A DNA stretch of 64,000 bases, taken from NCBI GenBank assembly GCA_012959275.1, contig DUDM01000042.1, positions 17,018 through 81,017 of the forward strand, in the 5' to 3' direction. Origin of the DNA: Candidatus Poseidoniales archaeon. GTDB taxonomy: Archaea; Thermoplasmatota; Poseidoniia; Poseidoniales; Poseidoniaceae. A model generated the notes under the pieces. The model was not told the origin of the DNA, did not search any database, and saw only the letters and a list, made by a program, of their open reading frames with translations. The position numbers and the translations under genes were made by a program. Below, piece after piece: positions 1 to 64,000 of the stretch (position 1 is the first letter of the stretch; every line of letters starts with the position of its first letter).

Positions 1-496
1 AAGAATCAGCGAATACGCAGAGCACTTCTCATCCGCTACTTACACAGCATCCGATAGAAGCCTTGACCACAACCCAATATGGGCTGTTAACGCAGATGTA
101 GCCCTACCGGCAGCAACCCAGAATGAAATCAACGAAAACGATGCAGCCAACCTTTTGGCAAACAGTGTATTCATGGTTTGTGAAGGCAGTAACATGCCAA
201 GTACCCCTGCAGCTATCGAGAAATTCATCGAAGCGGGAATCCTATATGCTCCTGGAAAGGCAAGCAACGCAGGTGGAGTAGCAACCAGTGGCTTAGAGAT
301 GAGTCAGAACAGTATGAGGCTATCATGGACTCGAGAAGAAGTCGATGCTAAGTTAGATGGAATCATGGTTGCAATTCACGAGTCCTGTGCAACTACTGCT
401 GCAGAATATGGCGAGCCAGGAAATTACATGCTTGGAGCAAATATTGCTGGTTTCCTAAAGGTTGCAGATGCGATGTTGGCTCAAGGCGTCATTTGA
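1..496 (+). CDS. gdhA: Glutamate dehydrogenase, C-terminal part (5' end lies outside the window)
   Basis: The frame is open from the window edge (codon phase starts at nt 2). The translation ..LPAATQNEINENDA..MVCEGSNMPSTPAAIEKF..YAPGKASNAGGVATSGLEMSQN.. matches the conserved NAD(P)-binding C-terminal half of Glu/Leu/Phe/Val dehydrogenases. Confidence 0.9.
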   Translation, partial: RISEYAEHFSSATYTASDRSLDHNPIWAVNADVALPAATQNEINENDAANLLANSVFMVCEGSNMPSTPAAIEKFIEAGILYAPGKASNAGGVATSGLEMSQNSMRLSWTREEVDAKLDGIMVAIHESCATTAAEYGEPGNYMLGANIAGFLKVADAMLAQGVI

Positions 497-989
497 TTGC
501 TTCATGCTTCAATAACCATTGCTTGGTTATAACACCACCAAAGCCGGAATAATCTCCCAAGTCCCCTCCAGACTTGAGAACTCTGTGGCAAGGCACGATA
601 ACAGTTACAGGATTTGCAGCCATCGCCGTGCCTACTGCTCTTGAAGCTCCTTCGTGGCCCGCCTTTTTCGCTAAGTCTCCATATGAGATTGTTTCTCCAA
701 CTATTGTGGAATTCAATGCCATCCAAACATCTTTTTGGAAATCCGTACCTTGAAGGTCTAGTTTGACATCTGGTAATTCCTTCTTCTCAATGAATTGCGA
801 AAGCCATTTATCAACACTTGAAAGAATGCCCTTTTGTAAGAGAGTTGGTCTACTGAAAACCAACAACCTCTTCCATTTCGTCTGCTCTTCTGGAGATAGG
901 AAAATCAGGCGCTTCAGGCCTTTTTCACTGGCTGTTGCAAGCAGTATTCCACATGGTAATTCAAATAGAGAGTTGGCATCATTTACCAT
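489..989 (-). CDS. ogt: Methylated-DNA--protein-cysteine methyltransferase (O6-alkylguanine alkyltransferase)
   Basis: Active-site motif PCHRV (IVPCHRVLKSGGDLGDYSG). ATG at 989 (MVNDANSLFELPCG..) is preferred. The ORF stays open to 1064, but that start would overlap the upstream gene by 86 nt. Confidence 0.85.
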   Translation of the reverse strand: MVNDANSLFELPCGILLATASEKGLKRLIFLSPEEQTKWKRLLVFSRPTLLQKGILSSVDKWLSQFIEKKELPDVKLDLQGTDFQKDVWMALNSTIVGETISYGDLAKKAGHEGASRAVGTAMAANPVTVIVPCHRVLKSGGDLGDYSGFGGVITKQWLLKHEAIK

Positions 990-1278
990 TTTCTCCACCT
1001 TCAACCGGTGCTTCTTCCATCCCGATGATTTCATAATTTGAAGGGAATAAGGCGATGACAACACCTGCTATTAGGCAGAATAGCCCCCAGCCGAATGATT
1101 GCTGGACGATGAATAATTCCAAGGCGATGGCGCATAGGGTTAGTCCTCCAACGTTGGATATCCAAACCATGGTTTTGAAGGTGGAAAGCCCAACTCCTTT
1201 GGTGCCTTCTCCCCGATAGGGGCCAAACTCCCCTCCAAACCGGACTGCATCTTCCTTTTCCTCTGCCATTTCATTCAC
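979..1278 (-). CDS. Small hypothetical membrane protein
   Basis: 99-aa ORF with hydrophobic segments (LTLCAIALELFIVQQSFGWGLFCLIAGVVIALF). 4-bp overlap with the upstream ferredoxin-like gene. No recognisable family. Confidence 0.45.
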   Translation of the reverse strand: MNEMAEEKEDAVRFGGEFGPYRGEGTKGVGLSTFKTMVWISNVGGLTLCAIALELFIVQQSFGWGLFCLIAGVVIALFPSNYEIIGMEEAPVEGGENGK

Positions 1279-1637
1279 CTGTCAAGCATGACGATTGCAT
1301 CTGTTGGACATGCAAGTACACAGAGTCTACATCCTGTGCAAGGGTCGCGGAGGATTCTTGCTTTTTTGTTAATCTCTGTTTTCATCAATGGACTCGCCAT
1401 TTCTTTATCATACATTTCGATTGCATCATCATCGCAGACCAGTGTACACTGATCGCAACCGATGCATAATTTCTCATGCACAAAGGCAACAACTTCTTCA
1501 CCGCTCTTTAGGGATTCCTTTCTTTCTTCATGACTGGAGTCCAGTGCCTTTCGGATGCGCTTCGCTTCGCCATCTCGGCGTCGTTGAAGTTCATCTATTG
1601 AGGTCATCAGGGCTGGCGAAGGGCTGCTCGGTTTCAA
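1275..1637 (-). CDS. 2x[4Fe-4S] ferredoxin-domain protein with charged N-terminal extension
   Basis: Two cluster motifs, CIGCDQCTLVCDDDAI and CTGCRLCVLACPTDAI. 4-bp overlaps with both neighbours. Confidence 0.75.
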   Translation of the reverse strand: MKPSSPSPALMTSIDELQRRRDGEAKRIRKALDSSHEERKESLKSGEEVVAFVHEKLCIGCDQCTLVCDDDAIEMYDKEMASPLMKTEINKKARILRDPCTGCRLCVLACPTDAIVMLDR

Positions 1638-2836
1638 GCCTTCTCGCTCTGCAATTGCATCTCTTTGGCCATCGCCAACATCGATAATTCTGCAATCAAT
1701 GCATGCCAGCCATCAGCATGGCGTGTAAGGTGTTCAGGCATTTCATCACGGCGATGGAAGTGAGATGAAGGCGAGTTTAGATTATCCATGTCGTTTTTCT
1801 TTGAATTAACGCGATAAAACCAAGATGCTGCCTCCCCATCGACTAGGTAAACTACTGGCTCAACTGCCCCATCTTCATTGAATTGGGTTGGCACACCTTC
1901 TTGAATCAGGAAATTATCGACATTTACTCCACCTTTACTATAGGAAAGTTTCTTCATTTTCCGATTGGATAATTGCAGCAATTGTTCACCAGAGGTTATT
2001 GTCAGGATACCTAGGCCATATGTTCCTCTGTCATTTTTAACAAAGACAACGGGCTCTCTATCGATTCCGTGTTTTTCATATCGTTGCTTTATTGCTTGAA
2101 TAAACGCGTCAACTTCTGCTGCTAATTCGATTCGGCAATTTTCTTTATCCAAGCATTTGTCTTCGCTGACAATCCATGCTGTCGTTAGGTGCCAAGGGTC
2201 GATGCCAAGCATTTTGCATATTTCATTGACATATTCATCGAGTGCTGCATAGTGTTCGGACTTTCGTCGCCGATGCCACCCCATCTCTACCGGTGGGCTA
2301 ACTTGCTGGGCGCCAAGCCCGGGGACTATCCCTCCTGTCAGGTCATTATTGAGTAAAATGAGACAAGGTTTCTCTCCATTGATGAGCAATGAATCGCCAT
2401 CGACTTCTACCTCAACCAATTGTAATGGCCCAGAAATGCCGTCGAGGGCTCCGTATCCTTCCAGTTCTGGTGAGCCGATAGTTGTCTTGAATCCTGCTTG
2501 CTTCAACAAGCGGGAAATCACGGCCACATTCTCGACATAGGCAGGATTGCGAGTATGGGATTCAGGATAGAGATGGACCCATCGACAGCCAGGGTGGCGC
2601 CGCTGCAGGTGGTTATTGAGCAGTTGGGATAGAAGTGCTTCATCTTCAGGTGCAACGTTATTGAAGCCAGCCGGAAAGTGATTTGCATCCACTACGCAGG
2701 CTTTCCAGCCGGAGTCTCGGATATCGACACTGCCATAGATTGGGATTGGTAATTCACTGCGTTTTTTTGCGAACCATTCGGTAAGTTCTGTACGCTTTGC
2801 TTCAAGCAGATGTTCATTATCATCGAGGTAGGTCAT
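1634..2836 (-). CDS. Probable glutamate--cysteine ligase of the rare T. ferrooxidans-type GshA family (ATP-grasp-like ligase)
   Basis: 400 aa. The N-terminal block PIYGSVDIRDSGWKACVVDANHFPAGFNNV resembles the signature I recall for Pfam GshA/TIGR02049. The assignment is from memory only. Confidence 0.45.
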   Translation of the reverse strand: MTYLDDNEHLLEAKRTELTEWFAKKRSELPIPIYGSVDIRDSGWKACVVDANHFPAGFNNVAPEDEALLSQLLNNHLQRRHPGCRWVHLYPESHTRNPAYVENVAVISRLLKQAGFKTTIGSPELEGYGALDGISGPLQLVEVEVDGDSLLINGEKPCLILLNNDLTGGIVPGLGAQQVSPPVEMGWHRRRKSEHYAALDEYVNEICKMLGIDPWHLTTAWIVSEDKCLDKENCRIELAAEVDAFIQAIKQRYEKHGIDREPVVFVKNDRGTYGLGILTITSGEQLLQLSNRKMKKLSYSKGGVNVDNFLIQEGVPTQFNEDGAVEPVVYLVDGEAASWFYRVNSKKNDMDNLNSPSSHFHRRDEMPEHLTRHADGWHALIAELSMLAMAKEMQLQSEKA

Positions 2837-2845
2837 ATTTTCACT

Positions 2846-4519
2846 TCACAATAGTTCATCCAATAGGTCGACAACAGTCATCCTGTTTCTATGCATGCCT
2901 CCTTCCAAGATATGCATTGATTCAAACAGCCCCATTCCCAAGGCGATTTCAGGTTGGTCTTTCATGCCACCAGATAGACTTGGATAGCGCTGCATTAATT
3001 GCTTGGCTCGCGGCATCATTTCATCTAAAAATTCGTCAAGCATTCGGGGTGCTGTTGCCCTTCCTGCAGGCAATTTAGGTCGCTTCACAATACTTGTTGG
3101 TAGAGGACTTAATGCTGCTGCACTTCGTAGTGCCCTCTTTTCCTCGCCCCATTTCTTAGAGTTTGGCAGGCGTTCTTGCATGGGCAGGTTCATCGCTTCT
3201 TCCACATGTGAAGACCCGAGGAATGGAACACGAACTTCCAAGCCATGTGCCATGCTGTGGCGGTCAACCAAGCGTAGTTGGAAGTTGGTTAACTGGCCAC
3301 GTTCTAATTCGAATTGAAGAGTATTTTGTAGTGAATTGAACATTGACAGGTCCTGTGTGGTTTGCATTCTATCGAGACGGCCCTGAATCAATTTGCGATG
3401 TTGGTCAAGGTCTCGATATCGGGGATAACCAGCATGTAATTCATCCGCCCCTTGCCCACAAAGGCCAACCGTAACGTCTTTTGACATGATTTGGAATAAT
3501 GGTTGGAAGAACATGACGGTGACATCTAGGTCCTCACCATGCCAACACATGTCAGGAACCGCACTTCCAAAAGCATCAGGGTCAAGGATTGTTTGATGGT
3601 GGACAAGGTCCAATTCACTGGCTACTAATTCTGCGGCCTGCCAATCGGGGTTATCTTCATCTTCGGCAACAGTCCAACATTCAGGAACAGGTTGGCCCGC
3701 AATTTGAGCAGCTTGATGAGATAGGGCTGCAACTAAGGCCGAATCAAGTCCACCAGATAACACGATTCCCACTGGGACATCGGACATCAAGCGGTCAGCA
3801 ATAGAATTAGTCAGAGAATCAAGCAAAGTCTTGGCTGAATAATCCTCCTTTGAAGTGATTTTGTATTGCTTGTATTTTTTACTACGAAGTAAAACTGCTT
3901 TGCCATCTTGAAGACCCCATACTTCTTCTGTGCCGGGGGCTACTTGTTCGACTCCTTCGAAAAGAGTCGCGTTGTCGAGTGGGTATTCAAAGGCAATTCT
4001 TTGTTGAAGTGCAGCCATATCCATTTTGGGCTGATAGGATTCGTGGGCACGTAAAGCCTTGGCTTCTGAGGCAACTAGTAGGGTGCCATCAACTACAGTG
4101 CGCAATAGTGGTTTGACACCTAATGGGTCGCGGGCAAGGATTAGTTCCTGCCGCTTTGCATTCCAAAGGCAGATGGCGAAGATACCATCCAACCGTGAAA
4201 CCCAGTCGCCACCTTGTTGTTGTAGAGCAAGAATTGATTCTGAATCACCTTTGGTTTTCCAAGGGTAGTTCTTCAATTCTGCTCTGGTATCTTTGTGATT
4301 ATAGATCTCTCCATTGACAACTAAGACGCTGCCATGCTCGGAGTGTATAGGTTGGTCTGAACCATGAATGTCGACAATAGCCAAACGTGAATGTCCCAAG
4401 CCGATTTCATCATCTACCCAGACATCATTTCCATCTGGTCCGCGGTGCTCAAGTAGCCCAATCATATTGCCTAGAGTAGAGGCGTCAGCCCCTCCAAGCA
4501 TGGCTGCGATACCGCACAT
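2846..4519 (-). CDS. asnB: Asparagine synthase (glutamine-hydrolysing)
   Basis: N-terminal MCGI (Cys2 Ntn-amidotransferase nucleophile), HRGPD, and the SGGLDS PP-loop ATP pyrophosphatase motif. 557 aa. Confidence 0.9.
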   Translation of the reverse strand: MCGIAAMLGGADASTLGNMIGLLEHRGPDGNDVWVDDEIGLGHSRLAIVDIHGSDQPIHSEHGSVLVVNGEIYNHKDTRAELKNYPWKTKGDSESILALQQQGGDWVSRLDGIFAICLWNAKRQELILARDPLGVKPLLRTVVDGTLLVASEAKALRAHESYQPKMDMAALQQRIAFEYPLDNATLFEGVEQVAPGTEEVWGLQDGKAVLLRSKKYKQYKITSKEDYSAKTLLDSLTNSIADRLMSDVPVGIVLSGGLDSALVAALSHQAAQIAGQPVPECWTVAEDEDNPDWQAAELVASELDLVHHQTILDPDAFGSAVPDMCWHGEDLDVTVMFFQPLFQIMSKDVTVGLCGQGADELHAGYPRYRDLDQHRKLIQGRLDRMQTTQDLSMFNSLQNTLQFELERGQLTNFQLRLVDRHSMAHGLEVRVPFLGSSHVEEAMNLPMQERLPNSKKWGEEKRALRSAAALSPLPTSIVKRPKLPAGRATAPRMLDEFLDEMMPRAKQLMQRYPSLSGGMKDQPEIALGMGLFESMHILEGGMHRNRMTVVDLLDELL

Positions 4520-4566
4520 CGATTCAGGCGCTCAGCCGGTGCTTATTCAACTCATGGTTGAATAAT

Positions 4567-4686
4567 TTAAGCAGACCAAAGAGGGAAGGCGAACATTGTC
4601 CAAATTAAAGAGCCAAATGCAAGTAAGAATGCAAGCACGTAAACGCTCTGTGGAACTTCCTCAGAGGTGCTCTCTTCTTCGCTCAT
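4567..4686 (-). CDS. Candidate 39-aa small membrane protein (below the ORF-track cutoff)
   Basis: Hand translation gives MSEEESTSEEVPQSVYVLAFLLAFGSLIWTMFAFPLWSA*: an acidic head plus one TM helix. It lies in an otherwise unassigned 220-bp gap between asnB and the next gene. Confidence 0.2.
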   Translation of the reverse strand: MSEEESTSEEVPQSVYVLAFLLAFGSLIWTMFAFPLWSA

Positions 4687-4738
4687 GTATTACCTGCGGG
4701 AGTAGGCGACTTGTAAAGATAACGAAACCAATCACTAA

Positions 4739-5377
4739 TCAAAGCCATGGTGCAAATACCATTGCCACAGCCAAAGGAATCAAACTCATCGTTGCATTAT
4801 CATCAATAAAGCGAAGCCTTGGCTTTTCTGCCAGTACACATAGAGGGGCAAATAGGGGCACCATCCACCAACTTGTATCGCTCCAATATGCGCTACCTGC
4901 CCAAACTAATGCCAACAAAAGGCTGCCGTAAAGCATGACTTTGGTTTCATCCATCCCTTTTCTTCGCAATTCGCCTAATAATGGGTCTCCAAGAGAAAGT
5001 GATAGTATGATTGCAAACCCTATTCCGGCACTTGGTGCATACAAGCAAGTCATGCCAACTCCAAAGGCTCCCCAAACCAAAGCACTAACCTGATGGGCTT
5101 CGTATTTCCTTTGACCATAGATGGTGATTCCTAGTTTTAGTCGAATACCTTCACCAATAGCCATGACGATTATTGCAATGCTAACGATTTTTTCTTTAGT
5201 CCAAGAGAGGTTAGCAATGTCATTTAGAAAATCAACCAATGGCTCATGCCAGAGATAGTAAATGAAAGGAATGATGGACATCGAGACGTGAAATGATCTG
5301 CGCAGAAGGTGCCCCCCTTTTCCTCCCACCGATTGCTCGATTGGGTCGGTCATCTCCACCGTCTCAGTCTCACTCAT
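4739..5377 (-). CDS. Polytopic membrane protein, function unknown (weak resemblance to dolichol/phytol kinase-type CTP-dependent enzymes)
   Basis: 212 aa with about 6 hydrophobic segments. 4-bp overlap with meaB upstream. The LGDPLLGELRRKG and DDN segments only loosely recall the kinase family. Confidence 0.5.
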   Translation of the reverse strand: MSETETVEMTDPIEQSVGGKGGHLLRRSFHVSMSIIPFIYYLWHEPLVDFLNDIANLSWTKEKIVSIAIIVMAIGEGIRLKLGITIYGQRKYEAHQVSALVWGAFGVGMTCLYAPSAGIGFAIILSLSLGDPLLGELRRKGMDETKVMLYGSLLLALVWAGSAYWSDTSWWMVPLFAPLCVLAEKPRLRFIDDNATMSLIPLAVAMVFAPWL

Positions 5378-6237
5378 TGTTCTACCTCCAAAAGTAGAAT
5401 TGCTTCTCCAATGTTGATTTGAGAGGATTCTAATTCATCTAAAATTGAATCGAGGTTAGGGTGATGACTCATTCTCCTCATCCATTGACTGGCTAATCTC
5501 TCCCGCCATTGGGCACGACTGGTTCCAGAATCTGCAACTTCGTCTATCGCCTGAACTAGGTAAGTGACACCATCTCCGGTGTGGGATGATACTTGCATAA
5601 CAGGAATATCCTTGCTCCCTGCTGATAATGCTGAGATGATGTTGGCTGCAGTTGCATCTGCCCCTTCAAGGTCTGATTTATTGACTACAATAATATCGAC
5701 TAATTCGATAATCCCTGCTTTTTCTGATTGGATTGCATCGCCCATCCCTGGTGCTTCAACCAGTATTATGGTATCAGCAACTGCAGCGATTCTAAATTCT
5801 GCTTGGCCCGAGCCAACCGTCTCTATGATAATCCGCTTCCAACCGCATTCTTTGAGCACTGCCGCCATGTCTGCAACCACGCTAGGTACAGCTCCAGTTT
5901 CACCTCTAGTGGCAACACTGCGCATGTATACAAGGTCATCTAAATCAGCGGATTCCATTCTAAGTCGGTCGCCAAGCAAGGCTCCTCCTGATATTGGAGA
6001 AGAAGGGTCGACCGCAAGAATTGCTACTTTCTCACCGTTCCTTGCATATGCTTGTGCTAATTGGTCGACGAGGCAAGATTTACCCACTCCTGGTGCGCCA
6101 GTTATGCCAATAACTTGCCCTTCTTCTTCCGTACTGAAAGCCAAACCATTTTCGACAAGGCTTAGGGCTTGAGATAGGCCAAGTCTGCTGCCCGCTCTGG
6201 CTTTATCAATATCCATTTTCAGTCGCCCCAATGCCAA
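5374..6237 (-). CDS. meaB: Methylmalonyl-CoA mutase-associated G3E GTPase (MeaB/ArgK)
   Basis: P-loop GITGAPGVGKS, LLGDRLRM, and NKSD (VVNKSDL) guanine-specificity motif. Adjacent to the mutase B12 subunit. An alternative start lies at 6216. Confidence 0.85.
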   Translation of the reverse strand: MALGRLKMDIDKARAGSRLGLSQALSLVENGLAFSTEEEGQVIGITGAPGVGKSCLVDQLAQAYARNGEKVAILAVDPSSPISGGALLGDRLRMESADLDDLVYMRSVATRGETGAVPSVVADMAAVLKECGWKRIIIETVGSGQAEFRIAAVADTIILVEAPGMGDAIQSEKAGIIELVDIIVVNKSDLEGADATAANIISALSAGSKDIPVMQVSSHTGDGVTYLVQAIDEVADSGTSRAQWRERLASQWMRRMSHHPNLDSILDELESSQINIGEAILLLEVEQ

Positions 6238-6659
6238 TCTGATTCTGCTCCGCAGCCGGCATCATCCTTGGCTGCAGCGGTGCTGATGAAGTCGTTGATT
6301 TGAGTGGAACTTGTTCCAGGTCCAAAAATTGCTTTTATCCCCGCCTCAAAGAGTGCTGGTTTGTCTGCAGTGGGGATTATTCCACCACCGAATACGATGA
6401 CGTGTCCGACATCAGATTCCTGAAGCAATTTACAAATCTTTGGAAATAAGTGTGCATGAGCACCTGAAAGAGAACTAAGCCCAAGGAATTGGGCATCTTC
6501 ATCGATGACAGTACGAACAATTTGTTCAGGTGTTCTCCTCAATCCAGTGTAGATGACTTCATGGCCAGCATCGCGCAATGCTCGCGCAACTACCTTTGCT
6601 CCGCGGTCATGTCCATCGAGCCCAGGTTTGGCGATGACTATGCGCAATGGGGTTGCCAT
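6219..6659 (-). CDS. Methylmalonyl-CoA mutase, B12-binding small subunit
   Basis: RIVIAKPGLDGHDRGAKVVARALRDAGHEVIYTG contains the DxHxxG cobalamin-binding motif. ATG at 6659 (MATPLRIV) is preferred over 6722. Confidence 0.9.
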   Translation of the reverse strand: MATPLRIVIAKPGLDGHDRGAKVVARALRDAGHEVIYTGLRRTPEQIVRTVIDEDAQFLGLSSLSGAHAHLFPKICKLLQESDVGHVIVFGGGIIPTADKPALFEAGIKAIFGPGTSSTQINDFISTAAAKDDAGCGAESDWHWGD

Positions 6660-6748
6660 TATGTCGCCACACAACAACCGCATTGATGTGGCTTGCGCCC
6701 ACGGTGCTTGCTGGGTAATCAATATGAGGTGGCTGCCTCTGGTCGAGG

Positions 6749-8311
6749 ATGAGCACCATGGAGACGACTAGACAACGTCTTGACAATTTACGCAACCGAA
6801 AGGTGCGTGCAGAGGCCGGTGGAGGCCAAGAAAGAGTGGATGTTCAGCACAAAAAAGGCAAATTAACGGCTCGTGAGAGATTGGATTATCTACTCGATGA
6901 AGGCTCATTTCAGGAAATCGACGCATTGGTCGAACATCGCTGCAAAGATTTCGACATGGATAAGAATATCATTCCTGGTGATGGTGTTGTTTGTGGTCAT
7001 GGAACAATCGATGGCCGACCAATCTATTGTTTCGCTCAGGACTTCACTGTTTACGGTGGAAGCCTTGGTGAAATGCATGGTCTGAAAATTTGCAAAGTCT
7101 TGGATATGGCCTTGAAAAATGGGCTTCCTGTAGTTGGCCTGAATGATTCTGGCGGCGCAAGGATTCAGGAGGGCGTAGCCTCATTGGGGTCCTATGCTGA
7201 AATCTTCTTCCGTAATGTTAGGGCAAGTGGAGTTGTTCCTCAAATCAGTGTTATCATGGGACCTTGTGCTGGTGGTGCAGTGTATTCTCCAGCAATAACC
7301 GATTTCGTCATCATGGTTGACAAGACAGCCCACATGTTCATTACCGGACCTGAAGTCATTAAGACGGTTACAAATGAGGATGTTTCATTCGAGGACTTAG
7401 GCGGAGCAGAGACTCATGGCACTAAGTCAGGAGTTTCTCACTTTACTACTCAAAGCGATGAGGAAGCACTCGACCTTGCTCGACAATTGGTAAATTACCT
7501 GCCTGCAAATAATATGGAAAAAGCACCTACAAAGAGCAGTTCGGACCCAGCCGATAGATTGTGTACATCTCTGGATACGTTAATTCCTGATGATGATAAC
7601 AAGCCCTATGATGTCCGAAAGGCGATTGAAGAAATTGCCGATAATGGGGCTTTTCTTGAAGTCCAAGCCGATTGGGCCGCAAATATCGTTGTTGGTTTTG
7701 CTCACTTAGCCGGTAATACAGTTGGTGTAGTAGCAAACCAGCCTTGTATTTTGGCCGGTTGCCTTGATATCGATGCCAGCGATAAGGCTGCCCGTTTCGT
7801 TCGTTTCTGTGATGCATTCAACATTCCATTGATTACTTTGGTCGATGTGCCTGGATTCTTGCCCGGAACCAATCAAGAGTGGGGTGGAATAATTCGCCAC
7901 GGTGCTAAACTCCTCTATGCTTATTCTGAAGCAACAGTGCCAAAGATGACAGTTATCCTTCGCAAGGCCTATGGCGGCGCATACGACGTAATGGGTTCTA
8001 AGCATATTCGTTCAGACCTTAACTTGGCATGGCCAAGCGCCCAAATCGCTGTCATGGGGGCTGATGGGGCGGTTGAAATCATTCATCGCAACCGCATTAA
8101 GTCGGCACGAAATTCTGAGCAAGAAAGAGAGAGGCTGGTTGAAGATTTCAATGATAAGTTGCTCAATCCATGGAAAGCAGCAGGGCTTGGTTACCTCGAT
8201 GATGTTATCGAACCAAGTCAAACACGACGCCGCTTAGCCGCAACTCTTGCCATTCTTCTTGACAAAGAAGAATTACGCCCAGCCCGAAAACACGGTAACA
8301 TCCCACTTTGA
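6749..8311 (+). CDS. pccB: Acyl-CoA carboxylase carboxyltransferase subunit (propionyl-CoA carboxylase beta / methylmalonyl-CoA decarboxylase alpha family)
   Basis: 520 aa. Conserved blocks [50 protein letters not shown] and [11 protein letters not shown]. Confidence 0.9.
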
Positions 8312-8320
8312 GGAAATCAT

Positions 8321-8509
8321 ATGACGCATTCTGAGCAGACTTTACGCACAGCCGCAATAATGGCAGTGTTGAGTTTGCTTGATGAATCAACTTCTTTGGA
8401 TGATATTGGTCGTAATGCAGGTACCGCTTGGGCACAAGACCACCGATTATTAGCGAGCGGTCAATCAAGTCTGTTGCGCCGCCGTTCAGCAAGATCCCCA
8501 TGGAAGTGA
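8321..8509 (+). CDS. Small ORF between carboxyltransferase and BCCP, possibly an acyl-CoA carboxylase epsilon-like or OadG-like accessory subunit
   Basis: 62 aa, tightly packed between pccB and the BCCP gene. The AAIMAVLSLL segment and the W/R-rich tail loosely recall small carboxylase accessory subunits. Confidence 0.3.
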   Translation: MTHSEQTLRTAAIMAVLSLLDESTSLDDIGRNAGTAWAQDHRLLASGQSSLLRRRSARSPWK

Positions 8510-8513
8510 AAAG

Positions 8514-8927
8514 ATGGGGGAAATCAGAAAAGTAATCGTCGACGGAGTTGAATTTGAGGTTGACATCGAAGTCGGAGATGGTTCATACAAGGCTACCGTG
8601 GAAGGCCAAACTTTCGAAATTTCAATTCCCAATACAGCCCCAGTTTCTTCAAAGCGAAAGCGCGACAGTAGTCGAGGCAAAAAAAGCGGCGTCATATCAG
8701 CCAATATCCCTGGAAAAATAGTCACTATTGATGTTGCGGTTGGAGATGTGGTTGAAGAAGGCCATGTTATTCTCATTCTTGAGGCCATGAAAATGCAAAA
8801 TGAAATCGTCGCACCGATAGCAGGAATCGTTGAAAGCATCAATTGCGTAGAGGGTCAATCCATTGAGGCAAATATTCCATTAGCGGTGATAAAAGGCCCA
8901 GATGACCCCCCACAAGACGAGGGTTGA
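8514..8927 (+). CDS. Biotin carboxyl carrier protein (biotinyl domain)
   Basis: Biotinylation motif EAMKMQNEI within a typical lipoyl/biotinyl barrel sequence (GKIVTIDVAVGDVVEEGHVILILEAMKM). Confidence 0.85.
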   Translation: MGEIRKVIVDGVEFEVDIEVGDGSYKATVEGQTFEISIPNTAPVSSKRKRDSSRGKKSGVISANIPGKIVTIDVAVGDVVEEGHVILILEAMKMQNEIVAPIAGIVESINCVEGQSIEANIPLAVIKGPDDPPQDEG

Positions 8928-9193
8928 ATAAGAAGCATGGAGTGGTGTTAGTCGTGTCCGACTCTCCAAGTTGCGATTTTCCCGGCTGCGAAGTCGATGG
9001 TTTCGTTATTAGCAGGCTATCCCCAGAGGGGTTCTTGGTGGCTACTGGAAAGAAAGCCTATTCGTTTAGAGAGGCTTATCGCCGCTTCCATTATTGTCAG
9101 GCACACCATGATGAATTGATGGCAAATGTATGGTCAAGAGTACGAAGGCCTGATGATAAGTCGGATGGGCATGTTGCGCCAACCGCAATTTAA
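8924..9193 (+). CDS. Hypothetical Cys/His-containing protein
   Basis: 89-aa ORF with a 4-bp overlap on the BCCP gene. Contains C-x4-C .. C-x2-HH residues. No family recognised. Confidence 0.4.
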   Translation: MNKKHGVVLVVSDSPSCDFPGCEVDGFVISRLSPEGFLVATGKKAYSFREAYRRFHYCQAHHDELMANVWSRVRRPDDKSDGHVAPTAI

Positions 9194-9215
9194 TCCTAAC
9201 AAATTCTTGTTAAGT

Positions 9216-11978
9216 TTAAGCTTCTATACTTGTTAGAGAATCACCTTCAACCAAAACTGGTTTGGCCGCATTAACTTGGCGAGCCAAGAATGAAACTATG
9301 TCAAGAATCTCAAAGTCATGGCGTGGGTCGCCTTCAAACTTCAAGCATTCAAAGTGAGCTACGCATTTTGGACATGAGGTTAGCATGACTTCAGCACCAG
9401 TTGCCCTTACTTCCTCAAAGCGGTCAACTCGCAATGCTCTGCTGTTTTCATTGCAGGACATCATACTTGATACGCCACAACACATTGCATCTTCACCATG
9501 GTGTTCCATTTCGACTAGTTCAACTCCAGCAACAGATTGGATTAACTCTCTTGGCTCATCATAAACTCCCATTTGTCGGCCCATCCTACATGGGTCGTGG
9601 TAAGTGACCTTGAGGTCTTCTTCAACTTTAAGATCCATATCGAAGTTGTTTTGTTGTAGGAATTCAGTAGTATGCATGACCTTGATTCCTTCCAATTCAT
9701 AGTCGCGAGCAAAGGTTCGGAAACACTCTGCACATGAAGAGACAAGTGTCTCAATTCCACTTGCCTTGATTTTCTTTTGGTTGTAAGCCTTTAGTTTCTC
9801 AAATACTTCAGTCATTCCTTGCCATTTCTGGTCATGACCACAGCACTTTAGGAAGTCGCGGCCCAAGTAGGCAACATCGACATCCATACTCTCGAATAGA
9901 GTAAAGGCAGCAGTGGTGCTATCTCCAAGGTTCATCTCTCCTTGGTTAACATGTGAGAAAACCATCTCTTGATCGATATAGTCGACACAGCCAGGATAAT
10001 AGCCAATTTTGCTGTCAATTCCCAATTCTTCAACACTGATGAAGTCAGCATCGCTCTCTTCTTCTGCTTCTGCAGCGAGAACCGCTTGTAGCACTGTATG
10101 AGGTATTTCTGCCGCAGGTGGTCCTCCAACCACCAAGTTTCGGCGAATATCAACATAGGAGTCATAGTCAACTAATTGTGGACAAGCAGTGGTACAAGCA
10201 CCACAGGTTAAGCAAGAATACATTGGTACACCATCGTCTTCATTATTCCAAGTATTGTAGATAATGTTGAGTTTGTCTCCAGCATTGAATAATCGTACAG
10301 GACAAGCATCATCACAGAGGTCGCAGTCGTAGCACTTATTCATTTCAAACTCATATCCTTTTGCCATTCTTCGCAATAAGGCCCACACCAAACAGCCAAC
10401 TGCTAGTGGAGGGATGAATAGGGTGTAGGTTAATTTTGCATCCAGACTCTTTGGATTAACGTGGTATGATGGGTTGTCTATGGACTCGTAAGATTCGATT
10501 CCGCCCATGGCGATGATGCCACCAGTATCTGAGAGATTTACTGCCATGCCGCTTTCCTTGAACAATAGTAGAGGCTGGTAAGAAATTACTTTCCAAGAGG
10601 ATTCTAAACTAATATTACTAGGAATCCCAGCACTGTTTTGAGTATATGTTGCAGTGTAGGAACCTACTGCTAATTCGGTTGTCAGGCTATCACAGCCGGT
10701 AGTTTTGACAATTTCATTTGCGCTACTATCTGTAATCACTAAACTTGTAGTCACTAAACTTGTAGTTAGGACTCCGTCTACCTTGCGTTCACTGGCTCGA
10801 TATTCACAGGAGATGTCGGTTATTGCTGCAGTTAGCCAGGTATCGTCAATAGTAAATTGGACGCTATCAGTATGCTTGAATGTACCATTCTGGACTAAAC
10901 TACCCTCTGCACCGTTTACTCCTGCCCCTAAATCCACATGATTGTTAACTCCAGAAAAATCGATTATTGTTGCTTGAGTCGGTTGATATAGATTCCATTG
11001 TAGCCAATCTGCTGCGGGTATCATCAGGTCGTCATACTTTCCTTCAGTGAATTGGTTTGCCTCGTTAACCGATGTATCGAGCGGCTGGCTTCGCATCTTG
11101 TAGAGTTCATCATCGTCTTCCATTGCTCCAAGTCCACCGGCATCCCAGAACCCATTATCGTAAATCGGCCACGTCATGGCACTGAATAATACTGCAATAA
11201 CTGCCCCCCCTACTGCTATTTGTTTACCTAATTTTGGAGTTGTACGCAAGCCGATACTATTGACGAGGAACCATCTTACTCCAAAATAAATTACAAACCA
11301 GATGAATATTCCCGTCATCACCCATGGTATGGCATTGAATACATCAGCCATCCAAGGTTCCCTAACCCCGCAAACCAAATCTCCATGGCTGTCTAATTTA
11401 CAAAAATCAGCCCGATTCTTTCCGTATAACTCGAGGAAAATATTGATTGAAAAGACCGATATGAACCAAACGTGAGCCAAGTAAATCGCCCCTGCAGTAG
11501 CAAAGACTGGGTCTTCTACACCGCGCTTTTCTCTGCCTCCAAGGAAAGGAGGTAATGCTAGGATTCCTACTGGGATTCCAGTTAGGAATGAGCCCCACCA
11601 TGCAGCGGACCATGGGAATACTGGTTGGCCGAAGAAATCACCAATTGGTCCAAGTGGAACATCGAATTGGGGCAGGTATTCCCCCCAGCGGAGGTATCCA
11701 TAGGAGAATAAAACATACCAATCAGGGAATACGAAGCCTGCTTGTGCAAAAGCATCTGCAGCATCGTGAAGCGGGGGTGGAATAAGCCACGAATAGAATG
11801 ATAATACAGCAAGAATCGCTACGAATACGATGCTGTCCCGAAGTACTTCATGAGGCCAAAACCCATGCCCAGTCATTGTACGGATACGCTTCTCACCGAC
11901 ATCCTTCAACTTGGCTTTCTCAACCATGTAGGTATCAGCGACTCTGCCAAAATTCTCGATTAGTCCCATTGCATTCAA
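9216..11978 (-). CDS. Fusion protein: cytochrome b C-terminal (subunit IV-like) domain, large extracytoplasmic insert, then an HdrD/GlpC-like 2x[4Fe-4S] plus two CCG domains
   Basis: The N-terminus (FWPHEVLRDS..FPDWYVLFSYGYLRW) matches the PEWY region of cyt b/b6f subunit IV. Extra TM helices follow, then about 250 aa non-hydrophobic, then a TM (LFIPPLAVGCLVWALL). After that come CYDCDLCDDACP and CLTCGACTTACP, then the Cys-rich CCG-type blocks (KCCGHD, SSCAECF, HDPCRMG, MCCGVSS, TSCPKCV). Confidence 0.8.
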   Translation of the reverse strand: MNAMGLIENFGRVADTYMVEKAKLKDVGEKRIRTMTGHGFWPHEVLRDSIVFVAILAVLSFYSWLIPPPLHDAADAFAQAGFVFPDWYVLFSYGYLRWGEYLPQFDVPLGPIGDFFGQPVFPWSAAWWGSFLTGIPVGILALPPFLGGREKRGVEDPVFATAGAIYLAHVWFISVFSINIFLELYGKNRADFCKLDSHGDLVCGVREPWMADVFNAIPWVMTGIFIWFVIYFGVRWFLVNSIGLRTTPKLGKQIAVGGAVIAVLFSAMTWPIYDNGFWDAGGLGAMEDDDELYKMRSQPLDTSVNEANQFTEGKYDDLMIPAADWLQWNLYQPTQATIIDFSGVNNHVDLGAGVNGAEGSLVQNGTFKHTDSVQFTIDDTWLTAAITDISCEYRASERKVDGVLTTSLVTTSLVITDSSANEIVKTTGCDSLTTELAVGSYTATYTQNSAGIPSNISLESSWKVISYQPLLLFKESGMAVNLSDTGGIIAMGGIESYESIDNPSYHVNPKSLDAKLTYTLFIPPLAVGCLVWALLRRMAKGYEFEMNKCYDCDLCDDACPVRLFNAGDKLNIIYNTWNNEDDGVPMYSCLTCGACTTACPQLVDYDSYVDIRRNLVVGGPPAAEIPHTVLQAVLAAEAEEESDADFISVEELGIDSKIGYYPGCVDYIDQEMVFSHVNQGEMNLGDSTTAAFTLFESMDVDVAYLGRDFLKCCGHDQKWQGMTEVFEKLKAYNQKKIKASGIETLVSSCAECFRTFARDYELEGIKVMHTTEFLQQNNFDMDLKVEEDLKVTYHDPCRMGRQMGVYDEPRELIQSVAGVELVEMEHHGEDAMCCGVSSMMSCNENSRALRVDRFEEVRATGAEVMLTSCPKCVAHFECLKFEGDPRHDFEILDIVSFLARQVNAAKPVLVEGDSLTSIEA

Positions 11979-11985
11979 CCTCCTA

Positions 11986-12861
11986 TCAATGCGGCTCCGC
12001 GATTCCTTGGACCCAGACGATGAACATGTGAACGATAATCAATCCAGTCACGATAACAGGTAAGATGAAGACGTGGATGAAGTACATTCTCGTTACTGTT
12101 CCACCTTCCAGTTTAGTACTACCAAATAATAAGGTCGCGATATATTTCCCTACTAATGGCGATGAATTACTCATGTTAATTCCAATCGTCGCTGCTCCAA
12201 ATGCCAAGGCGTCCCACGGTAACAGGTAACCCGAATATCCAAAGACGATAACTAAGAACATTAGTGCTACCCCAATTAACCAGTTCAACTCCCTTGGGTT
12301 TCGGTATGCGCCAGTGAAGTATACTCTGCACATATGCAGGAATACTGCGGCTACCATGAAGTGAGTCGCCCAATGGTGAATCGAGCGAATGATGTATCCG
12401 AATGGTAATTCTAGCATAATGAACTGCATAGAAGAATAGGCTGGGCTTGGGTCACCATTTCCGCCTGGAACATAGTAGATACCCAACACAGTACCAGTCA
12501 GAATTAGGATGATGAAGGCAATGAACGAAATCCCACCAAGGCAGTAAAGTGGGTACCAATACCAAATAATACGCAATTTATACTTCTCAGCATGGGTCAT
12601 AGGCATTTGTCTGTGCATGTTGTAGTACGCATCTTTGGACATCGCCCAATAATCCTGAACTCTGAATCGAGTGTCCAACCAAGAAAATACCCAGAGGAAG
12701 GAACGTTCGGCAACTCCCATCTTGCCCGATGCCTCGACTGCTCTAAGGATGTCTCGGCGGGGCATCTCTTGGTTTTCCTTTCGCAAAGTAAAGGCTACAA
12801 GAACGGTGATGAAGGCTATGAAAGACCACAATACCCAGAATATCGTATTCATCAAAATCAC
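11986..12861 (-). CDS. Cytochrome b, N-terminal (b6-like) di-haem subunit
   Basis: IRSIHHWATHFMVAAVFLHMCRVYFTGAYRNPRELNWLIGV..GYLLPWD carries the conserved His ligands and the R/NW/PWD blocks of cytochrome b. Confidence 0.85.
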   Translation of the reverse strand: MILMNTIFWVLWSFIAFITVLVAFTLRKENQEMPRRDILRAVEASGKMGVAERSFLWVFSWLDTRFRVQDYWAMSKDAYYNMHRQMPMTHAEKYKLRIIWYWYPLYCLGGISFIAFIILILTGTVLGIYYVPGGNGDPSPAYSSMQFIMLELPFGYIIRSIHHWATHFMVAAVFLHMCRVYFTGAYRNPRELNWLIGVALMFLVIVFGYSGYLLPWDALAFGAATIGINMSNSSPLVGKYIATLLFGSTKLEGGTVTRMYFIHVFILPVIVTGLIIVHMFIVWVQGIAEPH

Positions 12862-12862
12862 C

Positions 12863-13663
12863 TCAATCGCAATATGTCAACCAGTTCACGGTTGACCCCC
12901 CATCAACTTCGAAGGCCAATCCCTCGATGATATCTCCAGTGACTGCCACTGGAATGATTGGTAACCCAACGGGAGCAGGCCCACCACTTCGACGGATTCC
13001 TGCATAATTGAAGACTGAACCATCGGCTCGGTTTCTGTTAGTGTTCATTTCCAACATGGTTGGATCGAATCTTGAGGAATGGCAGATGCAGAATAATTTG
13101 GTACCACCGCTATCGGTACCACCGGCTGACCAATGGTCTTCTGTGAATGTATTTTCGACCAATTGCCAGCCTGGGATGCAACATAAGTGAGTGCAGCGGG
13201 AGAAAATCATAACGATATCATCGCTAGGGAAAATCCTCTCATCCTTATCGATTAGGTCTTCGATATGGCCGACATATTTTCCGGTTGCATCATAGCCTTC
13301 GGTCAATTGGAACCGGGGTTTGTTATCGACTTTAGGTGTGCCTGAATTAATTGAGTGTGGGATGAAGTTAACTGTTACAGGTAAGCCCATCCAAACTCCT
13401 GATGCTCCAGAGGTATTGGTCTTTGACTTGGCAGCCTGTGCAACGAAATCACTCTTCTTCATTGTCTCTAAGTGTAGGGAACCATACCATGCACTGTCTT
13501 CTCTGCCTTTGGCCCAATATTTGACCGCTGAGTCACCGGCTGAAGAACCACCACCTGGCATCAGGATGGATGCAAAACCAAGAACACCAAGGCTAGCAGC
13601 GAGTACACCGGCTGCCGAGTTTAATCCATAGCGCATGAATTGGCGTCGGTTGAGCATGGTCAT
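12863..13663 (-). CDS. Rieske [2Fe-2S] protein with twin-arginine signal
   Basis: Tat motif MTMLNRRQFMRYG. Rieske boxes CTHLCC and CICHSSRFD. In-frame upstream starts at 13729 and 13762 are also possible. Confidence 0.85.
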   Translation of the reverse strand: MTMLNRRQFMRYGLNSAAGVLAASLGVLGFASILMPGGGSSAGDSAVKYWAKGREDSAWYGSLHLETMKKSDFVAQAAKSKTNTSGASGVWMGLPVTVNFIPHSINSGTPKVDNKPRFQLTEGYDATGKYVGHIEDLIDKDERIFPSDDIVMIFSRCTHLCCIPGWQLVENTFTEDHWSAGGTDSGGTKLFCICHSSRFDPTMLEMNTNRNRADGSVFNYAGIRRSGGPAPVGLPIIPVAVTGDIIEGLAFEVDGGSTVNWLTYCD

Positions 13664-13740
13664 TGACTCGCTACCTTCAGCCCCTGAATCGGGCCCGGGT
13701 GCTGGGCGGAGGTCGTATTCTCTTACCATGATTCTCAACC

Positions 13741-14187
13741 TCAGAGTTTGTATTCCACCCAATCTTTTGGATGCTCTCTAACATACTTAGGGCGCCTATG
13801 TTTGACGATAACCTTGTCAGGTAGAACCCACTTCATGTAAACAACGCCCATCATAATAATTGTAGTTAGAGTCATTGCAAAATGATAGGATAACTGTTGT
13901 TGGTCCCAATCCATGAATAATCCATAGAGCATGCTGGCAGTCCAGTAAAGAACCCAGAATAATCCCCACACAAAGAAGAAAATCACCAGTAGACTTCCGC
14001 CACTTGGGGCTAGGCTGGCATTGACAATTGTACCCGGTTCTGCTGGATTGAATACTCCATGGTCGACGGCTGCAAGGTATTGTGGCTCGGTCAACTCTGC
14101 ATCTTCAAGGGCTGCTCGTGCATCCTTGATGGAAACTTTGCCACTCGCAACCTCTTCCAATAAACGAGTGATTGTATCACTCATCAT
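13741..14187 (-). CDS. Hypothetical membrane protein of the Rieske/cyt b operon
   Basis: 148 aa with a soluble N-terminal helix region and 2-3 TM segments. 4-bp overlap with the upstream gene. Confidence 0.5.
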   Translation of the reverse strand: MMSDTITRLLEEVASGKVSIKDARAALEDAELTEPQYLAAVDHGVFNPAEPGTIVNASLAPSGGSLLVIFFFVWGLFWVLYWTASMLYGLFMDWDQQQLSYHFAMTLTTIIMMGVVYMKWVLPDKVIVKHRRPKYVREHPKDWVEYKL

Positions 14188-15023
14188 TGGTCACCTCTTC
14201 TATTGACGTGGTATCTTAAGCGGAGTAAGTTCGACCTTCCTTCGTAAGATGTTGAGAATCCATATCGAAGCATGAAGCCGCAGAAAACAATGACCAATAT
14301 GACAGATAGGAATCCGAGTAAACCTAACCAGTGAGCACGAAGAGGTGCCCCCATATCGTGCAAGGAGACTCCATGCTCTTCTGCAGCTGGTGGTTCAATG
14401 TTGCCATCGCCTACGAAAATTGTGCGAACCCGTTCATCGGCGCCTTCTCTGGTCTCTTCGGGCAGTGAGAACATCAGGTGGTTCCAATTATCGGCATCAC
14501 TTTGGGCGTTATCTCCATTAACTGAATTTGCGCTGATACGGAATATTACGATTCCATTTCCTGCTTCGGGTGCTGTCCATGAAATCATCCAAGCCATGTC
14601 GCTAGTTTGGGCTCCATCTGTAGTATGAGTCAATGTTTGGCTATCTCCTTCAACGGCTTCGTGAATATCTGCTTCTGAACCCGCACCTGCTGCAAGGCTG
14701 CCAAAATCAACTCGCATAGAGAAGCCACCTGTATTGTGGCCTTCTTTGGTTGGGCCGCCAATAATTTGCAGTTTCATTTCATAAGTTTGACTGGGGATGT
14801 AAGTGTATGGGACCTTGTCCATTAGCACGGTTACTGAGTTTGTCGGGCCATCTCCGTTATGGCAAAGACATCCTTGTTCTGCAACATCAGAAATTTCATC
14901 TCCGCTATTGTCTTGAGTGCCACCAATGCCGCCTGAAAAGCCTAGGCTGCTACCTGGAATCACAATCAAAACCGCCAGTAGAGTGGATATGGCGACCCTG
15001 TATCTGTTCGATAACGTGACCAT
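14184..15023 (-). CDS. Exported, C-terminally membrane-anchored protein with GCLCH motif (possible redox partner; function unknown)
   Basis: Signal/anchor MVTLSNRYRVAISTLLAVLIVIPGSS. The beta-rich domain contains EQGCLCHNGDG and WMISWTAPEAGNGIVIF. C-terminal TM LGLLGFLSVILVIVFCGF. First gene of the operon. The ORF stays open to 15116. Confidence 0.55.
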   Translation of the reverse strand: MVTLSNRYRVAISTLLAVLIVIPGSSLGFSGGIGGTQDNSGDEISDVAEQGCLCHNGDGPTNSVTVLMDKVPYTYIPSQTYEMKLQIIGGPTKEGHNTGGFSMRVDFGSLAAGAGSEADIHEAVEGDSQTLTHTTDGAQTSDMAWMISWTAPEAGNGIVIFRISANSVNGDNAQSDADNWNHLMFSLPEETREGADERVRTIFVGDGNIEPPAAEEHGVSLHDMGAPLRAHWLGLLGFLSVILVIVFCGFMLRYGFSTSYEGRSNLLRLRYHVNRRGDQ

Positions 15024-15194
15024 GGTCTCACCAGCAATCAAGTCGAGGCGCAATTGGCACATAAGTATTTGCGACCCTCCCGTAGGGAGGGGGCTTTGCA
15101 GTGAGGCGTTTCTCAATCAATCAAGATTGGATTATTGGATTCAAGAATGACATGCACACGAAAGACTGTTCAAGGTCCAGCACATGGGCATGTC

Positions 15195-15500
15195 ATGGCC
15201 GAACTTCCTTTCAAGAATACTTACGACCTCAGCCCAGAACAACTTCTTGCTTTGGATGAGGCAGAGGAGTTGATGGAGAGGCTTGACCTTGGGGCTGCAG
15301 AAACGGCGTTTCTTACAATGCTAGAAGAGGCTCCAGATTGCATTCCGGTGCTAAATAATCTCGGCCACTTATACGGAAAACTGCTCTCTGAGTTTGAGAA
15401 AGCCGTAGAATATTATGAGAAAGTTTTGCAACAAGAACCGGATAATGCGTGGGCCCGCGACCAAAGAAGGAGATACTTACGCTACTGCTCATATGATTAA
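15195..15500 (+). CDS. TPR-repeat protein
   Basis: LNNLGHLYGKLLSEFEKAVEYYEKVLQQEPDNAWA fits the tetratricopeptide consensus. ATG at 15195 is preferred over 15135. Confidence 0.6.
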   Translation: MAELPFKNTYDLSPEQLLALDEAEELMERLDLGAAETAFLTMLEEAPDCIPVLNNLGHLYGKLLSEFEKAVEYYEKVLQQEPDNAWARDQRRRYLRYCSYD

Positions 15501-15526
15501 GACCTGCTTTGCTCACAGACGCCTCG

Positions 15527-16441
15527 ATGAGGGCCGGTGGTGAAGCGGATATCCTGATTGCTGGAGTAGGCGGCCTCGGCTGTGCTTGGGCAATTCAAGC
15601 CCACAAAAAAGTCGCTGCGAATGTTGATTTATTGCTCATCGACCATCCCGAAGTCGACCGACAAGAAGTAAAGGCTCACCGACTTGACCTAGGAGTTGAT
15701 GAACATGATGCAGGTTGTGCTTCTTTATCCCAACTAGCACACCAAAGAATGAGAGCCCATGGGCCAAATACTGAGATTATCATGCAACCGATAGAATTGG
15801 TAATTTTAATGGCTGGCCTCGGTGGGGGCGCGGGTAGTGGAGCAGCACCAGAATTTGCTCGCCAAGCAAGAGCCCGTGGAGCACTCGTTCTTTCGATTGC
15901 AGCCCTTCCTTTTGAAAGCCAAATCGCCCGTATAGAAATTGCATCACAAGCACTGAAAGACCTCGAAGAATCTTCAGATGTTTGTGTGCGGTTGATGTTG
16001 GACCGCTTGGCTTGGCAGGCTAGAGAACGAGGTGCAGATTGGCGTAAAGGCGCCCATTGGATTGTGGAGTTGGTAGATGGCATCGTCCAAACGATCTGCC
16101 GAATGGGGCTGATTAACCTTGATTTAATGGATTTGAGAGCGGTCGTTGAACGTAAAGGGAAAGCCACGATGTTGGTTGCACAAGCCGCAGCTTCAGAACC
16201 CTTGGAAGTCTTTGCCAAGGCATTGAAGTCACCCTTGGACGATTTAGCAATCATTGGGGCTCGCTCATGTTTATTGCAAATCGAAGGTGGAAGAGGTATG
16301 ACTGTGGCCCAAGTCGAGGCAGTATCCAATGCTTTTACCCAAGGATTGCACCCAGACGCTCTTGTTATTTTGGGAGCCAGAATGAGTCCAGAATTAGAGG
16401 GGCAATTAAGGGCGGTTGCAGTAGTTTCAGGAATCAGTTGA
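15527..16441 (+). CDS. Divergent FtsZ/tubulin-superfamily GTPase without a C-terminal tail
   Basis: It appears collinear with FtsZ by eye. ILIAGVGGLG corresponds to GVGGGG, MAGLGGGAGSGAAP to the T4 signature GGGTGTG, LPFESQ to PFxFEG, and GLINLDLMDL to the T7 NLDFAD. It ends in AVAVVSGI. Confidence 0.75.
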   Translation: MRAGGEADILIAGVGGLGCAWAIQAHKKVAANVDLLLIDHPEVDRQEVKAHRLDLGVDEHDAGCASLSQLAHQRMRAHGPNTEIIMQPIELVILMAGLGGGAGSGAAPEFARQARARGALVLSIAALPFESQIARIEIASQALKDLEESSDVCVRLMLDRLAWQARERGADWRKGAHWIVELVDGIVQTICRMGLINLDLMDLRAVVERKGKATMLVAQAAASEPLEVFAKALKSPLDDLAIIGARSCLLQIEGGRGMTVAQVEAVSNAFTQGLHPDALVILGARMSPELEGQLRAVAVVSGIS

Positions 16442-17933
16442 GGATTTCTATTTCCTCATCATCATCCTCGTCAATAATTTCTATTTCCTCAGCATCTTCA
16501 AGCACTTCAATTTCCTCTTCCTCGTCACTCTCTTCAACAACTTCAATTTCCTCTTCTTCATCATCCTCATGAAGTGCCTCTTCTTCGACTAATATCTCCT
16601 CTTTTTCGACTTCTATTTCAACTTCGGTAATTTCTTCTTCAGGCTTTATTTCGTCTTCATCTTTTTTAATATCAGTAATAACTGACTCGGACTTCTGAGG
16701 GGCTGCCCAGGGCAATTGCATCAGGGTTTTACGATGTAAATGAAGTAGTGTCAAATAGGTTATTGCATGGCCAAACATCAAGACAGTTGCAACATCGCTG
16801 AGCATGATGGTAATCATGGTTATTGAACCTGCATAACCGAACCCGAAAACTAAGCCCCAGAAGAGGGCATTTTTCTCACTAAAATAGGGACTATCCACCT
16901 GTAAGGAGCGGCTAGATAATCCGTATATTGCTAATACAACAGTCAGTACCATTAAGGTCAATTCTTCGATTGTTGAGATTACTTCTGGCTCTCCAAATTC
17001 ACTGATTCTTCGCCAGATTGAAAGCAAGTGCCAAGCGGCGAATAATTGCATCATCAAACCGATACTAAAACTTGATTTTGCACCACCTTTGCTTTGCCCG
17101 GCAAATTCCCTGCTTGGTCGTGCCCAAACTAAGATTGAGATTTGTCCAGCCGCCAAAACCAAGAGGTATGCATATTGTTCTTTCAATACTTGAATGGGGG
17201 CGACATTTGAGGCTGCGGCAGCAGATTGAATAGCCCACATCATAGCAAATCCAGCAACCTGAACGATTGTCACCTGCATGAAGGAAGAAGAAATGAGATG
17301 AGGTTGCCTAACTCTTGAATCCACGAATGAAGGGCGGCCAATTAGCACTCCTTGGATTGTCATCCTGAACGAGATTGCTTGGCCCATCGACCAAGCGATG
17401 AATAAGAATGCCAGCGCCAAAGGTAAGCCGCCTGACCAAGATTCCAATGGCTTCCCTTGGCCAAATAATGCAAATAATCCAACTGAGACTATGGCTGTTA
17501 ACAACAAAGGAGGAATCCACACTTTGACCAATTGTTGGAATTGATGGATTAACCAAGCGCTCGCTCCTTTAGTTTCAGTTTCTTTGAAAGGAGTTGTGTT
17601 GACTAAATCGGTCCAGCGTTGTTTTCTTGCTGCCAATGCAATGATGACATAAGAAAAAGAAAATGAAATAAATGCAATTGCGATAGATTCGCTGTGCTGT
17701 GGCTTGATTTTTACGAGTTGGAATAAAGAAGTACTGACCAAAATCAATAGTAGAAGATGGGGGAATGTGCGTGGAGAGAGTAGAACTGCAATAATGCGAG
17801 CGAACCCCAAAACAGATGTTTCCACCTCTACTTCTTGGCTGCCCTCCAAATCGCCCACGTTATGGTTGGCGACGCAGTAGGCTATCAAGCATAGCCCTCC
17901 TCGGGGGGATGTGGCCGGTAAAAAGTTGAGCAA
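16434..17933 (-). CDS. Polytopic membrane protein with long Glu/Asp-rich C-terminal tail
   Basis: About 10 hydrophobic segments. The last roughly 90 aa are E/D/I/V repeats (EEEIEVVEESDEEEEIEVLEDAEEIEIIDEDDDEEIEIL). Only non-ATG starts are available (TTG 17933, GTG 17858). Confidence 0.6.
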   Translation of the reverse strand: MLNFLPATSPRGGLCLIAYCVANHNVGDLEGSQEVEVETSVLGFARIIAVLLSPRTFPHLLLLILVSTSLFQLVKIKPQHSESIAIAFISFSFSYVIIALAARKQRWTDLVNTTPFKETETKGASAWLIHQFQQLVKVWIPPLLLTAIVSVGLFALFGQGKPLESWSGGLPLALAFLFIAWSMGQAISFRMTIQGVLIGRPSFVDSRVRQPHLISSSFMQVTIVQVAGFAMMWAIQSAAAASNVAPIQVLKEQYAYLLVLAAGQISILVWARPSREFAGQSKGGAKSSFSIGLMMQLFAAWHLLSIWRRISEFGEPEVISTIEELTLMVLTVVLAIYGLSSRSLQVDSPYFSEKNALFWGLVFGFGYAGSITMITIMLSDVATVLMFGHAITYLTLLHLHRKTLMQLPWAAPQKSESVITDIKKDEDEIKPEEEITEVEIEVEKEEILVEEEALHEDDEEEEIEVVEESDEEEEIEVLEDAEEIEIIDEDDDEEIEILN

Positions 17934-18201
17934 AGCAAAGCGCGGAAAGCGCCGCTGGATAGGCTTAGAAGTTCCATCTACGACTACCCGAGATTCATTA
18001 AATGAGATTCTTCCAAAGGGCTATCGTTTGTATGACTTGGTAGATGAAAAGGCAATTATCAGAGTAAAACTTCAAGATTACTCGTCTTCAAGAGAAGTTT
18101 TAGAAAAATTAGGCTTGAAAACAAACACTGCATCTGGCAAAATCAAACTGGTAAGGGAAAGACTCGGCATCCAAAAACCCCCGCGCAAAAGAGGCAGTTG
18201 A
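17911..18201 (+). CDS. rnp2: RNase P protein component Pop5 (short form)
   Basis: RGKRRWIGLEV matches the Pop5 R-x-KRY-I/L-x-F-E/K-V signature. AIIRV and TASGKIKLVRERL match the Pop5 central and C-terminal SGTIK blocks. GTG start. Confidence 0.55.
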   Translation: MAGKKLSKAKRGKRRWIGLEVPSTTTRDSLNEILPKGYRLYDLVDEKAIIRVKLQDYSSSREVLEKLGLKTNTASGKIKLVRERLGIQKPPRKRGS

Positions 18202-18252
18202 GCATTTCTTCCTGCGAAGTCCTTTTCCTTGTAATGATGGCAGGTAGTTCTT

Positions 18253-18711
18253 GTGAGCACTGAAGAGGATGCTGAAAATGAAGCGGTGATTGAGATCATC
18301 GAAGCCGATGAAGACCTTACTGCTGTGGTCGAGGACGCATTAGAGGATAGCACTCCGATTCAACAAGAAGTTGCGAGCGTAGGGCTATTGGCAAAATGGT
18401 GGTCAGCAGAAGATTCACATCTTGGTCATATCCTACCTGAGCTTTCATTTTTGCAAAAAGTTGAAGCAATTCGAGGAACCATAATTCTTTCAGTATCAAC
18501 CTTTGTTCTCCAATCTTGGAATTTAATTTTTGGAATAGCTTCTTCTTCATCAGGAGTTAGGAATATGACAATTGACTGGTGGAGGTTCCTTTTCTCTTCA
18601 GGGCAGGATAGTTTTGAGGCTCCATATTTGATGGACCCACTAGGGTGGGTCTTGCTGATTGGCAGTTTTACAATTCTGATTTCAACCATGCCTCATGAGG
18701 CAAAGGATTGA
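18253..18711 (+). CDS. Hypothetical membrane protein with acidic N-terminus
   Basis: 152-aa ORF with a GTG start and hydrophobic segments. No family recognised. Confidence 0.45.
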   Translation: MSTEEDAENEAVIEIIEADEDLTAVVEDALEDSTPIQQEVASVGLLAKWWSAEDSHLGHILPELSFLQKVEAIRGTIILSVSTFVLQSWNLIFGIASSSSGVRNMTIDWWRFLFSSGQDSFEAPYLMDPLGWVLLIGSFTILISTMPHEAKD

Positions 18712-18736
18712 ATCCACCTTCGCATTGGGGTGCCTC

Positions 18737-19312
18737 ATGGCTGGTGGCGGTTCAGGGGGAGAAGCAAAGATTCCTGATGTTGCAATCTTGATTGGTTCTT
18801 GTCTCGTAATCGCCGCTTTTATCATGTTGCTTTGGGATCCCACATCTACCCTACAACCTCCCGAACTCGGTGATGAATTACCTCCTGGCACCTCTTCCAC
18901 TGTTGATACATGGCAAACCTTTGACCTCAATGTTGGAGATGAAGTTTCTTTGGACTTAGGTTTGGTAGAATGTCCTGGCGAGGATGATTCAGGCGATTGT
19001 GGATTGGTTTCAGTGGCTTGGGTAGAAGGTTATGATATGCCTTCTGCAGAGGACTGGCAGCATCATGTATTGAAAGAAGGAGGTGGTTTAGAGTCCCAAT
19101 TCGATGTTCCAAGTGATGGCGAATGGACTCTACACTTGCGCACGGACTCTGTTATTGAACTAGATATGGATGTTGAGCACCAGTGGTTAACTCCTTGGAT
19201 TGCCCTATTTTTGGGAATGGGCATTGCAGTTTGGGGCTATTGGATGTCTCAACAACAGAACCTTTCTGAAAGTGATATTCTGATAGTTGATTCAAGCAAT
19301 TTATCAGATTAG
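18737..19312 (+). CDS. Hypothetical membrane-anchored protein
   Basis: N-terminal TM (VAILIGSCLVIAAFIMLLW), an acidic extracytoplasmic domain, and a C-terminal TM (WIALFLGMGIAVWGYW). The ORF stays open from 18695. Confidence 0.45.
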   Translation: MAGGGSGGEAKIPDVAILIGSCLVIAAFIMLLWDPTSTLQPPELGDELPPGTSSTVDTWQTFDLNVGDEVSLDLGLVECPGEDDSGDCGLVSVAWVEGYDMPSAEDWQHHVLKEGGGLESQFDVPSDGEWTLHLRTDSVIELDMDVEHQWLTPWIALFLGMGIAVWGYWMSQQQNLSESDILIVDSSNLSD

Positions 19313-20716
19313 GAATTGTATTCCGTCTGTCGCTGAAATTTCTTTAACACCATCTTCAAATTCAACCAATAAGTGCCCCTCATTTGTTAGTCCTACTACG
19401 GAACCAGTTTGCTTTGACAGTTGGATTTCTTGGCCATTATAGAGGCCGGCTGACATCATTCCCCATGCCAGTTCAATTATCTCGTTATTCTTCATGTTAG
19501 GAACTCCTTGCTTAGACTCCAGCAAGCCTGCTAAAGCAGCATCTAAGCGTTTTTGGAAATCCTTATTCTGATGCTTAATTGTAGCAATTGGGATGTCTTC
19601 ATCCTTATCCATGAAGTTGGCGCCTATGCCAATCACGAATCTGTTTTCTTGGCCTTTGCTTTTACCTTCTGCAAGACAACCTGCAAATTTTCTTTTGCCA
19701 ATCCACACATCATTTGGCCACTTCATCCAATGGTTGATTTTTTCATCCTGATGAATTTCAATTGAATCAAGGCTTTGCATCAGTGCAATCCCTGCTGATA
19801 GTTGAAGAATTCCTGCATCATTCACTGGAACTAGCCAAGAGCATAGTAGGTCGCCTTCTTTTGAAATCCATTTTGAATCTCTTTGGCCTCTGCCCTTGGT
19901 TTGATTTAAGGCCTTAATACAACGCCCTATTTTACCACCTTGTTCAAGCATTAGACTATTTGTTGAGGAAACGACTCCTACTTCCTCAACAGGACGAGCA
20001 TTCCACGGTCGCCAGAATGCTAGAACTTCCAGATGCTCCCCATCATCAAATGTTATAGCAACCGCTGAGCGTTGAGCCCAACCTCTTCCGATAGCTTCCT
20101 CGCCAAGATATCTGCCGATTGTGGTCGATGAGCGGATTATCAAAACGATGCCATCGTCATTCAACAAATTTCCTTCTTCGATGGCATCCAATAATACAAC
20201 TCCACTGCCTTGTTCCCAATCCAGATCTACCATACCTGCTTCTTCCAGTGGACCTAATACTGGGTCACCTTCGCTAGGGGGGTCTAAGTAGGGTGGATTC
20301 CAGATGATGACATCGTGTTTTCCTTGGGCCCATTGTTTAATTTCGCCTTCTCCAGGACCGCCTTCTACAACCGTTAATCTTGAAGACAATCCCATCTCTT
20401 CTGCCCTGCCTCGGACTGCTGCTACAGCAAGTGGATTAATGTCACAAGTGGACACTCTGAAACCTCTCATTGCAGCCCACAAAGAAACGGCTCCAGAGCC
20501 GCAACCTATCTCTAAGAGTGAGCGACCATTTCCAGGGCCTAATGAGAGCACAGAATCGCACAAAATCCCCGTATCCTCTCCCGGCGGATATACTGTCGGC
20601 GGAACTAGTAAATCCAACATCGCACCATCAGGTGCAGACCACCCCACTTCTTCAGCCTCTTCAATGAAGACTTCTAACTCCCTATTGACATTGTCTTCAA
20701 CGAATGATGTGCGCAT
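19304..20716 (-). CDS. birA: Fusion: HemK/Mtq2-like (release-factor glutamine) methyltransferase domain plus biotin--protein ligase BirA
   Basis: N-terminal half: VYPPGEDTGIL, SAM motif LEIGCGSGAVS, and NPPY (IIWNPPYLD). C-terminal half: BirA motifs QTKGRGQRDSKW and KWPNDVWIGKRKFAGCLAEG. Confidence 0.8.
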   Translation of the reverse strand: MRTSFVEDNVNRELEVFIEEAEEVGWSAPDGAMLDLLVPPTVYPPGEDTGILCDSVLSLGPGNGRSLLEIGCGSGAVSLWAAMRGFRVSTCDINPLAVAAVRGRAEEMGLSSRLTVVEGGPGEGEIKQWAQGKHDVIIWNPPYLDPPSEGDPVLGPLEEAGMVDLDWEQGSGVVLLDAIEEGNLLNDDGIVLIIRSSTTIGRYLGEEAIGRGWAQRSAVAITFDDGEHLEVLAFWRPWNARPVEEVGVVSSTNSLMLEQGGKIGRCIKALNQTKGRGQRDSKWISKEGDLLCSWLVPVNDAGILQLSAGIALMQSLDSIEIHQDEKINHWMKWPNDVWIGKRKFAGCLAEGKSKGQENRFVIGIGANFMDKDEDIPIATIKHQNKDFQKRLDAALAGLLESKQGVPNMKNNEIIELAWGMMSAGLYNGQEIQLSKQTGSVVGLTNEGHLLVEFEDGVKEISATDGIQFLI

Positions 20717-20900
20717 GAATAATCACCATATTTCCTTGAAAACCGACATTTTGCCGCGAAGGTTTGATAGCGCAGAATGTAAAGTCATGGTTGGAGCGCA
20801 CCTCCCCTCTCACCATGGGGCTCTGTGCGCAGCCTATGGCTCCTCTGCCGATGGTTTTACATACCGACCCTCGGTCGGCGGGTGGCCCTGACTATGAGAA

Positions 20901-20974
20901 GGGCTTGTAGCTCAGTCAGGTAGAGCGCCGGGCTTTTAACCCGGTTCGCGCGGGTTCGAACCCCGTCAAGCCCG
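20901..20974 (+). tRNA. tRNA-Lys: tRNA-Lys (anticodon UUU); CCA is encoded at 20975-20977
   Basis: Hand-folded cloverleaf. Acceptor GGGCTTG/CAAGCCC, D stem GCTC/GAGC, anticodon stem CCGGG/CCCGG with loop CTTTTAA, 5-nt variable loop, T stem GCGGG/CCCGT with loop TTCGAAC, discriminator G. Confidence 0.9.
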
Positions 20975-21028
20975 CCATCTGACGACTCCAAGCCCCCCTC
21001 TGAATTGGGCACTGGCGGGTGAAGAAAA

Positions 21029-21649
21029 ATGGTGGTAAAAAGCGCTACAAAAAAGCGTCTAATGGAACTAGGTGTCGATGAGGAATACGCTCACAAACTC
21101 GCCACTGATAGAAACATGGCTGACATCAAACAACTTTCACTTGATGAAGTATCAGCAATCGTCTCACTTTCCAAGGATGAAGATAAGTTCTCCTCCCTGA
21201 TGGATGTTATTCGAGAAGTCGGTGCAACTCGCCGCAAGCGCCGAAGCAAGAAGATTACCATCAATGCCAAGGCTGTCGACGAAGATGATTTCCCGATGGG
21301 TTTGACCAAATTCAACGTTCTAAACCATGTCATGGTACCTCACCAACAATTGGTTCCTATGGAAGATGAAGAAGAAGTCCTTGCTCCATGGAATCTAATC
21401 AAGCCTGACGAGGAAACCGGAGAGGACCGCCTTGCTAAGGAATTACTTCCGAAGATTCTCATTACAGACCCTGTTGTACAAGTCATCAAAGAGATGGCAG
21501 AGAAGGACGACATGCTTCTTTCAGCAGCTGACCCAGAACATATTCCCCTAGCAGCCGGATGGTTGGCAGACCGAGTTATTAGAGTCAAGAGGCACAGCCT
21601 CTCGGCCGGTATCTCAGTGGCTTATCGCCTAATAGTTGAGGGTAATTGA
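21029..21649 (+). CDS. rpoH: RNA polymerase subunit H (Rpo5) with ~95-aa N-terminal extension and internal inserts
   Basis: The C-terminal part, HVMVPHQQLV..LLPKILITDPVV..RVIRVKRHSLSAGISVAYRLIV, matches the RpoH/Rpb5 C-terminal-domain consensus. It sits directly upstream of rpoB. Confidence 0.85.
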   Translation: MVVKSATKKRLMELGVDEEYAHKLATDRNMADIKQLSLDEVSAIVSLSKDEDKFSSLMDVIREVGATRRKRRSKKITINAKAVDEDDFPMGLTKFNVLNHVMVPHQQLVPMEDEEEVLAPWNLIKPDEETGEDRLAKELLPKILITDPVVQVIKEMAEKDDMLLSAADPEHIPLAAGWLADRVIRVKRHSLSAGISVAYRLIVEGN

Positions 21650-21662
21650 GGAGGAATTAATC

Positions 21663-24600
21663 ATGCAGGAGATAATAACAGCATTTTTCCGCGAGCGTAG
21701 CCTCGTGAACCATCAACTCGCATCCTATGACGATTGTATTCCGTCTAGCGATAGTCGTCTTTCAAGAATGGAACGCATCGTTCAAGCAATCAGTGTTGGA
21801 ACAGATGAAGACAATGATGATGACCAAGGTGGAATCATCAAACTTGACGTTATCGATCAAGACATCATGGTCCGATTAAAGAATATTCAATTGGGTAGTC
21901 CAACTATCCGTGAAGCAAACGGCAGTGAGCACGATGCTACTCCAATGGAATGTAGGTTGCGCAAGTTAACTTACATGTCTCCAGTAACAATCGACTTCAC
22001 TATTTACCGCAATGGAATACCAAATAATCCAGAGAAGGGAGTCCAAGTAGGCAGTCTCCCTATCATGACCCGCTCAGCTCGCTGCAATCTCCACCCAAAC
22101 CATCTGGTCAATGACCGCGTCCTAAACCCAGCCCACTCCGATGAGGACATGAAAATCACTCACGACATGTGGCGCAAGAAGGGCGAAGATCCTCTGGACC
22201 CTGGAGGCTACTTCATCATCAACGGTACCGAACGTGTACTAATTTCCATGGAGGATTTGGCTCCAAACCGAGTAACAATCGAAATCAACAAGCGCTATGC
22301 CAAGAAAACTGAAGTCGCTAAGATTTTCTCACAAAAAGAAGGAGTGCGCAAGCCCCTTACTGTTGAGAAGCGCCGTGATGGAATGTTGATGGTAAAAATC
22401 AGCACCGCAGGAACCACCGCAATCCCAGTAGTTCTACTAATGAGGGCAATGGGAATCGAGAATGACCAGGATATTTTCCAAGCAATTGCAGGACCAACTC
22501 AAACTTTCAAGTACATCGTTGCTAACATCAACGAAGTCAAAGACAATGAAGAGTACATGGTAGAAAACATCGAGGAAGCTCACCAGTGGTTAGAGAAGAA
22601 ATTCGCTGCTGGACAACAGAAAGAATACCGTGAAGCCCGTGTTCAACAACTAATCGATAGAGAAGTTCTTCCTCACTTGGGAGACCAACCAGAGGACCGC
22701 AAGAAGAAGGCAATCTTCATCGGAAGAATTGTCCGTCAAGTACTCGAGATGGCTCTTGATGACAAGCCGCCAAATGATAAAGATCATTATGCAAACAAGC
22801 GAGTTCGCTTGGCAGGGGACTTGTTCGAAGACTTATTCCGTGTTTCAATGAACCAACTCGCTCGTGATTTAAAGTACCAATTAGAGCGCCATCACAACCG
22901 CAAGCGCGACTTGAAAATCACTTCGTGCTTGAGGCCAGATGTTCTTACCTCCAAAATCATGCACGCTCTCGCAACAGGTAATTGGGTCGGTGGACGCAGC
23001 GGTGTTAGCCAGTTGCTAGATAGAACCACTTACTTGGCATCTTTGTCTCACATGAGAAGAGTAACCAGCCCACTGGTCCGCTCCCAACCTCACTTCGAGG
23101 CTAGAGATTTGCACCCTACACAATGGGGCCGCCTTTGTCCTAACGAAACTCCTGAAGGTCAAAACTGTGGTCTGGTAAAGAATGCCGCCCAGATGATCGA
23201 CGTTTCAGAACAAGTTGACGAAATGGAAATCAAAGCTCGCTTGGATGAGATGGATGTATTCCAACCAGATGACTGGACAGATGGAGACCGAATCCACGTA
23301 AACGGTGATATCTATGGAATCCATAAGAGAGGAAAGAACTTGGTAAAGCAATTCAAGAATGCTCGTCGCCGTGGTTCAATCCGCTCTGAAGTTTGTATCC
23401 GCTATGATGCAGTCAACAAGGATATCTTCATCAATACCGACAAGGGTAGAATTCTACGCCCACTGCTCATCCTTCACGATGGTGCACCACGCTTAACAAA
23501 TCAGAACCTTGAGGACCTAAGGTCTGGAGACATGGTCTTCGATGAGCTGCTCAACCAAGGTATTGTTGAGTGGGTAGATGCTGAAGAAGAAGAGGACTTA
23601 CTAATCGCCCCTCGCCCATTCACCTTACCAGCCGTAGCACCTGATTCCTGCAAAAAAATCGCAGGCCGCCCACTGACTCACGAAAACATCGTCTGGACCA
23701 ACCTCGGTGCCGAGGGTGTTGACCATGCTAAGTTGAAGGCTCGTGTACAAATGCCAAATGGCAGTTGGGAAGAAGAGACTTTCAAGGTCCCACTTGAATA
23801 TACTTCAGACCATACCCACGTGGAAATAGATCCACAGTTGATTCTGGGAGTTTGCGCTAGCCTGATTCCATACCCAGAGCACAACTCTACACCTCGTGTC
23901 ACTGGTGGGACCGCAATGGTCAAGCAAAGTCTTGGCCTTCCAAGTGCAAACTACCGCTTGCGCCCCGACACCCGTCTACACGTACTCCACTACCCGCAGC
24001 GTAGTATTGTTGGAACAAGAGCAATGGAAACTACAAAATTCCTTCAACGCCCAGGTGGACAGAACTTTATCGTTGCAATCATGTCCTTACATGGCTACAA
24101 CATGCAGGACGCAGTCATCATGAACCGCTCAAGTGTTGAGCGCGGAATGAGTCGCTCAACCTTCATCCGCACTTACAATGCAGAACGCCGACGCTACCCA
24201 GGTGGACAAATCGAAGAGATTGAAATCCCAGGTTCAGGCCTTGAAGAGGTCAAGGGATTGAAACCTACTGAGGCCTATGGGCACTTGGAAGAGGATGGAT
24301 TACCAACTCCGGAGACCTTCTTGGAAGGAGGAGATGTTCTAGTCGGTAAGACCAGCCCTCCGCGCTTCCTTGAAGAAACAGGTGCAGGTGCTTTCTTACA
24401 AGCACAAGAACGCAGAGAGTCATCAATGTTGGTTCGCCACGGTGAATTAGGCTGGATCGACAATGTATACGTGACAGAATCACTAGACAGCGGCCGCTTA
24501 TGCAGAATTACCATGCGCAGCCACAAGGTTCCCGAAGTCGGCGATAAATTCGCAAGTCGCCACGGACAAAAGGGAGTTATTGGACGCTTAGTCAATCAGG

Positions 24601-25277
24601 AAGATATGCCATTCACTCGTGATGGAATCATCCCTGACCTAATCATCAACCCACACGCGATTCCAAGCCGCATGACCGTTGCCCACGTCCTCGAGATGAT
24701 CGGTGGTAAGGTCGGCTCTATGGATGGACGCTTCATCGATGGAACAGCATTCAGTGGGGAGAAAGAAGTTAGTATCCGTGAAGGATTGACTCGCCATGGA
24801 TTCAACCACACTGGTCGTGAGACCATGTACAATGGTGAAACTGGTGAAGAATACCCAGTCGAAATCTTCCTTGGAGTCATCTACTACCAGAAGTTGCACC
24901 ACATGGTTTCAGGAAAGATACACGCCCGTTCACGTGGACGCGTACAAATCCTTACTCGCCAACCAACCGAAGGACGTGCCCGCCAAGGTGGACTAAGATT
25001 CGGAGAGATGGAAAGAGACTGTCTAATCGCCCACGGAGTATCGATGGTCATCAAGGATAGACTACTCGACCAGTCGGACGGAGAGAAATTGTTGGTTTGT
25101 TCTGAATCCGGTCATATCGCTTGGTATGATTGGCGAAGACGGACCTATGTCAGTCCGGTCTTAGGGCCTGGCGCAGAGGTGCACGAGGTGCAAACATCCT
25201 ATGCATTCAAACTGCTACTTGATGAGATGAAATCTCTGGGAGTTGCAATGAGACTTGAACTGGAGGACCAGAGATGA
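21663..25277 (+). CDS. rpoB: RNA polymerase subunit B (unsplit)
   Basis: About 1200 aa. Blocks GGYFIINGTERV, NWVGGRSGVSQLLDR, RHGQKGV, GGLRFGEMERDC and others. ATG at 21663 is preferred over 21636. Confidence 0.95.
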   Translation: MQEIITAFFRERSLVNHQLASYDDCIPSSDSRLSRMERIVQAISVGTDEDNDDDQGGIIKLDVIDQDIMVRLKNIQLGSPTIREANGSEHDATPMECRLRKLTYMSPVTIDFTIYRNGIPNNPEKGVQVGSLPIMTRSARCNLHPNHLVNDRVLNPAHSDEDMKITHDMWRKKGEDPLDPGGYFIINGTERVLISMEDLAPNRVTIEINKRYAKKTEVAKIFSQKEGVRKPLTVEKRRDGMLMVKISTAGTTAIPVVLLMRAMGIENDQDIFQAIAGPTQTFKYIVANINEVKDNEEYMVENIEEAHQWLEKKFAAGQQKEYREARVQQLIDREVLPHLGDQPEDRKKKAIFIGRIVRQVLEMALDDKPPNDKDHYANKRVRLAGDLFEDLFRVSMNQLARDLKYQLERHHNRKRDLKITSCLRPDVLTSKIMHALATGNWVGGRSGVSQLLDRTTYLASLSHMRRVTSPLVRSQPHFEARDLHPTQWGRLCPNETPEGQNCGLVKNAAQMIDVSEQVDEMEIKARLDEMDVFQPDDWTDGDRIHVNGDIYGIHKRGKNLVKQFKNARRRGSIRSEVCIRYDAVNKDIFINTDKGRILRPLLILHDGAPRLTNQNLEDLRSGDMVFDELLNQGIVEWVDAEEEEDLLIAPRPFTLPAVAPDSCKKIAGRPLTHENIVWTNLGAEGVDHAKLKARVQMPNGSWEEETFKVPLEYTSDHTHVEIDPQLILGVCASLIPYPEHNSTPRVTGGTAMVKQSLGLPSANYRLRPDTRLHVLHYPQRSIVGTRAMETTKFLQRPGGQNFIVAIMSLHGYNMQDAVIMNRSSVERGMSRSTFIRTYNAERRRYPGGQIEEIEIPGSGLEEVKGLKPTEAYGHLEEDGLPTPETFLEGGDVLVGKTSPPRFLEETGAGAFLQAQERRESSMLVRHGELGWIDNVYVTESLDSGRLCRITMRSHKVPEVGDKFASRHGQKGVIGRLVNQEDMPFTRDGIIPDLIINPHAIPSRMTVAHVLEMIGGKVGSMDGRFIDGTAFSGEKEVSIREGLTRHGFNHTGRETMYNGETGEEYPVEIFLGVIYYQKLHHMVSGKIHARSRGRVQILTRQPTEGRARQGGLRFGEMERDCLIAHGVSMVIKDRLLDQSDGEKLLVCSESGHIAWYDWRRRTYVSPVLGPGAEVHEVQTSYAFKLLLDEMKSLGVAMRLELEDQR

Positions 25278-28200
25278 AAACTAACGCAACTTCACTGATA
25301 CCAAAGCGAATTTCCAGCATCCGCTTCAGCCTGATGGACCCTAACGAGATCCGCAAGATGTCGGCTGTTGAGGTTAAGACAGCAGATACTTACAAGGATG
25401 ACGGGCACGCATATCGCCAAGGATTGATGGACCCCAAAATGGGAGTTATCGAACCGGGAATTCGTTGTGATACCTGTGGAAACAAGTATGATGAATGCCC
25501 ATCGCACTTTGGTCACATCCAATTGGAACTTCCAGTCATCCACATCGGTTTCGTTGGTCTAATCAAGACCGCGTTGAAGACAACTTGCAACTCATGTAGT
25601 CGCGTTCTTCTTCACGAAGCCAAGGGTACACATCCAAGCGATGCAGAAAAGTCAGAACAAGATTATTATCGCTCACGCATCATCGATACCATCCAAAAAC
25701 ACGGACTGGGTTCGACCGAGTTTTCCAAGATTATCAAGGAAGTCGAGAAGATATGTTGCAGTGCCAAGCGCCGAGTTTGCATGCACTGTGGTGAAGAGCA
25801 AGGAAAAATCATGCTCGATAAGCCAACCACCTTCAAGGAGAGAGCAGAATCCGGAACCACAGCAAAGGGCAGCGAAAAGAAACTCAATGCACGTGATATC
25901 AGAGAATTGTTAGGGGAAATCCCGATGAATGACCTAATATTCATTGGAATGGACAAGTCTAACCGACCTGAATGGGCAATCATGCGTGTACTACCTGTAC
26001 CCCCAATCACTGTGCGTCCCTCGATTACCCTTGACAGTGGAGACCGTTCAGAAGACGACTTGACTCACAAGTTAGTCGACGTTCTACGAATTAACCAGCG
26101 CCTACGTGAAAACCGTGACGCAGGTGCCCCACAACTAATCGTTGAGGACCTTTGGGAACTTCTACAATACCATATTACAACTTACTTTGACAACCAAACC
26201 AGTGGAATTCCACCGGCCCGCCACCGTTCAGGTCGCCCATTGAAGACCCTGACACAACGCCTGAAAGGTAAGGAAGGACGTTTCCGTAGCAACCTATCTG
26301 GAAAGCGTGTTAACTTCTGTGCCCGTTCAGTCATATCCCCAGACCCATTCTTGGGAATCAACGAGGTTGGAGTGCCTACTCAAATCGCCAAAGAACTGAC
26401 CGTACCAATTCGTGTCACAACAAGAAACCGTGAACAGATGAGACAGATGATTCTTCGTGGACCAAACGTACACCCTGGTGTCAACTATGTAATCCGCGCA
26501 GATGGTCGTCGTGTTAGAATCAATGACCGTTCAAAGCAAATTAACGCTGGATTCCGTTGTCATAACCCTGATTGTCAAACCGAGACCACCTTACGCCCAG
26601 ATCTCGACAGTGTCATGCCAGCCCCTAATTTCCTTCCCGGAATCGTCATCCGTAAGATGACTCGCCGTACCGATACCGAAATTGGCGGCGCCCCACAAAT
26701 GGAAGAATATTACGAAGTGGATGAACCAGCAACTTTGTCAAATCTACAAGGTGAAGACGCCAGCCACCAACCATTGGCTGAAGACGACCCACGTGCAGTC
26801 CTACACTACCGCTGGAAGTGGGAGTTGGCAAACCCAGATGAGTCCACTGGGGCATACCCAGAGCACTTAGAGGTCTCCTGTCCTCACTGTGGTTCTCCTG
26901 AAATAAACGGCTATAGAACTCGAGTAGAAGACCGCTTATCCACCTTCGACCTTGACGGTACACCCCGCCCAGGAATGATTATTGAACGCCACCTAATTGA
27001 TGGAGATGTTACAATCTTCAATCGACAGCCTTCACTACACAGAATGTCGATGATGGTTCACGAAATACGTGTTATGCCTGGCCGAACCTTCAGGTTTAAC
27101 TTGGCAGTATGTACCCCATACAACGCTGATTTCGACGGTGATGAAATGAATCTGCACGTAATTCAGGGAGAAGAAGCCCGTGCAGAAGCACAGATTCTGA
27201 TGCGTGTACAAGAACACATCCTTACTCCTCGCTATGGTGGAGCTGTTATCGGTGGAATACACGACCATATTTCTGGAGCATACTTGCTGACAAGGCCAGG
27301 TACTACGGTCGATAAGACAGTTGGTATGGATATTTTGGGACGAATCGATTACACCGGCCCTCTACCTAAAGAAATCAAGAGGGCTGATGGCTCACCCGGT
27401 TTTAACGGTGCAGACCTAATTGGCCTGATCGTCCCAGAGAACATCATGCTTCGCTTCCGTAGCCGTTCCAATGAAGATGTCATCATCAATTCAGGAACAG
27501 TTGTAGGAACACTCGACAAGAGAGCGATTGGTGCTGAAGACGGCCGCCTACTGGACGCTATTGTCCAGACAAACGGTCCAACTGAAGGAGCCAAGTTCAT
27601 TGATGACATGACTCGTTTAACTATCGGTGCTTGCACCGCTCTAGGATTTACAACTGGAATCGACGATGAAGACTTGCCCCCCGAAGCACTAGCAGAAATT
27701 GAGCGAATCAATTCCGATGCACGTGATAAAGTAGATGAAGAGTTGGTTAAATTTGGAAAGGATGGACGTGGCTATGAAGCCCGCCCAGGACGCACTCCAC
27801 TTGAGACCATGGAAGAGAATATCATGGTCATCTTGGACGAAGGAAAAGCCGAATCTGGTAATATTGCAAAGACCAACCTGACCGAGAGCAGTGAAGACAA
27901 TGCTGCAGTAAACATGGCTATCTCTGGTGCACGTGGTTCGATGGATAACCTGACGATGATGGCCGGTTCAATAGGTCAAGCAAAGGTACGTGGTGCACGC
28001 TTGGAACGTGGATACAAGGATAGAGTTCTACCTCACTTCCCTCGTGGACTAAAGGGTGCTCGAGAAAAGGGATTCATCTCTTCTTCCTTCAAGCGTGGTC
28101 TTGAACCAACAGAGTTCTTCATGCTATCAATATCTGGAAGAGAATCACTGGTCGATACCGCGGTTCGTACCAGTAAGTCAGGATACATGCAACGCCGACT

Positions 28201-28405
28201 GATCAACGCAATGGACGACCTAAAGGTCTTCAAAGATGAAAAACTATCTGTTAGAAACACCGCAGACCGAATTATTCAATTCGAGTATGGAGAAGATGGA
28301 ATCGACCCATGCCGAAGTGTGCACGGAATGCCCGTCAATACTGATGTCATAATTGACAAAGTACTGGGCACTAAGAGCAAGGCTGTAAAAGGAGGCGGTA
28401 AGTGA
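25274..28405 (+). CDS. rpoA1: RNA polymerase subunit A' (Rpo1N) with lineage-specific insertion
   Basis: Zn motifs [44 protein letters not shown], and the catalytic [10 protein letters not shown]. 4-bp overlap with rpoB. Confidence 0.95.
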
Positions 28406-29961
28406 TGGTAGTAAAGAGTGCAACCAAGAAGAAGCTCATGGATATGCAGGTGCCAGAAGAATTTGCGCACTTGCTTGCGGATGACCGAAAGTGGGATGAT
28501 GTCAAAGTCCTAACTTCCCAAGAAATTGCAGCCCTCTGTAAAACAGATTCAGAGACTGGAAATAAACTACACCAGATTATCCTCACCGCAGCAGGAGGCC
28601 GTTCCGATAGTTCAGATGCCGGAGCCACCACCGTAGTTCGCCGAAGAGTAGCCAGCCGCCGCCGCCGTACAAAGGTGGTTCAGGAACTCGAAGTGTATGA
28701 TGAAGATAGTAAACTGGGACTTTATTACGATGAAATTGTAGAAGACCCAATCCACAAGGCACTCGTGAAGGCTGATGAAGCAACTGGTGGAAAACCACTA
28801 TCTGCTCGTGTATTAACCGACTTGTGCGACTCTCTTTGGGCTCGTGAGCGCAAGAAGATTACAGCTAAGCAAGCGACTGAAATCATAGATGCAACCCGTG
28901 CTGCATTCAAGAAGGCCCGAATCGACCCATATGAAGCAGCAGGAATCACTACCGCACAATCGATTGGAGAACCAGGAACACAAATGACCATGCGTACATT
29001 CCACTATGCGGGTGTTGCAACAGTCAACGTCACTCAAGGTCTTCCAAGAATCATTGAAATTGTCGATGCTCGAAAAGTTCCAGATACTCCAACTATGACC
29101 ATCAGGCTGGATGAGGATAAGAAAAATAATGCTGATGCAGCCCGTAAGTTAGCAGCAGGAATTGAAGTCACTTTGGCAAAGAATATCGCCGATATCGAGA
29201 CTGATGTAGCACAGAGAAAGTTGGTCCTTAAACTCAAGGTTGGCAATCTCAAACAAAAGAACATGACTGGTGACGAAGTAAGGGACAAATTATCCCGTGC
29301 TCTACGCCTACACATAATAGCGGACAAGGAAAAGAAACCCCGTGTTTTGACAATCATCCCAGGAGTGATTAAGGAAGATGACCTTGCTGACCTTAACGAA
29401 AACCCCCCTTCCTATACTGAATTACTTCAATTGGAAGATAAGGTTAGAGACCTACGCCTCAAAGGAATTCCTGGAATTGAGCGTGCAAACGTACAGAAGG
29501 ATGAACAAACCGAAGAATTCTACCTCTCTACAATTGGTAGCAACTTAGCTCGTGTTTCAGACTTAGAAGGAATCGACCGTAGCCGCACTTATACCAACAA
29601 TATCATCGAGATTTACGAATACCTCGGAATAGAAGCAGCCCGCCAAGCCATCATCAATGAATTGAAGGCTACTTTGGAAGGAGCAAGATTGGAAGTCGAT
29701 GTTCGCCACCTATTGATGGTTGCTGATGTCATGACCAGTGAGGGAGCAGTTCGTGCAATTGGTCGCCACGGAGTCAGTGGAAACAAGCACAGTATCCTTG
29801 CACGTGCAGCATTCGAAGTCACCGTTAACCACCTACTAAAGGCAGGAATAATCGGTGAGCGTGATCGCCTAACTGGCGTAGCAGAAAACATCATCGTCGG
29901 ACAACCAATCAGTTTGGGAACTGGCGCTGTAGAATTGTTTTACATCCCCGAAGAGGGATGA
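28405..29961 (+). CDS. rpoA2: RNA polymerase subunit A'' (Rpo1C) with ~130-aa N-terminal extension
   Basis: [25 protein letters not shown] and the C-terminal [17 protein letters not shown] blocks. Its ATG overlaps the rpoA1 TGA by 1 nt. Confidence 0.92.
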
Positions 29962-30006
29962 ATGCAACCTTCTGAGAAACAAAAGTGGAGTATGGAGGAA
30001 TAAGAA

Positions 30007-30306
30007 ATGGACCTAACAAGACAATTGAAAATAGCCATGGGCAGCGGTAGTATGTTGTTCGGACAAAAGCAAACCGTAAATGCATGTGCAAAGGGAGATG
30101 CTAGACTAATTATTCTGGCAGCAAATTGCCCTCAAACATGGATTGATGATGTTCATGCTCGCCACCCAGATGTGGCAATGCACAGAGTAATGTTGGTTAA
30201 CAGAGAACTTGGTATAGCCTGTGCTAAGCCATTCTCGATCAGTACCATCTGCATTCTCGATGCAGGTAGTTCAGAATTGTTAACACTGCGAAACAATATC
30301 GAATGA
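30007..30306 (+). CDS. rpl30e: Ribosomal protein L30e
   Basis: 99 aa. GSGSMLFGQKQTVNACAKGDARLIILAANCP fits the L30e/L7Ae-fold consensus. It holds the canonical position after rpoA2. Confidence 0.85.
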   Translation: MDLTRQLKIAMGSGSMLFGQKQTVNACAKGDARLIILAANCPQTWIDDVHARHPDVAMHRVMLVNRELGIACAKPFSISTICILDAGSSELLTLRNNIE

Positions 30307-30320
30307 TTGCTTCCATCGCC

Positions 30321-30336
30321 TTTTTAGGTTGATTTT
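30321..30336 (+). terminator. T-tracts (T5, T4) downstream of rpl30e, a possible archaeal terminator
   Basis: cgccTTTTTaggttgaTTTTgg lies 15-30 nt after the rpl30e stop. Confidence 0.3.
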
Positions 30337-30383
30337 GGACGAATATTCTGTAATGTTGATGTGCCTTTGGCTTTTGCCATTAG

Positions 30384-31328
30384 ATGATGTCGCAGCCGTT
30401 GACCAAACTTTTGGAGCGTTGCGGAATAATTTGGCAGCAGCATGCTAGTCAACCGCAATCAAATCCTGGGCCTTTACTTTGGTTGGGCAGAGTTTGTGAA
30501 TCAAGTAGGATAGAGAGGGGATTAGGTCCTCTTCTCGGACCAGATATTTGGTGTTCTGAGGGTGAATGGCCTGGTTTAACACCAGCAGATATCGAAACTT
30601 GGTTGGTTGATGCGATTCCAGGAGAACATCTTCTCATTTTACATGGGAATAAATCACCATTACAAGTTTCTCTTCCTTTTGGAGTGGAAATTATTTATCG
30701 CTCGGATTTGGCATCCATGCTTGGAGAACATCTTCTGGAAGGAGGTGAAGTAGGTGTCGAATCTTTTCAAGAAAACATTACCAAAGCATCCTACGATTCC
30801 GGTGAAAGTGCTATTCAACTAGGCAGGAATGAATTGGGTTTGGAGCCTAAAGTACGCCCTCAACAAATCCTTGAACGACTCGGTTTCTCTGGCCTTGGCC
30901 TTCGGCCCGTACATTTGCAGGCTAAATTATGGCATCTAAGTGGCTGCTTAGTTGGACCTGATGGAGAAAAGGAAGAGCGAGAATGGCTGGTCTTAGAAGA
31001 CCCATGGAGGCAGGAAATGGTTGAGATAATGGAGCAAGAATTACTTGATAATCCGCCGGATTTACAATTATTAGAAAACACCTCCACTTATGCCGATTCT
31101 ATGGCTAAATCGAAACTAATCGAGTTGCTAAGCCAACGTCGCACCTTCGAATTAGAGAGTGGAGGTGGTTCAGTGCTGAAGCGCTGGTTTGCCGAATTTA
31201 AAGAAAACTTAACACACACAAGAAAAATACTCGTGCCAGCATGGATTGGAGATATTCCTGGCCATGGAGAATCGATATTACATGGTTTAGATGCCAGCCT
31301 CATTAGTCTTTCAAAGACAACACTCTGA
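30384..31328 (+). CDS. Hypothetical protein
   Basis: 314-aa ORF occupying the slot where nusA normally follows rpl30e. No KH/S1 motifs and no recognisable family. Confidence 0.5.
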   Translation: MMSQPLTKLLERCGIIWQQHASQPQSNPGPLLWLGRVCESSRIERGLGPLLGPDIWCSEGEWPGLTPADIETWLVDAIPGEHLLILHGNKSPLQVSLPFGVEIIYRSDLASMLGEHLLEGGEVGVESFQENITKASYDSGESAIQLGRNELGLEPKVRPQQILERLGFSGLGLRPVHLQAKLWHLSGCLVGPDGEKEEREWLVLEDPWRQEMVEIMEQELLDNPPDLQLLENTSTYADSMAKSKLIELLSQRRTFELESGGGSVLKRWFAEFKENLTHTRKILVPAWIGDIPGHGESILHGLDASLISLSKTTL

Positions 31329-31365
31329 GGCAAGGTTTCATCAGGGTGCAATAACAGGAGACTGC

Positions 31366-34300
31366 ATGACAAGTGCCATTGCAGTCGATTCATCCGTCAG
31401 CCGAAGGCTGGTTTTCCTTCTTGTAACAATCTTTTTGACGGGATATTTTCTGCCTATTGTTGCCAATGAAGAAAGTGTCATGCCGCTTGAAGAATTGGAG
31501 GCATTGGATAGTTTTGATGCAAGTGCACGCTCTGGAACAGGCTGGTCAATGATGGCCGCAGGTTCCTCAAATGGAAATGCTAGATTCATCGATGTTCACG
31601 GAGCAACTGGGGATATGGTACTGGCTGGTCAAATGGATGGCGGTGGCCAAACTATCTCTTGGGATGGTATTTCTGCAACTTCTGGAGATACGGTTTCATT
31701 CTGGATGGCCGGCCTAGATAGTGGCGGTAATGGCAGTTGGGTTTCTGTTGCAACAGCAGCAGGTTCAAATTCTCCCGCGATAAATCCTGGTGGTCTTGTG
31801 GTTGCTGATAATGGTGATATTTACATTACAGGTTCATTTAGGGAGACTGCCACATTTGGCTCATTGAGTTTAACTTCCTCTGGCTATTACGATTGTTTTA
31901 TTGTTAAGTTAAATTCCAATGGTGATTTCCAGTGGGCTCAGTCGCTTCGAGGTGCTGCTGATGTTGTGACTGGTGCTACAACGACTTGGGATGTAGTATG
32001 GGGTACTTCGATTGCTGCAGTTCCAGGTGGAGTGGTGGTTGGAGGATTCTATCTTGGAAATACTGATGTCGGTTCAAATGCTGGAGTTAGTACAAGCGAT
32101 GGCGATATTTTCGTCGCTAAATACACTGATTCAGGTCAGTTTCAATGGTCTGTAGAAGCAAAAGGAAATGAAATGAATGAAGTTCACTCGATGGCAAGTA
32201 ATATGGCTGGAGATGTTTGGCTAGCAACTAATTTCCAAGATTCGATGACCTTTGGTTCTCACACGGTCTCAGCAGCAGGCTCAGGCCATCCTGTGATTGC
32301 AAAAATCGACGGTGGTGGCAGTTGGTTAGATGCTCAATCTGGTACAACCACATCAAGCACATTCCTAAGCGGATTAGCAGTTAACGTTGCAGGAGAACCA
32401 ATTCTTGCAGGGATTTTTTCAGGCTCATTGACTATGGGCAGTCGTACAATATCTTCCTATGGTGAGGATGATGGTTTCATAACCACCTTTGCAAGTGGCA
32501 GTTGGTCCTTCTTAACTCAAGTTGGAAGTTCTACCTATGATTATCTCTCCGACCTTCAAATTGATCCTAGCAGTGGCAATGCTGTCATCAGTATGGCAAG
32601 TGCAGGAAGCATCAGCATCGCAGGTCAGCAATTCACTTCACAAGGAGAAAACGATAGTATCATCGCGTCCTTAGATTCAACAGGTGCATGGTCAAGGATG
32701 GTAAGTGCTCATGGCAGTAGCGATAATTGGCCCGGGGCATTAGCAATAGATGACCTAGGAAATGTGGCTGTCGCTGGAACCTCTAGCGGTATGATAGACT
32801 TCTCTTCAACAAGTGCTGGAAGCGCATCACCAAGCAACTCATTCGGACCTTATGCATGGCATATCTCAGGATTTGGCAGTGCAGATAGTGATGGTGATGG
32901 AGTTTTTGATGAGGATGATAATTGTCCAGAGGACCACAATAGCGGCCAAGAAGATCATGATTCGGATGGTCAAGGAGATGCCTGTGATAGCGATGATGAC
33001 GATGATGGCATCCTTGATAATAATGGAGATGACTGCCCAACTGGGGAATTATTATGGCTCTCAACAAGTAATGCATTAGACCCTAATTCCAGCACTGATT
33101 GGGATATGGATGGTTGTAAGGATTCGTCAAGTGAAGATTTAGATATGGATAATGACCAGAAATTGGATGCCGATGATAACTGTCCGCGCACCGCTTGGGA
33201 CCGAAGCATTAGCGTTAGGCCAGAATGGATTAGTGAACCTTCTTCTGACAAGGACCTAGATGGTTGTAGAGATGGAGATGAGGATACGGATGATGATAAT
33301 GATGGTGTCGAAGATGGAAATGACAACTGTCCTGATGAGACTGGCACTTCCTCAAAGGGTACGATAATCGGTTGCCCTGACCGTGATGGCGACGGCTGGG
33401 CGGACCAAATTGATGATTGCCCCGACACAAATGGCAACTCAGAGAACGGCAGCCGTGTCGGTTGCTTAGACAGTGATGGTGATGGCTGGGCAGATGAAAT
33501 CGATGCTCTTCCCCTTGAGCCAACTCAGTGGATAGACTCAGATGGAGATTCATACGGAGATAATCCAAACGGCAACAAGGCAGATGATTGCCCTAATGAA
33601 TCCGGAGGTTCTTTTGAAGATAGACAAGGTTGCAAGGATAGCGATAATGATGGGTGGTCCAATCCTGATGTGATTTGGACAATTGATGACGGAGCAGATG
33701 CATTGCCCGATAACCCAACTCAGTGGAGTGATTTTGATGGAGATGGTTACGGTGATAATTATGGTAATCATTCTTGGACCATGACTCGAGATGATTCTTG
33801 GCCTGGTGAATATGTTTTACTTGCTCTAAATCAAGATGCTTGCCCTCTACAATATGGCGACTCTAGTCTTGGTGAAATATTGGGCTGTAATGACAAAGAT
33901 GGAGATGGTTGGGCAGATTTCATTGATGCATTCCCTAATGATGTAAACGAATATTTGGATAGCGATAAAGACGGTTTTGCAGATGGTACTGATGATTGCC
34001 GCAATACTAGGGGCGGCTCTCAACATGACAGAAAAGGTTGTCCAGACCTTGATGGAGATGGCTGGTCAGATGCTGATGCAATGTGGACAATAGGAAATGG
34101 TGCAGATGCGTTTAGAGATGAGCCAAGTCAATGGGCGGATGCTGATGGAGATGGTTATGGCGACAACTCCGAAGGAATAAAGGCAGACGATTGCCCTGAT
34201 ACTTTTGGAACACTCGATGAAGAAGGATTCAGAGGTTGCCCACCTTCTTCTAAAGCAAAGGAAACTGAAGATGACTCACTTTCTGAGGGCTCAAGTAACT

Positions 34301-34671
34301 TAGCAGGATTGGGTGATACTGATATGATTACAATGGGACTAATAATCGGTGGCATTATTGCAGTCTTGATTTTAGTTGTAGTCTTGGTAAGAGGCGGAGG
34401 TGAGGATGAAGAATACCTTGAGGATGAAGATGATGTTTATCACCAGCAATATGCAACTGCAATGCAAGGTACCGAGCAATATGCTAACCCCGCTGCCACC
34501 CATGCCCAGGCTCAATACCAAGCACCTCAACAAGTTCAGGCTCAACACCCAGATCCAACCGTAGTTGGACAGATGAGAACAGATGGAAATGAATGGTTAG
34601 AATACCCCCATTCATCTGGAATGTGGTATAGTCGCGACACAGCTACCCGTACTTGGGTACGTCGAATTTAA
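31366..34671 (+). CDS. Giant surface adhesin-like protein: SBBP-type beta-propeller repeats, thrombospondin type-3-like Ca-binding repeats, C-terminal TM and Q-rich cytoplasmic tail
   Basis: N-terminal anchor RRLVFLLVTIFLTGYFL. Repeats such as GDIYITGSFRETATFGS..DCFIVKLNSNGDFQW. More than 15 DxDxDGxxDxxD-type motifs (DSDGDGWADEID, DADGDGYGDN). TM LIIGGIIAVLILVVVLV. The ORF stays open from 31291. Confidence 0.8.
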   Translation: MTSAIAVDSSVSRRLVFLLVTIFLTGYFLPIVANEESVMPLEELEALDSFDASARSGTGWSMMAAGSSNGNARFIDVHGATGDMVLAGQMDGGGQTISWDGISATSGDTVSFWMAGLDSGGNGSWVSVATAAGSNSPAINPGGLVVADNGDIYITGSFRETATFGSLSLTSSGYYDCFIVKLNSNGDFQWAQSLRGAADVVTGATTTWDVVWGTSIAAVPGGVVVGGFYLGNTDVGSNAGVSTSDGDIFVAKYTDSGQFQWSVEAKGNEMNEVHSMASNMAGDVWLATNFQDSMTFGSHTVSAAGSGHPVIAKIDGGGSWLDAQSGTTTSSTFLSGLAVNVAGEPILAGIFSGSLTMGSRTISSYGEDDGFITTFASGSWSFLTQVGSSTYDYLSDLQIDPSSGNAVISMASAGSISIAGQQFTSQGENDSIIASLDSTGAWSRMVSAHGSSDNWPGALAIDDLGNVAVAGTSSGMIDFSSTSAGSASPSNSFGPYAWHISGFGSADSDGDGVFDEDDNCPEDHNSGQEDHDSDGQGDACDSDDDDDGILDNNGDDCPTGELLWLSTSNALDPNSSTDWDMDGCKDSSSEDLDMDNDQKLDADDNCPRTAWDRSISVRPEWISEPSSDKDLDGCRDGDEDTDDDNDGVEDGNDNCPDETGTSSKGTIIGCPDRDGDGWADQIDDCPDTNGNSENGSRVGCLDSDGDGWADEIDALPLEPTQWIDSDGDSYGDNPNGNKADDCPNESGGSFEDRQGCKDSDNDGWSNPDVIWTIDDGADALPDNPTQWSDFDGDGYGDNYGNHSWTMTRDDSWPGEYVLLALNQDACPLQYGDSSLGEILGCNDKDGDGWADFIDAFPNDVNEYLDSDKDGFADGTDDCRNTRGGSQHDRKGCPDLDGDGWSDADAMWTIGNGADAFRDEPSQWADADGDGYGDNSEGIKADDCPDTFGTLDEEGFRGCPPSSKAKETEDDSLSEGSSNLAGLGDTDMITMGLIIGGIIAVLILVVVLVRGGGEDEEYLEDEDDVYHQQYATAMQGTEQYANPAATHAQAQYQAPQQVQAQHPDPTVVGQMRTDGNEWLEYPHSSGMWYSRDTATRTWVRRI
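32880..34210 (+). repeat. Array of degenerate Asp-rich Ca-binding (TSP3-like) coding repeats inside the adhesin gene
   Basis: Recurrent D-x-D-G-D-G-(W/Y)-x-D and DDCP(D/N) motifs are visible throughout the translation. Confidence 0.7.
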
Positions 34672-34681
34672 AGCGATTAAT

Positions 34682-34915
34682 TCAATCAAGAGGATGGCTT
34701 ATTCCTTCTTCACCTAGGGTCCAGCGAAGACATTTGATTACCCCATCGAGGGCTTTGGAATTTCTTGCAGCTTCCATCATTCCTTCTCGGTCACCATCAC
34801 TCTTACATTGGTCAAACCAAGCCTTCCATTTTTGTTTACGCTCTTGTGCACTTTCGAGCATTTCCTCAATTTCTTCCCAAGTTCTATCATAATGTCGAAT
34901 CGGAGTAGTCATCAT
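34682..34915 (-). CDS. Small hypothetical protein
   Basis: 77 aa from MMTTPIRHYDRTWEEIEEML. Last gene of the minus-strand operon. No family recognised. Confidence 0.4.
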   Translation of the reverse strand: MMTTPIRHYDRTWEEIEEMLESAQERKQKWKAWFDQCKSDGDREGMMEAARNSKALDGVIKCLRWTLGEEGISHPLD

Positions 34916-34977
34916 CAGCACCTCGGCAGCCCCTCCCCGTTTAGTGGCCCTTCTAAAGGTTACACCGGCATGCACTA

Positions 34978-36012
34978 TTAGTCATCATTAGGATATCTGA
35001 TACCGTTCCATTCAGAATCGGCTGGAACACTTTCTCTATCCCCAATTACACACCCATTTAGAATACAACCTTTTTGGATAACAGTATTTCTTCCGATGAT
35101 GCAATTCTCTATTTCACATCCTCTTGAGACGGATGCACCAGCCATCAATAATGAGTTCTTGACAATTGAACCTGCAGCAATAGCACTCCCTTTCAAGGCG
35201 ATACTACCGTCGCATCTACCTATGATATCGGATTCTGAGTTCGGGTTTTCTGGGATTTGTGTCCAAACCAAATCTCGGTTTTCAAGAATGATATTTTGGG
35301 CTTTAAGGAGATCTGAAGGGCGACCTATATCGAACCAAATTCCCTTTGTTAAACAAGCATAAAGCGGCATTCCAAGTTCAAGCATTTGCGGAAACACTTG
35401 CCTTGACCAATCGAACTTTTCATCCTCAGGAATTAAATCAAGCACTTCAGGTTCAAGGATATACAAACCTGCATTGATGACATTTGAGAATGCCTCTTGT
35501 GGACTAGGTTTTTCTTGAAACCTGCTGATCCAACCTTTTTCAAGATTTGAGTTTATCTCACCATCTCTAGTTTCTGAAAGCCCAACAACTCCATATTCTG
35601 AGACATTTTCTACCTGCCATAGGGCCATTGTAGCCATCGCTCCCTTTTCTTTGTGTAGGGCAAGCAATCCCGCGATATCAAAGGAGGCAAGTGTGTCTCC
35701 TGAGCCGACGATAAAAGTCTCAGTCAATTCCTTCGCCAGCAATTTCACAGAGCCTGCAGTTCCCATCGCAACTTCTTCTTCATTTACCCAAGCCTTGATG
35801 GCATCGGAATTCCATGATTCGACATGATTCGCTAGTGATTTACCACGATACCCAGTGGTTATGATTACTTCATTCACCCCTCCTTGGATAAGTGCATCTT
35901 TGACGAAGTCGATAACTGGGATTCCAACTACTTCGACCATCGGTTTTGGCCTGTGTAAAGTCAATGGACGTAATCTACTTCCTTGGCCACCAGCCATGAT
36001 GACGCCTTTCAC
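34978..36012 (-). CDS. Sugar-1-phosphate nucleotidylyltransferase with C-terminal left-handed beta-helix domain
   Basis: (M)KGVIMAGGQGSRLRPLTLHRPKPMV is the NTP-transferase G-loop. The C-terminus has hexapeptide-like repeats. GTG at 36012 gives the canonical MKGVI start, and GTG at 36021 is also possible. Confidence 0.85.
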   Translation of the reverse strand: MKGVIMAGGQGSRLRPLTLHRPKPMVEVVGIPVIDFVKDALIQGGVNEVIITTGYRGKSLANHVESWNSDAIKAWVNEEEVAMGTAGSVKLLAKELTETFIVGSGDTLASFDIAGLLALHKEKGAMATMALWQVENVSEYGVVGLSETRDGEINSNLEKGWISRFQEKPSPQEAFSNVINAGLYILEPEVLDLIPEDEKFDWSRQVFPQMLELGMPLYACLTKGIWFDIGRPSDLLKAQNIILENRDLVWTQIPENPNSESDIIGRCDGSIALKGSAIAAGSIVKNSLLMAGASVSRGCEIENCIIGRNTVIQKGCILNGCVIGDRESVPADSEWNGIRYPNDD

Positions 36013-36023
36013 AAAAATCACCC

Positions 36024-37073
36024 TCAGCGCTTTCGAGTAGCAGATATTTTCTTTCCCTTCTTCTTGGGTCGGAGACGGGCTTGCTGGGGGTTTGCATCAC
36101 TGTCCAATGTTCCACCAAGTGAGATATTTCCCTCTCCAAGTAGGGTTGAAATTAGGTCTTTGGCAACATCTTCGGATTCTGCACCGCTCTGCATTTCTGC
36201 ATCGACGCTTGCATTGTGGTCATCAATCCAAGATTGGCGCTCCTTTCGCTCTGCCTTCATAGCATCCTTGACTTCGGTTACTTGTTTGATAAGTTCTAAG
36301 GCCTTTTCATGGATTTCATTGGCCTTTTCTTTCTCAGCGACAAAGCCATTGTGGTGCCTATCTCCTTCGCTTTTGAGGAAATCGCGGTGGGCAAACAACT
36401 CATCGAGTTCTTTACCCTCTTTGTTTGCCTCAGATACTGCTTCCAACATTAATTTATGAGCAGAATCAGCCTCTGATTTCATCCTTGCAATTGTTCCTTC
36501 AATGTCATCAAGGTCAATTTTAATCAAAGCCTGCTGTTTCAGTTCTGGTTCAAGTTCAGCGATTCTACGACGCATTTCTTTAACCGCTTTCACTAATCCC
36601 TTTTCCTTTGACAAGGTGATTGTTCCAGAAGTTTCGAGCCTATTTTCTATGGACTTTACCTCAGCAGTTAACTTGTTGTATTCTGCTCCCACCGACTGTC
36701 CCTTGCGTGCTGTGTCCTTGTTTGATTTGTGTTGCCCAAACAACTCTCTCATTTGGGATTGGATGGAATTGCGTAATTCCTTGTGTTCTTTTATTCTCAC
36801 TCTAATAGCCTTGACAACTTCTAGGCGAGCATCGAGTTTCTCCCTGTGTTCCTTGTATTGACCCTGAACGGCATTGCGTTGTTCTGCAAACCTGTTTGCC
36901 GAATCATTGTGTTGACCGCGAATGTCGCGCAGTTTTGAGAGTTTTTTCTCCATCGACTGCAATTTGTCTCGCAGGTCTTCATCCTCGGCTACAACCTCGC
37001 TTGCTTTGGCATCGGTTTGTTCGCTCATAGGCCATGCGAGAACATTAACCGTTTCAATACTGTTCATGCCCAA
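36024..37073 (-). CDS. Archaeal coiled-coil protein (COG1340-like), paralog 1
   Basis: 349 aa, K/E/R-rich heptad-like sequence, with the central block LETSGTITLSKEKGLVKAVKEMRRRIAELE and a basic tail RLRPKKKGKKISATRKR. Confidence 0.65.
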   Translation of the reverse strand: MGMNSIETVNVLAWPMSEQTDAKASEVVAEDEDLRDKLQSMEKKLSKLRDIRGQHNDSANRFAEQRNAVQGQYKEHREKLDARLEVVKAIRVRIKEHKELRNSIQSQMRELFGQHKSNKDTARKGQSVGAEYNKLTAEVKSIENRLETSGTITLSKEKGLVKAVKEMRRRIAELEPELKQQALIKIDLDDIEGTIARMKSEADSAHKLMLEAVSEANKEGKELDELFAHRDFLKSEGDRHHNGFVAEKEKANEIHEKALELIKQVTEVKDAMKAERKERQSWIDDHNASVDAEMQSGAESEDVAKDLISTLLGEGNISLGGTLDSDANPQQARLRPKKKGKKISATRKR

Positions 37074-37095
37074 CTGTCAATCGGCTGATGCGTTT

Positions 37096-38859
37096 TCAAG
37101 TGCTGATGACACTAAGGACTTGCAGAATTAAGGCTGCGAATAAGGAAACTACACCACCTGCAAGTGAAATCAAACCAGTCAGTTTCGCTAATCTCTGGTT
37201 CCACTCGCTACGCACTCTGAGGTTGATGACTCGTCCTAAAATCAGATCCCCATTCTCATCTTCTAAGGAAATTGAAACCGTGGCTTCTCCAAGTCGTTCT
37301 GGAAGTAAGGTCTGCCAATTCATTTGTCCAACGTTGAGCAGGTTAGCAATCGCCGCTAGTACGTCATCATCACCTTCACTGGATAGGGCCATCTGGTCAT
37401 GCATTGAACTAATCATTCCACCCGCTGCAGGCAAGTTTAGGTTGAGGTGAATGTGGCCTGGCCGGAAATCCGGTGATTCTATTCGAAGCACTACTGAGCG
37501 GTCTTCTTGACCGTTATTGACCAGTAGGCAGAACAGGTTTGCCTGCTGATAAACAACATTCTCCATATCAACATCGAAAATCAAATCATTCTTTTTCAAA
37601 CTCTTGGTATCAACTCTCAAACTATGTTCCAAGCGGTCAAGAATCCTGAAGAATGATGGACAACGACTGCCGATTCTATCCAATAGTTGAGCCCAGACCT
37701 CATCATTGAAGAAAGGGTGGTCGAGTATCTCCTCAATATCATCTTCAAGGATAATCTCTGCAACTTCGCGATATCTTTCTTCATTAGAAAGTGAACCTCT
37801 GCGGTGTAAGTGAAGAATATAGAATAAGCGCTCTCGACCAATGACTGGGTCGAAGCCAGGTTGCAAAGCCGCCCTGAAGCGTTGCATGAAATCTTCAAAC
37901 CTCATACGTAGGAATGGGTCCATGTGAGTCAGCATCAAGTCAGAAAATACCTGTCCAAGTAAGGCCGGGTGGACTGGTGGCTCATAGGTTGAAAGAATAC
38001 CTCCAGCCTCTGCAGTTGAATAAGAATCTTCACGGCTAATTAGATGCAATCCCAAGGTCAGCATGGTCGTGCCAAGACTGACTAAAAATAGGGTTCCACC
38101 TCCGTCTTTTGTGGCATCTGAAAACAAACTCGCCAAAAGTAGCAAAAAGGTAAAACCTGCTAGTATTGCAGTTGTAGTGCGATTGCGTAGGGTTCCAGAA
38201 GTCATCTCTTCTAATGCTGGATATCCATGCATACTTGAGAAAGGTCTGCCCATCCGTTGAAACCGTTCTACTTCATCTGCCATGATTGATTGAGTAATGG
38301 CTAATCTTTGACGGGTAATCAGTAATCCCAACATCCATGCTGCAGAAACTACCAAAGCAAGGCCGGATAAGACAAAATTAAAACTGAGACCCAATGTATC
38401 TTCGATGCTATCTTGCCACCAACTAGGTGAATCTGCTCTCCAATTCCAAGACATTAATTCTAGCAAAATCATGATGCTAGGCAATAGCACGAGAAGATGA
38501 ATTCCTTTTGATAACATTAAGCGGTCAATTCGAAGTAAGCCCCTTTCAATTTTTTGCATTGATGCATGTTTTTCTTGATCCTTTTCACTCCACACATCGG
38601 CAGCATGTTCATTCGAAGCTTGGAGAATTCGGCGGTCAATATCTCGTTGGGCTTCGACCCTTTCCTCTTCTTCTTGGCTGAGCACACCAAATGATTGAAT
38701 ACCAGATGAAATGCGTTGTACTAAACTGCCTTTTTCTTTATCCTCGACTTCATCTTCGGGTTCTTCAACGACCTTTTTGTTTTTGATTGGTTTGGCTTTT
38801 GATAGGATGTCTGAGACCGTATCCTCGGCCTTAACTTCACTCTCATCCCCCTCCGCCAT
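37096..38859 (-). CDS. Hypothetical polytopic membrane protein with acidic N-terminus and large soluble C-terminal region
   Basis: About 588 aa from ATG 38859 (a TTG at 38898 would overlap the DtxR stop). At least 5 TM segments including a C-terminal one. No family recognised. Confidence 0.6.
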   Translation of the reverse strand: MAEGDESEVKAEDTVSDILSKAKPIKNKKVVEEPEDEVEDKEKGSLVQRISSGIQSFGVLSQEEEERVEAQRDIDRRILQASNEHAADVWSEKDQEKHASMQKIERGLLRIDRLMLSKGIHLLVLLPSIMILLELMSWNWRADSPSWWQDSIEDTLGLSFNFVLSGLALVVSAAWMLGLLITRQRLAITQSIMADEVERFQRMGRPFSSMHGYPALEEMTSGTLRNRTTTAILAGFTFLLLLASLFSDATKDGGGTLFLVSLGTTMLTLGLHLISREDSYSTAEAGGILSTYEPPVHPALLGQVFSDLMLTHMDPFLRMRFEDFMQRFRAALQPGFDPVIGRERLFYILHLHRRGSLSNEERYREVAEIILEDDIEEILDHPFFNDEVWAQLLDRIGSRCPSFFRILDRLEHSLRVDTKSLKKNDLIFDVDMENVVYQQANLFCLLVNNGQEDRSVVLRIESPDFRPGHIHLNLNLPAAGGMISSMHDQMALSSEGDDDVLAAIANLLNVGQMNWQTLLPERLGEATVSISLEDENGDLILGRVINLRVRSEWNQRLAKLTGLISLAGGVVSLFAALILQVLSVIST

Positions 38860-38894
38860 GATGCTCCACACCCGCTTCGGGTTGATGATGATTC

Positions 38895-39554
38895 TCAATG
38901 TTCATACTTGACGAGAATCCGTTTCATCAGTTCATCAGCCAATTGATATTCGTTTTTTTCGATTATTATCCCTTTAGGTGTTCTTTCAAGAGAAATGCCA
39001 GTTTTTATCCCAAATTCCTCTAATACTGAATTATCATTTTGTTGAATGAGAATTGAATAAACCGATGCCCTTTCACCTTCTCCAAGGTGCTTAAGCAGGA
39101 CTAATGATTCTGGAACTGAAATATTCACGTCTAGGTCATTGCCGCGTGGGATCTCCTTTCCATCTGGATTATGTGTTGGCTTACCCAATAGTAAATCTAG
39201 AGTTTCTTCTAGTTCATCTGTTAGGGCGTGTTCTAACATACAAGCATTTTCATGAGAATCGCCTTGAAAATCAAGCACATCGATTAGAAAACATTCTGCT
39301 AGACGGTGCTTCTTCTTCATCCTGCGCCCGCACTCTAAGCCTGATTCTGTAAGACGAAGACCCTTGTAAGGTTCATAATCAACTAGTCCTTTTGTTGCCA
39401 ATCTTTGAATCATTTCAGTGGCGCTGGCTGGAGCCACATCCAATGCTTTAGCAACCTCACCAGTTTTGATAATAGTGGTTGGATTAACTTCCCAAAATTC
39501 GTATAGAGTCTCCATGTATTCATCTTCAAATTCCTGAAAATGACCAGAGCCCAC
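38895..39554 (-). CDS. DtxR/MntR-family metal-dependent transcriptional repressor with C-terminal FeoA/SH3-like domain
   Basis: EDEYMETLYEFWE..VAKALDVAPASATEMIQRLATKGLVDYEPYKGLRLTESG..KKKHRLAECFL fits the wHTH plus dimerisation helices of DtxR. GTG start. Confidence 0.8.
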   Translation of the reverse strand: MGSGHFQEFEDEYMETLYEFWEVNPTTIIKTGEVAKALDVAPASATEMIQRLATKGLVDYEPYKGLRLTESGLECGRRMKKKHRLAECFLIDVLDFQGDSHENACMLEHALTDELEETLDLLLGKPTHNPDGKEIPRGNDLDVNISVPESLVLLKHLGEGERASVYSILIQQNDNSVLEEFGIKTGISLERTPKGIIIEKNEYQLADELMKRILVKYEH

Positions 39555-39593
39555 GAATATGCACTGGAGGGTCCCACTTCATCAAGGTGTGCC

Positions 39594-42197
39594 TCAAGAG
39601 ATAAGAGCACGGAATTCAGTTTTACATGCAGGGCAACGAGCGGTGGCTGGTCTTTGTTCGAGTGGGACTCTCAATTTTGCGCTACAAGTAGGGCAGCCAA
39701 GGATATCTTCTGATGAGGAGGATGAAAGTTCTTCATCTACCTCTTCAATTACTTCATCTTCCACTTCATCATCAAAGAAATCTAATTCATCATCCAAGTC
39801 CAATTCTTCATCGAGTTCTTTTTCGGCTAGAACGGGGGTAGGCAAGGTGATGCTTTCAACCTTGAATTGGTGTTTGCAAGATGGGCAGGACACACTGCCG
39901 CTATAGGAGGATGGAACCTTGAGTCCTTGCTGGCAAGAAGTACACGTAATTTCGCGTTTCTCATCGCTGGCTAATGCACTGGACTTCTCCCTCTCTGCTA
40001 ACCTTTCTTCGCGTTCCCTTTCCCGTTTTATTTTACGCTCAGTTCTCTGCTCTGAATCTCCATACCAAGAACTACCTAATCTAATCACTAAGGCAGCACC
40101 AAGGGCAATAGCAAGACCTGTGCCAATAGCCATGAAGGGGAGAAGTTCAGTTGATGATTGCTGGCTTGAAACAGCATCCATGTCAGATAGGAAGGTATTG
40201 CTCGAAGTGAGGATATTGCCATCATTCCAACGGCAGGTCAGTGGGACATCATCACCAGCAGGCCAGGAATCAATAGTGAGTTCCACTTCCTTTGATGTTT
40301 CAACTCTGCCAACATTTACCTCGTCAAATACAGTGCCATCGCTGCCAATTAGTAGCATCATTCCTTCTTTGGACTGTACACCAGCATTACTGATGGTGCA
40401 GAAAATAGACACTTCCCCTCCGTTTTCAGGCCTTTTAGGGGTGCTGAGTGGATTGATAGTTAATTCCAATTCTGGCCTTTGACTAGGCAATGCAAGGGTG
40501 ATGACTTGACTATTTTCAAGGCCCCAATCGATTCTATCAACATCGATATAGACCAAAGCGCTGCCATCGAATAAACCCAAATCTGACTGTAGATTTCTAC
40601 GTCCTGCTTGAAGTTCTAACTGCATCACTAATCTTTCATCACGCTGGCCTTGTACCAATAATCCAATCGATATATCGAGTAATCTTGAGGGGCCATCATC
40701 CATCTCAATGCTCCATGTGGCTTCAATGCCCTCAACAGCATCCCATGTTATGGCTTCAATTTCAATATTGAGGCCTTGTTCTGTTTCAGAATCTATGTTT
40801 TCTATTCCCGATAGATCACTTGAAACTAGAGAATCACTACTCGAAACCTTCCAACTAATATTATGGGAACCATTTGTTTGAACAAGGTGAGAGGAGGTTA
40901 ATTCAAGACTGCTACCAAGAGGTATTGACACCACTTCCCCTTTACTCCATCCTCCATCCTCTTTCAACCATAATGAGGCAGTTGAGTCCGCATCACCATT
41001 ATTGTGAATTAATATAGATGCTAACACTTCATCTCCCACATGCCATGGTCCTCCTGATAATGAAACTCCTTGTCCCCCAGTTAAGATGAGGTTACCTGCA
41101 GTCATTGTAAAAGAATGGCTGGCATTGAGGTTGCTTGAAGTTGAAACTCTAACGCCTTCTTCTATGGCGCAGAATATTTCCCCAGGTCTTGCCTCTGTGC
41201 TAATATTCCATGATTGATTTGTCGAAATAGCGATGGATGTGGAAGCAAATAGTAGAACCGTCTCTTCATCTGCAGCAATGCAACCAATATTGCCGCTCCA
41301 ATCTGCCTCTCCCTGATTTACAAGAAGCAATGTGAATTGGAAATTGTCACCAAGGTCAGGTTCTTCCCCAAGACCTGTTAATGATAGTTGTAATTCTGCT
41401 AATGGGGGTGCAAGAATACTATACGAAAGGTTGTTTGAATCATCACTTGAATCTCCATCACTAAGGTTGGAAAGGCTTGCCTGCACCACTAGTAAGCCCT
41501 CACTTACTTGTGGCAATTGGATGATGACATCGAAAGTTGAATCGGCACTCAGGTTGATACTCTGGTTAACATCAAGAATCACATTCTGTTGACTACTTAT
41601 TACTCTGATAGAGCCGTTCCAACCGATGTCTCCAGCATTGACTATCGGAATGGTCAATCGAACCCAGTCGCCATCTCTGATGCTGCTATTGCCTGTATCA
41701 ACTTGGGAATCATTCACTGGCTCAGCCAACCATTGCGCTAAACTTGCTAAGCCTACATCCAAAGGACGTAAGCGATTACTACTTCCATTCCAGAAATTGG
41801 CATAACCAACTGGTAGAGACTGGCTGATGTCTCCACTCAAACTGAGGTTAATTTGATGTTGACCTGGTTGTATCCCAGTTAGTTCTAATGAAATCGCTTG
41901 ATTGCCGCTGGCGCTTAATTGGACCGCTTCGCTGGCGCTGGCCATGATGACGCCTTCAGATGTTGTTATCACAGCACTCAGGCTTGCATTTGCTGCATTA
42001 TCATCGACTTCTTCTAGGCTCAAGTTTATCCAAATACTGCCAACACCTATGCCGGAATCACCTTCAATGACTACAGAACTAATGTTGATTGCTATTCCGC
42101 CCGCTGGTTCGGCGTTGGCTGCTGGAGCCAATGACATTAGGAGCAGTCCAAAGACTACAGCCAAGGTCAAACTCTGCCCCATCAATCCTTTGGGCAT
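39594..42197 (-). CDS. Large secreted/surface protein (Ig/CARDB-like repeats) with C-terminal TM and cytoplasmic tail carrying two zinc ribbons
   Basis: Signal peptide MPKGLMGQSLTLAVVFGLLLMSLAPAANA. The ectodomain is about 690 aa and beta-rich. TM LPFMAIGTGLAIALGAALVI. The tail holds CTSCQQ..CPSCKHQFKV, an acidic linker, then CPTCSAKLRV..CPACKTEF. Confidence 0.75.
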   Translation of the reverse strand: MPKGLMGQSLTLAVVFGLLLMSLAPAANAEPAGGIAINISSVVIEGDSGIGVGSIWINLSLEEVDDNAANASLSAVITTSEGVIMASASEAVQLSASGNQAISLELTGIQPGQHQINLSLSGDISQSLPVGYANFWNGSSNRLRPLDVGLASLAQWLAEPVNDSQVDTGNSSIRDGDWVRLTIPIVNAGDIGWNGSIRVISSQQNVILDVNQSINLSADSTFDVIIQLPQVSEGLLVVQASLSNLSDGDSSDDSNNLSYSILAPPLAELQLSLTGLGEEPDLGDNFQFTLLLVNQGEADWSGNIGCIAADEETVLLFASTSIAISTNQSWNISTEARPGEIFCAIEEGVRVSTSSNLNASHSFTMTAGNLILTGGQGVSLSGGPWHVGDEVLASILIHNNGDADSTASLWLKEDGGWSKGEVVSIPLGSSLELTSSHLVQTNGSHNISWKVSSSDSLVSSDLSGIENIDSETEQGLNIEIEAITWDAVEGIEATWSIEMDDGPSRLLDISIGLLVQGQRDERLVMQLELQAGRRNLQSDLGLFDGSALVYIDVDRIDWGLENSQVITLALPSQRPELELTINPLSTPKRPENGGEVSIFCTISNAGVQSKEGMMLLIGSDGTVFDEVNVGRVETSKEVELTIDSWPAGDDVPLTCRWNDGNILTSSNTFLSDMDAVSSQQSSTELLPFMAIGTGLAIALGAALVIRLGSSWYGDSEQRTERKIKREREREERLAEREKSSALASDEKREITCTSCQQGLKVPSSYSGSVSCPSCKHQFKVESITLPTPVLAEKELDEELDLDDELDFFDDEVEDEVIEEVDEELSSSSSEDILGCPTCSAKLRVPLEQRPATARCPACKTEFRALIS

Positions 42198-42248
42198 GCA
42201 GGGGTGTGAATACCTTTGTGGCAGTGGTGCACCCTTTAACCAACCTTT

Positions 42249-43136
42249 ATGTCGGTATCTCGCATCGAGCGCCCGTTCAACATGGACCCAGCAGCCCTCC
42301 TTTCAATGCCGAGCGATTTACTCGCCAAGGCTGTGCTCCACCGCAGAGAGCAATTACTGGAGTCCTTACCCGAGCAAATAAGTCAACTAAAGAGCGAACT
42401 AGGAGGTACAAGTCCGGTTGCAACAGAGACTGGAAATAAGCGGGATGATGTCAATACCAAGGTTGCCTCGCTTAAACTTGAGAGAAACAAATACAAGGTC
42501 GAAGCCTTTGATTTAATCCGTCGAAGTAAAGAATTGCGAGAATTATTAATTTCAGAAGGTCGCTTGAAGAATCCCGATCCACAATGGGCCAAAGATAAGT
42601 TGGTCGAACAAATTGCACAAATGGAGCAAGATTTCGAAACTAGAGCCGGAGACCATAAGGCGGAGCGTAAATTCCTCAGGACAATAAAGGAATTAACCAG
42701 TAAGCATCAAGACGAAGTGAAGGCAAGAATTGCGTCAAACCCGGAGTTAGGGGAGTTGAACGAAATACAATCTAAGATTAAACCACTTTTTGAAGCAGCA
42801 GAAAAAGCCCATGATGCAATGGTGGAGTTAGTTGGTGAATCAGATGAGTTGCATACTTCTTGGACATCAGTTGTCGAGGAACAACGAATTTTACATTCAC
42901 GATTATTCAGAGCAGAATCAGCGCTTGAAAACTCGCTAAAGGCAACTGAATACTGGAAGAAACGCTTGCAAGATGGTTTTGGAGACTTAGGCGTCGCTGG
43001 TTTCCCAGACTTATATGCAGCTGCAAATAATATCAAGGAAGGTGGAATGTCGAGTATAGCAATACGCCGTCAAGCCAAATTGGAGAGGGAAGCAAAAGAG
43101 TCCACTAACAAGGCAAAGGAAGGTGAAGAAGAATGA
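42249..43136 (+). CDS. Archaeal coiled-coil protein (COG1340-like), paralog 2
   Basis: 295 aa (alternative ATG at 42282). Heptad-rich. The central block FETRAGDHKAERKFLRTIKELTSK parallels the other paralogs. ATGA overlap with the next gene. Confidence 0.6.
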   Translation: MSVSRIERPFNMDPAALLSMPSDLLAKAVLHRREQLLESLPEQISQLKSELGGTSPVATETGNKRDDVNTKVASLKLERNKYKVEAFDLIRRSKELRELLISEGRLKNPDPQWAKDKLVEQIAQMEQDFETRAGDHKAERKFLRTIKELTSKHQDEVKARIASNPELGELNEIQSKIKPLFEAAEKAHDAMVELVGESDELHTSWTSVVEEQRILHSRLFRAESALENSLKATEYWKKRLQDGFGDLGVAGFPDLYAAANNIKEGGMSSIAIRRQAKLEREAKESTNKAKEGEEE

Positions 43137-45133
43137 GTGATGATGTCTCTTTTTCATCCATTCTTGAGGACGCAACTCCCAATAAGCATGATTTGAAGCG
43201 TCGTTCAGGGATACTGGCTCATCTTCAGAAGTCCCTCGAGAAAAACCACAAAGGTGCGAGTATCAACTTTAGTGGCAACACCTCCCTCGGATTATCTCCA
43301 CGTCGTGGCGGAATCGAATTTTCAGTTTCTATACCAGAAGGAAAAACTGCAACTGCATTTAGCAAGAAATTTTCATGGGAATTGAATGGTAGAGGTCTTG
43401 AGGATGTCATCGTACACGATAATCGTTCAACACCAACAATTCATGGAAAAAACGACCGCACTAGTATTCCGGTTAGAATATCCATCGGCGATGCAACTGC
43501 TGAGAATAAAGTTGCTTTGCTAAGGCTTTTGAGTGATTCTGATAACCGGATTTCCAATTACCTATTGGCTGTTCAAAACTGGGTCCTTCATCGCGACTTA
43601 GCGGAACAATCAGGTGGACTTTCACCCTTTGCTTGGAGTATAGTTGCTTTGACTCACTTGCGTTCAATAAATTTGATTTCAGACCCATTCTTAGCCGATT
43701 CCGGAACTGTTGTTGAAGATGGAAAGAGGAGTCTAGATGTCGGTTTAGTTGAGTCCACTAAAACTATTTGGCAAGGAGGTGATGAGGAAGCGGAGTCGAT
43801 GTTCAAGTCATTCCTAACTTCATTGCAAGCACTCCAATTACCTGCGAAGAAAATCATCTCTCTACGAGTGCCAGACGGTGTTGGAAGAAAAGAATGCAAT
43901 TTCAAAGCACCTGATATTGGCAAACTTTCAGCAAATCAGAGGGTGCCTCATCTGTGGCCAATTCTTGACCCATTCGACCTAACTAAGGATATTTCTGAAT
44001 CACTAACTCTAGAGGGGGCAAAGAGAATTCTTGTTGAAGCCGCAAGAGAAGGCCTCAGTTCCGAAGAACTATTTTCAACTATTAAGGAAGATTTGCTAGC
44101 AGCAGATGAAGACAAAGATTTGTTTGCTGACCTTAGAAGCCGGCCTACTCCTGAAATTGAATCCGAAGCAAAGGAGTTGAGGAAGAGGAAGAGCTTGATA
44201 GAGGCAGAAGTTGATTCTATTAAAGTGGCAAGGCAAGCACAAATCAGGATAGTTGAAGCCTTACGTGGAATCGTCAATGACACAAGCGAGTTGAGAACTG
44301 AACAAAGAAAAATAATCCCTCAGTTAGGAAATAGGCGTAAGGAAATAGATAAATTACGTCAGCAAAGAGATGATATTAACAGTAAAATAGTCTTGCCTAC
44401 CAAAGCAATCGAGGAAGAAATAATTTTGGTTTATGAGAAATTATGTGGCGCGGCAAAGTCATTCCGTTATCCAAGCCCAGAGGAAGAAGTTCGCCTTTTC
44501 ATCTACTTCTTAGAATTACAAGAGATGTTCAAAGCCGCGGTCATTAGTTCAGAATGCCACCATGTATTACAACAATTATCCGGCCAACAAAGGGCTGCAG
44601 TAAAAGAATTGAAATCATTTGAATCAGAGACAGAGTCAATCAAGTCAGATGCTTTGGAAGGAATAACAAGTGCAAAGGAATTGAAAGGAAATTACCACGA
44701 AATGAAGGATATTGACCGGCAAATCGGAAAATTGTTGAGGAATCTGAATTCTAAGCGTGATGACTTAAGAGAGGCCAATCGTGAATTAGGCAGATTAGAT
44801 GCTTGGTTGAGGATACAGAAGAAGGACAGCAATAAGCCAAGCGGAAAGCGCCAAGGAAGTAAGGGTGGAAGTTCAGACAGACCCCATCAAAGCAGAGTTC
44901 CAAAGGTTGACATCAAGGAAGTAAAGAGAAAAGCCGCTAGCGGTGAATCAATGTCTCTGGAAGATTTCGGGGCCTTATTGTCAAGTGGAGGGCTTTCAAA
45001 TATAATCGCAGATGAGCCTCAACCATCGAGAAGCCGGCGAAAGAAATCGAACAAGAAGAGAGTTGGGGCCACATCAGGTAATCGTGGAACAGGTCGACCT
45101 GACCTCGAAGGGCGCGCAAACAAGAGGCGCTGA
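43133..45133 (+). CDS. Hypothetical protein: degenerate PAP/Cid1-like nucleotidyltransferase-like N-terminal half, COG1340-like coiled coil (paralog 3), basic S/R/K-rich tail
   Basis: The N-terminal half aligns by eye to the Pol-beta NTase/PAP-associated pattern (FSGNTSLGLSPRRGGIEFSV; IPVRISIGD; NRISNYLLAVQNWVLHRDL..SGGLSPFAWSIVALTHLR), but the catalytic acidic residues are replaced. The C-terminal half is coiled coil ending SLEDFGALLSSGG, followed by the basic tail. Confidence 0.6.
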   Translation: MSDDVSFSSILEDATPNKHDLKRRSGILAHLQKSLEKNHKGASINFSGNTSLGLSPRRGGIEFSVSIPEGKTATAFSKKFSWELNGRGLEDVIVHDNRSTPTIHGKNDRTSIPVRISIGDATAENKVALLRLLSDSDNRISNYLLAVQNWVLHRDLAEQSGGLSPFAWSIVALTHLRSINLISDPFLADSGTVVEDGKRSLDVGLVESTKTIWQGGDEEAESMFKSFLTSLQALQLPAKKIISLRVPDGVGRKECNFKAPDIGKLSANQRVPHLWPILDPFDLTKDISESLTLEGAKRILVEAAREGLSSEELFSTIKEDLLAADEDKDLFADLRSRPTPEIESEAKELRKRKSLIEAEVDSIKVARQAQIRIVEALRGIVNDTSELRTEQRKIIPQLGNRRKEIDKLRQQRDDINSKIVLPTKAIEEEIILVYEKLCGAAKSFRYPSPEEEVRLFIYFLELQEMFKAAVISSECHHVLQQLSGQQRAAVKELKSFESETESIKSDALEGITSAKELKGNYHEMKDIDRQIGKLLRNLNSKRDDLREANRELGRLDAWLRIQKKDSNKPSGKRQGSKGGSSDRPHQSRVPKVDIKEVKRKAASGESMSLEDFGALLSSGGLSNIIADEPQPSRSRRKKSNKKRVGATSGNRGTGRPDLEGRANKRR

Positions 45134-45171
45134 ATTTGAATAATGAAGCCTTGAAATGGGTATATTCTCCA

Positions 45172-45654
45172 ATGCCGAGTACTTTTTCATTATCTTTTTT
45201 ACAACACTGTAAAGGCTTAATTTTCAAAGCCACTGGCGAATCATATCCCTTGGAATTGATTCGTACTATGCCAGTTGATACATTGGTGGGAAGTTTTTTC
45301 CTCATCCCTGAAACTTATTCTAGACAGCAAGCAATGGATGAATTGAAGGTATTTGGGCTACTATGGTCGATGCGTATCGACGATAATTCTTCTCGGATAT
45401 TGACCTTTTTAATCGCTGAAGAATTCCGAGGGCGAGGTCTTGCATCTGATGTGTGGATTAGGTTTGTTGAAACAGGAATTGCAGAAGGAATACTGAATGT
45501 ATCATTAGAGGTTAGGGAGGAAAACGATATTGCCTATGAATTCTATTTGCGAAGAGGATTGCAAGCCAAAGGAAAATTGTCTCAATATTATCGACAAAGT
45601 GTTGGAGTTGCAATGTTCGGCCCATTACAATGCCCCCAGCCACAATCTCAATGA
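45172..45654 (+). CDS. GNAT-family N-acetyltransferase
   Basis: Acetyl-CoA motif A, LIAEEFRGRGLASDVW, followed by AYEFYLRRGL. An alternative TTG start lies at 45136. Confidence 0.75.
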   Translation: MPSTFSLSFLQHCKGLIFKATGESYPLELIRTMPVDTLVGSFFLIPETYSRQQAMDELKVFGLLWSMRIDDNSSRILTFLIAEEFRGRGLASDVWIRFVETGIAEGILNVSLEVREENDIAYEFYLRRGLQAKGKLSQYYRQSVGVAMFGPLQCPQPQSQ

Positions 45655-46022
45655 CCCCTCTTCATCTGCAGTTGATTGTGCCAATGCGAATCTTGGAGAC
45701 CTTGAGGTCTGATGCCTCTGCTTCTCTTGCAGTTATTATCGATATTGAGGCCTTGCCAATTTTCACTTCTCCTTCAGGTAGTGATGCTTCAGCAATTTCC
45801 GGAAGGTGGGCCGCATTGATGCAGTCTTTGGCCCCAGTGAGTCAGAAATCTGCAAGTGGGCCAATGGAAGAGTTGGTGATTTCAGGAACTGAAGGAGAGG
45901 TTATCGCCAGCCGTCTTGGGGACAGCCATTGGCTATTATTGGTGGTAGACGATAAATCGATGCTCGGTCGAGCAAAGTATGCAATCGCCGAGTCCAAAAG
46001 CCTCTTACAAAGAAAACTCTAG
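45651..46022 (+). CDS. Roadblock/LC7 (MglB-like) domain protein
   Basis: About 123 aa. The pattern ASLAVIIDIEALPIFTS..AAISGRWAALMQSL..MEELVISGTEGEVIASRLGDSHWLLLVVDDKSMLGRAKYAI fits the Roadblock fold consensus. Its ATG overlaps the GNAT TGA (ATGA). Confidence 0.6.
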   Translation: MTPLHLQLIVPMRILETLRSDASASLAVIIDIEALPIFTSPSGSDASAISGRWAALMQSLAPVSQKSASGPMEELVISGTEGEVIASRLGDSHWLLLVVDDKSMLGRAKYAIAESKSLLQRKL

Positions 46023-46702
46023 TCGAAGAGTGGTCCAAGGATAACAGGGCCTTGAGGGCCTACTTCAATCGCTTGCTTTTCCATTGAATGGCGAACGTGG
46101 CGCATCTTCTCAAGTTGGAGTGTGCGCACAATAGTGCCATTTCTACGGTCGAGCCCCAAAGAGATGATGGCATCTGCGAGGAAGCCTTCATTGCCGCCTA
46201 ATTCCGCATGGCTTCCAACATTACGTTCTGTAATAATGAAGACATTGAGATTTTGAGCCCTCAAAAAATCAAAGAATCCGAACATTTTCTTGCGCATTTG
46301 CTCATCGATGGTAGTCAGGCTGTAGATTGCACCTAATGAGTCTAGGACGAAGCAAGTGAATCTGTGACCGTGTTGCTGTTTGAAGTGTTCGATCATTCTG
46401 CGGGTGAATTTGAGATAATCCATGTTTTCATTTTCCCTTCGCAATTCTGTAAAATCGGTGATTTGAAGGTTGTGAGGCAGGTTCAATCCGAATGATTCGC
46501 AAGAGCGCAAGAGGCTATCAACTGATTCTTCAACAGTACAGTAGAGGCCAAATTCTCCAGTTCTTGTTAGGTGGTTTGATAGGAGGGTCATGCAAAACCC
46601 AGTCTTCATTGAGCCAGGTGGGCCTGTAACCAGTGAAAGATAAGGTGGTCTAACGTCGTTTTGAATGACCCGCTCGATTCCTGCAATGCTTCCTAGAAAC
46701 AT
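46019..46702 (-). CDS. KaiC/RecA-superfamily ATPase (single domain) with deviant Walker A
   Basis: IAGIERVI..LSLVTGPPGSMKTGF (Walker A with Met in place of the Gly before Lys). Walker B FVLDSLGAIY. FIITERN and LQLEKMRHVRHS blocks are typical of archaeal KaiC-like proteins. A TTG start at 46738 is also possible. Confidence 0.7.
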   Translation of the reverse strand: MFLGSIAGIERVIQNDVRPPYLSLVTGPPGSMKTGFCMTLLSNHLTRTGEFGLYCTVEESVDSLLRSCESFGLNLPHNLQITDFTELRRENENMDYLKFTRRMIEHFKQQHGHRFTCFVLDSLGAIYSLTTIDEQMRKKMFGFFDFLRAQNLNVFIITERNVGSHAELGGNEGFLADAIISLGLDRRNGTIVRTLQLEKMRHVRHSMEKQAIEVGPQGPVILGPLFD

Positions 46703-46850
46703 GGTGCTCGCCCTAGCCACAGTCGAATAGGACTTCAACTTATGGAGGGGATTGAGTAGTTGCTACACTGTGTTTCTTCGCTAGAGAATCGCAACACTAT
46801 TCAACATTGCACTTTCCAAGATTACTTTCAGTCCAGTTCCACGATTAAAC

Positions 46851-46948
46851 CTGAATAGTAAAGACACATTTTTGGTCCAATTCCCCATAGGCGTTGAATA
46901 TTAATTCAATGCTAATGAAGACTTTGAAACAGTGTAGTTACTATTCAG
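46851..46948. repeat. Perfect 11-bp inverted repeat CTGAATAGTAA / TTACTATTCAG separated by 76 nt in a long divergent intergenic region
   Basis: Read directly at 46851-46861 and 46938-46948. A third copy of the core ACTATTCA lies at 46796-46803. An adjoining imperfect inverted pair is CTACACTGT (46763-46771) / ACAGTGTAG (46930-46938). Confidence 0.6.
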
Positions 46949-46989
46949 CCCTTAGGCGAGTTGGGTTGATAGGGTTCATATGGGGAATG

Positions 46990-47004
46990 CGAGTCGCCGA
47001 CTCG
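46990..47004. promoter_or_regulatory. Palindrome CGAGTCG-C-CGACTCG about 40 nt upstream of the coiled-coil gene start
   Basis: 7-bp arms with a 1-nt spacer, read directly. Its function is unknown. Confidence 0.3.
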
Positions 47005-47044
47005 TCATCAAGGGAACTTGATGATAAGGCTGCGTGGTTTCAAG

Positions 47045-47938
47045 ATGAGCGAACTGAAGAATCTGTTGGAAGATAAGAGGAAGCTAGTCGATAAGAAAGC
47101 TACCGAATATAGACAGGTTCGAGACGATTGGAACGGCCGTACAAAAGACCATTTGACTGTGCGTAACAACCTCAACGGAGAAGTTCGTGAGTTGATTATT
47201 AATGTTCGTTCACAACGTGAATTAAGAGAGGAAAAGAATACCGAAGTTCGCGATAAAAAACAACTTCGAGCAGACTGCAATAAGTTAGTCAGAGAATCCA
47301 AAGAAAAGTTGGAAGTATTGCGCGGCGGCAGCCAACAAAAAGCCGCTCCCCAACAAGACGGCCACCGAGGTCGCCGTGAAAAGAAAGTGACGGTCCACAG
47401 CCTACGCAGAGATATGCAACGCTTTGAGCGAGAGTTCGAGATGGGGCGCCACACCGGTAAAAACGAGAAGAAAATCATGAAGAAGATGAAGGAGATACGT
47501 TCCCAAATCCGTTCGATGGAACTCTCGGAAGAAGGTAATGAAGAATTGAAGGCAATCCGCGAAGAATTACGCATCGCCATGGAATCCCAAGAAGAAGCAC
47601 ATATCGAAGTCACTAGAGCAGCCGAAGAAGCCCAACAGGCTCACGAGTTGATGATTGTCTGGAATAGCGAGGTAGACAAAAAGCGCGAAGAGGCAGAAGA
47701 TGCCCATCGCCGCCTACGCCGCTCAAAGAAAGAAGCAGACCAAGCCCACCACCACTACATCGTATCCATCCGCTGCCTTCACAGCACTCAGTCCATCCTA
47801 CGCTCAATCCGTGGAATCGAGAGTGGTTCAGCCCCTTCCAAGTCTGCCCGCGAAGAGGTGGCAGACTTGATGAGTAAATTGATGAGTGGTGAGACTCTGA
47901 CAACAGAACAGTTGATGGAGTTGCAGAGATTCGATTGA
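47045..47938 (+). CDS. Archaeal coiled-coil protein (COG1340-like), paralog 4
   Basis: MSELKNLLEDKRKLVDKKATEYRQVRDDWN.., with the central block FEREFEMGRHTGKNEKKIMKKMKEIRSQIRSME and a C-terminal VADLMSKLMSGETLT motif. The ORF stays open from 47018. Confidence 0.65.
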   Translation: MSELKNLLEDKRKLVDKKATEYRQVRDDWNGRTKDHLTVRNNLNGEVRELIINVRSQRELREEKNTEVRDKKQLRADCNKLVRESKEKLEVLRGGSQQKAAPQQDGHRGRREKKVTVHSLRRDMQRFEREFEMGRHTGKNEKKIMKKMKEIRSQIRSMELSEEGNEELKAIREELRIAMESQEEAHIEVTRAAEEAQQAHELMIVWNSEVDKKREEAEDAHRRLRRSKKEADQAHHHYIVSIRCLHSTQSILRSIRGIESGSAPSKSAREEVADLMSKLMSGETLTTEQLMELQRFD

Positions 47939-47953
47939 TTGGAGTTGCCCAAT

Positions 47954-49111
47954 ATGATCAGCCGCGACCAAATCTCCTCGGTCTTGGATGACTATGACAG
48001 ATTGAAGTTGAGAATCGGCATGACAGCGAGTCATTCAGCCCTCGATATCTGCGATGGCGCTATCGAAGAGGGCTTTCCTACCGTAGCATATTGTCAAAAG
48101 GGCAGAGAAAAAACTTACTCTCATTACTTCAAGGCCCAGCGCACAGTTGCAGGTAGAGTCCGCAGAGGAATGGTTGACAAAGCCGTCGTTCTCGATAAAT
48201 TCAGCGATGTCTTAGAGCCTAGTTTTCAGCAAGGAATGAGAGACCGTAATGTGATCTATATCCCAAACCGTTCTTTCACTTCTTATTGTGGAATGGACGC
48301 AATAGAGAATGATTTCAATGTACCAATGTTTGGCAGCCGTAACATGTTGAGAATGGAAGAGAGAACTGAAGAGCAGGATTATTATTGGATTCTGGACAAA
48401 GCCGGACTTCCTTATCCTGAAGCAATCGAAGACCCCCAAGATATCGATTGTCTAGTCATTGTCAAGTTGCACCATGCAGAGAAAAAACTCGAAAGAGGAT
48501 TCTTTACCTGTGCATCTTATGAGGAGTATCAACAGAAGTCTCAAGATTTAATCAAGCAAGGTGTCATCGATGCAGCCAGTTTAGCAGGAGCAAGAATCGA
48601 GCGCTATGTTATTGGACCAGTCTTCAACCTCAACTTCTTTTACAGCCCATTGGAAGAGGAGATGCCAAAACTGGAATTATTGGGAGTTGATTGGAGATTT
48701 GAATCATCCCTAGATGGTCATGTACGCCTACCCGCACCACAACAAATGACCATGCCAGCCCATCAGCAAATTCCAGAAATGACCGTTGTTGGTCATAATT
48801 CAGCAACAATTCGAGAATCTCTTCTTGAAACGGCATTCGAATTGGGTGAAAAGTTCATCAGCGCTAGCAAGGAGCACTATGACCCAGGTATTATCGGCCC
48901 ATTCTGCCTACAAACATGTATCGATAAAGACATGAATTATTCAATATATGATGTTGCACCGAGAGTTGGCGGCGGTACAAATGTACATGTTAGCGTAGGC
49001 CACCCATACGGTAATGCAACTTGGAGAAAACCGATGAGCAGTGGTCGCCGAATTGCCTTGGAACTTCGTAGAGCAGCCGAGCAAGACCGCCTTTTGGAAG
49101 TCCTAACTTGA
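47954..49111 (+). CDS. purP: 5-formaminoimidazole-4-carboxamide ribonucleotide (FAICAR) synthetase PurP
   Basis: RIGMTASHSALDICDGAIEEGFPTVAYCQKGREKTYSHYF matches the PurP N-terminal signature (GSHSAL..GREK.Y). ATP-grasp length. The ORF stays open from TTG 47939. Confidence 0.85.
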   Translation: MISRDQISSVLDDYDRLKLRIGMTASHSALDICDGAIEEGFPTVAYCQKGREKTYSHYFKAQRTVAGRVRRGMVDKAVVLDKFSDVLEPSFQQGMRDRNVIYIPNRSFTSYCGMDAIENDFNVPMFGSRNMLRMEERTEEQDYYWILDKAGLPYPEAIEDPQDIDCLVIVKLHHAEKKLERGFFTCASYEEYQQKSQDLIKQGVIDAASLAGARIERYVIGPVFNLNFFYSPLEEEMPKLELLGVDWRFESSLDGHVRLPAPQQMTMPAHQQIPEMTVVGHNSATIRESLLETAFELGEKFISASKEHYDPGIIGPFCLQTCIDKDMNYSIYDVAPRVGGGTNVHVSVGHPYGNATWRKPMSSGRRIALELRRAAEQDRLLEVLT

Positions 49112-49125
49112 GTAGTATTGGGCTA

Positions 49126-49130
49126 TTTTT
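49126..49130 (+). terminator. T5 tract 15 nt after the purP stop, a possible terminator
   Basis: gggctaTTTTTcc, read directly. Confidence 0.25.
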
Positions 49131-49195
49131 CCATTTCATCCGGCAACAAGATTACCTATGGCATACCGAGGTGAATGGATATGGTCGGAGATTCT

Positions 49196-49279
49196 GACTC
49201 AGCCCCGCCGGCCAGTATCGTCATTGGAAATGATGCTGACTCAGCCCCGCCGGCCAGTATCACCATTGGGAATGATGCT
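49196..49279. repeat. 42-bp tandem direct repeat, two copies, 39/42 identical
   Basis: Copy 1 (49196-49237) is GACTCAGCCCCGCCGGCCAGTATCGTCATTGGAAATGATGCT. Copy 2 (49238-49279) is GACTCAGCCCCGCCGGCCAGTATCACCATTGGGAATGATGCT. Confidence 0.9.
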
Positions 49280-49351
49280 GTATCTATCCCCCAAACTGTA
49301 TTCTCAGCATCGGTATCTACCGAAAATATCGCCTTTTCAGACTCCTCTTTG

Positions 49352-50242
49352 ATGATGCCAGCAAAAGGAAAAATGATGAAAAAACAATTTTTCTTAGGAC
49401 TTCTTTTCCCACTCATAGTTTCTATCCTTTTCGCAATTAGCATTGAATCCTTAACTGAAAGTGATTACCAGGATGGTACATTCGAATCTAATGAACAAGG
49501 AGAATTCAGCATCGATTTGGCAGAGTTAGGATGGAATTGTGATGACGGTTCTTATTATGAAGCTAATCTAAATTGGAATACAAATAATACATCAATTCCC
49601 CATGGTTCTTATTTTGAAGCTTATTATGATTGTATGGGAGATTTAAGATATTATACAAACGAAAACATTGGCACTATCCATGAAAACGGTAGTATAGAGT
49701 TAGATTTATTATACCCCCCAGTTGACGGTTATGATGTAATATTTCATTATTGGAAAGATGGAAACAGCCGTACTGCATTATTGGGCCAAGGAGATGGAGT
49801 CAATACCACTTTCAGTGGAAATGTAGACCCTGATTATTGTGATGGAGATGGAGACTATCGATACTCGCTAGGTGGTAGCTCTAACGATAATTATGGTTGG
49901 TTCAGTACCAATGGAGGGCCACGGCCATGCTCCATATGGGAATCTGGAGACATCATTATTGATAGCGAATTGGAAGATGGAGTTTTGACTTTTAAATTAC
50001 CTGATACCCATTCAAGTGCTAAAGAAATCAACATCAAAATATATTCAGGGTATGACTCCAGCACTGACTTTATCATAGGAGTTCTTCCCTTTCTTGGATG
50101 TCTCGGATTCATCGGGGCAGGAGTAGGTGCTTACATGTCTGGATACAAGTGGTTTGCTTATGGGGTGGGAGCCTCAGTCATCGTGCTTCCTGCAGTTCTT
50201 TTCGTTGTATTTATAGCAGCACTAATGACTTATGGATTCTAA
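49352..50242 (+). CDS. Hypothetical exported/membrane protein
   Basis: The signal/anchor MMPAKGKMMKKQFFLGLLFPLIVSILFAI is followed by an Asn/Asp/Tyr/Gly-rich domain and two C-terminal TM helices. The frame stays open upstream to ATG 49175, through the tandem repeat. Confidence 0.6.
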   Translation: MMPAKGKMMKKQFFLGLLFPLIVSILFAISIESLTESDYQDGTFESNEQGEFSIDLAELGWNCDDGSYYEANLNWNTNNTSIPHGSYFEAYYDCMGDLRYYTNENIGTIHENGSIELDLLYPPVDGYDVIFHYWKDGNSRTALLGQGDGVNTTFSGNVDPDYCDGDGDYRYSLGGSSNDNYGWFSTNGGPRPCSIWESGDIIIDSELEDGVLTFKLPDTHSSAKEINIKIYSGYDSSTDFIIGVLPFLGCLGFIGAGVGAYMSGYKWFAYGVGASVIVLPAVLFVVFIAALMTYGF

Positions 50243-50258
50243 GCCAAAAGGTGAACAC

Positions 50259-50726
50259 ATGCCATTCGCAAACTTAACTTGGCGAGTCACCGCCTCGGGT
50301 CTTGAAGATGAATTGCTCATTGCAGATGCTCTTTCGTGGCTTTGCGGCGAGCCAGAGAGCATTGAACTGGAACGAACAAAATCCTACCACGGCTCCAAAG
50401 TTCACATGATCACTTCCAAAATAACCCGCCGCGGCGCTATCCGCAAAGCAATTTCTAATTTCGGTCCAAACTTGCTGAAGACATTATTGATGCAATTGGA
50501 TTCACGCTTACATGATGATAATGCCCTCTACTTCCGCCTCGACCTTGACAGCCTTATTCGAGGAAAACTCATCCTGAGCGAACCTGGCGGAAAAGCAACT
50601 GTAAAAGCCCGTCTCAAGTTCAAAGCATTCCCTGGTCAAGACACCCAGCAAGTCGTCAAAGATAGTCTTCAATCTCTGCTTGAAAGAGCACAAACTCCTG
50701 CTTTGCCGGATTATGAAGAAGAGTGA
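50259..50726 (+). CDS. Predicted RNA-binding protein (COG1931/DUF54-like)
   Basis: About 155 aa. LEDELLIADALSWL and ALYFRLDLDSLIRGKLIL resemble the TEDxxKV and FYLRxDKQ blocks I recall for this archaeal family. Confidence 0.4.
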   Translation: MPFANLTWRVTASGLEDELLIADALSWLCGEPESIELERTKSYHGSKVHMITSKITRRGAIRKAISNFGPNLLKTLLMQLDSRLHDDNALYFRLDLDSLIRGKLILSEPGGKATVKARLKFKAFPGQDTQQVVKDSLQSLLERAQTPALPDYEEE

Positions 50727-50779
50727 CTCCACAAAGCCTTCATATCAGCATTCTCAATCGGCGCTGTGGAGAGAAGCAG

Positions 50780-51058
50780 ATGACCCACGTAGTAATCTCA
50801 ACATGTGTTGACCACAAGTATCAGGAATGCGTTGCAGTATGCCCAGTAGAGGCATTTAGAGAAGCCGACACCTATCTGGTCATTGACCCTGATGAGTGCA
50901 TAGATTGTGGCGCCTGTATACCAGAGTGCCCAGTAGAAGCAATCTTTGCTGATACTGATGTTCCTGATGAAGAGGAAGCATGGATTGAACGCAATGCTAC
51001 TGAAGCACTGAACTTGGAAGTCGCAACCGGCGATTCACCAGTTCTTGCTGATGATTGA
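50780..51058 (+). CDS. fdxA: 7Fe-type ferredoxin ([3Fe-4S][4Fe-4S], FdxA-like)
   Basis: [56 protein letters not shown] appears collinear, by eye, with Azotobacter-type ferredoxin I. Confidence 0.85.
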
Positions 51059-51102
51059 ATCACCGATTTCCAATACCACTCTTGACTAATAGAGGGATAG
51101 CG

Positions 51103-52095
51103 ATGGCAGTTAATACCGACCTTGAAACAATGTACAAAGGTACTGAATTGATCAAGCGTGGATTTGCTCGCATGCAACAAGGCGGCGTCATCATGGACGT
51201 GGTTACTCCCGAGCAAGCTCAACTTGCAGAAGATGCTGGCGCAACTGCGGTCATGGCTCTTGAGAGAGTTCCTTCTGATATCCGCAAGGATGGCGGAGTT
51301 GCAAGGATGAGTCATCCAGACCTAATTCGTGGTATCATCGAGACCACTTCTATTCCAGTCATGGCAAAGGCGCGAATCGGACACGATATGGAGGCTGCAG
51401 TATTGCAGGAACTTGGTGTTGACATGGTCGATGAATCAGAAGTCCTAACCCCTGCTGACCCATTCTTCCATATTGCTAAGAATGATTTTACCATTCCATT
51501 CGTCTGTGGCGCAACAAACCTCGGAGAGGCGGTTCGCAGAATCCATGAAGGTGCTGCGATGATACGAACCAAGGGTGAAGCAGGAACAGGCAACGTAGTT
51601 GCAGCAGTGACTCACTCACGTATAATCCAGCAAGAAATCGCCCAAGTTCAGGCTATGGATGATGAAAAGTTGGATATCGCTGTTGATATCATCATGGACA
51701 GGTATTACGAATTATCGGAGACTTCTCCACTGCTCGGAGATGTATGTACAACGCCTTTCGGCGACTTGGATGATGAGTTCCATGCTAACATGAAAAATGT
51801 CTTGCTACAAGTAAAGGAAATGGGGAGATTACCCGTCATCACCTTCTCTGCTGGTGGTATTGCAACTCCTGCTGATGCTGCCTTGATGATGAAACATGGA
51901 ATGGATGGAATCTTTGTCGGCTCTGGAATATTCAAATCTCCAGACCCAAAGACTACTGCAGATGCAATAATTATGGCAACTCACCATTTTGATGACCCCG
52001 CTGTAGTTTCTGAGGCTTCAGCCATGATGGGAGAAGCAATGCCAGGTCTGGAATTAGAAGGTCTTGCAACAAGAATGGAAGACCGCGGCGCATGA
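51103..52095 (+). CDS. pdxS: Pyridoxal 5'-phosphate synthase lyase subunit PdxS
   Basis: [63 protein letters not shown] and [11 protein letters not shown]-type blocks. Confidence 0.92.
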
Positions 52096-52101
52096 CGCCT
52101 C

Positions 52102-52158
52102 TCATATAATTCAAATAGTGGAGGTCGGTCGGCGGCTTGCTCGTAGGGTAGCCCCTAC
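52102..52158 (+). promoter_or_regulatory. AT-rich TATA-like element (TCATATAATTC) and a 6-bp-stem hairpin (GTAGGG-TAGC-CCCTAC) in the S3Ae leader
   Basis: Read directly at 52102-52112 and 52143-52158, roughly 20-80 nt upstream of the rps3ae ATG. Confidence 0.2.
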
Positions 52159-52179
52159 AACAAACTCTGAGGGATCAAG

Positions 52180-53202
52180 ATGGCAAGTCGAAACAGTGCA
52201 AAGGCACGCGCAGCAGCAAGAAAGCAGAAAGACAAGTGGAAGACCAAGCGTTGGTTCACAATCCGTGCACCACGATATCCTTGGGATTTCAAGCGCATCG
52301 GCGAGACTCTCGGAGAAGAAGAAGAACACATCGTAGGACGTACCTACGAAATTACTCAACAAGAATTCGATGGCGACTTCACAAAGATGCACGTCAAAGT
52401 ACGCTTCCGTGTTATTGAGTGTGTTGGCCAAGATGCACTAACTGAATTCATCGGCCACAGTCACCAGTCCGACCACGTTCGCAGGCAAATCCGCCGTTAC
52501 CGTGGAAAAATTGACGATGTTGTTGATGTCGTTACACAAGATGGTTTCTTGGTCCGCTTGAAGCCATTGATGATTACCGAGCGCAGAATCAAATCCAGCG
52601 TCAAGAGTGCAATGCGCTTAGCAGCACGCGATGTCATCCTTACACAATCAGCACGCAAGACCTTTGCCCAGTTGCAAAAGTCTCTACTTGGAACCGAGAT
52701 GGAAGATGAAGTGTCCAAGGCTGTCAGGAAGGTCTACCCTGTTCGCTCTGCGGTTATTCACAAGAGCCAACTATTACAGAGTGGAGTAGTTTCAGAAAGC
52801 GGCCCTACCCTTGATGAAATTCATGCTGATGAAGAGCGAAAGATTGCAGAAACTGCGGCCCGTAAGGCCGCAGCATTGGCAGCAGCCGCTGACGAAGAAG
52901 ACGATGATACTGCAGCAGAAGCAGGAGTACTAGCAGCAGCAGAAGCACTTGAAGATGTATCAGACAAGACACCAGAACCTGTTGAGGAAGTCATAGAAGA
53001 AGAGGCAACTCCAGTAGCGGCACCTGCTTCAGATGATGACTTCTCTACTCTACCAGGCGTAGGTCCAGCATCTGCAAAGAAGTTGCAGGATGCGGGTCTT
53101 GGCTCCTTTGCGGCATTGAAGGATGCTGGTGTTGATGGAATCTCTGAAATAAAGGGAATTTCGGCGGCGCTTGCTGGAAAGATTCTCGATCATCTTTCTT
53201 GA
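52180..53202 (+). CDS. rps3ae: Ribosomal protein S3Ae (eS1) with Ala/Glu/Asp-rich linker and C-terminal (HhH)2 extension
   Basis: KDKWKTKRWFTIRAPRYPWDFKRIGETLG..GRTYEITQQEF..VRFRV is the S3Ae core (about 205 aa). The tail TLPGVGPASAKKLQDAGLGSF..ISEIKGISAALAGKILDHL has two helix-hairpin-helix motifs. Confidence 0.9.
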   Translation: MASRNSAKARAAARKQKDKWKTKRWFTIRAPRYPWDFKRIGETLGEEEEHIVGRTYEITQQEFDGDFTKMHVKVRFRVIECVGQDALTEFIGHSHQSDHVRRQIRRYRGKIDDVVDVVTQDGFLVRLKPLMITERRIKSSVKSAMRLAARDVILTQSARKTFAQLQKSLLGTEMEDEVSKAVRKVYPVRSAVIHKSQLLQSGVVSESGPTLDEIHADEERKIAETAARKAAALAAAADEEDDDTAAEAGVLAAAEALEDVSDKTPEPVEEVIEEEATPVAAPASDDDFSTLPGVGPASAKKLQDAGLGSFAALKDAGVDGISEIKGISAALAGKILDHLS

Positions 53203-53664
53203 GTGGCATTGAAGGACTACGGTCCTCTGCCTGAAGCCATGACAAGACCAACAGACGTCGACCAATGGCTCAATGACGAGGCGGGCGAACGCGTTTTAGC
53301 AGTCAGCGAAACCGATGTTGCAGAGATTCTTTGCGATGGCAGATTCGACACCATGATGGCAAGAACTGCAAGGTTCCACCACAAGCATGCCTTCGCAGAT
53401 AATAACGGTCATGATATGGGCTACCGCCTAACTTTGATGATTGAGGAATTAGGAGAATTAGCAGCCGCAGTTACCAAGGGGAAACCCAAGGCTGACTTAG
53501 AGGAAGAATTGGCAGATGTTTTCATCTTGACTTTAGGCAATGCCTTAGCAATGGAGATAGACCTTGAGAAAGCCTTCCACAAAAAAATGGACACTATTAT
53601 GACTCGACCAAGTCGAAAAGGTAGACTTGGGGTTAGGGTTACTGAGTACGTTCCAGAATCTTGA
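53203..53664 (+). CDS. MazG-like nucleotide pyrophosphohydrolase
   Basis: LMIEELGELAAAV..LEEELADVFILTLGNALAMEIDLEKAF fits the EExxE..ExxD all-alpha NTP-PPase motifs. Confidence 0.7.
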   Translation: MALKDYGPLPEAMTRPTDVDQWLNDEAGERVLAVSETDVAEILCDGRFDTMMARTARFHHKHAFADNNGHDMGYRLTLMIEELGELAAAVTKGKPKADLEEELADVFILTLGNALAMEIDLEKAFHKKMDTIMTRPSRKGRLGVRVTEYVPES

Positions 53665-54112
53665 GAACCCAAGGGTGCTCATCATTTTCACCTTGTTGAG
53701 ATTCCGCTATTGATGAGATTTCCATTTGTGCTGGTATCTCAAAAAATGTGTCCGCACCTTCTATTGTCGTTTGGACTACTGTTAATTCTAATATATCTAA
53801 GTCGAATAGACGGTAAATTTCACCACCTCCAATGATGAATGCCTCATCTACGGCGCCGCAGGCGGTGATTGCAGCGGCAGGACTCCTTGCCATGATTACT
53901 CCCTCGAAGTTTGAGGTCCGGCTGATTACGATGTTTAGTCGTCCAGGCAGAGGCCTGCCAATCGACTCGTAGGTTTTGCGCCCCATGATGATAGGAGCGC
54001 CCATAGTGCGCTGTTTGAAGCGGGCTAGGTCAGAAGGCAATCTCCACGGCAAATCGCCTTGCTTGCCGATGGCCCCGTTCAAATCGCAAGCAACTAAGGC
54101 GACGATTCTCAT
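53639..54112 (-). CDS. folA: Dihydrofolate reductase
   Basis: MRIVALVACDLNGAIGKQGDLPWRLPSDLARFKQRTMGAPIIMGRKTYESIGRPLPGRLNIVISR is the classic FolA N-terminal consensus. Confidence 0.9.
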   Translation of the reverse strand: MRIVALVACDLNGAIGKQGDLPWRLPSDLARFKQRTMGAPIIMGRKTYESIGRPLPGRLNIVISRTSNFEGVIMARSPAAAITACGAVDEAFIIGGGEIYRLFDLDILELTVVQTTIEGADTFFEIPAQMEISSIAESQQGENDEHPWVLKILERTQ

Positions 54113-54123
54113 TATTCCACCTC

Positions 54124-54918
54124 TTAAACTGAAATCGGGGCCTTGATATGTGGGTGATGTTGATAATCTTGAATTTCAAAGTCCTCGTAAGTGAAGTCAT
54201 CGATGTCCATTTTTTCTGGGTTTAGGATTAGTTTGGGTAATCCAAGACATTCTCTTGAGACTTGCAATCGGGCTTGTTCAAGGTGGTTAGCATAGAGGTG
54301 GGCATCTCCAATTGTGTGGATGAAATCACCGACTTCAAGTTCACAGACTTGAGCCATCATGTGGACAAGAATGCTATAGGATGCTATATTGAATGGAACA
54401 CCAAGAAATACATCTGCACTTCTTTGATAAAGTTGACATGATAGTTTTCCATTATTAACATAGAACTGGAAAAAGGCATGACAGGGCATTAATGCCATCT
54501 TGTCCAAGGCTCCTACGTTCCAAGCGGAGACGATTATTCGGCGTGAATCGGGATTATTCTTGATCATCTTGATGGCTTCTGCTATTTGGTCGACGACTTG
54601 CCCACCTTCGGTCTCCCATTTCCGCCATTGTTCGCCATAAACTGGACCCAATTCACCCTCCTCATCTGCCCATGCATTCCAGATTCGAACATCGTGTTCT
54701 TTCAGGTAGGAGATATTTGTCTCTCCCCTCAGAAACCACAATAATTCGTAGATAATCGACTTCATGTGTAATTTCTTGGTAGTGACCATGGGAAAGCCCT
54801 TGGAGAGGTCAAAGCGCATTTGGTGGCCGAAAAGAGATACGGTTCCGGTTCCGGTCCTATCGCCTTTTGGCTGACCCTCGTCGAGGATACGGCGCATCAA
54901 GTCGAGATACTGTTCCAT
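54124..54918 (-). CDS. thyA: Thymidylate synthase (ThyA type)
   Basis: [42 protein letters not shown], and [13 protein letters not shown] (catalytic Cys). The ORF stays open to 54954. Confidence 0.92.
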
Positions 54919-54966
54919 GGTACCGAAGAGTGGTGGCCTTAGCCGGTTCTTCAATTATTGCGAAGG

Positions 54967-55734
54967 CTATGGTGCACCTAACTCTTTGATATCAGCCATG
55001 ATTAGGTCAGTAAAGGCGCGATAAAGAGCAGCGATTGCTGCTTTCTTTTCATCTGCTTCCATTCCAGCAATAGCATCTATATTTTTTTGGCTGACATTTG
55101 TTTGTTCTAAGAATTGATTCCAACTTCGACCATAACCAATGTTGACACGAATCTTTCTCCAAAGGCGGGGAAGTTTGTGGATTTTTGGAGCCATGACCTC
55201 TCTTGTTCCTATTAGAGCCATCGGGGTAACTGGTATTTCAGGGTGGGATGCTGCAAGGCGCGCAACTCCTGTCTTCCCTGCTGCAAGAAATGGCGGCTCT
55301 TTGTTCCGAGAGCGAGTACCTTCTGGAAATAGTCCCAAACAGCGCCCTTCTGCCAATATGTCGCTGGCTCTGGCCAAAGCATCTGCAGCGCCTGATTCTC
55401 GCTCGGTTTTGATTTGACCTGTAGCCTTCATGAAAAAGGAAACTCCCGGGGTGCTGAAGTGTTCATCTTTAGCCAAATAATGCAATTTCTTTCGAACAAC
55501 GCTAACCACAACAACTGGGTCAACATGACTAAGGTGGTTTGCAACGAAAATTCCCGAGCCTTGTTTTGGAATCCGTTCAATTCCATATGGTTTGATTCGG
55601 ATGAAAAATCGGATGATTGGAACAACAGTCCATTGCAAAATGCTGTATGAAAGTGGTGGCTTAAGTGGCTTGCCTGTGCCCTTAATTATGACTGCGTCAC
55701 CCAAACGCAACCATGCATCAGCAGCATCCCCCAT
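54967..55734 (-). CDS. plsC: 1-acyl-sn-glycerol-3-phosphate acyltransferase-like (PlsC family)
   Basis: HX4D motif VANHLSHVDPVVV and block III FPEGTRS. Confidence 0.8.
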   Translation of the reverse strand: MGDAADAWLRLGDAVIIKGTGKPLKPPLSYSILQWTVVPIIRFFIRIKPYGIERIPKQGSGIFVANHLSHVDPVVVVSVVRKKLHYLAKDEHFSTPGVSFFMKATGQIKTERESGAADALARASDILAEGRCLGLFPEGTRSRNKEPPFLAAGKTGVARLAASHPEIPVTPMALIGTREVMAPKIHKLPRLWRKIRVNIGYGRSWNQFLEQTNVSQKNIDAIAGMEADEKKAAIAALYRAFTDLIMADIKELGAP

Positions 55735-55838
55735 AACTTACGGGGGTTGCTTTTCAGTATTCTATGCTGCGGCGCACCATAATCCTTGAAGGCGTTTATT
55801 CCGGTATAGTCTTGAACAGCAGACATTTGGAACAAATC

Positions 55839-57044
55839 ATGCGCAGAGGCTTTACTTGGTTGCTGCTGCTATTACTAATCCTCCAACCAATTATCACACC
55901 TGTTGCCGCAGCATCATGGGAAGTAGATGGTTGGCTTTCAACAGGTTATGCAGATGAACGCTTGGCAGCGGGGGATGAATTTGGCTGCTATGAAATCCCA
56001 TCCCTATCTTGGCAAGCAGACCCTGGTGCAATGGCTAAAGAATGTAGAGAATATATTGAGGAGAATATCGCCGCCTCACATTGGAATTTAACACCAATCT
56101 CCACCTTTGTAGAAGATGGATTGACCTATATTGAGCATGATCTGATTGACGCACAAGGCTTTCCGATTCATGGCGATGATACTGGCCTAGCCTCAACAGC
56201 GTGGCATAATTCAGAAGATTTCCCTGAACAACCAGAGGATTGGTACAATCTAGGCAGGCGAGGTGGAAGTCTTGAGAAAGAAATGAACACCTTGGCGACA
56301 GTGAAAACGGAAGCAGAAGCCGGCGGGTTAGTGAACTTCTATTGGATTGGGAAAGTAGATGAGATAACAATACGCCATGATTCAGGCATCGAAGAATGGC
56401 TTCTTGACAGCGATGCATGGTTCACAACTTGGGGGGAGGCTTGGTCGACATGGGTAATTCAACGCTGCCATCAATTCCAATTACCTTCACCTACTACTTC
56501 GGCTGAAGGAGAATGGAGAATGAAAGTTGAACGCCCTGAAGCGTGCTTGGCTTCTGAAGATAGAAACTGGAATGTTCCGGTAACTTGGAGAGTCAATGCA
56601 AGCGATTCAAAGGTTGTCTCTGTAGTCGATGTTTCTACGGGTAATCAGTTAGTAGTGTTAGATGTTAGTGAAAACCAACTTCAACAAGGCTGGAGGATGG
56701 ATGGCTCTCATCTTTTATTGACAATACCAGTAGGAATGGAGGTCAAGGTCGTCTTTGAAGATGGCGATGTTGGAGTTGATATATTGGATGAGCAATGGTT
56801 CAATGGGCGTTCATTCGCAGTCACCATTGCGGCTCATGAAACTGATGACTTGTTCACTTGGTCAAAGCGTTTTGAAGCCTCTTCAGACCTCAGATTCACT
56901 TGGCTGATTTCACCCAGAGATGCAAGGAGTTCTTCACCGTGGTTGCCGATTATTGGAGTTACATTGGTGCTAGGTTCGATGTTGGCCTATTCGATAATGA
57001 TAAAGCGCGATAAGACCTTGATTGCATCACTTGAAGAAGAATGA
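55839..57044 (+). CDS. Hypothetical exported protein with C-terminal membrane anchor
   Basis: Signal MRRGFTWLLLLLLILQPIITPVAAA. A Trp-rich ectodomain. C-terminal TM WLPIIGVTLVLGSMLAYSIMI. The ORF stays open from 55764. Confidence 0.6.
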   Translation: MRRGFTWLLLLLLILQPIITPVAAASWEVDGWLSTGYADERLAAGDEFGCYEIPSLSWQADPGAMAKECREYIEENIAASHWNLTPISTFVEDGLTYIEHDLIDAQGFPIHGDDTGLASTAWHNSEDFPEQPEDWYNLGRRGGSLEKEMNTLATVKTEAEAGGLVNFYWIGKVDEITIRHDSGIEEWLLDSDAWFTTWGEAWSTWVIQRCHQFQLPSPTTSAEGEWRMKVERPEACLASEDRNWNVPVTWRVNASDSKVVSVVDVSTGNQLVVLDVSENQLQQGWRMDGSHLLLTIPVGMEVKVVFEDGDVGVDILDEQWFNGRSFAVTIAAHETDDLFTWSKRFEASSDLRFTWLISPRDARSSSPWLPIIGVTLVLGSMLAYSIMIKRDKTLIASLEEE

Positions 57045-58010
57045 ATCTCTTTTTATCTGCACACCTGCGTCTTGCAGCCGTTTTTCTGCTAATTGCAATA
57101 GTTCCGGAACCCCTTCAGGAGGATGTACTCCCTCAGGAATCAATCCAGCAAGCGCAGCATCAATCGCCGCTAGAGTGACCAGCCCTGTGGTCCTTGCCAT
57201 CGATGAATCGCCATCTTTGCCATAGTCAATAAGATAGCCATTCCACTCTCCGTTTTTTATTGTCGCAGCAACCGTCATGACAGTCATTTCTTCTCTGCTT
57301 GCATCAAATTGCCATTCGTTTGCCAATTCTTCATCTTGGCTAGATGCTAACCATTTTTCATAATGGCCCGGCCACCTCAATGTATATTCCAACATAGTCT
57401 CGGCTTCTACTGTATCGAGTAGGCTTCGCAACCCGTCGGTTATTGCAGCCTCTAATTTGCCAATATTAGGGATTTCGACCATATGCCTCATTTCCAATGC
57501 AGGGATTTCTTTTTGCTCTCCTGCTATGATAACTCTTGCTGGGCGAGTATATTCTTCAATGACGTCGCTTGGAGAGAATGGCGCCATGTAGGACCAGCCT
57601 TTGTCGGGCTGACAAGGGATGCCGCCGACTTTAATTTCCAATCTCTTAATGCCCTTAATCGCTGCACTCCAAAGATTGGAAAGTCCTGGTGCAATGCCAA
57701 CATCATAGACCATTCTGCCGCCTTGCAGATTGCGAGGGTCTTCTGCAGTGAATGCCAAATCTACAATTGTTTGATTATTATTCAGGAGGGGTTGCCTTAC
57801 TGCATGCCCAACTCTCCCAGGTAGCATATTTACCCATACATCCACATCTTCCATTTTAAGAACATCAAAAGCTGAACAGCAAAGCGTATGACAATTCAAT
57901 TCATTCAGCGATTCTTGGCAATTATCAACTACTAACAAATCATGCTCAAATAATCGCGATGCTACGAATTTACCGATTAAGCCGGCCCCAAGAACCACAA
58001 TCCGCGCCAT
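57027..58010 (-). CDS. Saccharopine dehydrogenase-family NAD(P) oxidoreductase
   Basis: Rossmann start MARIVVLGAGLIGKFV. DVGIAPGLSN and the C-terminal blocks (EYTLRWPGH) are typical of the saccharopine/lysine dehydrogenase family. Confidence 0.7.
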   Translation of the reverse strand: MARIVVLGAGLIGKFVASRLFEHDLLVVDNCQESLNELNCHTLCCSAFDVLKMEDVDVWVNMLPGRVGHAVRQPLLNNNQTIVDLAFTAEDPRNLQGGRMVYDVGIAPGLSNLWSAAIKGIKRLEIKVGGIPCQPDKGWSYMAPFSPSDVIEEYTRPARVIIAGEQKEIPALEMRHMVEIPNIGKLEAAITDGLRSLLDTVEAETMLEYTLRWPGHYEKWLASSQDEELANEWQFDASREEMTVMTVAATIKNGEWNGYLIDYGKDGDSSMARTTGLVTLAAIDAALAGLIPEGVHPPEGVPELLQLAEKRLQDAGVQIKRDSFFFK

Positions 58011-58099
58011 CTCAATCACTTTCCTTAATGGCTCATGACACTTCTATGTGGCGAAGCCTTCATCCCCTGAATGTAAAGGCCACAACATCAGGTGAGCGG

Positions 58100-59467
58100 A
58101 TGGCAAGCGAGGTACGCATCGACCCATGGTCCAGCGCCCAGTCGACTGACTATTCTCGAATCATCGAGCAATTTGGCATCACGCCGCTGGATGCATCCTC
58201 AATTCATGATGCAAGTTTGCATCAGCGACGAGGCATCGTTTTTGCTCATCGAGACCTTGATGTTGTTCTTGATGCTCGTGATTCTGGTAAGCCGTTTGGA
58301 GTCATGACCGGCTTGATGCCGAGTGGACAAATGCATTTGGGCCACAAGATGGTTATCGATCAAGTGCGCTGGTTCCAGCAACAAGGCGGCGATGTCACCA
58401 TTGCTGTGGCCGACCTTGAATCTAATGCGACTCGTGGCGTCAGCCTAGCAGATGCCCGAAGTATAGCACTTGAAGAGTATATTTCCAATTATGTTGCAAT
58501 GGGTTTAGACCCTAACCGGACCAATATCTACTTCCAGTCTAGCCGCTCAATTACGCAAAAATTAGGATTCACTTTGGGCAAGAAAACCAACCTTTCAGAA
58601 ATGGAGGCCATCTACGGTTTTTCAGGCGATACCAATCTTGCTCATGTTCAAGCACCATTGGTTCAGGCCGGCGATATCATCCATCCACAATTAGATGAAT
58701 ACGGCGGCCTACGTCCTATTGTAGTTCCAGTTGGAGTCGACCAAGACCCACACTTACGCCTGACTCGTGGAATAGTCGCCAAAACCAATTGGTTCAATGT
58801 CAAACCAGCCAAGAATGGCGGTTTGGTCATCGGTCTTTCTGTTCAGGATGAAAATGGCGAGGCGCTCGGTCAAAATGACCAACAGAAGAAAAATCAGGTA
58901 TTTGCCGACATTTGCGCTGAATTAACGGACTTAGGCTTTGCTGACTTCCTTTCCAACCCCAAGCATGGCTCTGTTCACATCCCTTCTGCTACTATCAAGG
59001 ACCGAGCAAATATCAGAATGCGTTTATTGGCATTGGAGCGTAAGATGGGAGGGATGGGTTTGCTACAACCTTCGAGTACCTACCATCGTTTTGCAGTTGG
59101 ACTAACAGGAGATAAGATGTCATCTTCAAAGCCTAAGACTACTATTTTCCTAAATGACTCGCCTGAATTAATAGAGAAGAAAATCAAACGAGCCTTTTCT
59201 GGTGGTCAAGCCACACTCGAGGAACATCGCAGGTTAGGTGGCGATCCCGAAAAAGATGTGGCGTTTCAGTACATGATGTTCTTCTTCGAGGATGATGACG
59301 ACTTCCTAAGGGATACCGCAGCATCCTATAGAGCCGGAACTATATTGGCTGGCGAGATGAAACAACTGTGTGTCGACAGAGCCTTGGAATGGATGAATGA
59401 ACACGCAGAATTGAAAGCGCAAAATGCTCATTTAGTCAAGGACTTCCTTGCTCCAGATGCTCGTTGA
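58100..59467 (+). CDS. trpS: Tryptophan--tRNA ligase (archaeal/eukaryotic type) with ~95-aa internal insertion
   Basis: IDPWSS..DYSRIIEQFGI. HIGH-type motif GQMHLGH. KMSKS-type motif DKMSSSKP. ATG at 58100 is preferred over 57959. Confidence 0.85.
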   Translation: MASEVRIDPWSSAQSTDYSRIIEQFGITPLDASSIHDASLHQRRGIVFAHRDLDVVLDARDSGKPFGVMTGLMPSGQMHLGHKMVIDQVRWFQQQGGDVTIAVADLESNATRGVSLADARSIALEEYISNYVAMGLDPNRTNIYFQSSRSITQKLGFTLGKKTNLSEMEAIYGFSGDTNLAHVQAPLVQAGDIIHPQLDEYGGLRPIVVPVGVDQDPHLRLTRGIVAKTNWFNVKPAKNGGLVIGLSVQDENGEALGQNDQQKKNQVFADICAELTDLGFADFLSNPKHGSVHIPSATIKDRANIRMRLLALERKMGGMGLLQPSSTYHRFAVGLTGDKMSSSKPKTTIFLNDSPELIEKKIKRAFSGGQATLEEHRRLGGDPEKDVAFQYMMFFFEDDDDFLRDTAASYRAGTILAGEMKQLCVDRALEWMNEHAELKAQNAHLVKDFLAPDAR

Positions 59468-60055
59468 TTACTTCTCAATGACCGGCGGCTCTGGCCCGAG
59501 TGGCAAACTCTCTAACTCTTCTTCGGTTAATTCACGATTAACTGTATTCTCATGCAGTACCATGCTATGGCCACGTGGGTCAAGAAATTCAACCGTAATT
59601 CCAGAACCTCGCCCTTCTTTCACCTCAGATAGCACCAACAAGATGCGGGTTGCTGCACCCACTTGTGTAGGGTCATCTAGGTCCTTCAAGACCATCTCAA
59701 CCACTTGTATAAAGCGGTCAAGTACCCCTTCTATATTGCTCACATAACCAGTGTTTGAAGTGCCTGGGCTGACTTCCAATTCTAATTCTGGGATTGAGAT
59801 GGTACAACTCGATGAACGCACAACTCGAGCCCTTAATTCATCCTCTCCACTGATAAAAAGAGAAGATGCACCAGGCTTCTTGCCCTCAGCAGGGATGAAA
59901 TCAGTTTGTCTCCAACCACAGGCATTGCACATTAGGGTGACTTGGGTATGCTCTCCAAAGTATGGGATATCATCGATATGTGAAGCCATCTTCAATTGTC
60001 CGGATTTAGAACAAATAGGGCATGGCATATCGATATCTGATTCCATTATGCTCAC
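59468..60055 (-). CDS. ZPR1-type zinc-finger protein
   Basis: CPICSKSG..HIDDIPYFGEHTQVTLMCNACGWRQTDF matches the ZPR1 C-x2-C..C-x2-C zinc-finger module, followed by the A-domain. ATGA overlap with sepF. Confidence 0.8.
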   Translation of the reverse strand: MSIMESDIDMPCPICSKSGQLKMASHIDDIPYFGEHTQVTLMCNACGWRQTDFIPAEGKKPGASSLFISGEDELRARVVRSSSCTISIPELELEVSPGTSNTGYVSNIEGVLDRFIQVVEMVLKDLDDPTQVGAATRILLVLSEVKEGRGSGITVEFLDPRGHSMVLHENTVNRELTEEELESLPLGPEPPVIEK

Positions 60056-60705
60056 TCCAGCCGACCAGCAGCAAAGGCTTCGTCCTCAACTCCTCGTACT
60101 CCTCGGCAACCTGGGGGGAGCAAAAGCAGTCTTGAGGAAGTTAGTTGAACGATTTGACCACCTAAATCTTCTTCGATAAAGGAATACAATTGTGCTAAGG
60201 CTGTACTGAATTCTAATTTCCGTTGCATCAGACGCCCAACTTCGACGATAACAACTTCCCCATCGCTTAGCCAATCCAATAATTCCGCCACTCCAGTCAA
60301 GTCTTGTAGTACGCCTCGGTGTAACACCAAGCCATTTTCACCCGAAGAAATAGGGGCAGCAGGATACTTACTTCCAAGGTCATGATAGCGAACTTTTGCA
60401 GGAGGTGGCGGAACTTCACCCGCTGGCCGTGAACTCGGCATGTCCAAACGGCGCAGAGGGAGGTCGGTGGAAGTGGCCAAGATATCCTCGATAGATTCGA
60501 CCATTTCGGTAGAGAATGAGTCAAGTGAGGATTGCCTCCTGACTTCTTTCTCATCATTCATACTCTTGCTGCAGTGGGCTAAGCACATGAACCTGCGCTC
60601 TGATGTATTGTCGTCGGGTTGATAAGCCATGGCATACCGCCTAGCCTCAACACTCAAGGACCCTCGCCGTTTGTGAGGTACTTGTCTTAGGTGATTATCA
60701 TGCAA
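60052..60705 (-). CDS. sepF: SepF-like cell-division protein
   Basis: The C-terminal core LTGVAELLDWLSDGEVVIVEVGRL..LEFSTALAQLYSFIEEDLGGQIVQLTSSRLLLLPPG fits DUF552/SepF. The start is uncertain (ATG at 60705 or 60630). Confidence 0.7.
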   Translation of the reverse strand: MHDNHLRQVPHKRRGSLSVEARRYAMAYQPDDNTSERRFMCLAHCSKSMNDEKEVRRQSSLDSFSTEMVESIEDILATSTDLPLRRLDMPSSRPAGEVPPPPAKVRYHDLGSKYPAAPISSGENGLVLHRGVLQDLTGVAELLDWLSDGEVVIVEVGRLMQRKLEFSTALAQLYSFIEEDLGGQIVQLTSSRLLLLPPGCRGVRGVEDEAFAAGRLE

Positions 60706-61320
60706 TCAATGGAGCCGGAGCAATTCAAGACAGGAACAAGTACGCTGGGAATATGCTTCAAAGGTGGAGCAGTTGTTGGAGCAGACCACAGAGCAACTAT
60801 GGGTCACTTCATCGCCAACAAAAGCGTCCAAAAACTATTCAAAATCGGCGATAACCTCGCTTTAACAACTGCAGGACTAGTTGGACACGCTCAAAGTCTG
60901 AGCCGAATGTTAGCTGCTGAAGTCAACCTCTATGAACTAAAGCGTGGCAAGAAAATGAGCGTCACTGCAGCCGCCACCCTAACTGCTAACATCCTCGGTG
61001 GCCGCCCCTTCTGGGTTCAACTCCTAATAGTCGGCATGGACGATGATGGCCCATCTGTATATTCCATAGACTCTGCTGGCGGAAGTATCCCCGACAAATA
61101 CTGTGCTACAGGTTCAGGTTCTCCCTACATGTATGGTGTCCTAGAAGATGGTTTCAAGGACAATATGTCTGAAAAAGAAGCTCTTCAATTAGCACATCGT
61201 GCTCTTACAGCATCCGGACAACGTGATGCTGCAAGCGGCAACGGTATGGATTTAGCAGTCATCACAAAAGAGGGCTACAAAGCCCTAACTGATGCCGAAG
61301 TCAACTCACTCTCGAAGTGA
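60700..61320 (+). CDS. psmB: Proteasome beta subunit
   Basis: The propeptide is followed by G/TSTLGICFKGGAVVGADHRATMG (N-terminal Thr nucleophile context). About 206 aa. Confidence 0.9.
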   Translation: MQSMEPEQFKTGTSTLGICFKGGAVVGADHRATMGHFIANKSVQKLFKIGDNLALTTAGLVGHAQSLSRMLAAEVNLYELKRGKKMSVTAAATLTANILGGRPFWVQLLIVGMDDDGPSVYSIDSAGGSIPDKYCATGSGSPYMYGVLEDGFKDNMSEKEALQLAHRALTASGQRDAASGNGMDLAVITKEGYKALTDAEVNSLSK

Positions 61321-61365
61321 AATTCACATTCCCCCAAGTCACCTATGGTGGCCCATCCCCTGAAC

Positions 61366-61390
61366 TAGGGTTCTGATTTTCATAACCCTA
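61366..61390 (+). terminator. Hairpin TAGGGTT-(11 nt, contains TTTT)-AACCCTA downstream of psmB
   Basis: Read directly, about 45 nt after the psmB stop and about 40 nt before the aCPSF1 start. Confidence 0.2.
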
Positions 61391-61427
61391 TGGCGGCGAG
61401 AAGGAGAGTGGGAACGGAGAGATAATA

Positions 61428-63332
61428 ATGAGATTAACCTTCAAAGAAGTGAAAGATCAGATAGCAAAACTGATCCCAAAAGATGTCGATTATGAAATCG
61501 ACTTAGAATCAGCAAAGGTGGCAATCGTCACCCCAACTCCCCGCCGTTTCGGTGGAGCGGATGGACTAGTCGGAAGAATATCAAAAACCGTCAAGCGCAG
61601 TATCGTAGTACGACCTTCAGATGATATCATCATGGAGGAAAAGGATGCAGATAAACTCATCAGGGAATTGATTCCAGATAAGGTGGTAATTTCGGTCATA
61701 AGTTTTGACCGCTGCTTAAAGGAAGTCTTAGTCCAATGTGATGACCCAAGTACCGCCCTAGGGAAGAGAGCCGCTATCAAAAATAAAATCATGGATGAGA
61801 TTGGCTGGATATTAATCATGGAAAGAACACCTCCATTGGAATCAAAGACAACTCACGACATCCGTGGCTACCGACAAGCACACTGGCAAGAGCGTCGCAA
61901 ATTCATGAAAGAATTTGGGCTCAATATCTACCGCCCAAAAAGAGCCGGACCCAACTGGGTTAGGTTAACCGCACTTGGCTCATATAGAGAGGTTGGGCGA
62001 GCATGTCACTACATAACAACAAATGAAAGCAGAATCATGATTGATGTTGGAGTAAACATCGCATCAGATACCGACCCAATGCCATATTTCAACGCTCCAG
62101 AAGCATTACCATTAGAGAAAATAGACGCAGTTGTTCTAACTCACGCCCATTTAGACCACGCAGGAATGCTTCCAGTTCTGTTCAAGTACGGCTACAAGGG
62201 TCCAGTTTTCTGCACTCCTCCTACAAGGGATATGATGTTGTTATTGCAAACTGATTATTTGAAAGTTACGAGCAGCGAAGGCAAGCGCCCGCCCTATGAG
62301 ATGGAGCACATTAGAGAATGTATGAAGCACGTTATCGACGTTAATTGGAATGAAACCACTGATATTGCACCCGATGTCAAATTGACCTTCCACAATGCAG
62401 GTCACATCCTTGGTTCCTCGGCTGTTCATTTGCACATTGGAGACGGGGTCCACAATGTGGTACTAACCGGCGATACAAAATACGAAAAATCATGGCTATT
62501 CGATGCCGCAAGCGTGCGTTTCCCTCGCTGTGAAACTCTCATTATCGAATCTACTTATGGAGCAGCAGGCGACTTTCAACCTAGCCGCGAAGAAGCAACG
62601 ATGGAATTACAAGACGTCATCAAAAGAACGATGGCAAGGAATGGAAAAGTCATCTGTCCAGTATTCGCAGTCGGTCGTTCTCAGGAAGTCATGATAGCAA
62701 TTGACGAATTATTCCGCAGCGGTGAGATTCCTCCAGTGCCAGTTTACTTGGATGGAATGATTCAAGAAGCAACCGCAATCCATGCTGCTCACCCTAAGTA
62801 TCTAACTAGTGCTCTACGGAAATCATTACAACGCGACGATGGCGACAACCCATTCACCAGTAGTTGGTTTAGGCCAGTTAAAGGACGAGATATGAGAGAA
62901 TCAGTTGTTTTGGATCACTCGCCATGTATCGTCTTGGCAACCAGCGGGATGCTAAACGGTGGCCCAGTCATGGAATACTTCCGAAATTGGGCCGGTGATG
63001 AGCGCAACACTCTATGTTTCGTCGGCTATCAAGCAGAAGGAACACTTGGACGACGTTTGCAAAAAGGATTCGGAGAAGTGCCAATGCATATCGATGGTCG
63101 AACTGAAATCGTGAAAATTGGCTGCGAAATGGTTACCATCGATGGCTTCAGCGGACATTCAGACCGAAAGCAACTCATCGACTTCGTTTCAGAAATGAGC
63201 CCAAGACCCAAAAATGTCATCTGCCATCATGGAGATTATCATAAGTGCAATGAATTAGGTCACTCCTTGCGTGAAAAATTCAACATGAGAACTTGGGCCC
63301 CAAAGAATCTTGAAACGGTGCGCTTGGTCTAG
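61428..63332 (+). CDS. Archaeal CPSF1 (KH domains, metallo-beta-lactamase, beta-CASP ribonuclease)
   Basis: 634 aa. The N-terminal KH-like region is followed by the HxHxDH motif LTHAHLDHAG, plus beta-CASP and C-terminal HGD motifs. Confidence 0.9.
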   Translation: MRLTFKEVKDQIAKLIPKDVDYEIDLESAKVAIVTPTPRRFGGADGLVGRISKTVKRSIVVRPSDDIIMEEKDADKLIRELIPDKVVISVISFDRCLKEVLVQCDDPSTALGKRAAIKNKIMDEIGWILIMERTPPLESKTTHDIRGYRQAHWQERRKFMKEFGLNIYRPKRAGPNWVRLTALGSYREVGRACHYITTNESRIMIDVGVNIASDTDPMPYFNAPEALPLEKIDAVVLTHAHLDHAGMLPVLFKYGYKGPVFCTPPTRDMMLLLQTDYLKVTSSEGKRPPYEMEHIRECMKHVIDVNWNETTDIAPDVKLTFHNAGHILGSSAVHLHIGDGVHNVVLTGDTKYEKSWLFDAASVRFPRCETLIIESTYGAAGDFQPSREEATMELQDVIKRTMARNGKVICPVFAVGRSQEVMIAIDELFRSGEIPPVPVYLDGMIQEATAIHAAHPKYLTSALRKSLQRDDGDNPFTSSWFRPVKGRDMRESVVLDHSPCIVLATSGMLNGGPVMEYFRNWAGDERNTLCFVGYQAEGTLGRRLQKGFGEVPMHIDGRTEIVKIGCEMVTIDGFSGHSDRKQLIDFVSEMSPRPKNVICHHGDYHKCNELGHSLREKFNMRTWAPKNLETVRLV

Positions 63333-63616
63333 AGAGGGATATCGAAGCCCTCATCGAGAGGGTCTTTGAGGTTCTCTTTTGCTTCTGTCAAGTTAGTCTC
63401 AAGAGTTGCTTCATTATGCTTGAGGACTCCTTCGGTTGAAGATTGCCTCTCTTGTTTTCTGTTGGTATTAAGGACAATAATTCCGACCAACAGGAGGCCA
63501 AAAAGCAGTAGCATGAACACAGTACCACCTTCAATTCCATCGCTACTTCTACCGATGGCAATCAGCACGATGAGGCTAGCAATACTGCCACCAATGAGCA
63601 AATCCCGTGTCTTCAT
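63329..63616 (-). CDS. Small hypothetical membrane protein
   Basis: MKTRDLLIGGSIASLIVLIAIG..FMLLLFGLLLVGIIVL gives two TM helices. The ORF stays open to 63748 but would then overlap the divergent gene. Confidence 0.45.
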   Translation of the reverse strand: MKTRDLLIGGSIASLIVLIAIGRSSDGIEGGTVFMLLLFGLLLVGIIVLNTNRKQERQSSTEGVLKHNEATLETNLTEAKENLKDPLDEGFDIPL

Positions 63617-63729
63617 TACCTGTACCGAGGAACCATTCTGTTCATGAACCCCATCGCCGTCCTGATGCCATGCCCCCCTTGGATGAGATGCCAAAGCGAC
63701 GTTCAGGAAAGTCAACTCCTGGTTGGTTG

Positions 63730-64000
63730 ATGACCTCTGTTGCACCATTTGGTGAGAATCAAGAAGATGCTTTTGACCAAGGTCTAGTCGACCTAGGATT
63801 AGGCGATTGCCGCCTCATTAGAGTCGAAGGTGCAATGCTACCGATTGGGTTTGAGGCAGTACAACCAAACGACCTACCAATGGGTTCTCTCGTAGAGTGC
63901 CACATCGCTATTGCAAAAGCGGAGGACCGTGGTATTGGTAGTGCAGGAGTCGCCTGGGCAGCAGCAGAGACTCCAGAAGGAGACCAATGTGCAATCGTCT
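63730..64000 (+). CDS. Pyruvoyl-dependent arginine decarboxylase (PdaD)-family protein, 5' part (runs off the window)
   Basis: The hand translation MTSVAPFGENQEDAFDQGLVDLGLGDCRLIRVEGAMLPIGFEAVQPNDLPMGSLVE.. parallels M. jannaschii PdaD ..[47 protein letters not shown].. In-frame ATGs also occur at 63670 and 63688. Confidence 0.55.
   Translation, partial: MTSVAPFGENQEDAFDQGLVDLGLGDCRLIRVEGAMLPIGFEAVQPNDLPMGSLVECHIAIAKAEDRGIGSAGVAWAAAETPEGDQCAIV

Follow-up and report, generated by a model that had tools for sequence, protein, structure and literature searches.

In the window (the whole stretch of DNA analysed here, 64,000 nucleotides from a Candidatus Poseidoniales archaeon of marine group II, MGII), an ORF of 920 aa on the minus strand (9216..11978; referred to as the fusion gene) was found as the last gene of a Rieske/cytochrome b6 operon. 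The Rieske, b6 and fusion genes were all on this strand with gaps of only 1-7 nt, and the same gene order was observed in 30 or more loci, from MGII to Geothermarchaeales. All of the motifs quoted in an earlier reading of this DNA (the sequence-only reading) were present in the translation: FPDWYVLFSYGYLRW (residues 84-98), CYDCDLCDDACP (549-560), CLTCGACTTACP (589-600), KCCGHD (711-716), SSCAECF (747-753), HDPCRMG (794-800), MCCGVSS (832-838), and TSCPKCV (867-873). Pfam, NCBIfam, and profile searches supported the four-part architecture proposed there, consisting of a subunit-IV-like module, a TM-flanked insert, a ferredoxin-type dicluster, and two CCG modules, and also the unusual partnership with a Rieske/cytochrome b6 pair (PF00033) instead of a NarI-type cytochrome. 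Since GGAGG is located 9-10 nt upstream of the ATG at 11969, and the 95%-identical homologue P0001 also has 917 aa, this ATG is probably the true start, giving a protein of 917 aa. The features of the locus are summarized in Table 1.

Table 1. Features of the fusion gene, its operon, and the partner genes in the window.
Feature	Position (nt)	Strand	Residues and marks	Basis
Fusion gene	9216..11978	(-)	subunit IV, two-TM/extracellular insert, HdrC-like and HdrB-like modules	translation, Pfam, homologues, profiles
Cytochrome b C-terminal/subunit-IV module	11244..11978	(-)	residues 1-245; TM helices E-H at 49-67, 129-147, 164-182, 216-234	profile, PF00032 homologues, hydropathy, AF2 helices
Qo-site motif PDWY	11715..11726	(-)	residues 85-88	translation, 52-sequence alignment
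MGII-specific insertion (TM5, extracellular domain, TM6)	10365..11237	(-)	residues 248-538	alignment region lengths, hydropathy
Extracellular acidic β-sandwich domain	10434..11162	(-)	residues 273-515 (243 aa), between TM5 and TM6	AF2, hydropathy
HdrC-like ferredoxin domain	10119..10346	(-)	residues 545-620; two CX2CX2CX3CP motifs, C549-C559 and C589-C599	Pfam, profile, alignment
CCG domain 1	9699..10016	(-)	residues ~655-760; C664, C712-C713, C749, C752	Pfam CCG, alignment, fold match
CCG domain 2	9339..9611	(-)	residues ~790-880; C797, C833-C834, C869, C872	Pfam CCG, alignment
Cytochrome b6-type subunit	11986..12861	(-)	291 aa; four haem-ligand His; CLGG	PF00033 (E 2e-42), NCBIfam cytochrome b6/ExtP
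CLGG, putative haem-cn motif of the b6 subunit	12532-12543	(-)	residues 107-110	
Divergent Rieske iron-sulfur protein	12863..13762	(-)	twin-arginine leader RRQFMRYG; CTHLCC and CICHSS boxes	translation
Small two-TM protein, DUF7318-like	13741..14187	(-)	first or second operon gene	PF24002 (weak match), conserved synteny
Extracellular GCxCH protein	14184..15116	(-)	310 aa; N- and C-terminal TM anchors; choice-of-anchor V domain	NF041895 (E 1.9e-24)
RnfB-like 2x[4Fe-4S] ferredoxin	1275..1637	(-)	120-aa ORF	tblastn (60-61% identity to the L084 and L085 ferredoxins), Pfam Fer4_21
Small membrane protein, always after the ferredoxin	979..1278	(-)	99 aa	tblastn (63% identity to the L084 and L085 proteins), synteny

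A mis-join or frameshift, named as a possible flaw in the sequence-only reading, was excluded: the best 120 homologue clusters (63-95% identity, contigs up to 1.49 Mb) covered 98-100% of the query. The fusion, for which that reading suggested a survey of related genomes, was found throughout Poseidoniales, with colinear full-length orthologues in hundreds of assemblies. Four independent assemblies (L084-L087) each contained the fusion gene, in L086 with 95% identity and the same neighbours, and the composition was even over the gene region. On this evidence, and with no point found in its favour, the idea that the ORF is an assembly chimera or a frameshifted join of two unrelated genes retains practically no probability. 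The ORF is a real, conserved gene of ~917 aa.

The sequence-only reading expected matches to CCG, Fer4, and cytochrome b C-terminal models; the first two were obtained, but the third only with the family profile and homologues. The window protein alone gave no PF00032 match at E below 0.1, and its only direct match to b6f subunit IV was at E 0.41. On the other hand, a profile of the N-terminal 240 residues from 12 family members matched, in the PDB, the C-terminal half of cytochrome b (residues ~232-360; E 4.6e-14) and b6f subunit IV (E 5e-10). Distant homologues of the N-terminus (30-41% identity) passed the PF00032 gathering score (e.g. P0171, 48.7 bits), and all of those that did so contained PDWY, a menaquinol-type Qo motif (PMC4122944). 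This motif follows helix E; P85, D86, and W87 were invariant in the alignment of 52 sequences, and the AF2 helix begins at residue 87, within PDWY at the start of the ef helix. The best explanation is that the fusion gene belongs to an archaeal b6-type Rieske/cytochrome b complex, for which it encodes subunit IV, the half of cytochrome b that bears the Qo site.

Hydropathy gave two further TM helices (254-272 and 516-534) besides helices E-H. Based on these six helices, the positive-inside rule, and short homologues with four TM helices, the Fe-S module is predicted to be cytoplasmic and the insert to be outside, in agreement with the topology claimed in the sequence-only reading. The insertion was missing from relatives of 543-800 aa (alignment region lengths); in the MGII fusion, a two-helix hairpin with an extracellular β-sandwich has been inserted. 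AF2 modelled residues 330-500 of this domain with pLDDT ~90, its fold matches were weak (GOLD-domain/jelly-roll), and no sequence match for it was found in the PDB. C391 and C429 are its two invariant Cys residues, and no cofactor motif was found in the β-sandwich.

TM6 is followed after ~14 residues by the first cluster motif of the ferredoxin domain. Fer4_8/9/10 were above the Pfam cut-offs at residues 545-601, the family profile matched HdrC (5odc_C; E 1.4e-9), and all eight Cys residues (549/552/555/559 and 589/592/595/599) were invariant. An HdrC-like 2x[4Fe-4S] domain is carried on the cytoplasmic end of subunit IV in the class Poseidoniia and some other archaea, and in MGII a double-CCG HdrB-like protein is fused to it as well. 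CCG (PF02754) was matched in two stretches (E 1.7e-23), of which 791-876 in the second domain was the best. The Cys residues of the first domain were invariant or at least 90% conserved, and its fold matched HdrB and LutA; the Cys residues of the second were invariant and aligned with C637/C672/C673/C709/C712 of EtfD. E751, within C749-A-E-C752, was also invariant. A single family profile gave simultaneous matches to EtfD (E 6e-41), the C-terminal half of cytochrome b (1e-11), b6f subunit IV (1e-9), HdrC (6e-10), and HdrB (8e-7). In NCBIfam, no equivalog-level match was obtained to HdrD, HdrB, DsrK, TfrB, GlpC, GlcF, or LdhH, all of which were below the cut-offs: the best was TfrB (109-113 bits vs a cut-off of 385), HdrB reached 16-20 bits (vs 450), LdhH, GlpC, and GlcF were weak partial matches, and DsrK, TmcB, and HmcF were partial matches. 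Judged from sequence alone, the Cys ligand set would be compatible with disulfide reductase activity at noncubane [4Fe-4S] clusters.

Among solved structures, the nearest relative is EtfD of mycobacteria (Rv0338c family; PDB 9ojn; PMC13083937), which was the best match of the window protein in sequence (E 7.8e-25 with the single sequence) and fold (Foldseek E 5.7e-15). In both, a single chain has membrane helices followed, on the cytoplasmic side, by a pair of cubane [4Fe-4S] motifs and a pair of CCG domains, and EtfD is an experimentally supported electron wire from a cytoplasmic soluble donor to haem b and menaquinone (PMC13083937). However, the membrane part of EtfD is a five-helix NarI/HdrE-like domain with one haem b, whereas that of the window protein is subunit IV of a Rieske/cytochrome b complex; no match was found between the two, the alignments starting at EtfD residue ~405. 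They also differ in the ligands, CT and CPHC in EtfD (linear [3Fe-4S] and His-ligated noncubane clusters) versus CC and CAEC, as in HdrB, and in the donor, ETF for EtfD versus a ferredoxin as the conserved neighbour of the fusion. Similarly, in HdrDE, DsrMK, HmcEF, and TmcBC, a dihaem membrane cytochrome working on the quinone or methanophenazine pool has a ferredoxin dicluster and two CCG domains at its cytoplasmic face. Their partner is a NarI-type cytochrome, in contrast to the b6-type subunit, Rieske protein, and Qo site of the fusion, which is linked to the membrane covalently via subunit IV and reached no equivalog cut-off.

The operon shares with cytochrome b6f and Bacillus-type bc complexes a split b6 and subunit IV, the 14-residue spacing of the helix-D His residues, CxGG, PxWY, and a Rieske protein, the last of which was identified below the TIGR01416 cut-off (E 4.6e-9) and by a position orthologous to PF00355 proteins in L001 and L002. 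It differs in having no cytochrome f or c1, while the GCxCH choice-of-anchor V protein occupies the first operon position, and its subunit IV is extended by a fourth helix and by the Fe-S/CCG module, the latter being unique to it. The GCxCH protein gene was syntenic in MGII, MGIII, and Thermoplasmatota, with the motif in 9 of the 10 homologues checked, and we infer that its product may accept the electron from the Rieske protein. For b6f, electrons from stromal ferredoxin have been proposed to enter at haem cn. The putative attachment motif for this haem (CxGG, in helix A) was found in cytochrome b6 of all five MGII loci, the window included. It was present in 15 loci whose subunit IV carries Fe-S domains (14 distinct, since L002 and L005 represent one contig); the scan found none in the fused locus L003, 12 MGIII loci had SLGG in its place, and none of the six loci with a b6 gene and subunit IV only had the motif. 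This correlation was not corrected for phylogeny.

In MGIII, a ~350-aa subunit IV with Fer4 and a ~295-aa CCG protein are encoded by overlapping adjacent genes, and the two are fused in other lineages, a Rosetta-stone pattern. Partner genes were found downstream of the fusion or subunit IV in nearly all lineages. In most relatives this is an RnfB-like ferredoxin gene (~110-126 aa in MGII), which directly follows the fusion in the MGII loci L084, L085, and L087. In the window, the ferredoxin gene (best NCBIfam match rnfB, 50.5 bits, below the cut-off) is 7.6 kb from the fusion, displaced by rearrangement. The MGIII partner combines a homologous Fer4 domain with either a zinc-ferredoxin-like domain or a CysJ-like flavodoxin domain, and Thermoplasmata and Geothermarchaeales have shorter fusions followed by polyferredoxin-MvhD, HdrA, HdrCB, and FrhB genes. 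These conserved ferredoxin, flavodoxin, or HdrA neighbours point rather to putative electron exchange with a protein partner than to the disulfide- or organic-acid-type site suggested in the sequence-only reading.

These results suggested, with odds slightly better than even in our estimate, that the Fe-S module is an n-side wire from a ferredoxin-type partner to haem bn/cn and the Qn site; the electron direction and any disulfide chemistry are untested. This interpretation was based on the domain matches, operon placement, topology, Rosetta-stone pattern, partner genes, haem-cn motif, and EtfD analogy, and was weakened because the ferredoxin gene of the window is not adjacent, both CCG sets are HdrB-like, and the CxGG correlation is uncorrected, with Ser in many MGIII. 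No biochemical or structural data are available for any member, and the following steps are inferred. The wire would consist of the four Fe-S clusters and lie on the n side, in the cytoplasm. At one end it may meet a dedicated ferredoxin-type partner: the RnfB-like ferredoxin in MGII, the protein with a zinc-ferredoxin or flavodoxin domain in MGIII, or HdrA/MvhD/polyferredoxin in the case of Thermoplasmata. At the other end it may meet cytochrome b6, at haem bn/cn and the Qn site, where quinone is reduced. As background from outside the window, MGII make reduced ferredoxin through 2-oxoacid:ferredoxin oxidoreductases. Most speculatively, electrons would run inward in these aerobic heterotrophs, from reduced ferredoxin via the Fe-S chain and haem cn/bn to quinone; the quinol so formed would then serve as substrate for the complex's own Qo site, and complex III would double as a ferredoxin:quinone oxidoreductase. 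This may resemble EtfD, which links ETF to menaquinone, and the proposed ferredoxin-to-haem-cn route of b6f cyclic electron flow.

The identical architecture could also serve electrons leaving the complex: bifurcation at the Qo site would send the high-potential electron via the Rieske protein to oxygen and the low-potential one via haem bL/bH and the Fe-S chain to ferredoxin, or to NAD(P)+ or F420 via the partners. The downstream HdrA/MvhD/FrhB modules of relatives are typical of electron-bifurcating systems, and such an exit has been proposed for anammox Rieske/cytochrome b complexes (cited in PMC12954380). However, an aerobic heterotroph has little obvious need for quinol-derived reduced ferredoxin, and the step from haem bH to ferredoxin would be steeply uphill unless the haem potentials are unusual. 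The zinc-ferredoxin-like domain of the MGIII partners also argues against this direction because this kind of ferredoxin is a metabolic electron donor in Thermoplasmatales. We consider an outward role unlikely, but one that should be kept in view.

The CCG motifs raise the question of catalysis, which was the suggestion of the sequence-only reading: two noncubane clusters would act on a low-molecular-weight or protein disulfide/thiol in exchange with the quinone pool via cytochrome b6, making the protein an analogue of HdrDE built on complex III. Both motifs are complete, invariant, and HdrB-like, unlike those of non-catalytic EtfD, and HdrB was matched in fold at TM-scores of ~0.65 normalised to the target; this full Cys set is no less consistent with a catalytic disulfide site than with a pure wire. 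The gene for GshA (gamma-glutamylcysteine ligase) adjoins the operon or the ferredoxin gene in the window, L085, L086, and L087, but its orientation is not conserved, and none is present near the operon in L084. Moreover, the HdrD, DsrK, TfrB, GlpC, and GlcF scores were far below the equivalog cut-offs, the conserved partner genes encode electron carriers, not thiol-handling proteins, and MGII are not known to have CoM/CoB metabolism. A disulfide reductase or thiol oxidase is therefore rather improbable. That the subunit-IV-like part is a mere anchor and the protein acts independently of the Rieske and b6 subunits, e.g. as a GlpC/LutA/SdhE-like conduit from a soluble dehydrogenase to quinone, with incidental operon linkage, is very doubtful: GlpC, LutA, and GlcF do serve many dehydrogenases, and weak partial matches to LdhH, GlpC, and GlcF were obtained, but the invariant PDWY is meaningful only beside cytochrome b6 and a Rieske protein, the operon has no second gene for subunit IV, and the gene order is kept across lineages.

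Returning to the n-side wire, we give even chances to the broader proposal that Poseidoniia (MGII, MGIII), several Thermoplasmatota, and Geothermarchaeales have an unrecognised class of complex III, in which haem cn/bn and the Q cycle are directly coupled, by an HdrCB-type module on subunit IV, to a ferredoxin, flavodoxin, or HdrA system of the cytoplasm. According to the electron direction, such a complex would work either as an integral ferredoxin:quinone oxidoreductase or as a source of low-potential reductant driven from the Qo site. The sequence-only reading did not recall this arrangement as described, and no description of a fusion between subunit IV and an Hdr-like Fe-S/CCG module was found in the searchable full-text literature. 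The nearest, partial precedent is the Rieske-less bacterial 'PDWF-FeS' clade of Kao and Hunte 2014, which corresponds to subfamily H of Dibrova et al. In that clade, an entire cytochrome b that includes a Qo-type motif has a covalent link to cytochrome-independent redox domains in the cytoplasm: 4Fe-4S and MvhD, or ferredoxin and flavin reductase (PMC4122944; PMC5600118). That clade has PDWF, no Rieske gene in the cluster, and no CCG domains, whereas the present family is archaeal, has PDWY, retains the Rieske protein, and carries HdrC and HdrB modules; the fusion of the window contains no MvhD. The anammox complexes, which have extra NAD(P)H-oxidoreductase and multihaem subunits, likewise add to the core a redox module in the cytoplasm, for which use of the low-potential branch is presumed (PMC12954380); there, the module is a separate flavoprotein subunit, not an Hdr-like Fe-S/CCG fusion, and the organisms and their physiology differ.

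MGII are uncultured and globally abundant, and Poseidoniia rank with the most abundant surface-ocean archaea. Both an orphan 'RnfB' and an 'MGII-specific complex III' were reported in MGII without explanation (Tully 2019, PMC6336850). Through the fusion gene, the latter gains a concrete architecture of an unusual kind and a function that can be tested, in which ferredoxin-type carriers of the cytoplasm would be wired directly to the Q cycle; if the proposal is true, the former would be explained by the ferredoxin link to complex III. The recurring theme of an HdrD-like module on a dihaem cytochrome (HdrDE, DsrMK, and EtfD) is extended to Rieske/cytochrome b complexes. Whether electrons can enter from the n side at haem cn has long been asked for cyclic electron flow in b6f, and the fusion provides a natural system for this question. 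The relatives with HdrA/MvhD suggest a physical coupling of both known kinds of electron bifurcation, and would, if the proposal holds, join the quinone-based and flavin-based kinds in one machine.

Homologues of the fusion are publicly annotated only as 'Fe-S oxidoreductase' or 'heterodisulfide reductase-related', and subunit IV is consequently missed by genome-based metabolic models.

The minus-strand operon of the window terminates in a gene for subunit IV (SUIV) of a Rieske/cytochrome b complex, fused through an extracellular insert to an HdrC-like Fer4 domain and two HdrB-like CCG domains. The sequence-only reading, which had recognized this covalent link between a Rieske/b6-type complex and an HdrD-like Fe-S module, was upheld in both observation and interpretation. 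All of the motifs that it quoted were present in the translation of the ORF, whose probable start codon is the ATG at 11969, downstream of GGAGG; the resulting 917-aa protein is as long as its closest homologue. The CCG and Fer4 assignments were confirmed by HMM: two CCG domains (Pfam PF02754, E 1.7e-23) and a ferredoxin-type dicluster domain at residues 545-601 (Pfam Fer4_8/9/10). The HdrB-type ligand set was complete, with CC in both CCG motifs and CAEC at the position of CPHC in EtfD (mycobacterial ETF:menaquinone oxidoreductase). The NCBIfam matches of the fusion (TfrB, LdhH, GlpC, DsrK, TmcB, GlcF, and HdrB) were all partial and sub-threshold.

Features of the fusion operon in the window and of related loci (L numbers denote compared loci)
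Feature	Position	Strand	Details
p310 (310-aa membrane protein)	14184-15116	minus	first operon gene; two TM anchors, extracellular 'choice-of-anchor V' domain, GCxCH
DUF7318-like two-TM protein		minus	second operon gene
Rieske protein		minus	third operon gene; divergent; Tat signal; CTHLCC and CICHSS boxes
Cytochrome b6-type subunit		minus	fourth operon gene; PF00033 E 2e-42; four His ligands
CLGG haem-cn motif	12532-12543	minus	residues 107-110 of cytochrome b6 subunit
Fusion ORF	9216..11978	minus	last operon gene; 920 codons, translation
RnfB-like ferredoxin	1275-1637	minus	window
99-aa membrane protein	979-1278	minus	window
Operon continuations (HdrA/MvhD-type modules), non-MGII archaea	L002 8629-13487; L003 3683-10011; L001 9794-11320; L025 9756-13020		
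Long b6 ORFs	L001 4860-7973; L004 788-3613; L006 3658-6882; L025 5316-7955		

The cytochrome b C-terminal module that had been proposed for the N-terminus was not recovered from the window protein alone, which gave no match to Cytochrom_B_C (Pfam) and, in a single-sequence phmmer search of PDB, reached b6f subunit IV at E 0.41 at best. Homology was settled by distant homologues and a family profile, not by these direct scans. Among 93 representatives from an exhaustive HMMER search with residues 1-290, distant members (30-41% identity) themselves passed PF00032, and all of these carried PDWY at the quinol-oxidation (Qo) site, a variant tied to menaquinol-oxidising, low-potential complexes (PMC4122944). 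A profile built from the first 240 residues of 12 family members, searched against solved structures, matched the C-terminal half of cytochromes b (residues about 232-360; E 4.6e-14) and b6f subunit IV (E 5e-10), and the whole-family profile matched EtfD, cytochrome b, subunit IV, HdrC, and HdrB simultaneously.

A chimera or frameshift, a possibility raised together with a survey of relatives in the initial reading, was ruled out by full-length homologue clusters and by an independent assembly (L086). The best 120 clusters showed 63-95% identity and 98-100% coverage of the fusion, on contigs of up to 1.49 Mb; nearly all were from marine metagenomes and, where named, from Poseidoniaceae, Poseidoniales, or Thermoplasmatota. 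The full-length fusion also recurred, in the same operon, at four other loci (L084-L087) of the marine group II archaea (MGII), the group of the window.

Hydropathy indicated six TM helices in the fusion. Loops 1-48, 148-163, 235-253, and after 534 were basic, and loops 68-128 and 273-515 were acidic or K/R-poor. Since the N-terminus of subunit IV lies on the cytoplasmic side (n-side) in b6f and bc1, six helices would expose the 243-residue insert on the outer face and keep the Fe-S/CCG module cytoplasmic. Relatives of 543-800 aa have four helices and no insert, which predicts the same orientation for their Fe-S module. Hydropathy, loop charge, and these relatives thus agreed on the predicted topology, as had been anticipated. 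In an AF2 model (mean pLDDT 76), the helices agreed and the insert was confidently beta-rich; modelled alone, it formed a beta-sandwich. A redox or cofactor role for the insert was ruled out, as this acidic beta-sandwich conserves only two Cys and matched GOLD-domain/jelly-roll folds weakly. No cofactor motif was found in it, and no match among PDB sequences. In some MGII lineages, fusion versions of 1334-1349 aa (homologues P0235, P0238, and P0249; L085 8001-12005) presumably carry a much larger extracellular insert.

The position of p310 in the operon is that of cytochrome c1/f, and p310 may receive the electron of the Rieske protein. The p310 motif GCxCH, with one residue between the Cys unlike CxxCH, was found in 9 of the 10 homologues checked (located in L084-L087, L013, L017, L028, L032, and L035; absent from L030), and p310 had no match among PDB sequences. 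Directly 3' of the fusion in L084, L085, and L087 were two genes, one for a ferredoxin (about 110-126 aa) and one for a membrane protein (about 95 aa). In the window, their counterparts, the ferredoxin and the 99-aa membrane protein, are 7.6 kb from the fusion, with a rearranged block (1634-9193) in between, in which GshA through AsnS, MeaB, B12-binding protein, carboxyltransferase, and biotin carrier are inverted; the GshA stop and the ferredoxin gene overlap by 4 nt. The same order was found in L086, a 95%-identical relative. Since rnfB was its best family match (below the cut-off), we infer that this ferredoxin is probably the orphan 'RnfB' reported for MGII (PMC6336850). A methylmalonyl-CoA pathway cluster (5374-8927; MeaB-like GTPase, B12-binding mutase subunit, carboxyltransferase, and biotin carrier) flanks the operon, and this neighbourhood is retained in L084-L087.

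When GTDB species genomes were scanned and the neighbouring genes compared by local BLAST, the SUIV/Fe-S system was seen in three states. In MGIII and other Poseidoniia, the same operon contains SUIV+Fer4 (about 350 aa) and CCG (about 295 aa) as overlapping separate genes, and after them a third gene (L017 9880-10731; L013 5973-6983). This third gene encodes either a domain of the zinc-ferredoxin kind (ZFX_Thplmales, E 4e-21) or a CysJ-like flavodoxin domain; in both forms, an RnfB-like Fer4 domain with homology to the MGII ferredoxin is attached. In Thermoplasmata, an uncultured archaeon, and a Geothermarchaeales MAG, SUIV, Fer4, and two CCG domains are fused in 543-606 aa (database homologues reach about 800 aa), followed by polyferredoxin-MvhD, HdrC-HdrB-HdrA-MvhD, or FrhB-HdrA-MvhD-HdrD-GcvH. 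In non-MGII archaea, this HdrA/MvhD-type continuation points to HdrA-type (flavin-bifurcating) complexes that a Rieske/cytochrome b complex anchors at the membrane. A Halobacteria MAG contained SUIV+Fer4 only, and the loci with plain subunit IV lacked the Fe-S extension, CCG, and partner genes. The haem-cn motif of cytochrome b6 followed this distribution: CxGG was present in the window, in MGII loci L084-L087, and in another 15 loci of the fused or split kind (14 distinct, because L002 and L005 are the same contig), and SLGG in 12 MGIII loci; neither was found in any of the six plain-subunit-IV loci having a b6 gene, and the scan returned no motif for the fused locus L003. Across 36 loci, CxGG/SLGG was almost confined to Fe-S-bearing subunit IV (without correction for phylogeny).

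In several Thermoplasmata, the cytochrome b6 domain constitutes the C-terminal 240 residues of an 876-1074-aa ORF; the gene call in L001 has a Big_5 (Ig-like) domain towards its N-terminus, and in some cases the ORF may also extend through the Rieske gene that lies upstream. The 5-kb contig L007 (CAXGWP010000033.1), assigned to an 'uncultured Nitrosomonadaceae bacterium', carries an operon typical of MGIII (p310, Rieske, b6, SUIV-Fer4, and CCG) and is probably mis-binned.

The fusion falls within the Rieske/cytochrome b superfamily and is of the split b6 and subunit IV type with a haem-cn motif; its HdrCB-like module is absent from every described member. Although HdrDE, DsrMK, and EtfD also place an HdrD-like module on a dihaem cytochrome, the fusion belongs to none of them, because it is paired with a Rieske/b6-type cytochrome and reached no equivalog threshold. 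The closest solved relative, EtfD, is a wire in which electrons leave a soluble donor and cross two CCG-bound clusters and two cubane clusters before they reach haem b and menaquinone (PMC13083937). Among published precedents, the bacterial 'PDWF-FeS' clade ('subfamily H'; PMC5600118) comes nearest; its cytochrome b is joined to 4Fe-4S and MvhD, or to ferredoxin and flavin domains, but it lacks a Rieske protein, unlike the fusion (PMC4122944). MGII genome papers report only cytochrome b and Rieske and no canonical bc1 complex. The full-text literature yielded no description of the fusion; most subscription journals were not covered, and absence is not proven. The fusion is part of a broader, conserved archaeal form of complex III that has apparently not been described before.

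The domain composition, cytoplasmic placement, conserved operon, pattern of gene fission and fusion, and electron-carrier neighbours were established here, and the function was inferred, not demonstrated. By analogy with EtfD, the four Fe-S clusters would connect haem bn/cn and the quinone-reduction (Qn) site to a partner in the cytoplasm, with electron entry from reduced ferredoxin to quinone as the favoured direction because the organism is an aerobic heterotroph. Export of low-potential electrons driven from Qo, as proposed for anammox complexes, is a serious rival to entry, and is weightier for relatives with HdrA/MvhD. Nor is a catalytic disulfide site excluded, since the ligands are fully of the HdrB type and, at CAEC, differ from EtfD; the neighbouring GshA is only weak support, and its reading as a sign of a gamma-glutamylcysteine disulfide substrate was rejected because the strand of the linkage varies and none is near the operon in L084. 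An EtfD-like role with ETF as the donor, considered because EtfD was the top structural match and MGII degrade fatty acids, was rejected because the cluster ligands are unlike those of EtfD and the conserved neighbour is a ferredoxin; no etf genes were found near any locus examined.

Elsewhere in the window, four large ORFs have no Pfam match: 16434-17933(-), 31291-34671(+), 37096-38898(-), and 43133-45133(+), of 499, 1126, 600, and 666 aa, respectively. The 499-aa ORF encodes a polytopic membrane protein with a long, very acidic C-terminal tail rich in Glu, Asp, and Ile.

Follow-up and report, generated by a model that had tools for sequence, protein, structure and literature searches.

Gene organization at rpoH and rpoA2

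The window, a 64,000-nt stretch of DNA from a Candidatus Poseidoniales archaeon (GCA_012959275.1, contig DUDM01000042.1, positions 17,018–81,017, forward strand), contains the genes for two RNA polymerase (RNAP) subunits, rpoH (21029–21649, 206 aa) and rpoA2 (28405–29961, with an ATG at 28405, 518 aa). These open reading frames agree with the original prediction, which had proposed that RpoH is unusually long and that both proteins begin with the same extra module. All features described here lie on the plus strand. A tRNA-Lys(UUU) gene identified by ARAGORN (20901–20977) is located directly upstream of rpoH, outside the module, and in all 20 relatives examined the 3' end of a tRNA gene is found ~45–50 nt ahead of rpoH. 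A Shine-Dalgarno-like sequence, GGGTGA (21017–21022), precedes the rpoH ATG by 6 nt; the corresponding position is G-rich in the 20 relatives, with GGGGG, GGAGG, or GGTG motifs.

At 206 aa, RpoH is indeed longer than the solved archaeal RpoH chains (74–78 aa), and open frames for RpoH in other orders of the same class encode 81–121 aa. Three parts can be distinguished within it. The canonical RpoH/Rpb5 C-terminal (assembly) domain occupies codons 95–206 and the stop codon (21311–21649), as delimited by Pfam, Foldseek, and AF2. Pfam PF01191 (Rpb5_C) matches only residues 95–202 (E=8.4e-10), the AF2 model of this domain has a pLDDT of ~90, and Foldseek alignments to RpoH/Rpb5 chains extend over ~107–112 columns. 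A lineage-specific helix is inserted at residues 148–167. The domain is preceded by a tether (codons 67–94, 21227–21310) that is predicted by AF2 to be disordered and that includes the sequence RRKRRSKK (21230–21253). The remaining N-terminal part, which we call the head (codons 1–66, 21029–21226), is delimited by BLASTP similarity to RpoA'', AF2, alignment, and third-position-biased substitutions. It is composed of a basic N-tail and predicted helices at residues 6–13, 18–25, 30–34, 38–45, and 52–66 (AF2).

The rpoA2 gene has a comparable layout. Its start codon (28405–28407) overlaps the stop codon of rpoA1 (28403–28405) in the sequence TGATG (28403–28407). Codons 1–64 (28405–28596) encode a paralogue of the RpoH head, identified by BLASTP and AF2 and likewise predicted to form five helices. 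From translation and alignment, codons 65–95 (28597–28689) encode a tether that is Ser/Gly/Ala-rich and then basic (28639–28674). The rest of the N-terminal extension (codons 96–135, 28690–28809) was defined by alignment and shows order-wide conservation of Y98, K103, and L120. The canonical RpoA'' core follows (28810–29961; Pfam PF04998, E=2.5e-49). Matches to RpoA'' proteins of other orders start only at query residues 113–160, and the aligned part of sister-order RpoA'' matches solved A'' chains of 391–397 aa. The Pfam, Foldseek, and solved-chain matches support the proposal that an extra module was added to two otherwise canonical RNAP subunits.

The predicted homology between the two N-termini was borne out by pairwise BLASTP alignment. 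Residues 1–45 of RpoH and RpoA'' align without gaps, with 25/45 positions identical and 34/45 positive (E=9e-12). An example of the N-terminal peptide of these extensions is LMELGVDEEYAHK. Each head is also followed by an Arg/Lys-rich stretch, as had been noted: RRKRRSKK at residues 68–75 of RpoH and a counterpart at residues 79–90 of RpoA''.

Translation and selection on the extensions

The original prediction named one outcome that would overturn it, namely that the upstream parts are not translated and the true starts lie at internal codons, giving short canonical subunits. Errors in gene calling would be an artefact of the same kind. The sole point in favor of such an artefact is that some gene callers picked other starts, giving 195-aa versions of RpoH from M12. 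Against it, the frames are open and conserved in all genomes of the order examined, and substitutions are biased to third codon positions. The two head copies in the window differ at the DNA level mostly at third codon positions. Among 21 orthologues, differences per codon position 1/2/3 were 0.30/0.20/0.58 for RpoH and 0.22/0.11/0.54 for RpoA''. For rpoA2 codons 2–12, codon pairs differed non-synonymously in 2.6% of cases versus synonymously in 37.7% (21 orthologues).

The start codons also speak against the artefact. The RpoH start stays at one fixed position while its identity switches (ATG in 16, TTG in 4, and GTG in 1 of the 21 orthologues), with a Shine-Dalgarno sequence upstream; the rpoA2 start is ATG in 21/21 orthologues, and in the window it overlaps the rpoA1 stop. 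No conserved internal start was found among the orthologues, and five of the 21 RpoH genes contain no start codon in frame anywhere from codon 60 to the Rpb5_C domain. Internal initiation fails on the third-position bias, the switching start codon, and these five genes, and we regard an annotation artefact as very improbable. Judging from the substitution patterns and start positions, the head modules are translated and under purifying selection.

Predicted fold, charge, and sequence of the heads

Five helices are predicted for each head. The RpoH model was built from an RpoH alignment (pLDDT ~85), and the RpoA'' model from a mixed alignment of both heads (pLDDT 79; helices 6–13, 18–25, 30–34, 38–45, and 49–64); helix positions are nearly equal in the two. 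In the RpoH tether, pLDDT drops below 50 at residues 68–75 and 90–99. The predicted head has the architecture of (HhH)2 domains, a compact five-helix unit with two helix-hairpin-helix (HhH) motifs and a connector helix, such as is found in the C-termini of FANCM/FAAP24 and XPF/ERCC1, the RadA/Rad51 N-domain, and the NusA acidic repeats. Several (HhH)2 domains are protein-protein modules as much as they are DNA binders. The best Foldseek neighbor of the head is the (HhH)2 domain of FANCM (TM 0.73, prob 1.0); further neighbors include the RadA/Rad51 N-domain, the NusA C-terminal HhH repeats, SAM domains, and sigma region 4 domains. The lowest E-value among all these neighbors is 0.22, which is not significant. 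Searches of Pfam and PDB sequences gave no match to the head above threshold. Pfam HHH_6 scores 16.5–18.9 bits, under its cut-off of 25.6, and its match spans residues 30–84, which is out of register with the head. In addition to the lack of a significant sequence or structure E-value, the head differs from (HhH)2 domains in that it lacks the G-h-G signature and carries a basic N-terminal peptide that has no counterpart in them.

These results bear on the earlier suggestion of a helix-hairpin-helix or SAP-like nucleic-acid-binding motif. The first half of this suggestion is supported by the predicted five-helix, HhH-like fold and its (HhH)2 neighbors. The second half is not: Pfam gave no SAP match (PF02037) at E-values up to 10, and a SAP domain, at about 35 residues, has two helices in place of the five predicted here.

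The sequence of the hairpins departs from the HhH consensus, h-x-x-h-x-G-h-G, which contacts backbone phosphates: it lacks the second Gly and continues with acidic residues. Hairpin 1 reads LGV[DSPKE] in RpoH and [LM][GQLD][IV]x in RpoA'', in which the Gly is not conserved; it is MQVP in the window (Gly to Gln) and MLVP in two relatives. Among orthologues, residues 1–10 have a net charge of +4 and residues 11–64 a net charge of −4.3 to −5.7. The tethers (residues 65–95) are again positive, with mean net charges of +4.6 in RpoH (21 orthologues) and +7.7 in RpoA''.

One interpretation of these features is that the heads are conventional (HhH)2 binders of the DNA backbone that, with the basic tethers, would form two non-specific dsDNA clamps on the polymerase, comparable in function to the pair of alpha-CTDs in bacterial RNAP or to the 'guard rail' of the Rpb5 jaw. 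The best fold neighbors are (HhH)2 DNA binders, the weak HHH_6 match points the same way, basic segments flank the heads on both sides, and the anchor point adjoins downstream DNA (PMC2675907, PMC3479171, PMC2847245). However, the G-h-G consensus is missing, the single hairpin Gly is not conserved in RpoA'', and the folded core is acidic (−4 to −6). The sequence therefore argues against canonical HhH-DNA contact by the head.

Distribution and evolution

The taxonomic survey that had been suggested found the module throughout the order. Both head copies are present in 41/41 relatives and in 76/76 Poseidoniales genomes, and a profile scan of the phylum recovered both in 36/36 Poseidoniales genomes and no credible copy elsewhere. 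The only two weak matches in that scan, one to the small primase subunit (in a helical segment) and one to a glycosyltransferase, were judged spurious. The resemblance of the two N-termini is neither accidental nor limited to the source genome. Each sampled Poseidoniales genome has exactly two copies, one per subunit, and the two described here are the only ones in the source assembly (GCA_012959275.1).

In a tree of the heads, those of RpoH form one clade (support 97/87), and the grouping of f3, a family of the same order, is recovered within both the RpoH and RpoA'' types. This recovery of f3 in both head types, together with the synonymous differences in DNA, led us to reject the idea that the identical N-termini arose by gene conversion or from a shared RNA element. 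The duplication onto RpoH took place before the radiation of the order, and the RpoA'' head is probably the older copy. The N-terminus of sister-order RpoA'' resembles the head weakly (hhalign E=5e-4, probability 31%) and is probably homologous to it.

That the heads are paralogous and always co-occur would fit a structural strap, in which they bind only each other and join RpoH to RpoA'', stabilizing assembly of the split largest subunit and the lower jaw but touching neither DNA nor factors. FANCM-FAAP24-type (HhH)2 domains, the best fold neighbors, are heterodimerization modules. The largest subunit is contacted extensively by Rpb5 through its C-terminal part (PMC13257274). Other archaea nevertheless assemble these subunits without heads, disordered basic tethers of ~30 residues would be odd in a structural strap, and the occurrence of the head on dozens of mobile-element proteins would be left unexplained unless those proteins disturb assembly. 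We consider the strap unlikely.

Head-bearing proteins on mobile-element-like DNA

A search of 1.84 billion representative proteins gave 201 head matches. Among the 149 matches listed, 63 run at least 40 residues past any RNAP-like sequence. At least seven recurrent families were recognized by eye among the 48 carriers listed, and the carriers include a TFB-like cyclin repeat lacking the Zn ribbon, an AAA ATPase, and a 1292-aa protein. One of them, P0339, consists of a head and one TFIIB repeat that scores over the Pfam cut-off. The neighborhoods of carrier genes contain tyrosine integrases and same-strand arrays of ORFans, and Pfam and PHROG scans of neighboring ORFs were mostly empty. One carrier contig encodes a prim-pol, a complete TFB (phrog_20431, 1e-57), and an Hjc-like nuclease. 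Judging by the gene content of these short contigs, the non-RNAP carriers look like they reside on viral or plasmid DNA.

Several searches for the head in viral collections were negative. No capsid or terminase gene was seen on the carrier contigs; nothing was found in IMG/VR with protein P0319, the head profile, or a degenerate DNA pattern, nor in GenBank phage and archaeal-virus records with tblastn; and a fold search of BFVD gave no significant match. In a scan of a single metagenome, 77 of the 80 loci were host rpoA2 and two were rpoA2 fragments at contig ends, so that only one (L076) had a mobile-element context. We also looked for tRNA genes beside carrier genes, as a sign of capture by excision at the tRNA-Lys/rpoH junction, and found none.

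The head begins at residue 5 or earlier in 40 of the 43 non-RNAP carriers inspected, as it is at the extreme N-terminus in all RNAP copies. The most conserved part of the head is residues 1–11, with M1, S5, T7, K8, and L11 invariant and V3, K4, and K9 conserved at ≥90%. MVVKSATKK and the first helices could thus be a tag for a modifying, sorting, or degrading system (e.g., lysine methylation or acetylation, or a degron), in which case the bearers would be regulated in common without binding one another; a lysine of the Rpo13 tail is methylated in Sulfolobus (PMC3479171). Yet conservation in the RNAP copies reaches beyond the peptide over the folded five-helix domain, there is no candidate reader or modifier, and the capture of gene 5' ends could alone produce the N-terminal position. 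We find such a signal quite unlikely.

Only profile positions up to 50 are retained in 26 of the 43 inspected carriers, so these proteins, with only the first ~35–50 residues, lack the second HhH. This finding counts against the DNA-clamp interpretation, according to which mobile-element proteins would carry the head as a handy DNA-binding domain. The same is true of the exactly two copies per genome, with no other use of the domain by the host. Mobile-element heads are moreover nested at several places within the RpoH and RpoA'' types, as close copies of host RNAP heads that appear to have been taken several times from particular host lineages. Because of this repeated capture, mimicry fits better than a generic DNA binder. 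The DNA-clamp interpretation is still a contender, although a doubtful one.

Comparison with known systems

Textbooks and structural studies state that archaeal RpoH has no N-terminal extension (PMC3906176, PMC3479171). In Sulfolobus RNAP, the RpoH N-terminus is the docking place of Rpo13 (PMC2675907), whose Lys-rich tail binds downstream dsDNA non-specifically (PMC3479171), and the authors of that work speculated that the void is filled in other archaea by 'analogous rather than orthologous' elements (PMC3479171). Like the Poseidoniales module, Rpo13 is small and helical with flanks of opposite charge; it lies on the N-terminal side of RpoH/Rpo5 beside downstream DNA (PMC2675907, PMC3479171). 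Both have a basic disordered stretch, and the module would, as Rpo13 does, occupy the place of the eukaryotic Rpb5 jaw. As to position, the agreement is confined to attachment at the N-terminus of RpoH and to the pattern of charge. The module forms part of RpoH, comprises five helices, and recurs on RpoA'', whereas Rpo13 is a subunit of its own and contains a helix-turn-helix. Rpo13 occurs in Thermoproteota and not Thermoplasmatota, and it is not known to have been copied onto mobile-element proteins. A profile of 42 heads searched against all PDB chains, including the Rpo13 entries 2waq and 4ayb, gave no evidence of homology to Rpo13, with its HTH core and ISVDEA patch, and matched only a designed repeat (E=0.14).

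In eukaryotes the Rpb5 jaw forms a 'guard rail' along downstream DNA and is bound by TFIIB among other factors (PMC3479171, PMC13257274). Like the module, it is an additional domain joined to the N-terminal side of this subunit at the same point, but it has another fold, a length of ~130–140 aa, and an independent origin. Pfam gave no match to the Rpb5 N-domain (PF03871), and Foldseek alignments to Rpb5 chains cover only the C-terminal ~107 columns.

A further analogy, in design and not in family membership, is to the bacterial alpha-CTD, which like the module is a compact helical domain on a flexible linker, present twice per enzyme. The alpha-CTD has HhH-type motifs, contacts DNA, and serves as a docking site for regulators. 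It is found at the C-termini of two identical alpha subunits near upstream DNA, whereas the module is N-terminal, on RpoH and RpoA'', and on the downstream side; the module also has an acidic core and degenerate hairpins. No sequence similarity to the alpha-CTD (PF03118) was detected by Pfam or the PDB profile search. Taken with the Foldseek results, these searches leave homology to the Rpb5 jaw, Rpo13, the alpha-CTD, or SAP unsupported.

A model for the two arms

Since the same head is found on two RNAP subunits and on many unrelated mobile-element-like proteins, it looks like a docking or DNA-contact arm that has been copied by mobile elements. We propose that the polymerase bears two tethered arms on its downstream-DNA side, with tethers that contact DNA and heads that act as docking surfaces mimicked by mobile elements, a model that we would give an even chance of being correct. 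Each arm would consist of a ~65-aa head, a ~30-aa disordered Arg/Lys-rich tether, and the subunit that anchors it at its N-terminus, RpoH or RpoA''. We assume the placement of these two N-termini in the enzyme from the literature and general background on Pol II and archaeal structures. The head itself would combine the basic N-terminal peptide (MVVKSATKK) with an acidic, (HhH)2-like five-helix bundle.

The basic tethers, and perhaps the basic N-tails as well, would contact dsDNA non-specifically where the DNA channel ends downstream, in the manner of the Lys-rich Rpo13 tail. The acidic heads would be protein-docking elements, associating with one another or else sharing a single partner or groove on the polymerase. 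Proteins of mobile elements, the TFB-like cyclin repeat without a Zn ribbon among them, may have acquired copies of the head on repeated occasions. The copied heads would bring these proteins to the site or partner used by the host heads, the simplest candidate being the host polymerase.

More tentatively, and with our own judgment leaning against it, the MVVKSATKK head may be a lineage-specific transcription 'address tag'. Viruses and plasmids would have stolen it, from both versions, for effectors that plug into, redirect, or block host RNAP, and the two polymerase copies on their flexible arms would associate mutually or with one common site. The presence of the module on dozens of unrelated mobile-element-like proteins, which could not have been seen when the original prediction was made, changes its likely function.

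Implications

We found no description of this head module in the literature searched. The Poseidoniales, or Marine Group II archaea, rank with the most abundant microbes of the surface ocean and are still uncultured, so their transcription machinery is known from sequence alone. Our analysis indicates that, against the stated archaeal rule, the whole order has an RpoH N-terminal extension, duplicated onto a second subunit. In its design, the module is also what the tethered alpha-CTD is to bacteria. If the mobile-element heads bind the polymerase, they would make up a class of interface between virus and host that is new, easy to test, and found in a major lineage of the ocean. The MVVKSATKK... 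sequence would then also provide a handle by which Poseidoniales mobile elements could be recognized in metagenomes.

A shared N-terminal extension on RpoH and RpoA''

The ORF list, Pfam and a tRNA search identify this region of the window as an archaeal RNA polymerase (RNAP) operon: tRNA-Lys(UUU) (20901-20977) lies on the same strand as rpoH and 51 nt upstream of it, and is followed by rpoH (21029-21649, 206 aa), an unsplit rpoB (ending at 25277), rpoA1 (25274-28405, 1043 aa) and rpoA2 (28405-29961, 518 aa). The N-termini of RpoH and RpoA'' had been predicted to be homologous, and pairwise BLASTP bears this out: residues 1-45 align without gaps and 25/45 are identical (E=9e-12). Both proteins also carry, as proposed, an Arg/Lys-rich stretch (the tether) after this module of about 65 aa (the head). 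RpoH is indeed unusually long, at 206 aa versus 74-78 aa in solved archaeal RpoH chains, which match just the C-terminal part of our RpoH model. In Pfam, Rpb5_C is confined to residues 95-202 of RpoH, and Rpb1 domain 5 begins only at residue 78 of RpoA''; solved A'' chains measure 391-397 aa. From these domain limits and chain lengths, the N-terminal extension is estimated at ~94 aa in RpoH and ~130 aa in RpoA''.

The original prediction had allowed that the upstream parts might be untranslated, with the true starts at internal codons. This scenario finds no support in the coding sequences. The head DNA of rpoH and rpoA2 differs mostly at synonymous sites, and the first 12 codons specify MVVKSATKK(R/K)LM in both genes with differing third bases. 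Across the window and 20 relatives, mean pairwise differences in codons 2-45 at codon positions 1/2/3 were 0.30/0.20/0.58 for RpoH and 0.22/0.11/0.54 for RpoA''; within RpoA'' codons 2-12, 2.6% of codon pairs differ non-synonymously and 37.7% synonymously. The rpoH start codon switches among ATG (n=16), TTG (n=4) and GTG (n=1) at the same position throughout the 21 genomes, 5-10 nt after a G-rich Shine-Dalgarno-like motif (GGGTGA, 21017-21022, in the window), and in each of the 20 relatives examined a tRNA gene ends ~45-50 nt upstream with its 3' end. Since 5/21 rpoH genes lack any in-frame ATG, GTG or TTG codon from codon 60 to the conserved domain, a short RpoH could not be made in general. 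The ATG of rpoA2 overlaps the rpoA1 stop (TGATG). These patterns argue that both extensions are translated and under selection, and we regard an artefact as barely credible.

Several other features of the operon were observed. Rpb5_C of RpoH contains a lineage-specific insertion (residues ~148-178, 21470-21560), made up of a predicted helix (148-167) and, in the window's own family only (apparently Poseidoniaceae), a further ~10 residues; this accounts for its length of ~112 aa versus 73 in the Pfam model. The ORF list starts rpoB at TTG 21636, overlapping rpoH; ATG 21660, preceded by GAGGAGG (21648-21654), is more plausible. In RpoA', Pfam Rpb1 domain 2 falls in two stretches separated by an insertion of ~120-130 aa with Cys pairs (~26560-26955). 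The tRNA/rpoH spacer (within 20901-21028) has a Shine-Dalgarno motif and no obvious AT-rich promoter box, so the two genes may be co-transcribed. Upstream of the tRNA, a 470-aa ORF (19304-20716, minus strand) apparently joins a methyltransferase-like N-terminal half to a biotin-protein-ligase-like C-terminal half (GRGQRDSKW, KWPNDV).

Distribution and origin of the head

The names given to near-identical proteins in public sources point to Poseidoniales / Poseidoniaceae, the Marine Group II archaea. The window's own genome (a 1.92-Mb assembly, 77% complete) contains only the two copies of the head. Both were found in 41/41 relatives (three families, 22 genera), as well as in 76/76 genomes from the order. 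When 201 genomes of the phylum (36 Poseidoniales and 165 others) were scanned with a profile, two copies were recovered in 35/36 Poseidoniales genomes; copy number departs from two in G035 (one copy, the rpoH head lying at a contig edge) and G081 (three, including a contig-end duplicate). No credible copy was detected in the 165 other genomes, where two weak matches, a primase segment and a glycosyltransferase, were rejected.

Elsewhere in the class, the other orders have a short, canonical RpoH (open frames of 81-121 aa) and an RpoA'' of 760-860 aa (contigs L042-L050, e.g. L042:277-2574) whose N-terminal extension is ~370 aa long. This extension opens with MA(K/R)xDT(I/V/L)RALE(K/R)RG(L/M)..LA(E/A)(K/R)..D, collinear with the head, and profile-profile comparison gives a weak match (E=5e-4, probability 31%). 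Its three parts are an HhH-like head, a ~170-aa conserved domain (GVIWSLPEGYTI...ARNYTQVED) without a Pfam match, and a second HhH-like pair. The simplest history suggested by these sequences is that an HhH-like head is older on RpoA'' and was duplicated onto RpoH in the Poseidoniales ancestor. The head tree, which has 48 columns only and unreliable finer branching, agrees with this history, as the RpoH heads all fall into a single clade (support 97/87) and a family of the same order, f3, is recovered as a group within both head types.

Predicted fold and charge

AlphaFold2, run on a 33-sequence RpoH alignment, predicts five helices in the RpoH head (6-13, 18-25, 30-34, 38-45 and 52-66; pLDDT about 85), disorder at ~67-99 (pLDDT below 50 at 68-75 and 90-99), and an Rpb5_C domain that includes the inserted helix 148-167 (pLDDT about 90). 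The RpoA'' head model, built on a 42-sequence alignment of both head types, places its helices almost identically (pLDDT 79). In Foldseek searches with the head alone, where no E-value fell below 0.2, the best PDB neighbours were (HhH)2 domains, led by the FANCM C-terminus (4bxo_A; TM 0.73, probability 1.00) and including FANCM-FAAP24-DNA, the RadA/Rad51 N-domain and NusA C-terminal repeats, followed by SAM domains. The fold had no significant match in BFVD, nor the profile in all PDB sequences, and no Pfam family exceeded its threshold (HHH_6 scored 16.5-18.9 bits; cut-off 25.6). These neighbours, together with the lack of significant BFVD, PDB or Pfam matches, suggest an (HhH)2-like fold in a sequence family that appears undescribed.

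The proposal of an HhH-like motif thus stands for the fold, by prediction, but not for the canonical hairpin signature. The hairpins lack G-h-G, and their only Gly is Gln in the window's RpoA''. Net charge is -4 to -6 over residues 11-64, +4 over residues 1-10, and +4.6 (RpoH) and +7.7 (RpoA'') in the tethers. The missing signature and the acidic core are departures from canonical DNA-binding HhH.

Heads on non-polymerase proteins and putative mobile elements

Searching 1.84 billion representative proteins with the head profile (E up to 1e-3) returned only 201 matches, most of them RpoH or RpoA'' fragments. Among the 149 listed, 63 reach at least 40 residues past any RNAP-like sequence. There are at least seven recurrent head-bearing families of 150-340 aa; those recognized by eye include families with GFRGLGSLFG repeats, WYPEYYEDWV, INWP.(K/R)NPM.VKE, FGIFNWWWGED or GAP(I/L)LH(L/I)GY (320-340 aa). 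The head begins within the first five residues in 40 of the 43 non-RNAP carriers inspected, whose consensus includes.G..e..AH.LA.DRkw.dvk.l; 26/43 keep only profile positions up to 50, which suggests that the second hairpin is dispensable.

Individual carriers are diverse. P0319 (L052:1884-5762, 1292 aa) has an RpoA''-type head and matches nothing in Pfam or PHROG; its gene shares a 7-kb TARA contig with small same-strand ORFans and adjoins a thymidylate-synthase-like gene (phrog_17568). P0314 (L064:1012-3567, 851 aa) combines N-terminal C2H2-type zinc fingers, one of the few internal heads (93-147) and an AAA_15/AAA_21 ATPase, a type common in defence systems. P0317 joins the head to MORN repeats. 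P0339 (L068:314-895, 193 aa, on a 970-nt contig) joins an RpoA''-type head to one TFIIB cyclin repeat (25.9 bits, Pfam cut-off 23.6), with no Zn ribbon.

Judged from the gene content of short contigs, the surroundings of these heads look mobile. P0363, another carrier, is flanked by two tyrosine integrases, and other carriers sit in same-strand ORFan arrays with a thymidylate-synthase PHROG, DUF3846 or HRDC. A TARA metagenome contig (L076:1-10855, 10.9 kb) resembles a mobile element: its head-bearing ORF (3570-4574, 334 aa) is accompanied by genes for a primase-polymerase (3-869), an Hjc-like endonuclease (7624-8205) and a TFB (6608-7552; phrog_20431, E=1e-57) that is complete, having both the Zn ribbon and two cyclin repeats; the remainder is a same-strand ORFan array. 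No capsid or terminase genes were seen on head-bearing contigs, and searches of IMG/VR and of the GenBank phage set found no head-bearing elements. In the 48-column tree, mobile-element heads nest at several places within both the RpoH and RpoA'' clades; one carrier, P0279, falls inside a single genus-level RpoH group and keeps the RpoH linker up to where Rpb5_C would begin. This scatter and the retained linker indicate that heads were captured repeatedly from hosts.

Possible roles and relation to known systems

Archaeal Rpo5 lacks the ~130-residue Rpb5 jaw, the eukaryotic N-terminal domain. The Lys-rich tail of Rpo13, a Sulfolobales subunit docked at the RpoH/Rpo5 N-terminal side, binds downstream dsDNA non-specifically, and its authors, noting that the Rpb5 N-domain occurs in no archaeon, allowed for analogous occupants of the void in other archaea (PMC3479171). 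Another study places subunit H near downstream DNA and calls it important for open-complex formation (PMC2847245). The RpoH attachment point is informative: the extension has suitable components at a suitable position, with a basic, predicted disordered stretch directly before the assembly domain and an acidic helical head that could occupy a basic groove. Judging by Pol II and archaeal structures, the A'' N-terminus would belong to the foot/cleft part of the 'shelf' module that also contains Rpb5; two ~30-residue tethers could then bring both heads together.

Our best reading has three parts: the basic tethers would contact downstream DNA much as the Rpo13 tail does, the heads would dock either to one another or to a single shared site, and mobile elements would copy the head to get to that site; we give it about an even chance. 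Plain DNA binding by the heads is less likely but stays the main rival, and docking or mimicry is favored over it because the TFB-like chimera P0339 has a head in place of the RNAP-binding Zn ribbon, the core is acidic with degenerate hairpins, the second HhH is lost in most mobile copies, and the domain has no other host use. That the heads act as an assembly strap is unlikely, and that they are an N-terminal regulatory tag is a little more unlikely still.

Of the three closest analogues, Rpo13 would share its place with the RpoH arm and has a similar charge logic, but it is a separate subunit of unrelated sequence. Each bacterial RNAP likewise has a pair of tethered HhH-type domains in its alpha-CTDs, but on another subunit, at its other end and on another side of the enzyme; the Rpb5 jaw is attached at the same point as the RpoH arm but has an unrelated fold. 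By sequence or by position, the head belongs to none of these families; its place in the (HhH)2 fold class is a matter of prediction, and the hairpin signature is missing. Full-text searches found no description of the module; a survey from 2026 treats Rpo6 and Rpo8 among the small subunits of archaeal RNAPs without mentioning it (PMC13257274), and a 2014 paper describes archaeal RpoH as lacking N-terminal extensions (PMC3906176). We regard the arms as a lineage-specific accessory to multisubunit RNAP, a kind already known, and the use of the head as an 'address tag' stands a fair chance of being new.

Follow-up and report, generated by a model that had tools for sequence, protein, structure and literature searches.

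The family closest to the proteins considered here is Pfam DUF7121 (PF23435), equivalent to COG1340 ('uncharacterized archaeal coiled-coil protein'), a pan-archaeal family of ~300-amino-acid proteins that carries the JGI label 'coiled-coil DUF342 family protein'. In a phylum-wide count it is present in 147 of 151 genomes, mostly with one or two copies each, and one or two is the usual copy number in the Thermoplasmatota. The initial annotation described the family as uncharacterised, and this agrees with what we found: it is a Pfam DUF, our literature searches returned no functional study and showed it discussed as a function-unknown family, and it has no solved structure, a search of the PDB having given no relative. 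The second point of reference is Cid1, URT1 and TUT7, which are eukaryotic terminal uridylyltransferases and non-canonical poly(A)/poly(U) polymerases. In human TUT4 and TUT7, the N-terminal, Lin28-interacting nucleotidyltransferase module has lost catalysis and is retained as a binding module. Here, we analysed a stretch of 64,000 nucleotides (the window) from a Marine Group II archaeon, in which four coiled-coil proteins are, by profile comparison, members of DUF7121/COG1340.

The four open reading frames, A to D, are all present at the coordinates first assigned to them. A (36024-37073, minus strand) is a DUF7121 coiled-coil paralogue with an ORF of 349 amino acids; its true start is probably M3, at 37067, because a 94%-identical homologue of A is 347 amino acids long. 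B (42249-43136, plus strand) is a very diverged paralogue with an ORF of 295 amino acids, whose true start is probably M12 (ATG at 42282), giving 284 amino acids. C (43133-45133, plus strand, 666 amino acids) combines a nucleotidyltransferase domain with a DUF7121-type coiled coil, and D (47045-47938, plus strand, 297 amino acids) is a canonical DUF7121 paralogue. Lysine, glutamate and arginine together account for 29-36% of residues in A, B, D and the C-terminal half of C, and for 19% in the N-terminal half of C.

Given that composition-adjusted BLASTP among the window's own proteins is not significant (best E-value 0.007, with no match for C), the homology of the four proteins is detectable solely by profile methods. 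Using hhalign, A aligns with D at 99.6% (E = 2.7e-24, 275 columns), and a second profile-profile tool gives E = 1.1e-23 over 285 columns for the same pair. Likewise, B aligns with D at 97.9% (E = 3.5e-13) and with A at 95.7% (E = 1e-8), and residues 321-666 of C align with A at 96.2% (E = 2.1e-9, 281 columns) and with the pan-archaeal D-type profile at 97.1% (E = 6.6e-11, 247 columns, colinear throughout). B versus C (E = 0.0044) is the sole pair among the four that is not significant. The significant matches cover 170-285 colinear columns, and the order of motifs is identical in all four proteins. As a null we used reversed profiles (at least 16 controls), which preserve composition and heptad periodicity; these controls gave E-values of 5e-4 to 0.5. 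Low-complexity coiled-coil bias between proteins that are not homologous would be in keeping with the BLASTP result and with the failure of B and C to align even by profile. It is exceedingly improbable, however, in the face of profile E-values of 1e-8 to 1e-24 against 5e-4 or more for the reversed profiles, of motifs arranged alike in all four proteins, of a Pfam match in every A and B orthologue, and of a tree in which the groups are each monophyletic at 100% support and D falls with type 1. We reject it for A, B and D and, as regards C, for its comparisons with A and D. The four COG1340-like paralogues of the initial annotation are, at the level of sequence profiles, diverged homologues.

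Against the Pfam model, D scores 42.5 bits (E = 7e-11), above the cut-off and over profile positions 39-303 of 307; A scores 26.5 bits (E = 5e-6), under the 29-bit cut-off; and B, in the genome-wide search, scores 17.6 bits (E = 1.25e-3). The coiled coil of C (residues 321-566; 44093-44830, plus strand), the fourth of DUF7121 type, has no Pfam match. PF23435 is found in all 107 homologues found for A and in 28 of 28 homologues of B, and for D 236 cluster representatives match at E <= 1e-3. Over the genome, the Pfam HMM matches A, B and D only, and four custom HMMs searched against its 4832 ORFs match A, B, C and D only. The clustering first described thus extends to every copy in this 77%-complete genome, with none outside the window. 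In the tree, D groups with type 1 (support 94/81) and A with type 2 (85/77), and B lies on a long branch beside A and type 2 with moderate support. In outgroup locus L069, too, a type-2 copy is followed by an NTP_transferase gene, as A is here. By this phylogeny D is orthologous to the phylum-wide type-1 copy, A is derived from the type-2 lineage and B probably is too; B and C are extra copies confined to Poseidoniales.

The central block initially recognised in A, B and D is aligned by the profiles. It spans residues 146-167 of A (LETSGTITLSKEKGLVKAVKEM; 36573-36638, minus strand; hhalign against the B and D blocks), residues 129-149 of B (FETRAGDHKAERKFLRTIKEL; 42633-42695, plus strand; hhalign B-D and A-B) and residues 131-151 of D (FEMGRHTGKNEKKIMKKMKEI; 47435-47497, plus strand; hhalign alignments). 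Across the family the consensus reads LE..(q/f)(E)T.(g)...(K)E(K). The block reads Ek..ETrggms.kKEKEtm.kiK.M as a consensus of 102 A orthologues and mE..feT.AGdHK.E.KFlr as that of B, and the equivalent segment of C is T..D...vPSL.rE...FS.FFELQ. A C-terminal motif had also been proposed for all four proteins. The motif is real, but the register quoted for A and D was off: its common core, G-[E/G]-x-[L/M/I]-[S/T], directly follows the hydrophobic helix that was quoted. The motif is GEGNISLGGTL in A (within residues 302-323, DVAKDLISTLLGEGNISLGGTL; 36105-36170, minus strand; hhalign against the C and D motifs; consensus VAD..V..LL..GsLtfGGt), EGGMSSIAIRR in B, GESMSLEDFGALL in C and GETLTTEQLMELQ in D (within residues 267-297, ending ...LMSGETLTTEQLMELQRFD; 47843-47935, plus strand), the D motif being the counterpart of the pan-archaeal consensus GEKLSTEDLMxLQ. 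The C motif is invariant or near-invariant across C orthologues and, on its own, aligns with the D C-terminus at E = 1.1e-9 (hhalign). The basic tail said often to follow the motif is found in A (Lys/Arg) and C only, with residues 589-666 of C (44897-45133, plus strand) comprising the common motif KEVKRKAASGESMSLEDFGALLSSGG and a disordered Arg/Lys/Gly tail; B ends in an acidic stretch and D lacks a basic tail.

The AF2 model of A (mean pLDDT 78) consists of helices at residues 33-124, 128-148, 154-184, 191-293 and 301-314, with the central block at the short break (149-153) between helices 2 and 3. The coiled coil of C is modeled as helices in the same order (339-416, 423-438, 449-507 and 521-566), followed by short C-terminal helices (594-603, 609-617 and 620-623) and by pLDDT values below 50 from residue 625. 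When the A model is compared with the PDB using Foldseek, the best matches, which are weak, are the antiparallel coiled-coil arms of SMC proteins; the monomer model thereby suggests an antiparallel coiled-coil hairpin for A, and such AlphaFold models of coiled coils say nothing on oligomeric state. A also has a weak match to Seryl_tRNA_N (E = 0.009).

The N-terminal half of C, which the initial annotation had passed over, contains a nucleotidyltransferase domain of Cid1 type whose active site is degenerate. Residues 1-320 (43133-44092, plus strand) are predicted to adopt a Cid1/URT1/TUT7-type fold with a palm and a PAP-associated domain: phmmer against the PDB finds Cid1 (E = 3.3e-4) and URT1 (E = 7.5e-4), the C family profile finds TUT7 (E = 2e-41), and Foldseek with the AF2 model finds Cid1 and URT1 at E = 1e-14 and TM 0.7-0.78. 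In the alignment to Cid1, C has G-I-E opposite D-M-D and R opposite the third Asp. The signature FGS...GDxDLCL...VDIS is kept in 30 of 30 sampled C orthologues of other genera; C of the window reads SGN...GGIEFSV...VRIS, with G, E and R at the catalytic Asp positions and the GS motif gone. The site is likewise degenerate in all seven other members of the genus for which the nucleotidyltransferase region was recovered. With no Asp left at any of the three catalytic positions and no GS motif, C is a predicted pseudoenzyme, and tailing activity is not expected in this genus. No active Cid1-type copy was found in the 77%-complete genome. Comparison with a 90%-identical relative gives a dN/dS of 0.15 for the domain, a value indicating that the degenerate domain is under purifying selection. 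C has an orthologue in 114 of 121 genomes. Most genera of the window organism's family have the Cid1-type domain on C; the fusion is missing from part of this family and from the sister family, where the C orthologues are stand-alone proteins of 320-350 amino acids that match profile positions ~326-660 only. Our literature search found no report of an enzyme of this kind in archaea.

The four genes lie in a two-armed cluster that is conserved across the whole order. The left arm (34682-42197, minus strand; Pfam; gene spacing -4 to 39 bp) is transcribed in the order surface protein (39594-42197; 867 amino acids, with a CARDB domain and cytoplasmic zinc ribbons by Pfam), DtxR-family repressor (38895-39554; Pfam), 600-amino-acid membrane protein (37096-38898; no Pfam match), A, NTP_transferase with an LbH domain (34978-36021; Pfam) and, as last gene, a 97-amino-acid protein (34682-34975). 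Gene order in this arm agrees across 23 Poseidoniales loci, and its core, from the surface protein to A, is conserved in nearly all of them. The right arm consists of B, C and D, with Pfam-identified genes for GNAT (45136-45654, plus strand), Roadblock/LC7 (45630-46022, plus strand) and a KaiC-like ATPase (46019-46738, minus strand) between C and D, and for PurP (47939-49111, plus strand) adjoining the D stop. These four are found in most large-genome lineages and are missing from the small-genome loci of the sister family, and hence vary by lineage. The B stop and C start overlap by 4 bp (ATGA), as they do in 20 of 23 orthologous loci, and the two genes share one operon and are translationally coupled. 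There are consequently three transcription units rather than one for each copy, as initially supposed. B, C and D directly follow one another in the small genomes of the sister family, an arrangement indicative of tandem duplication.

This layout bears on the proposal that the copies are modular scaffolds used by several local systems. Given that the intervening genes are lineage-variable and that DUF7121 copies outside Poseidoniales have no recurrent neighbours, tandem duplication within one conserved cluster explains the arrangement better. We favor, somewhat above even chances, a set of elongated, non-enzymatic adaptor subunits that is probably linked to RNA. The coiled coils would mediate pairing of the paralogues, the likeliest pair being B with C, which lack a significant profile match to each other and whose pairing we infer solely from gene coupling; the common G(E/G)xLS helix-turn motif would be presented to a shared partner; the disordered Lys/Arg/Gly tails of A and C would bind nucleic acid, most plausibly RNA; and C of this genome may serve as a non-catalytic binding module, as in TUT4/TUT7. 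The hints of RNA are the active-looking TUTase fusion in sister genera, the Seryl_tRNA_N match, the basic tails and one DUF7121 protein elsewhere with a KH_2 domain, a single case that may reflect a gene-call artefact. Another fusion partner of the family, a HAD phosphatase, gives no pointer to RNA, and because the TUTase fusion is patchy and inactivated here, the role conserved among the coiled coils cannot require tailing.

The clustering could instead be a mere relic of duplication under stable gene order, with the paralogues acting independently in unrelated processes and their neighbours uninformative. The contiguity of B, C and D in the sister family agrees with this, as do loci L058 and L059 of two outgroup Thermoplasmatota, where two copies lie 1-9 kb apart, the unrelated housekeeping genes beside copies outside the order, and the synteny of the whole 25-kb region between genera, which takes in pdxS, the S3Ae ribosomal protein gene and ferredoxin. 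We consider it unlikely, if still a reading of some weight, because the B-C overlap persists over deep divergence, which argues at least for stoichiometric co-production of B and C, the C-terminal motif common to all four suggests a common partner, and the core cluster is retained in streamlined genomes of 1.2-1.5 Mb that lack the accessory genes. The left-arm genes, with their membrane proteins and metal repressor, are no worse a fit to a membrane role than to an RNA role. The coiled coils might form a membrane-associated skeleton or tether that docks on the cytoplasmic zinc-ribbon tail of the surface protein, on the 600-amino-acid membrane protein, or on both, with the whole cluster under the DtxR-family metal repressor and the basic tails binding acidic lipids rather than RNA. 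The conserved left-arm core, a tight operon divergent from B-C, is consistent with this, as are the arm-like fold of A and the clade-specific conserved elements in the intergenic region shared by the two arms, which include perfect palindromes in two clades. No palindrome, however, was found in the intergenic region of the window itself, the models predict no membrane segment or amphipathic anchor in the four proteins, copies outside Poseidoniales do not lie beside such membrane proteins or DtxR, and fusion partners elsewhere are soluble enzymes. A tether is thus improbable in our estimation.

Compared with known systems, the putative adaptor set resembles SMC/Rad50 arms (PDB 5XG2 and 5NNV; Foldseek E = 5.7e-4 and 5e-3 for the A model, with TM up to 0.41 by query and 0.54 by target) in architecture only: DUF7121 copies lack the ATPase head and hinge domains, and NCBIfam SMC models give 11-18 bits against cut-offs above 500. 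Residues 1-320 of C share the two-lobed fold of Cid1, URT1 and TUT7 (PDB 4FHX, 7XS4 and 8OEF), and the sister-genus orthologues, which match MTPAP-like_central (E = 1e-31) and PAP_assoc (E = 3e-12), keep the GS...DxD...D signature of these enzymes. The Lin28-interacting module of TUT4/TUT7 (PDB 6IW6) is among the fold matches of the C model, at rank 50; in TUT4/7 a single protein holds both the dead module and an active one, whereas the 77%-complete genome studied here yielded no active copy. With the DUF7121 family the four copies share length class (~290-350 amino acids), all-helical architecture and the motif order RDxLN repeats, LE..T...KE, A..AH and C-terminal GEKLSTEDLM.LQ. They depart from it in being four in one genome, in the divergence of B and C, which are sub-threshold or missed in Pfam, in the extra basic tails of A and C, and in the fusion of C, which, unlike Cid1, URT1 and TUT7, joins a nucleotidyltransferase domain to an archaeal coiled coil.

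All four of the coiled-coil reading frames that the initial annotation had picked out are present in the window, whose source is a Poseidoniales (Marine Group II) MAG of 1.92 Mb that is 77% complete. A (36024-37073, minus strand) encodes 349 aa, B (42249-43136, plus strand) 295 aa, C (43133-45133, plus strand) 666 aa, and D (47045-47938, plus strand) 297 aa. Lys, Glu, and Arg together account for 29-36% of A, B, D, and the second half of C, and for 19% of the first half of C. We compared the four products with the Pfam model for DUF7121 (PF23435), which has a gathering cut-off of 29 bits. D scores 42.5 bits, above the cut-off, A and B score 26.5 and 17.6 bits, both below it, and C has no match to the model. 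Since only D passes 29 bits, strict Pfam membership is established for D alone. When the same model was used to search the entire genome, it was found in exactly three places, D, A, and B, all of which lie inside the window. Precomputed PF23435 matches in a large protein collection are carried by 107 of 107 A homologues and 28 of 28 B homologues; C homologues carry none, and some of them bear the COG1340 name in JGI labels. Searches of C and of its stand-alone orthologues with the Pfam and NCBIfam models likewise gave no DUF7121 match, just scattered weak coiled-coil matches. Our own HMMs of the four groups detected no fifth copy among the 4832 ORFs of the genome, a result that is provisional for a genome 77% complete.

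The initial annotation had taken the four products to be homologous and had named a lack of significant alignment after composition correction as grounds for abandoning that view. Composition-adjusted BLASTP among A, B, C, and D gave a best E-value of 0.007, and C matched none of the others. By that standard the outcome speaks against homology; therefore, we built profiles. The D-type alignment used for these comparisons reaches down to rows of 22% identity, and every alignment was reversed to provide a null that preserves composition and heptad periodicity (n=16, E 5e-4 to 0.5). Profile-profile comparison matched A with D at 99.6% (E 2.7e-24 over 275 columns; 1.1e-23 over 285 columns with a second tool), B with D at 97.9% (E 3.5e-13, 170 columns), and A with B at 95.7% (E 1e-8, 195 columns). 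A shallow profile of the coiled-coil half of C, made of 15 near-identical rows, matched D only in a 31-column C-terminal motif (E 8.8e-5). Once this profile was deepened with about 50 orthologues from other genera, it was colinear with A (E 8.2e-10 in one comparison and 2.1e-9 over 281 columns in another), and C residues 321-666 matched the pan-archaeal D-type profile with an E-value of 6.6e-11 over 247 columns, against nulls of E 0.0045 or worse. B and C are the sole pair for which profile comparison gave no significance. Given profile matches far beyond the reversed nulls and the lack of a fifth copy in the genome, A, B, C, and D are, as judged from their profiles, true paralogues and clustered. 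We thus rejected similarity of composition alone, for which the reversed nulls give E-values of at least 5e-4. Homology is upheld although pairwise alignment is not significant, and so is the clustering claimed for these genes, with whole-genome model searches placing all copies inside the window.

Several motifs had been cited as common to these proteins. For A, B, and D, the profiles align the central block, whose consensus is LE..(E)T.(G)...(K)E(K), and the AF2 model of A puts it at a brief interruption between two helices. The motif cited at the C-terminus is genuine, but its register needs shifting: the core is G-(E/G)-x-(L/M/I)-(S/T), directly after the hydrophobic helix that had been quoted, and it corresponds to the family-wide hallmark GEKLSTEDLMxLQ. 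D carries this hallmark as GETLTTEQLMELQ and C as GESMSLEDFGALL, and A (GEGNISLGGTL) and B (EGGMSSIAIRR) have weakened versions. A basic tail after the motif is found as a disordered Lys/Arg-rich segment in A and C, and in those two only. AF2 monomer models cover A and C. The model of A (mean pLDDT 78) has helices of 92, 21, 31, 103, and 14 residues, and that of the C coiled coil comprises helices with 78, 16, 59, and 46 residues followed by short ones toward the C-terminus, with its elements in the same order as in A. Both display the family architecture, which is all-helical, about 300 aa in length, and built from a few very long helices. A fold search with the A model returned generic coiled coils only, the best PDB matches being SMC coiled-coil arms with weak scores, which suggests no more than a long antiparallel hairpin for A. 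No solved structure of a family member came up in a sequence search, whose best match, FrmR (E 0.014), looks like chance.

While the C-terminal half of C was correctly described as a coiled coil, the nucleotidyltransferase (NTase) domain in its first half had been overlooked. C orthologues at 28% identity match the Pfam models MTPAP-like_central (E 1e-31) and PAP_assoc (E 3e-12), and the C family profile retrieves the solved structures of TUT7, TUT4, URT1, and Cid1 with E-values of 2e-41 to 2e-37 (TUT7, 2.2e-41). With phmmer, the domain from the window alone matches Cid1 (E 3.3e-4 over residues 20-302) and URT1 (E 7.5e-4). The AlphaFold model of C has a mean pLDDT of 81, and Foldseek aligns it to Cid1, URT1, and TUT7 with an E-value of 1.2e-14 and target-normalised TM scores of 0.69-0.78. 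C residues 1-320 thus have the Pol-beta palm and PAP-associated fold; the catalytic signature hG[GS]...DxD with a third Asp is lacking from the window's C. Thirty orthologues from six other genera have FGS...GDxDLCL...VDIS where the window has SGN...GGIEFSV...VRIS, and alignment to Cid1 places Gly and Glu opposite the D-x-D pair and Arg opposite the third Asp. The same degenerate site is present in all seven other species of the genus for which the NTase region was recovered, at identities down to 45%. Comparison at the DNA level with a 90%-identical relative (protein P0042) gave dN/dS values of 0.15 in the NTase domain, 0.07 in the coiled coil, and 0.09 in the tail. No second, active NTase copy was found by our HMMs among the 4832 ORFs, again provisionally at 77% completeness. 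On its sequence, this region should be filed as a Cid1-family fold and not as an active member. Selection therefore maintains a domain whose active site is lost, and we read it as a pseudoenzyme. With all three catalytic carboxylates gone genus-wide and the domain still conserved, C would be a natural pseudoenzyme, which argues that the protein's conserved role is binding, not catalysis. Our literature search found no paper linking Marine Group II to Cid1 or uridylyltransferases.

Gene spacing and conservation indicate that the four genes lie in three transcription units, not four. The minus-strand unit comprises an 867-aa CARDB/zinc-ribbon surface protein, a DtxR-family repressor, a 600-aa membrane protein, A, an NTP_transferase, and a 97-aa protein, with spacings of -4 to 39 bp. 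The plus-strand unit contains B, C, a GNAT protein, and a Roadblock protein, and in the third unit, also on the plus strand, D is directly followed by purP. The gap between the second unit and the third is occupied, on the opposite strand, by a gene for a KaiC-like ATPase. The proposal that each copy belongs to a different operon consequently fails, as B and C share one unit and overlap by 4 bp. We detected C orthologues in 114 of the 121 Poseidoniales genomes sampled (54 of the 56 of high quality), and gene order is the same in contigs of relatives at 45-70% and at about 28-45% identity. Across 20 further loci the core is constant, with a left arm of surface protein, DtxR, membrane protein, and A, and a right arm of B, C, and D; 20 of 23 loci retain the B-C overlap. 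C lacks the NTase domain and stands alone as a coiled coil of 320-350 aa in both other families of the order and in part of the window's own. The small-genome lineages of the main sister family have B, C, and D consecutively, and GNAT, Roadblock, KaiC-like, and purP genes are absent at this position. This pattern does not fit the earlier suggestion of a modular scaffold serving several local systems. The constant core and the contiguity of B, C, and D in the sister family instead point to tandem duplication within one conserved cluster, a history that fits the layout.

Some neighbouring genes merit description. The single-domain KaiC-like ATPase (46019-46738, minus strand) carries GPPGSMKT as its Walker A motif, in which Met replaces the Gly of GxxxxGK[ST], and it runs convergently into the Roadblock ORF, with which its 3' end overlaps. 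Large-genome lineages have this gene, which is absent at the same position in small-genome sister-family loci. The Roadblock/LC7 gene (45630-46022, plus strand) is probably shorter than its longest ORF, since the gene caller gives 112 aa in the 90%-identical relative (locus L078); this would put the start near 45684, with no overlap with the GNAT gene. Just upstream of the cluster, and also in syntenic relatives, 31291-34671 (plus strand) encodes a secreted or anchored protein of 1126 aa with many Asp-rich DxDxDGxxDxxD repeats (calcium-binding, thrombospondin type 3-like) and a C-terminal membrane helix. An anti-phage defence system was considered using PADLOC and rejected: the only matches were weak coiled-coil ones, of A to the JetC arm (20.6 bits) and of B to DruC (16.3 bits), and PADLOC gave no match for C, D, the GNAT, Roadblock, or KaiC-like proteins, or either membrane protein.

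B probably starts at the ATG at 42282 (Met12), which would give a protein of 284 aa. Met12 is invariant in 19 orthologues, and a TATA-like CCTTTAT(T) box, conserved order-wide, lies about 35 nt upstream of this ATG. In the window this box (42244-42250) contains the 'ATG' at 42249 used by the longest-ORF call, which suggests that the B transcript is leaderless or has a very short leader. Immediately upstream of the box, each clade keeps an element of its own (42204-42223 in the window; equivalents in compared loci L006-L015 and L045-L052). One genus has the perfect palindrome ACCCACCCTT/AAGGGTGGGT, and sister-family loci have the palindrome AAGGTCAC-N3-GTGACCTT; neither the latter nor any other clear palindrome occurs at 42198-42248 of the window. 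The window's genus has the 20-mer GTGTGAATACCTTTGTGGCA, with no clear palindrome, and it is identical in L004 and L005, whose C proteins are 45% identical to the window's. These clade-specific elements may be binding sites that have co-diverged with the neighbouring DtxR-family repressor.

Beyond the order, DUF7121 is present in 147 of 151 sampled Thermoplasmatota genomes (101 of 101 high-quality ones), mostly in one or two copies, and also occurs in Haloferax, Sulfolobus, and Methanosarcina. The copies in 20 outgroup loci fall into two types: type 1 scores 200-340 bits with our D model, and type 2 receives similar scores from the A and D models. A maximum-likelihood tree resolves six groups, each monophyletic, and places D with type 1 (support 94/81) and A and B with type 2 (85/77). 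The placement of C is not firm, since its branch, like that of B, is very long. In one outgroup locus an NTP_transferase gene follows the type-2 copy, as it does A in the window. No family recurs among the DUF7121 neighbours in these 20 loci outside Poseidoniales, which include acetyl-CoA synthetase, SHMT, adenylosuccinate synthetase, SRP54, M18 peptidase, and ribosomal P1. Purine-biosynthesis genes directly follow DUF7121 genes in two unrelated settings, namely purP (47939-49111) after D in many Poseidoniales, and adenylosuccinate synthetase after the type-2 copy in two other Thermoplasmatota families. SRP54 follows the type-1 copy in two loci. The loci concerned outside the window are L063:10562-11815, L075, and L077. 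Two D homologues from other archaea are fusions: in P0161 a KH_2 RNA-binding domain comes after DUF7121, although this join could be an artefact of gene calling, and in P0262 DUF7121 is fused to a HAD-type phosphatase. The HAD fusion could explain the label 'phosphoserine phosphatase' that DUF7121 members sometimes bear.

Starting from the established family identity, paralogy, cluster, B-C coupling, and dead Cid1-type domain, we infer an explanation that combines the evolutionary history with an adaptor and RNA role. The DUF7121 paralogues would be elongated, non-enzymatic adaptors that pair by their coiled coils, with B and C the likeliest pair, and that use the C-terminal motif they share to engage one and the same partner. 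Binding of nucleic acid, probably RNA, would fall to the basic tails carried by A and C. A link to RNA is hinted at by the active-looking TUTase fused in sister genera, the one KH-domain association, a weak match to the tRNA-binding arm of seryl-tRNA synthetase, and the nature of the tails. Against it are the HAD phosphatase as another fusion partner, the dispensability or inactivation of the NTase domain in much of the order, and left-arm genes that point to the membrane. Given these slight supports and their counterpoints, we lean only a little toward the combined explanation; its evolutionary part alone is very probable, and its RNA-adaptor part is doubtful.

The same left-arm genes favor a different role, in which the coiled coils form a membrane-associated tether, and we consider this unlikely. 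That the clustering is a relic of duplication is also unlikely. The combined explanation can be extended to a single heteromeric coiled-coil platform, made of all four paralogues and acting on RNA 3' ends in Marine Group II; it would carry a eukaryote-type uridylyl/adenylyl transferase in most genera of the window's family and, in the window's genus, a module that recognises substrate without catalysis, comparable to the dead module of TUT4/7. We regard this extension as improbable. If true, it would provide the first functional handle on a family found in nearly all archaea, and would reveal RNA tailing machinery and its decay to a pseudoenzyme in an abundant ocean lineage.

COG1340 is named in four papers, and its only substantive mention gives it no known function; a 2005 survey listed it as a highly conserved archaeal group whose function was not known. 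We found no paper that assigns it a function and none that mentions DUF7121 or PF23435, in agreement with the initial view of the family as uncharacterised in archaea. For a widely conserved archaeal family still without an assigned function, the four-copy lineage offers ways in, as the copies stay together order-wide, two are translationally coupled, and one is fused to an RNA-tailing domain. Both hypotheses, the hetero-oligomeric adaptor and the RNA link, are testable with recombinant proteins though Marine Group II is uncultured. No major concept is changed yet; the value lies in an open question made more tractable.

Among known systems, SMC, Rad50, and archaea-specific SMC-related proteins resemble these products in coiled-coil stretches only, with NCBIfam scores of 9-18 bits against cut-offs of 300-1087. 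An SMC/Rad50-type Walker A/B head and hinge was not found, and the models of A and C contain no globular head. The first half of C would work at most like the inactive module of TUT4 and TUT7. The closest family is DUF7121/COG1340, which includes D by the Pfam threshold and to which A, B, and the C coiled coil are related as homologues that fall below that threshold or are missed by the model.
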